The notes beneath the pieces are model-generated. The model did not search any database and was not told where the DNA came from. It worked only from the letters and a program-made list of their open reading frames with translations. DNA of 29,213 bases from an uncultured Deferribacteres bacterium (lineage in GTDB: Bacteria; Zhuqueibacterota; Zhuqueibacteria; Zhuqueibacterales; Geothermadaptataceae): assembly GCA_964014485.1 (NCBI GenBank), contig CAXHAT010000092.1:1-29213 (forward strand), given 5' to 3'. Numbering within the stretch: the first letter of the stretch is position 1; each line of letters opens with the position of its first letter. The position numbers were made by a program, and so were the translations under genes. Shown piece after piece: positions 1 to 29,213 of this stretch.

Positions 1-45
1 ACACCAAGAAGCTCGTCGGCAGCGTCAGATGTGTATAAGAGACAG
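1..45 (+). other. Illumina Nextera adapter contamination (end of P5 + i5 index + Read-1 transposase adapter with Tn5 mosaic end)
   Basis: ACAC (1-4), 8-nt index CAAGAAGC (5-12), then TCGTCGGCAGCGTC-AGATGTGTATAAGAGACAG (13-45), which is an exact match to the Nextera Read-1 adapter. Confidence 0.98.
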
Positions 46-183
46 CTACAAGCATCTTTTTAACCCTAACCCTTGAACGTTCGGGGAAAATCTGTGCCGG
101 ACGATAACAAAGATTCTTCCAGAATGACAATTCGGGGCTTTATCGCCAGAGCTAAATGGCAATTTGTAAAAAGTATCAGATAG
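46..183. repeat. Truncated copy of the ~200-bp palindromic element at 14099-14295
   Basis: Ungapped hand alignment of 50-183 with 14162-14295 gives 91/134 identities. Shared blocks are AAGCATCTTTT, AACCCTTGAAC, CGATAACAAAGATTC, AGAAyGACAA and AAAAAGTrTCAGrTAG. The left arm is cut off by the adapter. Confidence 0.85.
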
Positions 184-357
184 TAAAGCATGATTTTGCA
201 TTTCTTAAAGATTCAATAACATGTGCCCAAATATGGGCGCCTGTCTCACTGTGAAACAATTCCACAAAAGCTTTTTTTGTTGCTCGCGACCAGGAAATTT
301 TTGACAAGACATTGTTTTTGTAAAAGGTTGCGCGGCTTTCGATTACCGCCGTTATCG

Positions 358-373
358 TGGCACGCCATTTGAA
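358..373 (+). promoter_or_regulatory. Possible sigma-54 (-24/-12) promoter upstream of the ECF sigma gene
   Basis: TGGCAC-GCCAT-TTGAA has a perfect -24 box and correct spacing, but the -12 box is TTGA instead of TTGC. Confidence 0.35.
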
Positions 374-678
374 TGCTCAATTATGAGCAAGCCGAAATTC
401 ACGAGGAAATTCGCTGCACCCATCCCCGCGACGCTCGATTACTTCTGAAAAAGAACCGGGGCTTGCCCTCCTCATTCCGATAATCTCTTTAACTTTTAGA
501 CTTCCGTAGAACTCGATCACACCCGCACTATTTAAAGTTGGCTGACTGAGAATATTGTCTATTCGAGTTTGGACGTAACCAAAGCCGCCGCAGACATACT
601 GGCCGAAAATCATTTTCCCAATGAACCGGCTTCAGAAAATCTTACAATAATTCTACTAGACAACAGGGAGGTTGTTGA

Positions 679-1437
679 ATGCGTGGAACAGCAAACCCCG
701 GGACACTAGCGTTAGAATTTCCTGTCAAGGGGGAAACTCCTAACATTTCAAAGCGAGAAAAAAAAGCGACTCAAATTTGCAAATTGTCAAACATGGAGTT
801 CATTCAGATCATACAAAACGATCATACCAACAATGCCCTGTGGCAAGAGTTTGTAAACCGTTTTAACCTCCAAATTTGCTTCTTTGTGAACAAAGCAAGT
901 TCTGATCAAAAACTGAGCACTGTTGAGATTGAAGATTTCGCTCAGCAAGTCTACAACAAGCTGCTCGAAAAAGAGGCGAGAGCCTTGCATCGCTTCAAAA
1001 ACGAACACGACGATGCCATATACGCATATTTGAAAAGTATTGCTGTAAGCGTCGTGGCTGGAGAGCATAGCCGGAGAAAGGCGCAAAAAAGGAATGCGGG
1101 AAAAAAAACCGTTTCTTTGGATGCTCCGCTGAAAAATACGGCAGGCTCCGCTTCATCGAATTATGACGTCATTCATCAGGCGGAAACAGACGATAACATC
1201 GCTTCTTTTGAAAGCCTGGATCAACTTGAAGCCATGCTCGACGAATGTGTTCCGGAAGGCAAAAACAAAGAACGGGACAAACTGCTGTTCAAGCTCGTCC
1301 GTGTCGCAGGGTTCAAGCCGAAGGAAATTGCAGAAATGGAGCCTTACGCGGATATTGATGCAAAAACAATTTCCAACACGGCGAGAAGAATTCAAAAGCT
1401 GCTCATCGAGAGCTGGGGGAAGGACAAAAATTTGTAA
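679..1437 (+). CDS. ECF-like RNA polymerase sigma-70 factor
   Basis: GGAGGT Shine-Dalgarno before ATG 679. Region-2-like segment (WQEFVNRF...IEDFAQQVYNKL...YAYLKSIA) and region-4 HTH (RDKLLFKL...GFKPKEIAEM...KTISNTARRIQKLL). Confidence 0.8.
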   Translation: MRGTANPGTLALEFPVKGETPNISKREKKATQICKLSNMEFIQIIQNDHTNNALWQEFVNRFNLQICFFVNKASSDQKLSTVEIEDFAQQVYNKLLEKEARALHRFKNEHDDAIYAYLKSIAVSVVAGEHSRRKAQKRNAGKKTVSLDAPLKNTAGSASSNYDVIHQAETDDNIASFESLDQLEAMLDECVPEGKNKERDKLLFKLVRVAGFKPKEIAEMEPYADIDAKTISNTARRIQKLLIESWGKDKNL

Positions 1438-1483
1438 TTCTCGGTTCCATTTCGCAAAGCGAGAAGCTTGCCTGGATTCGCAA

Positions 1484-1523
1484 GGGGAGCCTTGGCGCGG
1501 AAACGCTCTGCCTCATGCTCCCC
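1484..1523. terminator. Stem-loop between the convergent sigma factor and serS genes
   Basis: GGGGAGC(1484-1490) pairs with GCTCCCC(1517-1523), enclosing GGC/GCC and GCG-GAAA-CGC. There is no clear U-tract. Confidence 0.4.
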
Positions 1524-1538
1524 ACATCATTACTCTAA

Positions 1539-2807
1539 TCAGCTCAGCAAATCTACCCCCATGTACGGGCGCAGCGCTTTTGGCACGACAACCGCGCCTT
1601 CGCTTGTCTGGTAATTCTCAAGAATAGCAATAATTGTTCGCGGCAAGGCAAGCCCGGAACCGTTAAGCGTGTGTATGGTTTGCAGCTTGCCGTCGCTGCT
1701 TCGGCGATATCGAATATTCGCCCGTCGCGCCTGAAAGCCTTCAAAATTGCTGCATGAGGAAACCTCAAGATAACGATCCACCCCGGCAGCCCAAACTTCC
1801 AGATCGTAGCATTTGGCGGCGGAAAAACTGATGTCGGCAGTACAGAGGTTTAGCACTCGGTAAGGCAATTCCAAAGCTTGCAAAATATCTTCGGCGTTCT
1901 GCAGCAGTTTTTCATGTTCGTCATAACTGGATTCCGCCGTCGTAAACTTAACCATTTCCACCTTGTCAAATTGGTGCAAACGCATCAAGCCCTTCGTATC
2001 CTTGCCGTAAGCGCCGGCTTCGCGTCTGAAACAGGGCGTGTAAGCTGTGTAATAAACGGGCAATTGATCTTCTTTTAAGACTTCGTCCGCCAAAAGATTG
2101 GTGACCGTCACTTCCGCCGTCGGGATCAAAAAAAGATCGTCTTCGTCAACGTGGTACATGTCGTCTTCCATCTTCGGCAATTGCCCTGTACCAAACATGG
2201 TTTTGCGGTTAGCCACAAAAGGCGGCGAAACTTCCGTGTAACCATGCTTCTCGATATGGAAATCCAGCATGAAGTTGATCAGCGCTCTGGCAAGCTTCGC
2301 CCCCTTGCCTTTAAAATTGACGAAAAAGGAACCGGCGACCTTAGCGCCGCCGCTAAAATCAATAATGTCGAGGTCTTCGCCAATGTCCCAATGCGGCTTG
2401 GGTTTGAAATCAAAGTTTGGCCTCTCACCCCAGGACTTAATTTCAACATTGTCTGCCTCGCTGCGACCGACTGGAGTTGTACTGTGAGGAATGTTTGGAA
2501 TTCGAATCTGCAGTTCATACAGTTCCTTATCCAATATTCGAATCTCAGCGTCCATTTCTTTTATCCGCCCTGAGACTTCGCGCATTTCATCAATTTTTTG
2601 CGAAGCGTCCTGCTTGGATTTTTTTAGCTGCGCGATTTCTTGCGAGACGGTATTGCGGCCGGCCTTGAGTTGCTCAACTTCAGCAAGCTTGCTGCGTCGG
2701 CTTGCGTCTTTTTCGATAAACTGCGTTAAATCGAGATCGACGCGTTTGTTTTTTAACGCCGCCTCGACGGCTTCAAAGTTTTCGCGGATGAATTTCAGGT
2801 CAAACAT
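1539..2807 (-). CDS. serS: Serine--tRNA ligase
   Basis: N-terminal MFDLKFIREN coiled-coil arm, LIPTAEV, class II motif 2 FRREAG..RLHQFDKVE, and motif 3 HTLNGSGLALPR. Confidence 0.98.
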   Translation of the reverse strand: MFDLKFIRENFEAVEAALKNKRVDLDLTQFIEKDASRRSKLAEVEQLKAGRNTVSQEIAQLKKSKQDASQKIDEMREVSGRIKEMDAEIRILDKELYELQIRIPNIPHSTTPVGRSEADNVEIKSWGERPNFDFKPKPHWDIGEDLDIIDFSGGAKVAGSFFVNFKGKGAKLARALINFMLDFHIEKHGYTEVSPPFVANRKTMFGTGQLPKMEDDMYHVDEDDLFLIPTAEVTVTNLLADEVLKEDQLPVYYTAYTPCFRREAGAYGKDTKGLMRLHQFDKVEMVKFTTAESSYDEHEKLLQNAEDILQALELPYRVLNLCTADISFSAAKCYDLEVWAAGVDRYLEVSSCSNFEGFQARRANIRYRRSSDGKLQTIHTLNGSGLALPRTIIAILENYQTSEGAVVVPKALRPYMGVDLLS

Positions 2808-2864
2808 GTTTCTGTTCTTAAAAATGAGTTCTGAGGAATTTCTGGTGCATCGAAAATGGCGGGA

Positions 2865-2893
2865 ATTATAAAGATTTTAGCGCCGAATTGCAA
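2865..2893 (-). promoter_or_regulatory. Sigma-70 promoter for serS
   Basis: The minus strand reads TTGCAA (2893-2888), a 17-nt spacer, then TATAAT (2870-2865), ending ~57 nt upstream of the serS ATG. Confidence 0.7.
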
Positions 2894-3090
2894 GTTTGCG
2901 CTCAATTCTAACAATCTTTTAAAGCAAGACTTTAGGCGGAGAGGGTTGCATAACATTGAATCTTGCAACCCGCATCAAGGGCAAGCAGGGGTAAAGCAGT
3001 TACCAGGCGAACGAATAATTCGCGGTCATTTTGCCAAAATTTCGAACTTGGCAATCACATATAGCTTCGTCTTAATAATACCTAAGCGTA

Positions 3091-3435
3091 TTACGCAAAG
3101 CTGGCGACGGCCTCGTCTTCTTCCTCGAACGCTTCAATCACATGGTCAAGCTTGGCGATTTTGATCAAGCTCAAAACGCGACTGTTCAAGTTCACAAGCT
3201 TGCAGGCCTTGCTAATATCTCTTGCCATGCGTACGCCAAACAGAATCGCACCCAAGCCGGAGCTGTCGGCGTACTCAACTTTTTCCAAGTCGATCAAAAC
3301 GCCCTTCTCCGATGCATTCAGCAAATCAATAAGCTTCGCTTTGAGATCCGGAGCCAAGCTCGTGTCCAGGCGCTCGCTTTTCAAACGGATAATGTTGATT
3401 TGTTGGTCGTTCATCGATTCAACGCTGAGATTCAT
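3091..3435 (-). CDS. STAS-domain anti-sigma factor antagonist (SpoIIAA/RsbV-like)
   Basis: RLDTSLAPDLK...LIDLEKVEYADSSGLGAIL carries the phosphorylatable Ser of the DSSG motif. ATG 3435 is preceded by GGAG. Confidence 0.92.
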   Translation of the reverse strand: MNLSVESMNDQQINIIRLKSERLDTSLAPDLKAKLIDLLNASEKGVLIDLEKVEYADSSGLGAILFGVRMARDISKACKLVNLNSRVLSLIKIAKLDHVIEAFEEEDEAVASFA

Positions 3436-3448
3436 GTCGTTCTCCAAG

Positions 3449-4999
3449 TTACAGAGGAATATTACCGTGTTTTTTTCGAGGGTTCTTATCCACTTTATTT
3501 TCCAACATTCGCAAAGCGGAAATGATTTTTGTCCTCGTCGTTGCAGGCTCTATGATATCGTCAATATATCCCCGCTCTGCAGCGACGTAAGGGTTCGCAA
3601 ATTTCTCGCGATAGTTCTCGATAAGCTTTTCCGTTTCCGCCTGCGGGTCTTTCGCCTTTTTAATCTCATTTCGAAAAATGATCTCCACCGCGCCCTTCGG
3701 CCCCATAACGGCAATCTCCGCCGACGGCCATGCAAAATTAATGTCGCCGCGGATATGCTTTGAACTCATCACATCATAAGCGCCGCCATATGCTTTGCGC
3801 GTAATCAAAGTGATTTTAGGGACCGTCGCTTCGCAATATGCGTAAAGCAATTTTGCGCCGTGTTTGATAATGCCCCTCCACTCCTGATCTGTGCCGGGCA
3901 AAAACCCTGGAACGTCGACGAAAGTAATGATCGGAACATTAAAAGCGTCGCAAAACCTGACAAAACGAGCGCTTTTCGTTGATGAATCAATATCCAAAAC
4001 GCCGGCCAACACCGCTGGTTGGTTCCCGACAATGCCGACTGGCTTACCGCCTAATCTTGCAAAACCAACAACGATATTCCGGGCGTATTCGGCATGCACT
4101 TCCATGAAATCGCCGTCATCAACGACCGGCAGAATTACATCCTTAATATCATATGGCTTGTTGGGATTTTCCGGGATAAGGTCGTTCAGCGCATCAATGC
4201 GCCGTTCAGCAGGATCGTTCGTTTCACAAAACGGCGGCTCTTCCGCATTATTTTGCGGCAAAAATGACAAAAGCCGGCGTATTTCTTCAATACACTCGGC
4301 TTCATTATTTTCCATAAAATGCGCAACACCGCTTTTGCTTGCGTGCGTATGCGCGCCTCCAAGCTCTTCGGAAGTCACTTCTTCCGCAGTCACCGTCTTG
4401 ACAACGTTTGGCCCCGTGACAAACATGTAGCTTGTGTGCTCAACCATAAAGGTAAAATCTGTGATGGCGGGCGAGTAAACCGCTCCGCCTGCGCACGGGC
4501 CGAGAATCGCGGATATTTGCGGAACGACGCCCGAAGCAAGCGTATTGCGCAAAAAAATGTCCGCGTAAGCTCCTAAACTCACAACGCCTTCCTGAATTCG
4601 TGCGCCGCCGGAATCGTTTAACCCAACCACGGGAGCGCCGGTTTTCAGAGCCATGTCCATAATCTTACAGATTTTCTTGCCGTAACTTTCAGAGAGGGAG
4701 CCGCCGAAAACCGTAAAATCTTGCGAGAAAACGTAGACCAAACGCCCGTTTATGCGCCCAAAACCGGTAACGACGCCGTCTCCGAAAACGCGCTGTTTTT
4801 CCAACCCGAAGTCGCGGCATTGGTGTAAGACAAAAGCGTCAATCTCTTCAAACGAGCCTTCGTCAAGTAGAAGATCGATTCGTTCGCGCGCAGTAAGCTT
4901 GCCTTTGCCGTGCTGTACTGAAATCCGTTGCACCCCTCCCCCGAGCTGAGATTGTTCTCGCCGCTTTCTGAGTTCCTCTAACCGAGATTCTGTCGCCAT
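3449..4999 (-). CDS. pccB: Acyl-CoA (propionyl-/methylmalonyl-CoA) carboxyltransferase beta subunit
   Basis: [47 protein letters not shown] and the C-terminal KKHGNIPL. Confidence 0.93.
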
Positions 5000-5329
5000 C
5001 AATTCTTACTGAGCTTTTTATCGAAATTCCCAAAGAAGCAGGGAGCTTCTCTGCTTGGTGCAATAAGTAAATATCTGAAAAATGTGGATTAAAACGAGCA
5101 AATAATATCAAAGCACGGTTAAAAAAGCAAATGCTTTTAAAAGAGCGTGAATAAAACACATTCCACTGATTTTTGAAAACTTCCGGCATTTTCTCATCAA
5201 CATTTTGTGAAGAAAAAATTGACTAACAGAGTTAAGTTTTCTAAAAAGACCAGGCATTAAATTCCATTTCTTTGACAGGCTACATATATTTAAACAAAAG
5301 ACCAAGAATCGTTTCTGCCGCATATTTCG

Positions 5330-6073
5330 ATGACGAATACAAGCCAAATCGACTCGCAATATTTTAACAATGACGTTCATCTCAACGATGAAAGCATCGC
5401 TTTGTATGTCGATGCGCTAAAACTTGACAAACCCGACGCGTTGCCGGAAATCATTGTGACTCACGTTGCGGACTGCGCTGAATGCAAAACGGCGGTGTTC
5501 GAGCTCGATTCTCTGGTTACGGAAGATTTTGGGCAAACGGCCTCCCATCCATTCTTTGACCAGACGAAAGCAAACGTTCCGAGTTTTGGCGTGGGTTCAC
5601 TGCTACGCATTGCCGCCATTTTGGTCGTGACAATACTTGGCGGCGCTTTCATCTACACGCTGCTTCAAAAATCGACGGAGAGCGAAATCGCCCGGGACGC
5701 TGAAGTTCCGCGGGATTCACTCAAGATCATCGACTCTTCGCCACAACTCGCGGAAAACTTTATTGTTTCTCCAAACCTGGAAGACCTTCTTGCCGAAGCC
5801 GTGCGAGCAGATGAGCTTGAAGTTTTATCTCCGAAATTTGGCGCTGACATGGTTGATTCGCTGCGATTCACTTGGCAGGGCGCACCCGGATCGCCACTGA
5901 CTCTGAAAATTCTCAACAACCGCGAGGAAGTTTTGTTTTCATATGAAGGCGTCGAATCGCCTTTTGTATTTTCTGAGTCGCCTCCCTCGGGACTTTATTA
6001 TTGGAAATTGGAAACGGAGGACGAACTTTTGCATGTAGGAAAATTCTTCATTCAAAAAAAGGCGGAGCAATGA
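5330..6073 (+). CDS. Putative membrane-anchored anti-sigma-factor-like protein (zinc-finger N-terminus, one TM helix, extracytoplasmic beta domain)
   Basis: HLNDE...HVADCAECK is an H...HxxxCxxC ZAS/zf-HC2-like motif. It is followed by the hydrophobic helix RIAAILVVTILGGAFIYTLL and a beta-rich C-terminus (LSPK...FTW...GLYYWKL). Confidence 0.65.
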   Translation: MTNTSQIDSQYFNNDVHLNDESIALYVDALKLDKPDALPEIIVTHVADCAECKTAVFELDSLVTEDFGQTASHPFFDQTKANVPSFGVGSLLRIAAILVVTILGGAFIYTLLQKSTESEIARDAEVPRDSLKIIDSSPQLAENFIVSPNLEDLLAEAVRADELEVLSPKFGADMVDSLRFTWQGAPGSPLTLKILNNREEVLFSYEGVESPFVFSESPPSGLYYWKLETEDELLHVGKFFIQKKAEQ

Positions 6074-6702
6074 TTCTTAATCCGGAAGGGCAGACGCTCA
6101 CCGAAAACTATAAATTGCTGACCGGCGCAATCGTACCTCGCCCCATTGCCTTCGTCTCTACGGTTTCGGCAAACGGCGTTCTAAACTTGGCGCCGTTTTC
6201 TTTTTTCACCGGGATCACTTCGCAACCGCCGACCGTTTGTTTTGCCCCCGGGAGATACGCCGACACGGGCGGTAAAAAGGATACGCTTCAAAACATCGAA
6301 GCCACAAAAGAGTTTGTCGTCAACATTGTGACTGAAAGCATCGCGCATGAGATGAACGTCACAGCGACGGAGTTTCCGGAAGAAGTCGACGAATTCGAAG
6401 TGACCGGCTTGACTCCGGCGGAAAGCCGCGTGGTCAAGCCGCCGCGCGTTCTCGAATCCCCGATAAACTTTGAGTGTAAGCTAGAACAGATCGTTCAGGT
6501 GGGGCCGGAAGGTCCGGGCGGCGGAGCGCTGGTCATTGGCAGAGTCGTCTTGTTTCACGTTCAAGACGATTTGATTGATGCGCGAAAACGTATCGATCAT
6601 GCGCGCCTACAACCTGTCGGAAGGCTGGCGGGAATGAGTTACACAAAGCTTGGCGAGCAATTCGCGCTGGTGCGCCCAAAATATCAGAAGGCTTCGAATT
6701 GA
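6070..6702 (+). CDS. Flavin reductase (DIM6/NTAB family, FMN-binding split barrel)
   Basis: YKLLTGAIVPRPIAFVST, NLAPFSFF, KDTLQNIEATKEFVVNIV, ESPINFEC and PVGRLAG..Y. Its ATG overlaps the upstream TGA (ATGA at 6070-6073). Confidence 0.92.
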   Translation: MILNPEGQTLTENYKLLTGAIVPRPIAFVSTVSANGVLNLAPFSFFTGITSQPPTVCFAPGRYADTGGKKDTLQNIEATKEFVVNIVTESIAHEMNVTATEFPEEVDEFEVTGLTPAESRVVKPPRVLESPINFECKLEQIVQVGPEGPGGGALVIGRVVLFHVQDDLIDARKRIDHARLQPVGRLAGMSYTKLGEQFALVRPKYQKASN

Positions 6703-6744
6703 TAGAAGCCTGGCAACCGCCGAAACACCCATAAGATAAGGGAG

Positions 6745-6794
6745 TCAAACGCTTCAGCGTTTGAAAACATTGTGGATTTCCCAACCCATGTTTT
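6745..6794. terminator. Two hairpins between the convergent flavin reductase and yhbY genes
   Basis: TCAAACGCT-TC-AGCGTTTGA (6745-6764) and AAAACAT...ATGTTTT (6764-6794). Confidence 0.45.
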
Positions 6795-6811
6795 GAGATG
6801 TCCGCAATGAG

Positions 6812-7120
6812 CTATTTTGAATCCAGGAGCCTTGGTTCTTCAGGGTGTTCTCGATAAAGCAGAATCGTTTTCCCCAGCACTTGAACAAGCTGCGTCTGCG
6901 TTTTCTCCGCCAAGTCTCGCCCGGTTTCGCGCCGCTCTCCCGGGAACCCCTCCTGCAATTTAATCTTGATCAATTCCTGCGTTGAAAACGCTTCGTCGAT
7001 CGCCTGCAACACTGTTTCGTTAACGCCGTTTTGGCCAATAAAAACCACCGGCTTGAGCCTGTTTCCCAAGCCTCGGAGATAGCGTTTTTCTTTCCCAGTG
7101 AGTTCGTTTGTCAATTCCAA
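6812..7120 (-). CDS. yhbY: Ribosome assembly RNA-binding protein YhbY (CRM domain)
   Basis: LTGKEKRYLRGLG..LKPVVFIGQNG, ELIKIK and VQVLGKTILLYR. The TTG start is preceded by GAGGTG. Confidence 0.93.
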   Translation of the reverse strand: MELTNELTGKEKRYLRGLGNRLKPVVFIGQNGVNETVLQAIDEAFSTQELIKIKLQEGFPGERRETGRDLAEKTQTQLVQVLGKTILLYREHPEEPRLLDSK

Positions 7121-7293
7121 TATTCACCTCAAAATTTGTCACGTTTTCAAGAAGGCCGGAGTATAGCGGTTTTCCTAAAGATTTCATAGAAAATTCTATA
7201 CGCCGCTCTCTCCTGACGTGCAACTCAACGCTATCGAAGTTGTCTGTTTTTTCAACCGCAGCGTCGTTTTAAATAAATTGAAAAGGTGGCCCA

Positions 7294-9723
7294 ATGTTGA
7301 AAAGCTTTTTAAGAATCGCTTTCAGGAATTTGCTAAATCCTTCCCGCGCCGGCTACACGCTCATCAATGTCGTTGGTCTCGCCGTCGGGATGGCAAGCTG
7401 CGTGCTTATTTTGCTTTACGTGCAGGACGAATTGAGCTATGACCGCTACCACGAAAAAGCGGATCGTATCTACCGGGTGACATTGCACGGTGTATTGGCG
7501 GGAAACCCGATTGACATTGTGAACACATCAGCGCCGATGGCGGCGACACTAAAAGCGGATTACCCGGAAGTTGAAGCGTCAACGCGCCTGTTTAAATTCT
7601 TTCGTTCAGTGCTCATCAGCCGCGAAGACAAAGCCTTCAATGAGGAGCTTCTTTTTTACGCCGACTCAAGCTATTTCGATGTTTTCTCATTGCCGCTGCT
7701 TCAGGGAGAACAAAAAACGGCGCTCAACCAGCCGAATTCGATGGTGATCACTGAAGACATCGCCGGAAAATATTTCGGCAAGGAACCTGCCGTTGGAAAG
7801 ACGCTCACCATAAACAACGGCGGCACACTCACGGATTATCGCGTCACCGGCGTTTGTGAAAACATTCCCGCAAATTCGCATTTTCACTTTGATTTTCTGG
7901 CTTCGATGACGAGCCTGAACATGAGCCGCAGCACGCGCTGGATTAGCAACAACAATCTCACTTACATTGCCCTGCGAGAAGGCGCCAACGCCGGAGCATT
8001 GGAAACAAAACTCCCGAAAATCGTGCAAAAATACATCGCGCCGCAAATCAAAACGGCGATGGGGTTTAGCTACGACGAATTTCGTGCAAGCGGCGGCGAG
8101 TACGGCTTTCGCCTGCAAAAACTTACCGACATTCATCTCTATTCTAATTTGGACGGGGAAATTGAAGCGAACGGCAATGCGGCCTATATCGTTATTTTTT
8201 CAATCATCGCCGCGTTCATTCTTTTGCTGGCTTGCGTCAATTTCATGAACCTGGCCACGGCGCGATCCGCAGGGCGGGCGAAAGAGGTCGGTGTTCGAAA
8301 AGCCGTCGGTTCGCAAAAAAAGCAGCTTATCCACCAATTTCTGCTGGAAGCGTTTGTACTCAGCGGAACGGCGCTGGTTTTGGCCGTTCTCCTTGCGGCG
8401 ATTGCATTGCCGGTTTTCAATAATTTGGCGGCGAAACAGCTGTCAGCTGACTATTTAACCAACCCAACCTTAATCATTGGCTTGCTCGCCATTACAATTG
8501 GCGTTGGCTTGGCGGCCGGAGCATACCCGGCGTTTTTTCTCGCTTCCTTCAAGCCGGTCGAAGTGTTGAAAGGCAAGCTTAAAATGGGCGCAAAGAGCGG
8601 CTGGCTGCGCAGCTCACTCGTGGTTTTTCAATTCAGCATCTCCATGATATTGCTCATCGGCACGTTTACTGTCAAAAGCCAACTGCAATACATCGGAGAA
8701 AAAGAATTGGGCTTTGACAAAGAGCAGGTCATCATCATCGACCGCGCCAATTCGATTGGCAACCGCCTGGACGCTTTTGAAAATGCGGTCGCGCAATTGC
8801 CGGAAGCGACGTTAGCGGCGAGGAGCATCCACTTGCCCGGTCGTGGAGAAAACGGCAATGTTTATGTCGCGCAGGACGCGCCGGTACGGGAAGGCTATCT
8901 GATGAACGAATTGATGGTCGGCTATGATTTTGTGGAAACCCTGAGCATGGGACTGATGAAAGGTCGGGCTTTTTCACGAGATTACGGTACCGACAGCCTG
9001 GCGATTCTTGTGAATGAAGCGGCCGTGCGAGAATTTGGCTGGGACGAGCCTTTGGGCAAAACCATGACCCAGCCCGATGAAGGCGGTCAATCCGTTACTT
9101 TTCACGTTATCGGCGTGGTGAAAGATTTTCACTACAGATCGCTGCATAATCAAATTCGCCCCGCAGTAATGGTCTTAAATCCTTCCGCGCGTTTTGTTGC
9201 GGTAAAAGTTAAACCCGGAGAGGCGAAAAACGCCGTCGCAGCTTTGCAAAATGTCTGGCAGGATTTCGCGCCGAACGAGCCGTTTCAATATTCTTTTTTC
9301 GACGATGATTTTGACAAAATGTATCGCGCGGATCAACGCGTCGGGCAGGTTTTTGGCGTGTTTGCCGGATTGGGCGTTTTTATCGCGTGCCTGGGTTTGT
9401 TTGGATTGGCCTCTTTTTCCAGCGAGCAGCGCACGAAAGAAATCGGCGTGCGCAAAGTGCTGGGCGCTTCAGTCGCAAGCATTTTCATCTTGATGGCAAG
9501 AGAGTTTACGCGGCTGGTCGCTGTCGCCTGGATTATCTCAGCGGCGGTTGGCTTTTTCGCGATGCAGAGCTGGTTGAACAGCTTTGCTTATCGTACCTCG
9601 CTTTCTCCAACAATCTTTCTGCTCGCCGGAGCTCTGGCCTTGGGGATTGCCATTCTCACCGTAAGCTGGCAATCCGCAAAAGCCGCCTTAAAACAACCGG
9701 CACAGGCATTGAAGTATGAGTGA
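7294..9723 (+). CDS. ABC transporter permease, duplicated MacB-PCD/FtsX type (~800 aa)
   Basis: MLKSFLRIAFRNL, DELSYDRYH...RIYRV, ACVNFMNLATARS..RAKEVGVRK, QRTKEIGVRKVLGAS and the C-terminal ALKYE. Confidence 0.95.
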   Translation: MLKSFLRIAFRNLLNPSRAGYTLINVVGLAVGMASCVLILLYVQDELSYDRYHEKADRIYRVTLHGVLAGNPIDIVNTSAPMAATLKADYPEVEASTRLFKFFRSVLISREDKAFNEELLFYADSSYFDVFSLPLLQGEQKTALNQPNSMVITEDIAGKYFGKEPAVGKTLTINNGGTLTDYRVTGVCENIPANSHFHFDFLASMTSLNMSRSTRWISNNNLTYIALREGANAGALETKLPKIVQKYIAPQIKTAMGFSYDEFRASGGEYGFRLQKLTDIHLYSNLDGEIEANGNAAYIVIFSIIAAFILLLACVNFMNLATARSAGRAKEVGVRKAVGSQKKQLIHQFLLEAFVLSGTALVLAVLLAAIALPVFNNLAAKQLSADYLTNPTLIIGLLAITIGVGLAAGAYPAFFLASFKPVEVLKGKLKMGAKSGWLRSSLVVFQFSISMILLIGTFTVKSQLQYIGEKELGFDKEQVIIIDRANSIGNRLDAFENAVAQLPEATLAARSIHLPGRGENGNVYVAQDAPVREGYLMNELMVGYDFVETLSMGLMKGRAFSRDYGTDSLAILVNEAAVREFGWDEPLGKTMTQPDEGGQSVTFHVIGVVKDFHYRSLHNQIRPAVMVLNPSARFVAVKVKPGEAKNAVAALQNVWQDFAPNEPFQYSFFDDDFDKMYRADQRVGQVFGVFAGLGVFIACLGLFGLASFSSEQRTKEIGVRKVLGASVASIFILMAREFTRLVAVAWIISAAVGFFAMQSWLNSFAYRTSLSPTIFLLAGALALGIAILTVSWQSAKAALKQPAQALKYE

Positions 9724-9773
9724 TGGTAAGGGCTGCTAAAATTTATTACCCTTAGCATGGCGCGCTACATTTT

Positions 9774-9801
9774 GTAGGGGTTCAAGATTTTGACCCCCTA
9801 C
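9774..9801. repeat. GTAG-type REP-like palindrome (a degenerate neighbour lies at 9726-9755)
   Basis: GTAGGGGTTCAAGATTTTGACCCCCTAC, with GTAAGGG...CCCTTAG immediately upstream. It lies between convergent genes. Confidence 0.7.
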
Positions 9802-9868
9802 GCACCAATGTCGTTCGTCCGGGTGCAATATTTGGGGAAGCCCTTGTTGTTCGGCATTCGAATTTGAA

Positions 9869-12016
9869 TCACATCTTCGGCTTCGTCTTGTTCTTCCCCG
9901 CTAAATCCAGCAGAAAAGCATAATTGAAGGCGATTTCACGGTAACGTCTGAATCGTCCCGAAGCGCCGCCGTGCCCGGCTTCCATGTTTGTTTTGAGCAG
10001 CAGACGGTTATTGTCGGTTTTCATGGTTCGCAATTTCGCCACCCATTTTGCAGGTTCCCAATACTGCACCTGCGAGTCGTGTAATCCCGTCGTAACCAAC
10101 AAATTGGGATAAGCTTTCGCTTCAACCTGATCGTAGGGCGAATAGGAAAGCATATATTCGTAATAGTCTTTTTCGTTAGGATTGCCCCACTCGTCGTACT
10201 CGTTGGTCGTCAGCGGGATGCTGTCGTCAAGCATCGTTGTCACAACGTCTACGAACGGCACCGCCGCGATGGCGCCGTTGAACAGATCGGGAGCCATGTT
10301 AATGACGGCGCCGATCAGCAGGCCGCCTGCGCTGCCGCCGTAGCAGAACATCTTTTCCGGGCTGGTGTATTTCTCTTCAACCAGAAACTTCCCGCTGTCA
10401 ATGAAATCGGTAAAAGTGTTTTTCTTTTTGAAAAGCTTGCCGTTGTCATACCACTCCCGCCCCATTTCCTGACCGCCGCGAATGTGCGCAATTGCCCAAA
10501 TAAAGCCGCGATCCAACAGACTCAGACGCGAGGCGTTAAACGAAGCATTCGTGCTTGAGCCGTACGATCCGTAGCCGTAAAGCAGCAGCGGATTCGTACC
10601 GTCCTTTTTCAAACCCTTACGATAAACGATTGAAATCGGCACGCGCACCCCGTCCCGCGCTTTGGCGTAGAGGCGTTCGGTCACGTAGTTGCCGGAGTCG
10701 AAATCGCCGAGGACTTCGTTTTGCTTGAGCAGTTTTTTGGCGCGCTTTTTCATGTCGTAATCGAAAATCGAATTCGGCGTGGTCATCGATGTGTACCCGT
10801 AGCGCAAGGTCGTGGTGTTAAAATCGGGGTTTGTGCTGAGGTAGCTCAAATAAGCCGGTTCGCCAAAGTCGATTTGATGATCGTCCTTGCCGTCCCAGGA
10901 TTTGATGCGAATATTCGTCAGGCCGTTCTCGCGTTCCGAGAGCACAAGATAGTCATTGAACATTTCAAAGCCGGAAAGATAAACGTCGTCGCGGTGCGGA
11001 ATCACCTCCGTCCAGTTTTCTTCCGCCGTTTTCGTCACAGGCGTTTTCATCAAGCGGAAATTTTTGGCGTTGCGATTCGTGATGATATAGAAATGATCGC
11101 CGTAGTGATCGATGTTGTACTCGTGGTTGCGTTCGCGCTCGCCGAAGAGCGTGAATTCGCCGTCTGGCTTGTCCGCATTGAGATAGCGAAATTCGTTGCT
11201 CAAAGTTTGGGATGAGCCGATCATGATGAACTTTTTCGATTTTGTCCGCCAGACAAAGCACCGAAAAGTCTCGTCTTTTTCTTCGTAAATCAACTCATCG
11301 TTAGCTGGATCAGAGCCGAGCGTGTGACGATAGATTTGGTATGACCGCAGCGTCGTCAAGTCTTGTTTGCTGTAAAAAAGCGTCTTGTTGTCGTTGCCCC
11401 AAGCCATGTTGCCGGTGACCGACTCAATCTTGTCTGGCAAAATCTCGCCCGTTTCAAGGTTCTTGAACTCGAGGTTGTAGATGCGCCGCCCTTTCGTATC
11501 CACCGCGTAGGCCAAAATGTTGTTCTTGGCGCTCACCGCCCGCCCGCGTACGGCAAAAAAATCGTGGCCTTCCGCCATCTGGTTCACGTCCAGCATCACC
11601 TCTTCCGCAGCTTCGAGCGAGCCTTTTTTTCGGCAATAGATTGGATATTCTTTGCCTTCTTCAAAACGCGTGTAATAAAAATAGCCGTCTTGTCTATACG
11701 GCACGGAAGAGTCGTCTTCTTTGATTCTGCCTTTGATTTCCTGGAAAATCTCTTCCTGCAAATCCTTCATATGCGCGGACATTTTATCGGTATACTCGTT
11801 TTCCGCGTTCAGGTAATCGATCACTTCCTGATTTTCGCGTTCTTTCAACCAATAGTAATTGTCGGTTCGCACATCGCCGTGAATCTCAAGTTTTTTCGGT
11901 TTTACGGCAGCTTTCGGCGGCTTGTGGTCAGCGCCGTTTTTCTGCGCAAAGCAGGCGTTTGCAACAAAAAACACAGATAGAATTGCAAGTCCGCAGCGAC
12001 CTAGTAACGAAATCAT
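9869..12016 (-). CDS. ptrB: Oligopeptidase B / protease II (S9A) with an N-terminal signal peptide
   Basis: HGDVRTDNYYWL, YGYGSYG, catalytic GGSAGG, HDSQV and AGHGG. ATG 12016 has a GAGGAGG SD and a signal-like LAILSVFFVANACFA. Confidence 0.95.
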   Translation of the reverse strand: MISLLGRCGLAILSVFFVANACFAQKNGADHKPPKAAVKPKKLEIHGDVRTDNYYWLKERENQEVIDYLNAENEYTDKMSAHMKDLQEEIFQEIKGRIKEDDSSVPYRQDGYFYYTRFEEGKEYPIYCRKKGSLEAAEEVMLDVNQMAEGHDFFAVRGRAVSAKNNILAYAVDTKGRRIYNLEFKNLETGEILPDKIESVTGNMAWGNDNKTLFYSKQDLTTLRSYQIYRHTLGSDPANDELIYEEKDETFRCFVWRTKSKKFIMIGSSQTLSNEFRYLNADKPDGEFTLFGERERNHEYNIDHYGDHFYIITNRNAKNFRLMKTPVTKTAEENWTEVIPHRDDVYLSGFEMFNDYLVLSERENGLTNIRIKSWDGKDDHQIDFGEPAYLSYLSTNPDFNTTTLRYGYTSMTTPNSIFDYDMKKRAKKLLKQNEVLGDFDSGNYVTERLYAKARDGVRVPISIVYRKGLKKDGTNPLLLYGYGSYGSSTNASFNASRLSLLDRGFIWAIAHIRGGQEMGREWYDNGKLFKKKNTFTDFIDSGKFLVEEKYTSPEKMFCYGGSAGGLLIGAVINMAPDLFNGAIAAVPFVDVVTTMLDDSIPLTTNEYDEWGNPNEKDYYEYMLSYSPYDQVEAKAYPNLLVTTGLHDSQVQYWEPAKWVAKLRTMKTDNNRLLLKTNMEAGHGGASGRFRRYREIAFNYAFLLDLAGKNKTKPKM

Positions 12017-12212
12017 TTCGACCTCCTCAAAATGCATATTTTTATGAGTTACTCGATTGAATTTAAGACACTGTTTTCGGTAAAACGTTTCACATCCGGC
12101 AAGGCTTGTGGACTGAGCGTTTCATTTGTCTCTTTCTTTTTTTATTCGTCAGTCCTTGCGCTAAATTCAAGTCGCAACAAACGAATTCAAGCCTAAAATG
12201 AAGGGAAATTAT

Positions 12213-13352
12213 ATGTCGGAGATTTGGACGTCTGTGCAGGAAAGCATGGCCTACGTTCTGTTCACGCTTAACGATGCGCCAATCACGCTTTTTTCTCTGA
12301 CTATGGCGCTGATTATAATCGGCGTTTTTCTGTTTTTCTCACGTTTAGCCCGGCGCGGCGTGCAGAAATTGCTGCCAAAGATCAAAGTCGACAATCACTC
12401 AACAATTGTCGCTTCTCGAATCGTTCAGGCAGTTGTTTTTTTCTCGGGGTTCGTGCTCGCGCTCGATTTTGTCGGCCTGCCGATTTCGGGATTCAGCAAA
12501 GTGCTGACTTTTGAGCTTTTCCGCCTTAATGAAGTTTCCGTCTCGCTTTCCTCTTTGCTGACATTCATCGCGTTGGTCGGCTTTTTTATCATTTTGGCAA
12601 AAGCAGCAAGCCGGACGCTGGTCAAAGTCATGTCCGAGACGCAGGTCGAGCAAGGCACGAATTATGTTCTCGGGCGCATCACCCAATACATCGTCGTGCT
12701 CATTGGACTGGGGTTCGCTTTTCAGTTTATCGGCATTAACCTGAGCGGGCTGGCAGTGATTTTCGGTTTTCTATCCGTTGGTATTGGTTTCGGTCTGCAA
12801 AACATCACCTCAAATTTTATTTCGGGGCTGATCCTGCTTTTCGAAAGACCGATCAAAGTCGGCGACCGCGTCACTGTCGGCGATACGGACGGCGACGTTT
12901 TGGAAATTAACATTCGTTCGACCACCGTCCGGACGTTGAATAACATTTCGATTATTGTTCCGAACTCGGAATTCATTTCTTCAAACGTTATCAACTGGTC
13001 GCACGGCGATCTAAAAATCAGGCTGGATATTCCGATCGGCGTATCATATGATTCAGATTTGGATCTAGTCCTGAAATCTCTTGAAGAAGTCGCTGACGCC
13101 GATGAGGAAGTGATGAAGAAACCCGCTCCGGAGATTCTTTTCGAAGAATTTGGCGATTCGTCCTGGAATCTCAATTTGCGCATTTGGATTCGCAACCCCA
13201 AACGCCATCAGCAAGTGCGTTCCAACATCAATTGCGCCATTGTGCGCAAATTCCGGGAGCATGACATTGAAATTCCTTTCCCGCAGCGCGATCTGCACGT
13301 CCGTTCGCCGCTTCCGGTTCCTTTAAGCAGCCTGACAAAAAACGCCAATTGA
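12213..13352 (+). CDS. Small-conductance mechanosensitive channel (MscS family) with a duplicated N-terminal TM module
   Basis: GIGFGLQNITSNFISGLILLFERPIKVGD, IIVPNSEF, FEEFGDSS and IEIPFPQRDLH. The start is at 12213 (AAGGGA SD) or 12198. Confidence 0.93.
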   Translation: MSEIWTSVQESMAYVLFTLNDAPITLFSLTMALIIIGVFLFFSRLARRGVQKLLPKIKVDNHSTIVASRIVQAVVFFSGFVLALDFVGLPISGFSKVLTFELFRLNEVSVSLSSLLTFIALVGFFIILAKAASRTLVKVMSETQVEQGTNYVLGRITQYIVVLIGLGFAFQFIGINLSGLAVIFGFLSVGIGFGLQNITSNFISGLILLFERPIKVGDRVTVGDTDGDVLEINIRSTTVRTLNNISIIVPNSEFISSNVINWSHGDLKIRLDIPIGVSYDSDLDLVLKSLEEVADADEEVMKKPAPEILFEEFGDSSWNLNLRIWIRNPKRHQQVRSNINCAIVRKFREHDIEIPFPQRDLHVRSPLPVPLSSLTKNAN

Positions 13353-13358
13353 CAACGG

Positions 13359-14078
13359 TCAGTCTGACAAATAATACTCAACCGTCGAAACAACCCGCAC
13401 TTTCTTAATGTGTGGATTGTTTCTGTCTCTGTCGGTGATGCTGAACTGACCCTGCGATGCGCGTTTGATTTTCCCCAATTTGCTTTGAGAGTCCGATGCG
13501 AATTTTTCAGCAACTTCCCGCGCCTTTCTCGTGGCCTCCTCGATCATTTCCGGCTTGACCTCATTCAGTCTGGTGAAAAGATATTCGGTTCGCGCCTGAT
13601 AATCGCCGCCGGTGAAAACGATCCCCTGCTTGCCCAGCTCGGACAACGAACTCATCACAGATCGCACCGTCGCAATATTTTTTGAATAGACGGTCACGGT
13701 TTGCAGTGCGGTGTAGCGAAATTCCGCTCTGGGGCCGCCGCCATATTGCTGCGCGGACTTGTCCGTAATCGCTGGAGAAGCGTAGGTCACTTCTTCGGAA
13801 TTAACGCCGTTATCGCCAAGAAACGCTCTGATCTTCGAGGTGTTTTTTTCAATGGAATCATACAAGCTCCCCAAGTCGTTCCCGGCAGCAGTGAATTGAA
13901 TTGGCCAGATCACAATATCCGCTTCGAATTCTCGCTCGGACAGTCCTTTTACCCTGACGCTTCGTTCATACTGCTTAAATTCAATCGCCGAATTCCCCAA
14001 AAGATAACCCAGCGTCGCCAACCCCAAAAACACAAAGCCTCCCATAATCAAGGCGTTTGTTTTGCTATTTTCAGACAC
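13359..14078 (-). CDS. SIMPL (DUF541) domain protein
   Basis: N-terminal TM helix, RSVRVKGLSERE..AD...WP, EATRKAREVAEKFA.DS..KLGKIKRASQGQFSI and KKVRVVSTVEY. GTG start with an AAGGAG SD. Confidence 0.9.
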   Translation of the reverse strand: MSENSKTNALIMGGFVFLGLATLGYLLGNSAIEFKQYERSVRVKGLSEREFEADIVIWPIQFTAAGNDLGSLYDSIEKNTSKIRAFLGDNGVNSEEVTYASPAITDKSAQQYGGGPRAEFRYTALQTVTVYSKNIATVRSVMSSLSELGKQGIVFTGGDYQARTEYLFTRLNEVKPEMIEEATRKAREVAEKFASDSQSKLGKIKRASQGQFSITDRDRNNPHIKKVRVVSTVEYYLSD

Positions 14079-14098
14079 GTTTTCTCCTTAAAATTTCA

Positions 14099-14295
14099 CT
14101 ACATGACACTTTTTGTATAGACTTCTAAAGCTGGCGAAAAAGGCCGGATTTGTCATGCTGGAAGCATCTTTTCTGCTCCAACCCTTGAACTGTTGAGCAT
14201 GATCTGCACTGGGCGATAACAAAGATTCCTGCAGAACGACAAGACCGGGCCCTTCGGCGGCTCGAAAATGCAGTTTACAAAAAAGTGTCAGGTAG
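14099..14295. repeat. ~197-bp imperfect palindromic element (MITE/REP-like or structured RNA)
   Basis: Arms of ~75 nt are complementary: CTACATGACACTTTTTGTA...GCCGGATTTGTCATGCTGGAAGCATCTTT versus the reverse complement CTACCTGACACTTTTTTGTA...CCCGGTCTTGTCGTTCTGCAGGAATCTTT. A second copy lies at 46-183. Confidence 0.85.
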
Positions 14296-14454
14296 AGAGC
14301 TTGAAATAAAACTGATAAACTTTTCAAGTTTGTATTTGAATAAACGTTTTATAGTTCTTTCGCAAAAGATAAAACTTGAAAATTTTTCGGCGCGGGGAAA
14401 TGCTGGCAGCAAATTTACAATTGCAGGAAGGACGCAAAGAATGGAAAGTTTTAT

Positions 14455-14491
14455 GGCGTTCAAATGCTGTAGGCGTCAGAATTTGAACGCC
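14455..14491 (-). terminator. Hairpin downstream of the small Cys-rich ORF (probable end of the molybdoenzyme operon)
   Basis: GGCGTTCAAAT (14455-14465) and ATTTGAACGCC (14481-14491) form a perfect 11-bp stem just past the stop at 14505. Confidence 0.5.
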
Positions 14492-14504
14492 GTCACTTTG
14501 TATT

Positions 14505-14747
14505 TTAGGCGAGTGCAATCGGCTTTTGCGCTTCAAAGCAGGCACGTTTGCTGTCGCAAGCGTCGAGGCAGACGATGTCATCGTCAGGGCCGATCTCCAT
14601 CAGGGTTTTGATGCAAAAGCACGGGGTGTATGGTTCGATTTCCTGCATAAAATAATCATCTCGCAGCGCCGGGACAAAATTCGCCCGTGTACGAATGTTT
14701 TTGCAAATCGGTTCGTTCGGGTTAACAGGGTTTTTTATGTATGACAT
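14505..14747 (-). CDS. Small cysteine-rich hypothetical protein (80 aa, 6 Cys)
   Basis: AAGAGG SD 7 nt before the ATG. Co-directional with and just downstream of the molybdoenzyme genes, and followed by a hairpin. Cys at 15, 43, 45, 60, 64 and 70 around a GPD motif. Confidence 0.75.
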   Translation of the reverse strand: MSYIKNPVNPNEPICKNIRTRANFVPALRDDYFMQEIEPYTPCFCIKTLMEIGPDDDIVCLDACDSKRACFEAQKPIALA

Positions 14748-14766
14748 GGCATCGCCTCTTTATAAT

Positions 14767-14828
14767 TCAGAATAATTGAAGTCAAAATGATAAATCCTAA
14801 TTATTCTGATTCAAATCATTTTGACTTC
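14767..14828 (-). promoter_or_regulatory. Two interleaved perfect inverted repeats (11 bp and 14 bp) in the intercistronic spacer
   Basis: TCAGAATAATT(14767-77)/AATTATTCTGA(14799-809) and GAAGTCAAAATGAT(14778-91)/ATCATTTTGACTTC(14815-28). The repeats are read directly; a regulatory function is inferred. Confidence 0.55.
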
Positions 14829-14841
14829 GCAACTACCACAT

Positions 14842-15819
14842 TTAGCCTATAGCCAGCTTTTCCAGCGCGCGTTTGATCAGGTTTTTGGTGAGTTGGATTT
14901 TGTAGCCGTTTTGCGACAAAGGTTCGGCGCTGGCAACAGCCGCCGAGGCCGCTTTTTCGACCGCCGCCGAACTCAATTCCTTGCCGTTCAATTCCGCGTC
15001 CGCTTCTTCCGCCGCCCAGGGAATCGGCGCGACGCCGCCAAGCACGATTTTGGCCTGCTTGACGCGCGCCCCATCCATCTGCAGCACCGCCGCCACGCTG
15101 CTCACGGCAAAATCCAGCGATTGTTTTTCGCGGAATTTTACGTAAGTCGAGCGCGTCCCTTTCGGCTGCTCCGGGACTTTGATTTTGGTGATGAATTGAT
15201 TGGCGCGCAAAATATTTTCGCGCCTTAAATTGTCTTCCGGCAGTTCGAAAAATTCATCCAAACCGTAATCTTCCGCACCAGAGGCGCCCATGACTTCAAC
15301 GCTAGCGCCCAAAGCTTGTAGCGCCGGAGCGGAGTCTGACGGATGCACAATGTAGCTCGGCCCGCCGCCGAAAATGGCGTGGTACTTGTTCAAGCCTTCC
15401 GCCGCGTAGCATTTCGGTCCGCCTTTTTTCAAGCAATCATATTCCAGCCCCCGATAATACCAGCAACGCGGACGCTGGCAAAGATTGCCGCCAATCGTGC
15501 CCATGTTGCGCAACTGTGGCGTGGCGATGGAAAACGCCGCTTCCGCCAGTACGGGATACTTTTCGCGAACGCTTTTGTGTTCCGCGATTTCCGCAATCGT
15601 TGTCAAGGCGCCGATCTCCAGGCCCTTGCCGTTTTTAACGCCGTCCATCCCTTTGATTTCCTTGATGTTGATAACGCGCTGCGGTCGGTCGATCCGTTCT
15701 TTCAAACGGTCGAGCAAGTCGGTGCCGCCCGCGAGAATGACCGCTTCGCCCCATTTTCTGCTTAACAGCCCCGGCACGTCCTGCAACGTTTTCGGGGTGA
15801 CATATTCAAAATTGACCAT
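14842..15819 (-). CDS. Xanthine dehydrogenase family FAD-binding subunit, PaoB/YagS type with a [4Fe-4S] insertion
   Basis: AGGTDLL, ATPQLRNMGTIGGNL, CQRPRCWYYR...CLKKGGPKCYA (4 Cys), HPSD and LGGVAPIPW. Confidence 0.93.
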   Translation of the reverse strand: MVNFEYVTPKTLQDVPGLLSRKWGEAVILAGGTDLLDRLKERIDRPQRVINIKEIKGMDGVKNGKGLEIGALTTIAEIAEHKSVREKYPVLAEAAFSIATPQLRNMGTIGGNLCQRPRCWYYRGLEYDCLKKGGPKCYAAEGLNKYHAIFGGGPSYIVHPSDSAPALQALGASVEVMGASGAEDYGLDEFFELPEDNLRRENILRANQFITKIKVPEQPKGTRSTYVKFREKQSLDFAVSSVAAVLQMDGARVKQAKIVLGGVAPIPWAAEEADAELNGKELSSAAVEKAASAAVASAEPLSQNGYKIQLTKNLIKRALEKLAIG

Positions 15820-15821
15820 GA

Positions 15822-17924
15822 TCAACCCTCCTTTCCGGCCAGAGCGTTCAAGACTTTGTCCGGCGTCATCGGCAGCTCGCGCAGCCGTACGCCGATGGCA
15901 TTGTAGACCGCGTTGGCAACCGCCGCCGAGGTCGGGATGGTCGGCGGTTCGCCAATTCCCATCACGCCGCGTTCCGCTTCATCGTAAAAAATGACTTCGA
16001 TTTCCGGCGTTTCAAGCACGCCGCAGATTTTGTAATCTTCAAAATTGGGATTGATAATCGTGCCGGTAATCGGGTCCATGATGCGATCTTCGTAAAGCGC
16101 ATAGCTGACGCCCTGAATCACCGCGCCGTTGACCTGGCTTTCCGTGGTCAGACGATCCAGAATCAACCCGCAATCTGCAACCGCGACGACTTTTTCGACG
16201 GTGATGCGCCCGGTGTAAGTATCGACAGCAACTTGCGCGAACTGACAGCCCGCGACGCCGCGATCGGAAAGTCCCTCGCTCCATTCGCCGTGAACGGTCA
16301 AAGGATCGTCGCCAATCATCGCACACAATTCTTTCCAGCCGACGGATTTGCCGTTGGCGCTGGCTTTTTTGCCGGCAAAACTAACCGCATCAACCGAAGC
16401 GCCCAAATGCTTCGCGGCGATTTCAGTGAGTTTTTCTTTCGCCAACTCAGCCGTATTTTTGATTGCCGGAGCAACCGAAGGTACGGTCGTGCTGCCGCCG
16501 GAACCGCCGGAAAACGGAAAATCACTTTCGCCGAGCATCGGTTTTATGTCGTGAATTTCCAGCCCGAGCACTTCCGCCGTGATCGCAGCGACGTAGGTGC
16601 GCGTCCCAGTGCCAATGTCCTGGGTGCCGCATTTCACTTCGATGGAGCCGTCCGGGTAGATCGTCATTTCCGCCTTTGTGCCGCGCCCTGGAACAGCCCA
16701 CATGCTCGCGCCGAGGCCTACGCCGCGCTTAATTGAGCCGGACTCGCTGCTTGGCGCCGTGCGCTTGCTCCAACCGATTTTTTCCGCCCCGATGCGCCAC
16801 TCTTTTTGGCGCGTTTCGTTCGGGTCATTTTTCAGCCGAAATTCCAGCGGATCGACGCCAAGCTTGTGCGCCAATTCATCCATCGCCTGCTCCATGGCAA
16901 AGCAGCCTTGCGGACGACCGGGCGCGCGGAAGGCTCTCGACGCTCCGGCATTGGTCGCTACATCGCGATGCGTCACTTTCCGGTTCGGAATTTCATAAAC
17001 AAAAGGCAGGGTCACGCCTGCGCCGCGACCAACACCGGCGGTGCCGTAAGTTTCAGCCTGAAATGCAGTCAATTTGCCGGCGCTGTTTGCACCGATTTTG
17101 ACTTTCGACAAGCTGTCCGGACGATTGCCGCCGCTGGAAAAATCCTGTTTGCGCGAAAGCATCAATTTGACCGGCGTTCCCGTTTTTTTCGCCAAATCCG
17201 CCGCGACCGCCGTGTAAAGTCCCGCCTGCAATTTGCTGCCAAAGCCCGCGCCCATGTGGTGGCAAATGACATGAACTTTATTCTCGGGAATTTCAAGAAA
17301 CTGCGCCACGCCGCGACGTACGCCGTGTACGGCTTGCGTCGAATCCCAAATATAAAGGTCATCACCGCGCCACTCTACCATGCTGCCGTGAACTTCCAGA
17401 CAGGAGTGCGTTTGCACTTGCGTGCGATAAGTTGCCTCAACAACCTGCGCCGCTTCAGCGAATCCAGCTTCAATATCGCCTTCGGCGCGTTCACGCGGTT
17501 CTTCCGCAATATTCGGTCTTTGCGCAAACGCTCTTGGTGCGTTTGCCTGCATCGCGGCGTCAAGTTCAGCGGCGAATGGCAAAACGTCATACTCGATTTC
17601 GAAAAGTTCGAGAGCGTCTTCTAAAACTTGCGGAGAGGTTGCTGCAACGGCGGCGATGTATTGCCCGGCGAAATGGATCGAGTCGTTGTTGCGAATGTCC
17701 GTCACAACCGCTTTCACGCCCGGGAGCGCTTCAACTTTGCTTGTGTCGATATTGAGCACTTTGGCGGAAGGATGCGGCGAGGAAATGATCGCGCCGTAGA
17801 GCATGTTTTGCGGCTTGAGATCGTAGGTGTACTTTGCCTTGCCGGTGACTTTCTCAGGCCCGTCCAAACGCGGGTAGCGCTTGCTCAAAATCTCCATTTT
17901 TTCCAGAGGTTTCCAGTTAGCCAT
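15822..17924 (-). CDS. Xanthine dehydrogenase family molybdopterin-binding subunit (PaoC/YagR-like)
   Basis: RLDGPEKVTGKAKY, MGAGFGSK, AFRAPGRPQ, QDIGTG, SQVNGAVIQG and the catalytic GIGEPP. Confidence 0.95.
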   Translation of the reverse strand: MANWKPLEKMEILSKRYPRLDGPEKVTGKAKYTYDLKPQNMLYGAIISSPHPSAKVLNIDTSKVEALPGVKAVVTDIRNNDSIHFAGQYIAAVAATSPQVLEDALELFEIEYDVLPFAAELDAAMQANAPRAFAQRPNIAEEPRERAEGDIEAGFAEAAQVVEATYRTQVQTHSCLEVHGSMVEWRGDDLYIWDSTQAVHGVRRGVAQFLEIPENKVHVICHHMGAGFGSKLQAGLYTAVAADLAKKTGTPVKLMLSRKQDFSSGGNRPDSLSKVKIGANSAGKLTAFQAETYGTAGVGRGAGVTLPFVYEIPNRKVTHRDVATNAGASRAFRAPGRPQGCFAMEQAMDELAHKLGVDPLEFRLKNDPNETRQKEWRIGAEKIGWSKRTAPSSESGSIKRGVGLGASMWAVPGRGTKAEMTIYPDGSIEVKCGTQDIGTGTRTYVAAITAEVLGLEIHDIKPMLGESDFPFSGGSGGSTTVPSVAPAIKNTAELAKEKLTEIAAKHLGASVDAVSFAGKKASANGKSVGWKELCAMIGDDPLTVHGEWSEGLSDRGVAGCQFAQVAVDTYTGRITVEKVVAVADCGLILDRLTTESQVNGAVIQGVSYALYEDRIMDPITGTIINPNFEDYKICGVLETPEIEVIFYDEAERGVMGIGEPPTIPTSAAVANAVYNAIGVRLRELPMTPDKVLNALAGKEG

Positions 17925-17927
17925 AAC

Positions 17928-18566
17928 TTAACCTCCTTTCTTCATGGTTTTGGCCGCGGCGTCGATGGCCTCAAAAACTTTCGGGTAGGTGCCGCAGCGG
18001 CAGAGATTGCCTGAAACGCCGACTTTGATTTCGTCCATCGTCGGATTGGGATTTTGTTGCAACAAAGCGGTTCCGGCCATGACGAATCCCGGCGTACAGA
18101 AGCCGCACATCAGCGCGTCCTTTTCAGCGAACTCTGACTGCAAAGCCGTGAGTTCTTCGCCGTCCGCCAAGCCTTCCACCGTGGTAATTTCCTTGTCCCG
18201 AGCGTCGAGCGCCAGCGTCATACAAGACAGTTTTGCCTTGCCGTCGATAATGACGGTGCAGGCGCCGCACTGCCCGCGATCACAAACTTCTTTTGCGCCG
18301 GTCAACTCCAAATTTTCCCGCAAGGCGCTCAAAAGCGTGGTGCGCGGCTCCACTTCAACGCTGCGCATTTGTTTGTTGATCTTTAATCGGATGGTGTTGG
18401 AACCGGAAATCGTGTCCGCTTCCGCCCCCAGGATTTTCTTTTTGGTTTCTTCCGCCAGCAAGCCGGTGTGCGGCAGGGTAGCAACTCCGGCAACGCCGCC
18501 GCCCATGCCTTTCAAAAACTTCCGGCGCGAAATTCCGCCCGCCGCGCCGTTTTTCTCTTTCGCCAT
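17928..18566 (-). CDS. 2x[2Fe-2S] subunit with a twin-arginine (Tat) signal (PaoA/YagT-like)
   Basis: ATG 18566 has a GAGGTGA SD. ISRRKFLK Tat motif, CDRGQCGAC...C, CGFCTPG and NLCRCGTY. Confidence 0.95.
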   Translation of the reverse strand: MAKEKNGAAGGISRRKFLKGMGGGVAGVATLPHTGLLAEETKKKILGAEADTISGSNTIRLKINKQMRSVEVEPRTTLLSALRENLELTGAKEVCDRGQCGACTVIIDGKAKLSCMTLALDARDKEITTVEGLADGEELTALQSEFAEKDALMCGFCTPGFVMAGTALLQQNPNPTMDEIKVGVSGNLCRCGTYPKVFEAIDAAAKTMKKGG

Positions 18567-18615
18567 GCCTTCACCTCTAACAGCCGTTACCCAGCAAAAT
18601 TGAAATTGTTTAAAA

Positions 18616-18644
18616 AGGCTATAAAAAGAATCGAGGGAAGTCAA
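18616..18644 (-). promoter_or_regulatory. Possible sigma-70 promoter for the molybdoenzyme operon
   Basis: The minus strand reads TTGACT - 17 nt - TAGCCT, ~50 nt upstream of ATG 18566. Confidence 0.45.
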
Positions 18645-18910
18645 GGACTTTGCGCCAACGCTCAAATTTTACCTTTAAGTGACAAGCCTGCTTTCCGTTT
18701 TGAGCCTGCATTGTCGATATGTTACAATCGTAGAAAAATTCTGACGTACCCTGCACCATGGGCATGAAATTTCTTCGAGAAATGCGTCGAATTTTCCTAT
18801 CCTTGTCGAAAATAACCCTTCCTTGAAATACTGGGGTCATTGATTTTCGTCGACAACCGCCGCTTTTGCAGATCACTTGACACACGGGCACGGGACAGAG
18901 GAGCAAAGAA

Positions 18911-21900
18911 ATGACAAGGATCACATTGCTGCGACAGGCAATATTCTTTTTTTTGTGCATTTTATCATTGCCAAACGTCGCTTTCGCGCAATTCACGCCG
19001 CCGACAAACTCGCCGATTGATCAATCGCAACATCCGAGAATTTTTCTCACCAATTCAGAACTGCCGGCCATTCGAGGCAAGATCGAGAATCATTATTCGC
19101 AAGATTTTCAGATTTTTCTCGATCACATGGACGACCTTTATGCGACGGCGGCAGGGGCCGGGGATTTCGCAGATTGGAACGACATTTTTGGCGGCATGCG
19201 CGCCTACGCATTTTTGGGGCTGATCGATCCAGCCACAATTTCCGGCGCATCAGCCGATCATAATGCGAACGATTACACGCAAAAAGCGATAGAAATGGCG
19301 CTCTACGTCGCGGCTAACTTGCCGGACGATTGGACAGAGCCGCACGAGAGCGCACGAAATATGACCACAGGCAAAGGCGGTCTTGCGAGCCTCGCGCTGC
19401 AGGTTGTTTACGACTGGACATACGCATCTTCGAGCGCCAACGACCGCACACAAATCGTGGATCGCCTGATCACGATGTGGGACAACAAGTACGATTCAGA
19501 CAAGGTCAAGCTTGAAAACCACTACGCCGCCAACGTGCATGTTTACGGCGCCGCGCTTTGTTTTTACGGCGATTCCGGTCTGACCCAGGCCCAGCAAGAC
19601 AAAGCGCAGTTAATGATGGATTCTTTCGTCGACGTTTTTGAAACGCGACAACTCGCCGTGGCGGAGCGCATTTTTGCGGGCTCCAGCGATTGGGTTGAGG
19701 GCGATCAATACATGTTCGACGGCTTCTCCGGGATTTTGCTTTTGGCCGCAGCCGCAGGCAGCGCTCTGGATATTGATTATTTCTCCGGCAATGCCTGGAT
19801 TCGACATACGCCGGAATTTTTGTATTTCAACATCATGCCCAAACCTTACCAGGGGCAGCATTTTTTTCGTCAACAAAACACCAGCACCGTCGCTTTCGTC
19901 AACCAGCGTTACGCTTCGTCGGTGATGAATATTCTGGCGGCGGAACTCGTCGATTCCAATCCAGATCTCGCAGGGCTGGCGGCGTGGTTTTGCGAAACAA
20001 GCCAGTACGGCGTCCTGGTTGACGGCTACTCATCCTACAAATCTCACATTTACGACGTTTTTTACAAATTTCTGTTCGGTACGCGGCAAGTCCCCCAGAA
20101 ATCGCCCAACGCAGCCAATGTGCCGCTGAGCATGCAGTTGGGACAAATGCACGCCATGCGCTCCGAACACGTGAGCGACGACGCGACGTTGATTCAATTT
20201 TTTACGCCGACCTACTGGTATCACAACGGTCACAACGAGGAAGAACAAGGCGGTTTTACGCTGCATCGCTTTGGTCCGCTGGCGGTCAGCGCTTCGAATA
20301 CGAAAAACGCCGGAGACGGCATTCCGCGCGTGACTAGCGGCAAGGGTTTCTCCCAAAACAACGTCTTCGCCATCGGGAACGACAATCGGCTCGACGTTGA
20401 AATGGACGCACCCGGCGACGAAGCCGATTCGCCGGAATGGTTTGAACTTGGCGCCGACGCGCACATCGGAACCGTCGACGCTTACGAGCATGTTGCGGGA
20501 GAATTTGACTACATCAACTACGACTACTCTCGCAGCTACAAGGGCGGCACAAAAACGAGCCTGGCCCGGCGCGAATTGCTCTATTTACGCGGCCAGGTTA
20601 ATGAAGAATTCGTCGTCGTTCTGGATCGTGTTGATTCGAATCTGGAAAAACATTTCATCCTGCACACGGCGGGCGACCAGGAAGCGATTGGCGACAGTTG
20701 GGCTTCGGACGGCGCCGGAAAATGGGTGACGACGGCGCGTTCGATCAGCCTGGAAAATCGCATTGACCAGGCACACGGCAAAATGTTCCTGACCTCGGTA
20801 TTTCCAAACGACGTTTCCCTTCACAAATTCGGCGGGCCGGGTTATGAATGGGTCTGGCCGGACGGCGAGCCTTTAAATTACGATCCATCTGATTTCAGCG
20901 ACAAGGCGACTTATCTTTTAAGCGATCACACGTTGCAAATTCGCTCGCAGGGCAACCAGTTTCTCACCGTGATGCAAATCGGCGACGCCAACACGCTGAC
21001 GCAGGCCGACAATGTTGCTGCGCTTTCGGGAACAGGTTGGAAAGGAACGTTTCTGGCTGAAAAAAACGTCGTGCTGTTCAGCGAAAATGAGACTTTGCTT
21101 CAAACAGCGACTTACACGATTTCTTCAACGCAATCCGTTCGTCACGTTCTCTGCGAGTTCGAAAAAAACGCATCTTTCACAGTCACAAGGGACGGGCAGA
21201 CCATTGCTTCCGGCAATACCGGCCCGAACGGCGTCGTCTTTTTCTCCGACGCGCCCGGCGGGCAGGCGGAGTACCATGTTTCAACAGACGGCGGCGGCGT
21301 TTTGACTTCCCCGGATGCGCCGACGAATTTGAATGCAAGTGCAGTCAGTTCGACGCAAATTGCGCTTGCTTGGCAGGATAACGCTGACAATGAATCAGGT
21401 TTCAAAATCGAACGGCACGCCGGAGATAACAATTTTGTTGAAGTCGCTTCGGTCGGCCAGAACGTCACGAGTTTCACGGACGTTAGCCTGACGCCAGGCA
21501 CGAGCTATACTTATCGTGTGCTTGCTTACAACAGCGCCGGAGAGTCAGGGTTTTCAAACGAATCCTCCGCGACAACGGACGCACCGCCTCCCCCTCCCGA
21601 CGCGCCGTCCAATTTAGCGGCAGCGGCAAACGGCAGCACTGAAATTGATTTGAGTTGGAATGACAACGCCAATGATGAAGACGGCTTCAAAATTGAGCGT
21701 CATGCAGGAGACGGAAATTTTGCCGAAGTTGCGCAGCTTGGAGCGAATGTAACCAGCTTCAACGACGCCGGTCTGGACGGCGGAGTCACCTACACTTATC
21801 GCATTTTTGCATTCAATTTTTCTGGAAATTCCGGTTTTTCAAACGAAGTTTCAGCAACGACGGACGCACCTCCGCCGCCGCCCGCAACACCGACCGGTTT

Positions 21901-24900
21901 GGTCGCGACAACGTTCAGCAGCTCTTCCATCGGTTTGGATTGGAATGATAACTCAAGCAACGAGACCGGCTTCCGGATTGAGCGTCATTCCGGCGACGGG
22001 AATTTTGCCGAAATTGTGCAGGTCGGGCCGGGCGCGACAAGCTACGACGACCTGGGTTTATCCGCAGCCGTCACTTACACCTATCGCGTTTTTGCGTTCA
22101 ACGGCTCCGGCGACTCGAATCCTTCCAACGAAGCTTCGGCGACAACGGACGACCCGCCCGCGGGCGACTGCACCGAAGGCAATCTTTCTCAGGGGGCGTC
22201 AGCGACAGCTTCGACCAGCGAAGACGGCGCGCCGACAGAGAGCATCGATGGAAATTTTGATACATACTGGCGAAGCGGAGAAACGCAGTCTGGAACGGCG
22301 GAATGGTTGAGCGTCGATCTTGGGCAATTGACGCCGATTGACAGCTTGCACGTCGCTTGGCGCGATAAGAATTATGCGAGAAGCTACGAAGTTCAGGTTT
22401 CTGAAACAGGATCAATGTGGAACGTCATTCTCTCGATGAGCAAGTCTGACGACGAGCCGGATGACTTGCAATTCGAAAGCGTTTCCGCGCGCCATGTCCG
22501 TCTTTATCTGCTCGAAAGCAATAAAGCCCACTATAAAATCGACGAATTTGAGGTTTACGGCTGCTCCGATAACGGCGGCGGCGCAACGGCCCCGGCTACG
22601 CCTTCCGGACTTTCGGCGACTCCGACCGCAAATCAGCGAATTGAATTGAGCTGGAACGACAATTCCAGCAATGAAAGCGGATTTAAAATTGAACGACGCG
22701 AGGAGAGTCAAAGCTTTGTCCAGATCGCGCAAGTTGCAGCGAACGTCACGAGCTACAGCGATGCCGGGGTAAGTGAAAATGTGGCCTACACTTATCGCGT
22801 CAGAGCGACGAATAACGAGGGAGACTCCGGCTATTCAAACGAAGCCTCAGCGACGATTTCATCGAGCCAAAATCTGGTGCGCGGCCCGTACTTGCAGATG
22901 GGCGCACCGACAAGCATGACGATCAGATGGCGCACCGACCAAGCGACAAACAGTCGCGTGGAATTTGGTCTCTCGGCAGGCAATTTGAACATGACCGTGG
23001 ACAGCCTGAGCAGTCGAACGGAGCATGTTGTCGTGCTTTCCGGCCTGTCGCCGAACACGACCTATTATTATTCGATTGGCTCGACCGGCTCCATCTTCGT
23101 TTCAGGCGGAGATTATTTTTTCAAAACCAACCCGACCGACGGAACGCGTCAGACGTCTCGCATTTGGATTATTGGCGATTCCGGCGAAGGCAACCAAAAC
23201 GCGATCAACGTTCGCGACGCCTACAAGACGCACACCGGATCGACGCACACCAATCTCTGGGTCATGCTCGGCGATAATGCCTACGACGACGGCACGGACG
23301 CGGAATACCAAACGGCCATGTTCGACATGTACCCGGAAATGCTGCGCAAGTCCGTCGTCTGGCCCGCATTCGGAAATCACGACGGAGCCAGCGCCGATTC
23401 GCCGGATGAATCAGGCGTTTTTTACGACATTTTTTCTCTGCCAAGAAACGCGGAATCGGGCGGCGTTGCCAGCGGAACGGAAGCGTATTATTCGTTTAAT
23501 TACGCCAACATCCATTTTGTCTGCCTGAACTCGCACGATATTCCGCGCGGGGTTGATGATCCCATGCTCACCTGGCTGGAAGGCGATCTGGCGGCGAATA
23601 CGCTGGATTGGGTTGTCGCTTTTTGGCACCATCCCCCTTATTCAAAAGGCTCGCATGATTCCGACCTGGAGGATCATGAAACTGAAATGCGGGAAAATGC
23701 ACTGCCAATTTTGGAAAATTATGGTGTTGATTTGGTCTTCACTGGTCACAGTCATTCCTACGAGCGCTCATACTTGCTCGACGGTCATTACGGCAACTCG
23801 TTGAGCCTGCTGCCCGAACATAAACTCGATGACGGCGATGGTCGCGAAGACAGCGACGGCGCTTACAGCAAGCCGGTTTTGGGGCCTTCTTCGCACGACG
23901 GCGCCGTTTACGTCGTTGCCGGAAACGCCAGCAAAACCAGCAGCGCGCCGCTGGATCATCCTGCGATGTATTATTCAGTTCAAGCCCTCGGCTCCATCGT
24001 CCTTGACGTTGACGGCGGCAAAGCGGACGTGACGTACATCGATGACACGGGCGCCGTTCGCGATTATTTCACCATTCAAAAAGGCGGCGGCGCGTCTAAC
24101 CCGCCGCAAGCGCCGACGGCTCTAAGCGCAACGGCAAACGGTTCATCGGAGATTGATTTGAGCTGGACGGATAATTCCAACGATGAAGACGGTTTTAAAA
24201 TTGAGCGGCACGACGGCGACGGCAATTTTGCCGAAATCGCGCAAGTCGGGGCGGGCGATACCAGTTACAATGACGCCGGATTAAGCGGCGGCACAACCTA
24301 CTCTTATCGCGTACGCGCTTTTAACAACGCCGGGAATTCGAGCTACTCAAATGAAGCGGCCGCGACCACTGAACCGGTGACAGCGCCGCCCGCCGATCCA
24401 GACAATCTCGCGGCAACGGCAAACAGTTCGGCGGAGATTGATTTGAGTTGGAACGATAACTCGAACGACGAAACCGGCTTCAAAATTGAGCGCCACGACG
24501 GCGACGGCAATTTTGCCGAAATCGCACAAGTCGGCACAGGCGTGACAAGCTATGACGACACGGGTTTGAACAGCGGGACAACCTACACTTACCGCGTTCG
24601 AGCATTTAACGGCGCAGGAAATTCAGGCTACTCGAACGAAACATCAGCCACCACGGACGCTCCGCCTCCCGCCGATCCGAGTAATCTTACAGCAACGGCG
24701 AACGGCGCTTCTCAGATCGATTTGAACTGGGACGACAACTCGAACGACGAAACCGGCTTCAAAATCGAGCGCCATGACGGCGACGGCAATTTTGCCGAAA
24801 TCGCACAGGTTGGCGCGGGCGCGGCAAGCTATGACGACACGGGTTTGAACAGCGGAACAACCTACACTTACCGCGTACGTGCATTTAACGGCGCAGGAAA

Positions 24901-25681
24901 TTCAGGCTATTCAAACGAAGCTTCCGCCACGACGGACAACACGGGCGGCGGCGATCCGAACGTCAATTTGGCGCTGAACCAGCCGACGACGGCTTCGACG
25001 ACTGACAAGGACGCGTCGCCCGATGACGCAACCGACGGCGACGAAAACAGCTTCTGGGAAAGTCGCTCAGCGCAAGAAGGCGTTCCGGAGTGGCTGCAGG
25101 TTGATCTCGGCGGCTCCGAAACAATCAACCGGGCGGTTATCGCGTGGAGGGCCAAGAGTTATGCGGCGAGCTTTGAAGTTCAGGTTTCTAACGATCAAAC
25201 TGCGTGGTCAACGGTTGTTAGCGCGACTCGGAGCGATGAAGGGACGGACGACTTCACATTTCCGGAGGTGAGCGCACGTTACGTCCGCGTTCTAATGCTC
25301 GAGAAAAAGAAGTCAACTTTCCAGGTCGAAGAATTTGAGGTTTACGGAGGCGGCCCCGGAGGCCTTGTCGCCAAGCCCGTGGATCGCGGCGGCGTTGCAA
25401 AGCCTGAGATCGCGCCAAATGTATTTTCACTGCACCAAAATTATCCCAACCCATTTAACCCGGAGACGCGGATTCAATTTAGCTTGCCGCAAAACGCACA
25501 TGTAAAGATCACCGTTTACACGCTTCTGGGCAAAGCCGTCGCCGTGATTGCCGACGCGCCGTTTCAACGCGGCTCACATTCGATAACATTCAATGCAGGA
25601 CGATTGCCCAGCGGCATTTACCTGTATCGGATGGATGCGGGATCGTTCAGTGACATGAAACGGATGATCTTGATGCGGTAG
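18911..25681 (+). CDS. Large secreted multidomain protein: signal peptide, heparinase II/III-like domain, 3xFN3, CBM32/discoidin, FN3, purple acid phosphatase-type metallophosphoesterase, 3xFN3, CBM32/discoidin, C-terminal sorting domain
   Basis: GAGGAG SD and a signal peptide ending ...NVAFA. HPRIFLT, WVEGDQY, GHNEEEQGGFTLHRFGPLA and VVVLDRV are heparinase II/III-like. Seven W.DN..(N/D)E.GF.IER FN3 units. Two WL.VDLG...ARxVR discoidin units. PAP motifs GDSG, GDNAY, GNHD, FWHHPPY and GHSH. Tail LHQNYPNPFNPET...SGIYLYR. Confidence 0.9.
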   Translation: MTRITLLRQAIFFFLCILSLPNVAFAQFTPPTNSPIDQSQHPRIFLTNSELPAIRGKIENHYSQDFQIFLDHMDDLYATAAGAGDFADWNDIFGGMRAYAFLGLIDPATISGASADHNANDYTQKAIEMALYVAANLPDDWTEPHESARNMTTGKGGLASLALQVVYDWTYASSSANDRTQIVDRLITMWDNKYDSDKVKLENHYAANVHVYGAALCFYGDSGLTQAQQDKAQLMMDSFVDVFETRQLAVAERIFAGSSDWVEGDQYMFDGFSGILLLAAAAGSALDIDYFSGNAWIRHTPEFLYFNIMPKPYQGQHFFRQQNTSTVAFVNQRYASSVMNILAAELVDSNPDLAGLAAWFCETSQYGVLVDGYSSYKSHIYDVFYKFLFGTRQVPQKSPNAANVPLSMQLGQMHAMRSEHVSDDATLIQFFTPTYWYHNGHNEEEQGGFTLHRFGPLAVSASNTKNAGDGIPRVTSGKGFSQNNVFAIGNDNRLDVEMDAPGDEADSPEWFELGADAHIGTVDAYEHVAGEFDYINYDYSRSYKGGTKTSLARRELLYLRGQVNEEFVVVLDRVDSNLEKHFILHTAGDQEAIGDSWASDGAGKWVTTARSISLENRIDQAHGKMFLTSVFPNDVSLHKFGGPGYEWVWPDGEPLNYDPSDFSDKATYLLSDHTLQIRSQGNQFLTVMQIGDANTLTQADNVAALSGTGWKGTFLAEKNVVLFSENETLLQTATYTISSTQSVRHVLCEFEKNASFTVTRDGQTIASGNTGPNGVVFFSDAPGGQAEYHVSTDGGGVLTSPDAPTNLNASAVSSTQIALAWQDNADNESGFKIERHAGDNNFVEVASVGQNVTSFTDVSLTPGTSYTYRVLAYNSAGESGFSNESSATTDAPPPPPDAPSNLAAAANGSTEIDLSWNDNANDEDGFKIERHAGDGNFAEVAQLGANVTSFNDAGLDGGVTYTYRIFAFNFSGNSGFSNEVSATTDAPPPPPATPTGLVATTFSSSSIGLDWNDNSSNETGFRIERHSGDGNFAEIVQVGPGATSYDDLGLSAAVTYTYRVFAFNGSGDSNPSNEASATTDDPPAGDCTEGNLSQGASATASTSEDGAPTESIDGNFDTYWRSGETQSGTAEWLSVDLGQLTPIDSLHVAWRDKNYARSYEVQVSETGSMWNVILSMSKSDDEPDDLQFESVSARHVRLYLLESNKAHYKIDEFEVYGCSDNGGGATAPATPSGLSATPTANQRIELSWNDNSSNESGFKIERREESQSFVQIAQVAANVTSYSDAGVSENVAYTYRVRATNNEGDSGYSNEASATISSSQNLVRGPYLQMGAPTSMTIRWRTDQATNSRVEFGLSAGNLNMTVDSLSSRTEHVVVLSGLSPNTTYYYSIGSTGSIFVSGGDYFFKTNPTDGTRQTSRIWIIGDSGEGNQNAINVRDAYKTHTGSTHTNLWVMLGDNAYDDGTDAEYQTAMFDMYPEMLRKSVVWPAFGNHDGASADSPDESGVFYDIFSLPRNAESGGVASGTEAYYSFNYANIHFVCLNSHDIPRGVDDPMLTWLEGDLAANTLDWVVAFWHHPPYSKGSHDSDLEDHETEMRENALPILENYGVDLVFTGHSHSYERSYLLDGHYGNSLSLLPEHKLDDGDGREDSDGAYSKPVLGPSSHDGAVYVVAGNASKTSSAPLDHPAMYYSVQALGSIVLDVDGGKADVTYIDDTGAVRDYFTIQKGGGASNPPQAPTALSATANGSSEIDLSWTDNSNDEDGFKIERHDGDGNFAEIAQVGAGDTSYNDAGLSGGTTYSYRVRAFNNAGNSSYSNEAAATTEPVTAPPADPDNLAATANSSAEIDLSWNDNSNDETGFKIERHDGDGNFAEIAQVGTGVTSYDDTGLNSGTTYTYRVRAFNGAGNSGYSNETSATTDAPPPADPSNLTATANGASQIDLNWDDNSNDETGFKIERHDGDGNFAEIAQVGAGAASYDDTGLNSGTTYTYRVRAFNGAGNSGYSNEASATTDNTGGGDPNVNLALNQPTTASTTDKDASPDDATDGDENSFWESRSAQEGVPEWLQVDLGGSETINRAVIAWRAKSYAASFEVQVSNDQTAWSTVVSATRSDEGTDDFTFPEVSARYVRVLMLEKKKSTFQVEEFEVYGGGPGGLVAKPVDRGGVAKPEIAPNVFSLHQNYPNPFNPETRIQFSLPQNAHVKITVYTLLGKAVAVIADAPFQRGSHSITFNAGRLPSGIYLYRMDAGSFSDMKRMILMR
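24104..24935 (+). repeat. Intragenic tandem FN3 repeats (periods 285 and 279 bp); the last two are nearly identical at DNA level
   Basis: TCGAACGACGAAACCGGCTTCAAAAT occurs at 24461 and 24740. CAAGCTATGACGACACGGGTTTGAACAGCGG and GCATTTAACGGCGCAGGAAATTCAGGCTA are repeated exactly. Confidence 0.9.
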
Positions 25682-25697
25682 ATTGATTTTGCCGCGG

Positions 25698-26171
25698 TCA
25701 GTTTCTTGCAGTAACCGAAATTAGATCTTGGGGAGAAATGGCCGCGGTAAGAGGAGATGCAGGAGAGAGCATATCCCGAACGGTAATATTGTTCAGGATT
25801 TGATCGATGTTGAATTGTAAGACTTGCCACAAAGAGCGAATGGAACAATCGATTGAATTTGTGCAAAGCTTTTTAAGTCCCGCGTGGTTTTCGCAAAACT
25901 CATCGTTATAAAGCTGCCCGCCCAAATCTTTTAAAACCTCGCCAAGAACGATTTTCTCCGGCGCCCGCGAGAGCGTGTAGCCGCCGTCCTTGCCGCGATT
26001 GCTCTTGATGTAGCCGCCCAGGCGCAATATGCGGCAAAGCTTGGCCACATTGGCCGCCGAAAGCCCTTCGGACTGGCTGATTTCAGGAATCGGAACGCCC
26101 GCCGTTTCCGGTGCGCGGGCGATCCGAAGCAAAATTCTCAATCCGTATTCTTCTTGAGCAGTGATTTTCAT
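25698..26171 (-). CDS. Rrf2-family transcriptional regulator, probably Fe-S binding
   Basis: MKITAQEEYGLRIL, winged-HTH SNRGKDGGYTLSRAPEKI, and C-terminal FCENHAGLKKLCTNSIDC (3 Cys). Confidence 0.92.
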   Translation of the reverse strand: MKITAQEEYGLRILLRIARAPETAGVPIPEISQSEGLSAANVAKLCRILRLGGYIKSNRGKDGGYTLSRAPEKIVLGEVLKDLGGQLYNDEFCENHAGLKKLCTNSIDCSIRSLWQVLQFNIDQILNNITVRDMLSPASPLTAAISPQDLISVTARN

Positions 26172-26213
26172 CGCAAAAGTTGAGTTTTAAGCTCATTCTT
26201 GCAGCCTGAAGAC

Positions 26214-26279
26214 TGGACTACAAACGGCAGAGCTTTATTAACTCTCGGAATAGAAGAATGCTCAGTCGTTTGTAGTCCA
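26214..26279. repeat. REP-like inverted repeat pair (CTAC/GTAG)
   Basis: TGGACTACAAACGGCAGAGC (26214-33) and GCTCAGTCGTTTGTAGTCCA (26260-79) are 20-nt arms with 2 mismatches. Confidence 0.7.
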
Positions 26280-26333
26280 CTTTAGCGTGTCTTTGTATAT
26301 ATCATACCTTGAGGCTGACTTAAGGTTATCGTA

Positions 26334-26879
26334 CTAATTATTGCCGTTAAACATCGGAATTTTGGACCCGCAAGCGCGGGCGTGCTGCACTTTGGCAAAA
26401 TCTTCCGGCGCGATGGAAGGCCCGGGACGCTCGCAATGCTCTTCAAAAGCTTGCACCAAAATCTCGGCGATCTGTCCGGCGTTGCGGCCTTCGATTTCAT
26501 AGCGGTGCAGCATAAAAACAACCTCGCCGTTTTTGAACAACGCCATGCATGGAGATGACGGCGGAAACTGGCCCAAATGCTCGCGACGAAGACGATCAAC
26601 GGCCAACTTTTCTTGCCCGGCGAAAACCGTGGTCAGCTTGTCTGGAATGACGCTGTTCTGCAAAGCCATCGAAGCGCCGGGACGCGCACTGCCGGCCGCG
26701 CAGCCGCAAACAGAGTTGACCATGACGAATACCGTCTGATCCGGGCTGTTTGAAATGGCGTCGTCAACATCTTCCGAGGTCATCAATTCTTCAAAGCCAA
26801 CCGCGACAAGTTCGTCACGCATCGGTTGAACGGCAAAGGGATCATAAGTCGGTTGTGCGGATATGGGGAATTGCGTCAT
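26334..26879 (-). CDS. BrxA/BrxB family bacilliredoxin (YphP/YqiW-like) with a C-terminal extension
   Basis: PMRDEL..GFEEL, VNSVCGCAAGSARP, TVFAGQEK.A, PPSSP.MALFKNG and RYEIEGR. Confidence 0.92.
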   Translation of the reverse strand: MTQFPISAQPTYDPFAVQPMRDELVAVGFEELMTSEDVDDAISNSPDQTVFVMVNSVCGCAAGSARPGASMALQNSVIPDKLTTVFAGQEKLAVDRLRREHLGQFPPSSPCMALFKNGEVVFMLHRYEIEGRNAGQIAEILVQAFEEHCERPGPSIAPEDFAKVQHARACGSKIPMFNGNN

Positions 26880-26926
26880 TTTTGTTCTCTCACGTTTATT
26901 TTTGAACACCAATATTTGTAATCAAC

Positions 26927-26953
26927 GTCATTCCCGCGCAGGCGGGAATCCAG
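26927..26953. repeat. Short palindromic repeat of the ATTCCC-N8-GGGAAT (dRS3/RPE-like) type
   Basis: GTCATTCCCGCGCAGGCGGGAATCCAG, with a second copy at 29161-29187. Confidence 0.85.
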
Positions 26954-26974
26954 TGCATTTTTAAAGATGTCAAT

Positions 26975-27002
26975 GGCCAAGAGCTAAAAGCCAACAGCCC
27001 AA
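26975..27002. repeat. Degenerate heptamer tandem repeat (4 units)
   Basis: GGCCAAG-AGCTAAA-AGCCAAC-AGCCCAA directly after the sufT stop codon. Confidence 0.5.
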
Positions 27003-27004
27003 AA

Positions 27005-27361
27005 TCAAAACATATTCAACTCAAGCTTCGCGGCTTCGCTCATCATGTCCGGGTTCCACGGCGGATCCCAAACGACTTCCACTTTTGCCACGTTAACGCC
27101 CTCAACGCTCTGCACTCTGTCCTCGACTTCCGGCGGCAGACTTCCCGCAACCGGACACATGGGCGAGGTGAGCGTCATCTCAACATCGACGTTATTTTCG
27201 TCGTCCACGTCAATGCTGTAAATCAGGCCGAGGTCATAAATGTTCACCGGAATCTCCGGATCGTAGCACATTTGGATGGCCTTGACGACCTCCATTTGCA
27301 ATACGAGCTTATCCTTATCAAACGACGTTTCTTGCACTGCATCAGCGGCTGCTTCTGACAT
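27005..27361 (-). CDS. sufT: SUF-associated Fe-S assembly protein (DUF59/MIP18, SufT/PaaD-like)
   Basis: YDPEIPVNIYDLGLIY, MTLTSPMCPVAGSLP and VWDPPWNPDMMSEAAKLEL. Confidence 0.9.
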   Translation of the reverse strand: MSEAAADAVQETSFDKDKLVLQMEVVKAIQMCYDPEIPVNIYDLGLIYSIDVDDENNVDVEMTLTSPMCPVAGSLPPEVEDRVQSVEGVNVAKVEVVWDPPWNPDMMSEAAKLELNMF

Positions 27362-27373
27362 TTGCCAATCCTC

Positions 27374-27838
27374 TTATTCTGTTGAAACGACTTTGCTTTC
27401 GTTATCTTTTTTTTCCATCGCGGCGATAGCTGTGTGCCAAGCCAGGCTGGCGCATTTAACACGCGAGGGATATTCTCGCACGCCGGAAAAAACGGCAAGT
27501 TTGCCCAAGGCCGCCGCATCAATTTCTTCAGACGGTTCAGCCGTAATCATTTCTTGAAATTTATCAAAAATTTCTTTCGCTTCAGCAAGAGACTTGCCTT
27601 TCAAAATCGTCGTCATCACCGAAGCCGACGCCTTCGAAATGGCACAACCGGCGCCTTCGAATCGCACATCTTTGATCACGCCTTGTTCGACGTCCAAATC
27701 AAGACTGAGCTTGTCGCCGCACAACGGGTTGTAACCGTCCGCTTCATGCGAGGGCGCTTCAAGCGCGCCATAATTCTTCGGGTTTTTGTTGTGATCCAGA
27801 ATGATTTGCTGATACAAATCACGCATGCCGCCGTCCAT
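27374..27838 (-). CDS. sufU: SUF system NifU-like sulfur-transfer protein SufU
   Basis: LYQQIILDH.KNP.N.G, NPLCGD, GCAISKASAS and RVKCA.L.W. Its ATG overlaps the sufS stop (ATGA). Confidence 0.93.
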   Translation of the reverse strand: MDGGMRDLYQQIILDHNKNPKNYGALEAPSHEADGYNPLCGDKLSLDLDVEQGVIKDVRFEGAGCAISKASASVMTTILKGKSLAEAKEIFDKFQEMITAEPSEEIDAAALGKLAVFSGVREYPSRVKCASLAWHTAIAAMEKKDNESKVVSTE

Positions 27839-29112
27839 CAGCGAAACACCTCGATAATTTTCCGTAATCCCGCCGCCAAACGATCCAATTCTTCTCTCGT
27901 GTTGTAAAGCGCCAGCGAAGCTCGCGTCGTCGCGGGAATGTTGTAGCGATCCATCACCGGCTGAGTGCAATGATGCCCGGTGCGAACCGCAATCCCGTCG
28001 TGATCGAGCATCGTGCCAATATCATGCGGATGCACGTCTTCAACCACAAACGACAGGACGCCCGCCTTGTTTTTCGCCGTTCCGATCATGCGTACGCCGT
28101 CGATTTCCGAGATCGTTTTTTCGCCGTATGCGAGCAAGTCACATTCATGCTTTTGAATGCGTTCGTACCCAACTTTTTCAATATATTTCAACGCTTCCGA
28201 GAGCGCTATGCCGTCGGCAATATTCGGCGTGCCCGCTTCGAATTTATAAGGCAGTTCGTTGAAAGTCGTTTTTTCAAAAGTGACCGAAAGAATCATGTCG
28301 CCGCCGCCCTGGTAGGGTGGCATTTTGTCGAGTAATGCTTCTTTGCCGTAAAGCACGCCGATTCCGGTCGGGCCAAAAACTTTGTGACCGGAAAAAGCGA
28401 GAAAATCACAATCCAGTTCCTGCACGTCGACCGCCAGATGCGGCAGGGCTTGCGCAGCGTCGAGAAGCACCGGGATCTCGCGTTCGTGCGCTGCTTGAAT
28501 CATTTCACGCACCGGATTGACCGTGCCGAGCGAGTTCGAGACATAAACGGCGGCAACTAGTTTCGTGCGGTCATTCAAGAGCTTTTCGAACTCTTCGAAG
28601 ATCACGTCGCCGTCGTCGTCAATCGGCGCGATGCGCAATTTTGCGCCTTTTTCTTCACAGAGCAATTGCCAGGGTACAATGTTCGAATGATGCTCCATCC
28701 CTGTGATGACAATCTCGTCGCCCTCGCCGACGTTCGTACGCCCAAAAGTCGCCGCGACCAAATTCACGCTTTCGCTCGTGCCGCGCGTGAAAATGATTTC
28801 CTTTGCAGACTTCGCGTTGATGAATTTTTGAATGAACTTGCGCGAATCTTCATACTTTTTCGTTGCCAATTCGCTCAAGTAATAAACGCCGCGATGAATG
28901 TTCGCATTTTCCGCTTCATAGTATCGACGGATGGCGTCAATCACAACGCGAGGCTTTTGCGTCGTCGCCGCGTTGTCGAGATACGCGAGCGGCTTACCGT
29001 GGACTTCAAGGCTGAGAATTGGAAAATCCGCGCGTATTTTTTCAACGTCGAAGTTCGGTACAGCGCCGTTTGAGGAAACGCTCACGGAAATTTCTTCATC
29101 GAGAGTTTTCAT
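27838..29112 (-). CDS. sufS: Cysteine desulfurase, group II
   Basis: IRADFPIL, YLDNAATTQKP, EHHSN, PLP lysine motif SGHK, EAGTPN and catalytic RTGHHC. Confidence 0.97.
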   Translation of the reverse strand: MKTLDEEISVSVSSNGAVPNFDVEKIRADFPILSLEVHGKPLAYLDNAATTQKPRVVIDAIRRYYEAENANIHRGVYYLSELATKKYEDSRKFIQKFINAKSAKEIIFTRGTSESVNLVAATFGRTNVGEGDEIVITGMEHHSNIVPWQLLCEEKGAKLRIAPIDDDGDVIFEEFEKLLNDRTKLVAAVYVSNSLGTVNPVREMIQAAHEREIPVLLDAAQALPHLAVDVQELDCDFLAFSGHKVFGPTGIGVLYGKEALLDKMPPYQGGGDMILSVTFEKTTFNELPYKFEAGTPNIADGIALSEALKYIEKVGYERIQKHECDLLAYGEKTISEIDGVRMIGTAKNKAGVLSFVVEDVHPHDIGTMLDHDGIAVRTGHHCTQPVMDRYNIPATTRASLALYNTREELDRLAAGLRKIIEVFR

Positions 29113-29160
29113 TAACACGCACTCAAAAGTTGTGCATTGATTAAAAAAGCGCGTCGCTTT

Positions 29161-29213
29161 GTCATACCCGCGCAGGCGGGTATCCAGACAACGACGCCCC
29201 AAAGCTGGATACC
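29161..29213. repeat. Second dRS3/RPE-like palindrome plus the start of its inverted partner, truncated by the window end
   Basis: GTCATACCCGCGCAGGCGGGTATCCAG (29161-87), then CTGGATACC (29205-13), which is the reverse complement of its 3' end. Confidence 0.85.

What the first reader, a model, noticed from the sequence alone, without database searches (positions are those of the whole stretch)
18911..25681. 2256-aa secreted two-enzyme assembly: heparinase II/III-like lyase fused to a purple acid phosphatase, each followed by an FN3x3-CBM32 stalk
Seen: one uninterrupted ORF organised as [lyase-like ~18990-21290]-[FN3x3 ~21310-22150]-[discoidin ~22180-22560]-FN3-[PAP ~22875-24080]-[FN3x3 ~24100-24935]-[discoidin ~24965-25350]-[NYPNPFNP sorting domain]. 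All five PAP metal-ligand motifs are intact (DxG, GDxxY, GNHD, xxxH, GHxH). The lyase-like part keeps a Tyr in WVEGDQY and a His in GHN...GGFTLHRFGPLA, resembling the catalytic Tyr/His segments of heparinase II. Known: heparinase II/III folds cleave uronate-containing polysaccharides; PAPs are dinuclear phosphomonoesterases; CBM32 binds sugars. Inference: this is an exported enzyme that both depolymerises and dephosphorylates an anionic glycan (e.g. phosphorylated EPS or a cell-wall polymer), coupling carbon and phosphorus scavenging. I do not know a characterised protein with this combination.
Basis: partly seen in the sequence, partly recalled or inferred. Interest (0 to 1): 0.78.

Follow-up and report, generated by a model that had tools for sequence, protein, structure and literature searches.

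The report
One-off slime-lyase and phosphatase fusion
An uncultured marine bacterium encodes one very long, likely exported protein that joins a predicted sugar-acid-polymer cutter, related to genes in its own slime-making cluster, to a predicted phosphatase; the gene is real, but the pairing turned up only in this genome and looks like domain shuffling, so joint action on one phosphorylated polymer remains untested.

Summary
Residues 27-795 have no Pfam hit but model at pLDDT 95 as heparinase II (Z 40.4, rmsd 3.1 over 657 residues). They keep Asn203-His204, Tyr267 and His441 but fall far below the heparinase II cut-off. All seven PAP ligands are intact. The fusion was found in no other sequence: the lyase occurs in 28 of 167 phylum genomes, all in one order (probably KSB1/Zhuqueibacterota), with frames of at most 1211 aa elsewhere. 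The PAP is a promiscuous module (1124 long proteins), and this genome reuses the FN3/discoidin stalk in 17 ORFs. New here: tail-less members of the lyase family sit in Wzx/Wzy polysaccharide loci with an AlgD-like GDP-mannose dehydrogenase and kinase-fold genes with intact motifs. The fused lyase groups with this genome's own copy from such a locus (96/96; alternative not rejected, p=0.07). The best reading is an exported copy of a self-polysaccharide lyase that gained a general phosphatase by shuffling. Coupled removal of sugar and phosphate from one phospho-polymer is possible (about 20%) but unshown.

The parts
18911..25681 (+). Whole gene, 2256 aa (P0001)
   Evidence: identical product on 3 public contigs
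18911..18988 (+). Likely Sec signal peptide, residues 1-26 (basic N-terminus, hydrophobic core, AFA|Q)
   Evidence: read by eye; no predictor was run; homologues align from residue 27-28 on
18989..21295 (+). Heparinase II-fold (alpha/alpha toroid, beta-sandwich, C-terminal beta domain) lyase-like module, residues 27-795, of an unclassified PL21-like family
   Evidence: profile vs 2fuq E 6e-109; model pLDDT 95.2, pTM 0.94; Foldseek E 3.7e-34, TM 0.71; VIA Z 40.4, rmsd 3.1 over 657
19517..19522 (+). Asn203-His204, predicted carboxylate neutraliser and base (Asn-His pair as in PL15 and PL39)
   Evidence: invariant in 12 of 12 close homologues; equivalence inferred from motif and spacing with Table 4 of PMC12088678, not from a residue-level superposition
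19709..19711 (+). Tyr267, predicted catalytic acid/base (heparinase II Tyr257)
   Evidence: (97 of 105 rows)
20231..20233 (+). His441 (heparinase II His406)
   Evidence: (80 of 103 rows)
21308..22153 (+). FN3 repeats 1-3
22172..22564 (+). F5/8 type C (discoidin, CBM32-like) domain 1; ligand unknown
   Evidence: closest solved chains are chitosanase discoidin domains, E 1.3e-13, then alginate-lyase CBM32
22592..22864 (+). FN3 repeat 4
22874..24076 (+). Purple-acid-phosphatase-type module (PAP_N plus metallophosphoesterase), all seven metal ligands present
   Evidence: motif consensus from PMC7642983 passages
24104..24937 (+). FN3 repeats 5-7 (77-87% identical to each other)
24956..25348 (+). 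F5/8 type C domain 2 (44% identical to domain 1)
25442..25669 (+). T9SS type A C-terminal sorting domain
   Evidence: PF18962 and TIGR04183 above cut-off

Best explanation
This gene encodes one 2256-residue protein in which a heparinase II-fold module and a complete purple-acid-phosphatase-type module sit on an FN3/discoidin stalk; it is likely exported and likely arose in this lineage alone by domain shuffling, the first head predicted to cut a mannuronate-containing polysaccharide of the kind its own lineage makes and the second predicted to release phosphate from general organophosphates, side by side rather than in a fixed sequence. Steps: (1) Sec signal plus sorting domain send it through a SprA/PorV-type system to the surface or medium (inferred; components present). 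(2) The stalk spaces the heads, and the discoidin domains likely hold the protein on a glycan (ligand untested). (3) The first head would cleave by beta-elimination: Asn203/His441 hold the C5 carboxylate, His204 or Tyr267 takes the C5 proton, Tyr267 protonates the leaving sugar (fold shown by model; chemistry inferred from PL21/PL15). (4) The substrate is inferred from the operon of its tail-less sister gene. (5) The dinuclear PAP centre would hydrolyse phosphomono- and perhaps diesters (motifs shown, activity inferred). The fusion would give co-localisation in matrix or particles, not obligatory coupling.
For: Singleton: 28 of 167 phylum genomes have the lyase, all in one order, and of the 52 places listed only the window's frame exceeds 1211 aa (same). 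Only P0001 carries a PAP among the 150 best 50%-representatives. 0 of 84 lyase loci have a PAP in frame or in the flanks. Two word-index searches of long proteins returned only P0001 (weak by the tool's own note). The PAP is promiscuous: 1124 proteins of 1240-3948 aa carry it; the best 120 include M23, arylsulfotransferase, phytase, C25 and beta-helix partners (family names recalled from the Pfam accessions), and none of the 119 others has the lyase. The genome has 17 ORFs on this stalk with varied heads, including PAP+beta-helix and PAP+PAP, and 6 PAP matches, 3 of them in the close clade that occurs in only 3 of 29 order genomes. The lyase is also fused to PKD, beta-helix, PF14099 lyase, PLD and LamG domains elsewhere. 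Substrate: the sister gene (C311, a predicted lipoprotein, 56% identical) follows a GT4 and a dehydrogenase closest to GDP-mannose 6-dehydrogenase (E 2.5e-141 vs 1.4e-65 for UDP-glucose dehydrogenase). 16 of 28 tail-less copies have two or more polysaccharide-locus markers within 9 kb, against 0 of 29 tailed copies. A careful tree joins the fused lyase with C311 at 96/96, and a second genome shows the same pairing at 93/90. A lyase inside a biosynthesis operon has a precedent in AlgL (PMC3815931 passages).
Against: No activity was measured. The AU test does not reject grouping the fused lyase with the tailed copies of two related genera instead (p=0.07), and FastTree flagged the join as long branches meeting. 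The window gives no context: the neighbours are a molybdo-flavoprotein operon and Fe-S assembly genes. Both heads have stayed intact (6 changes at otherwise invariant lyase columns, within the 1-14 range of the other members), which fits independent selection but also coupling. His204 is not conserved in the wider family. 8 of 28 tail-less copies show no markers (several on short contigs), and the loci are phylogenetically non-independent.
Confidence: 0.5

Rival explanations
1. Coupled enzyme: the lineage's polysaccharide is phosphorylated by the kinase-fold genes of its locus, and this protein removes the phosphate and cuts the chain, recovering carbon and phosphorus from its own or its kin's matrix.
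For: APH/protein-kinase-fold genes lie within 9 kb of 15 of 28 tail-less lyase copies and 1 of 29 tailed copies. One kinase family is directly adjacent to the lyase in four genomes. The catalytic HxD..N/H and DF/DW motifs are intact, including in this genome's own two kinases on C197 and C42. The C42-type kinase is in 26 of 29 and the AlgD-like gene in 27 of 29 order genomes. The fused lyase groups with the own-locus copy. The holder runs are marine metagenomes, and the genome has expanded PAPs.
Against: The fusion, or even PAP-lyase adjacency, was found in none of the other 27 genomes with the lyase, most of which also carry the kinases and AlgD-like gene. The close PAP clade is missing from 26 of 29 order genomes. 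The kinases' substrates are unknown. The kinase family that flanks the lyase elsewhere was not found by tblastn in this genome. The PAP fuses freely with unrelated heads.
Confidence: 0.2
2. Scavenger of foreign polyuronides: the exported copy has changed target and attacks animal glycosaminoglycans, alginate or other algal or bacterial uronate polymers, with the PAP as an independent nutrient enzyme.
For: The closest structures are heparinase II, then PL15 and PL17 alginate lyases. The Asn-His pair is as in PL15 exo-heparinase and PL39 alginate lyase (PMC12088678 Table 4). 27 of 29 tailed copies show none of the polysaccharide-locus markers, as exported catabolic enzymes would.
Against: No transporter or other catabolic glycan gene is in the window. 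The HepB model scores 31 bits against a cut-off of 600. Arg261 and the zinc-site residues of heparinase II (residue roles recalled) are replaced. The module is the least basic of 12 close homologues (K+R 6.4% vs 8.2-13.1%), a poor fit for heavily sulfated heparin. The family is confined to one order that shares the biosynthesis locus.
Confidence: 0.15
3. The first head is a C5-epimerase (mannuronate to guluronate type) rather than a lyase, modifying the exported polymer.
For: The same fold includes human dermatan sulfate epimerase (profile E 3e-23; Z 23.9). Lyases and epimerases share the first step (PMC3815931 passage on AlgL). The family sits in biosynthesis loci.
Against: The best structural match by a wide margin is a lyase (Z 40.4 vs 23.9); of the 50 entries listed, only one is an epimerase.
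Confidence: 0.1
4. Assembly artefact: two genes were mis-joined through FN3 repeats.
For: The genome is a fragmented metagenome assembly (465 contigs, N50 32.7 kb) with many similar FN3 repeats, and no listed public contig spans the first FN3 array.
Against: The longest exact repeat in the lyase-PAP linker is 24 nt. The identical protein is on 3 contigs of different length. The lyase has no other tail or stop, and the listed long pieces of the best holder run show no letter differences.
Confidence: 0.03

Closest known systems
Heparinase II (HepB, PL21) of Pedobacter heparinus, PDB 2fuq/3e7j
   Same: Three-domain fold over the whole module (Z 40.4, rmsd 3.1 over 657; TM 0.71); Tyr257 and His406 equivalents present
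   Different: 15% identity; HepB model 31 bits vs cut-off 600. Glu205 has no clear equivalent and an Asn-His pair stands in that region. Arg261 is Gly271. His408/Asp425/His451 (zinc site, recalled) are Glu443/Ser460/Asn483. The family is linked to biosynthesis loci, and this copy is fused to FN3, discoidin and PAP modules.
PL15 (Atu3025 3a0o; exo-heparinase 6lja), PL17, PL39, PL35 lyases
   Same: Toroid plus beta-sandwich fold, Z 22-26.5; Asn/His-Tyr-His catalytic set (PMC12088678, PMC7904915 passages)
   Different: Lower structural scores than heparinase II, 11-15% identity; substrate here unknown
AlgL of the Pseudomonas/Azotobacter alginate operon (PL5)
   Same: Role analogy for the tail-less sister genes: a lyase in an operon with an AlgD-type GDP-mannose dehydrogenase
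   Different: Different family. The loci here use Wzx/Wzy and GT4 enzymes plus kinase-fold genes, and the window's copy is outside the locus and carries a sorting domain.
Purple acid phosphatases (plant 6gja/1kbp; bacterial Rv2577, which has phosphatase and phosphodiesterase activity)
   Same: PAP_N plus metallophosphoesterase with the seven ligands in five motifs
   Different: Distant from solved PAPs (best E 1.7e-18). It belongs to a large bacterial clade embedded in multidomain proteins for which my searches found no characterised member; metal pair, colour and pH optimum untested.
Multi-catalytic secreted enzymes on spacer stalks (e.g. Caldicellulosiruptor CelA, search listing only)
   Same: Two catalytic heads with binding modules in one chain
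   Different: There both heads attack one known substrate; here the heads are a lyase-fold and a phosphatase, with no sign of conservation

Membership tests
PL21 heparinase II | Toroid, beta-sandwich and C-terminal beta domain fold | tested here: met
PL21 heparinase II | Sequence score above the HepB family cut-off (NF045571) | tested here: not met
   31 bits vs 600; no Pfam heparinase hit on P0001
PL21 heparinase II | Catalytic Tyr257 and His406 | tested here: met
   Tyr267 and His441 align ungapped
PL21 heparinase II | His202 and Glu205 | tested here: inconclusive
   The profile places an insertion here; Asn203-His204 is invariant in the close clade; no residue-level superposition was available
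PL21 heparinase II | Structural zinc site His408/Asp425/His451 (residues recalled; paper search found nothing) | tested here: not met
   Glu443, Ser460, Asn483 by count from the aligned motifs
PL21 heparinase II | Cleaves heparin and heparan sulfate | not testable with these tools
   needs an assay
Purple acid phosphatase | Five motifs with seven ligands, including the Tyr of GDxxY | tested here: met
   consensus from PMC7642983
Purple acid phosphatase | N-terminal FN3-like PAP domain before the catalytic domain | tested here: met
   PF16656 at 1326-1406
Purple acid phosphatase | Fe(III)-M(II) centre, purple colour, phosphoesterase activity | not testable with these tools
   needs purified protein
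CBM32 | F5/8 type C discoidin fold | tested here: met
CBM32 | Carbohydrate binding with known ligand residues | tested here: inconclusive
   Closest solved domains bind different ligands and are distant; binding not testable here
T9SS type A cargo | Signal peptide plus C-terminal sorting domain | tested here: met
   (by eye)
T9SS type A cargo | Host encodes the secretion machine | tested here: inconclusive
   SprA, PorV (9 over cut-off) and C25 proteins found; GldN not found, but the control rang nowhere
Conserved bifunctional lyase-phosphatase family | The same pairing recurs in independent genomes | tested here: not met

The most novel reading that the evidence does not exclude
An order of KSB1/Zhuqueibacterota bacteria makes an undescribed kinase-phosphorylated, mannuronate-containing exopolysaccharide served by a new lyase family, and this marine member has exported a copy of that lyase welded to a purple acid phosphatase, giving one enzyme that strips phosphate from and depolymerises its own or its kin's matrix to recycle phosphorus and carbon.
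Probability: 0.2. Interest if true: 0.72.

Novelty: new variant of a known kind. Interest (0 to 1): 0.45.

Why it matters
The fusion itself is probably a local accident of a genome that shuffles heads onto an FN3/discoidin stalk. The firmer result is the first head. It marks an unclassified heparinase II-like family that Pfam misses, with a high-confidence model and a substrate lead from gene context (AlgD-like dehydrogenase, Wzx/Wzy, kinase-fold genes), so a new polysaccharide lyase family and an undescribed polymer of an uncultured phylum become directly testable. If coupling were shown, it would be a clear case of one extracellular enzyme recovering both carbon and phosphorus from a bacterial matrix.

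Tried and rejected
Single-sequence fold: pLDDT 36, unusable. Single-sequence PDB search of the lyase part: nothing below E 0.6. The ESM Atlas could not take the window's own sequence; the homologue P0002 gave heparinase II/III clusters at 0.94, which applies to the homologue. No RNA holder was listed, so there is no evidence on expression either way. Logan contigs are too fragmented to bridge the FN3 arrays; 131 pieces were not shown. One promoter-like site against 0.5 +/- 0.6 expected is not significant. I tested whether the beta-helix fused to the PAP paralog on C212 is the beta-helix that neighbours the lyase in relatives: only 25-28% identical, so not used as evidence. The kinase profile had no PDB match; its assignment rests on motifs and Pfam APH hits of relatives. 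The C197 and C311 contig ends do not overlap; their adjacency is inferred only from gene order in G001. A PF00391 search did not locate the phosphoramidate module noted by an earlier agent; not pursued. Literature: no paper held all of 'purple acid phosphatase', 'polysaccharide lyase', 'fibronectin type III', 'fused'. Searches listed nothing on this pairing or this locus by title or abstract, and searches returned nothing. The library lacks most subscription journals, and no supplements were read. Earlier scan notes by sequence and by words: none. No complex prediction was run, since no binding is claimed. dbCAN/CAZy was not available.
Full report
Observation. The window holds one uninterrupted frame at 18911-25681 (+) giving 2256 aa. 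Pfam finds seven fn3 repeats, two F5/8 type C domains, a PAP N-terminal domain (1326-1406), a metallophosphoesterase (1417-1617) and a sorting domain (2178-2253), and nothing on residues 27-795. The gene stands alone between a divergent molybdo-flavoprotein operon and convergent Fe-S assembly genes; the 20 other ORFs scanned include no glycan transporter or glycan enzyme. Titles of close relatives name KSB1 and Zhuqueibacterota genera among other and vague labels, so the host is probably KSB1/Zhuqueibacterota; the three holder runs are marine metagenomes of one study.

Is it an artefact? The identical protein is recorded on 3 contigs, the longest 51,894 b; these may share reads. The longest exact repeat shared with any other place in the genome is 24 nt in the lyase-PAP linker and 49 nt in the whole gene. 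The best holder run has depth in 30 of 30 bins, and its listed pieces have no letter differences; one piece joins discoidin 1, FN3-4 and the start of the PAP, but no listed piece spans the first FN3 array. I put a mis-join at about 3%.

The first head. An exhaustive HMMER search gave 211 representatives at E up to 0.001. A profile of 108 sequences hits heparinase II at E 6e-109 and PL15 at 1e-41. The model built on that alignment has pLDDT 95.2 and pTM 0.94 and matches heparinase II at Foldseek E 3.7e-34, TM 0.71 and Z 40.4, rmsd 3.1 over 657 residues; the next family scores 26.5. Tyr267 and His441 align with Tyr257 and His406, which PMC12088678 (passages, Table 4) and PMC7904915 (passages) list as catalytic with His202. 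Asn203-His204 is invariant in 12 of 12 close homologues and resembles the Asn-His pair of PL15 exo-heparinase and PL39; His204 varies in the wider family, and its equivalence is inferred. It works like a heparinase II-fold lyase but is not a HepB member: 31 bits against a cut-off of 600, 15% identity, Arg261 and the recalled zinc ligands replaced, and the lowest K+R content of 12 homologues. It does not look decayed: 33 of 41 conserved basic columns are kept, and it has 6 changes at otherwise invariant columns against 1-14 for other members.

The second head. All seven ligands of the consensus given in PMC7642983 (passages) are present. That paper reports both phosphatase and phosphodiesterase activity for a bacterial relative, so the motifs do not fix the substrate. 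The module is promiscuous. 1124 proteins of 1240-3948 aa carry it, and the best 120 show M23 peptidase, arylsulfotransferase, phytase, C25 and beta-helix partners (names recalled from accessions). None of the 119 others has the lyase; the remaining 1004 were not examined. In the order, the close PAP clade (58% identity or more) is in 3 of 29 genomes, with three copies here.

Is the pairing conserved? Not in anything searched. The lyase is in 28 of 40 relatives and in 28 of 167 phylum genomes including this one, all in one order; no other frame among the 52 places exceeds 1211 aa. Only P0001 has a PAP among the 150 best representatives. None of 84 loci (duplicates included; flanks from under 1 kb to 10 kb) has a PAP in frame or nearby. 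Two searches of longer proteins returned only P0001, weak evidence since they also missed long distant relatives seen. Both heads are mobile: the lyase is fused elsewhere to PKD, beta-helix, PF14099 lyase, PLD and LamG domains (36 of 150 scanned), and this genome has 17 ORFs on the same stalk with varied heads, among them PAP+beta-helix (C212), PAP+PAP (C95) and PAP without a second head on its stalk (C271). An earlier agent reached the same shuffling verdict for C212; that is a lead, not independent support.

What the lyase family is tied to. This genome has a second, tail-less copy, a predicted lipoprotein on C311 (56% identical), downstream of a GT4 and a dehydrogenase whose best solved match is GDP-mannose 6-dehydrogenase (E 2.5e-141, against 1.4e-65 for UDP-glucose dehydrogenase). 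In G001 the same order extends to Wzy, GT4, an APH-like kinase, a PL12-like lyase and GT4 upstream and a second kinase downstream; in this genome the matching genes lie on C197 and C380, with adjacency unproven. After dropping fragments under 650 aa and exact duplicates, 61 lyase copies remained. Of 28 tail-less copies, 16 have two or more locus markers within 9 kb, 4 have one and 8 none. Of 29 tailed copies, 27 have none and 2 have one; 4 copies were cut by a contig end. Kinase-fold genes lie near 15 of 28 tail-less and 1 of 29 tailed copies. These rows are kin and not independent. The kinases keep their catalytic motifs. The AlgD-like gene is in 27 of 29 and the C42-type kinase in 26 of 29 order genomes; the AlgD-like gene is also in 31 of 138 genomes outside the order. 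In G001, G010, G013, G017 and G022 the AlgD-like gene lies on the same contig and strand within about 25 kb of a lyase copy. A careful IQ-TREE on 21 selected rows joins the fused lyase with the C311 copy at 96/96 and a tailed G001 copy with that genome's locus copy at 93/90. FastTree on 62 rows gave the first join at 98 with a long-branch warning and did not recover the second. The AU test does not reject the alternative grouping (p=0.07).

Mechanism. Shown: architecture, fold by model, intact motifs, SprA/PorV/C25 genes in the host (GldN not found, control silent), the family's link to a polysaccharide locus, and singleton status in the searches run. Inferred: export; beta-elimination at a uronate, probably mannuronate, of the lineage's own polymer, by analogy with AlgL in the alginate operon (PMC3815931 passages); phosphate release by the PAP. 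I favour parallel action of two heads joined by shuffling (0.5). Coupled action on a phosphorylated polymer (0.2) has real circumstantial support from the kinases, but relatives that keep the locus were not seen to link it to a PAP. Foreign polyuronides (0.15), an epimerase (0.1) and an artefact (0.03) remain.

Novelty and verdict. My searches found no description of this pairing (listings and abstracts only, open-access library) and none of the lyase family's link to this locus; PMC9012183 (passages) treats KSB1 CAZymes at class level and mentions alginate biosynthesis potential in one clade, and its supplements were not read. The parts are known kinds, the combination was seen once, and the lyase family is unclassified: new variant of a known kind.

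Noticed in passing
L033, L042, L044, L078, L103-L116; G000 C311, C197, C380, C42: An order-wide polysaccharide locus combining an AlgD-like GDP-mannose dehydrogenase, GT4s, Wzx, Wzy, two or three APH/protein-kinase-fold genes, two thymidylate-kinase-like P-loop genes (one fused to a nucleotidyltransferase-like domain), a LarA-like racemase, an AMP ligase, WecB, a beta-helix protein and one or two heparinase-fold lyases. It predicts an undescribed, possibly phosphorylated uronate polymer.
   Followed up: partly
L044:7557-8780, L043:5848-7104, L046:7762-8919, L033:7430-8689: A roughly 400-aa kinase-fold family with HGDxKxxH and DFG motifs and no Pfam, NCBIfam or PDB match at the thresholds used, directly adjacent to the lyase gene in four genomes; not found in G000 by tblastn.
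   Followed up: partly
G000 C183, C30, C66, C100, C259, C286 (L005, L006, L007, L009, L011): Further giant FN3/discoidin proteins whose 380-680-residue N-terminal heads have no clear Pfam match (C100 has weak alpha/beta-hydrolase hits); two pairs of heads are paralogous (C183/C286 45%, C66/C259 45%).
   Followed up: no
L053:3917-13707 (G000 C19): Three more distant heparinase II-like genes cluster on one strand with a likely sodium:solute symporter gene (judged by eye from its N-terminus), which looks like a catabolic glycan locus distinct from the family studied here.
   Followed up: no
L038, L039, L040 (X459 family, e.g. L038:7356-8732): A tandem pair of uncharacterised secreted proteins (about 460 aa, and 570-625 aa with a sorting-type tail) follows the tail-less lyase in one genus; no Pfam match for the core.
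   Followed up: no
P0041, P0023, P0016, L081: Other one-off fusions of the same lyase family: with a PLD-like domain, with a PF14099 lyase domain, and with PKD plus beta-helix; one 2119-aa frame lies in a record titled Patescibacteria.
   Followed up: no
window 14842-18665 (-): TAT-signal 2Fe-2S, molybdopterin and FAD subunits of a periplasmic aldehyde/xanthine oxidoreductase-like complex, divergent from the gene.
   Followed up: no
window 25698-29213 (-): Fe-S assembly cluster: cysteine desulfurase, NifU-like, PF01883, PF06491 disulphide isomerase and an Rrf2 regulator.
   Followed up: no
window 679-1437 (+), 3152-3763 (+), 5330-6073 (+): ORFs of 203-252 aa without a Pfam match above cut-off (the first has a weak DNase II hit, E 0.007).
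   Followed up: no
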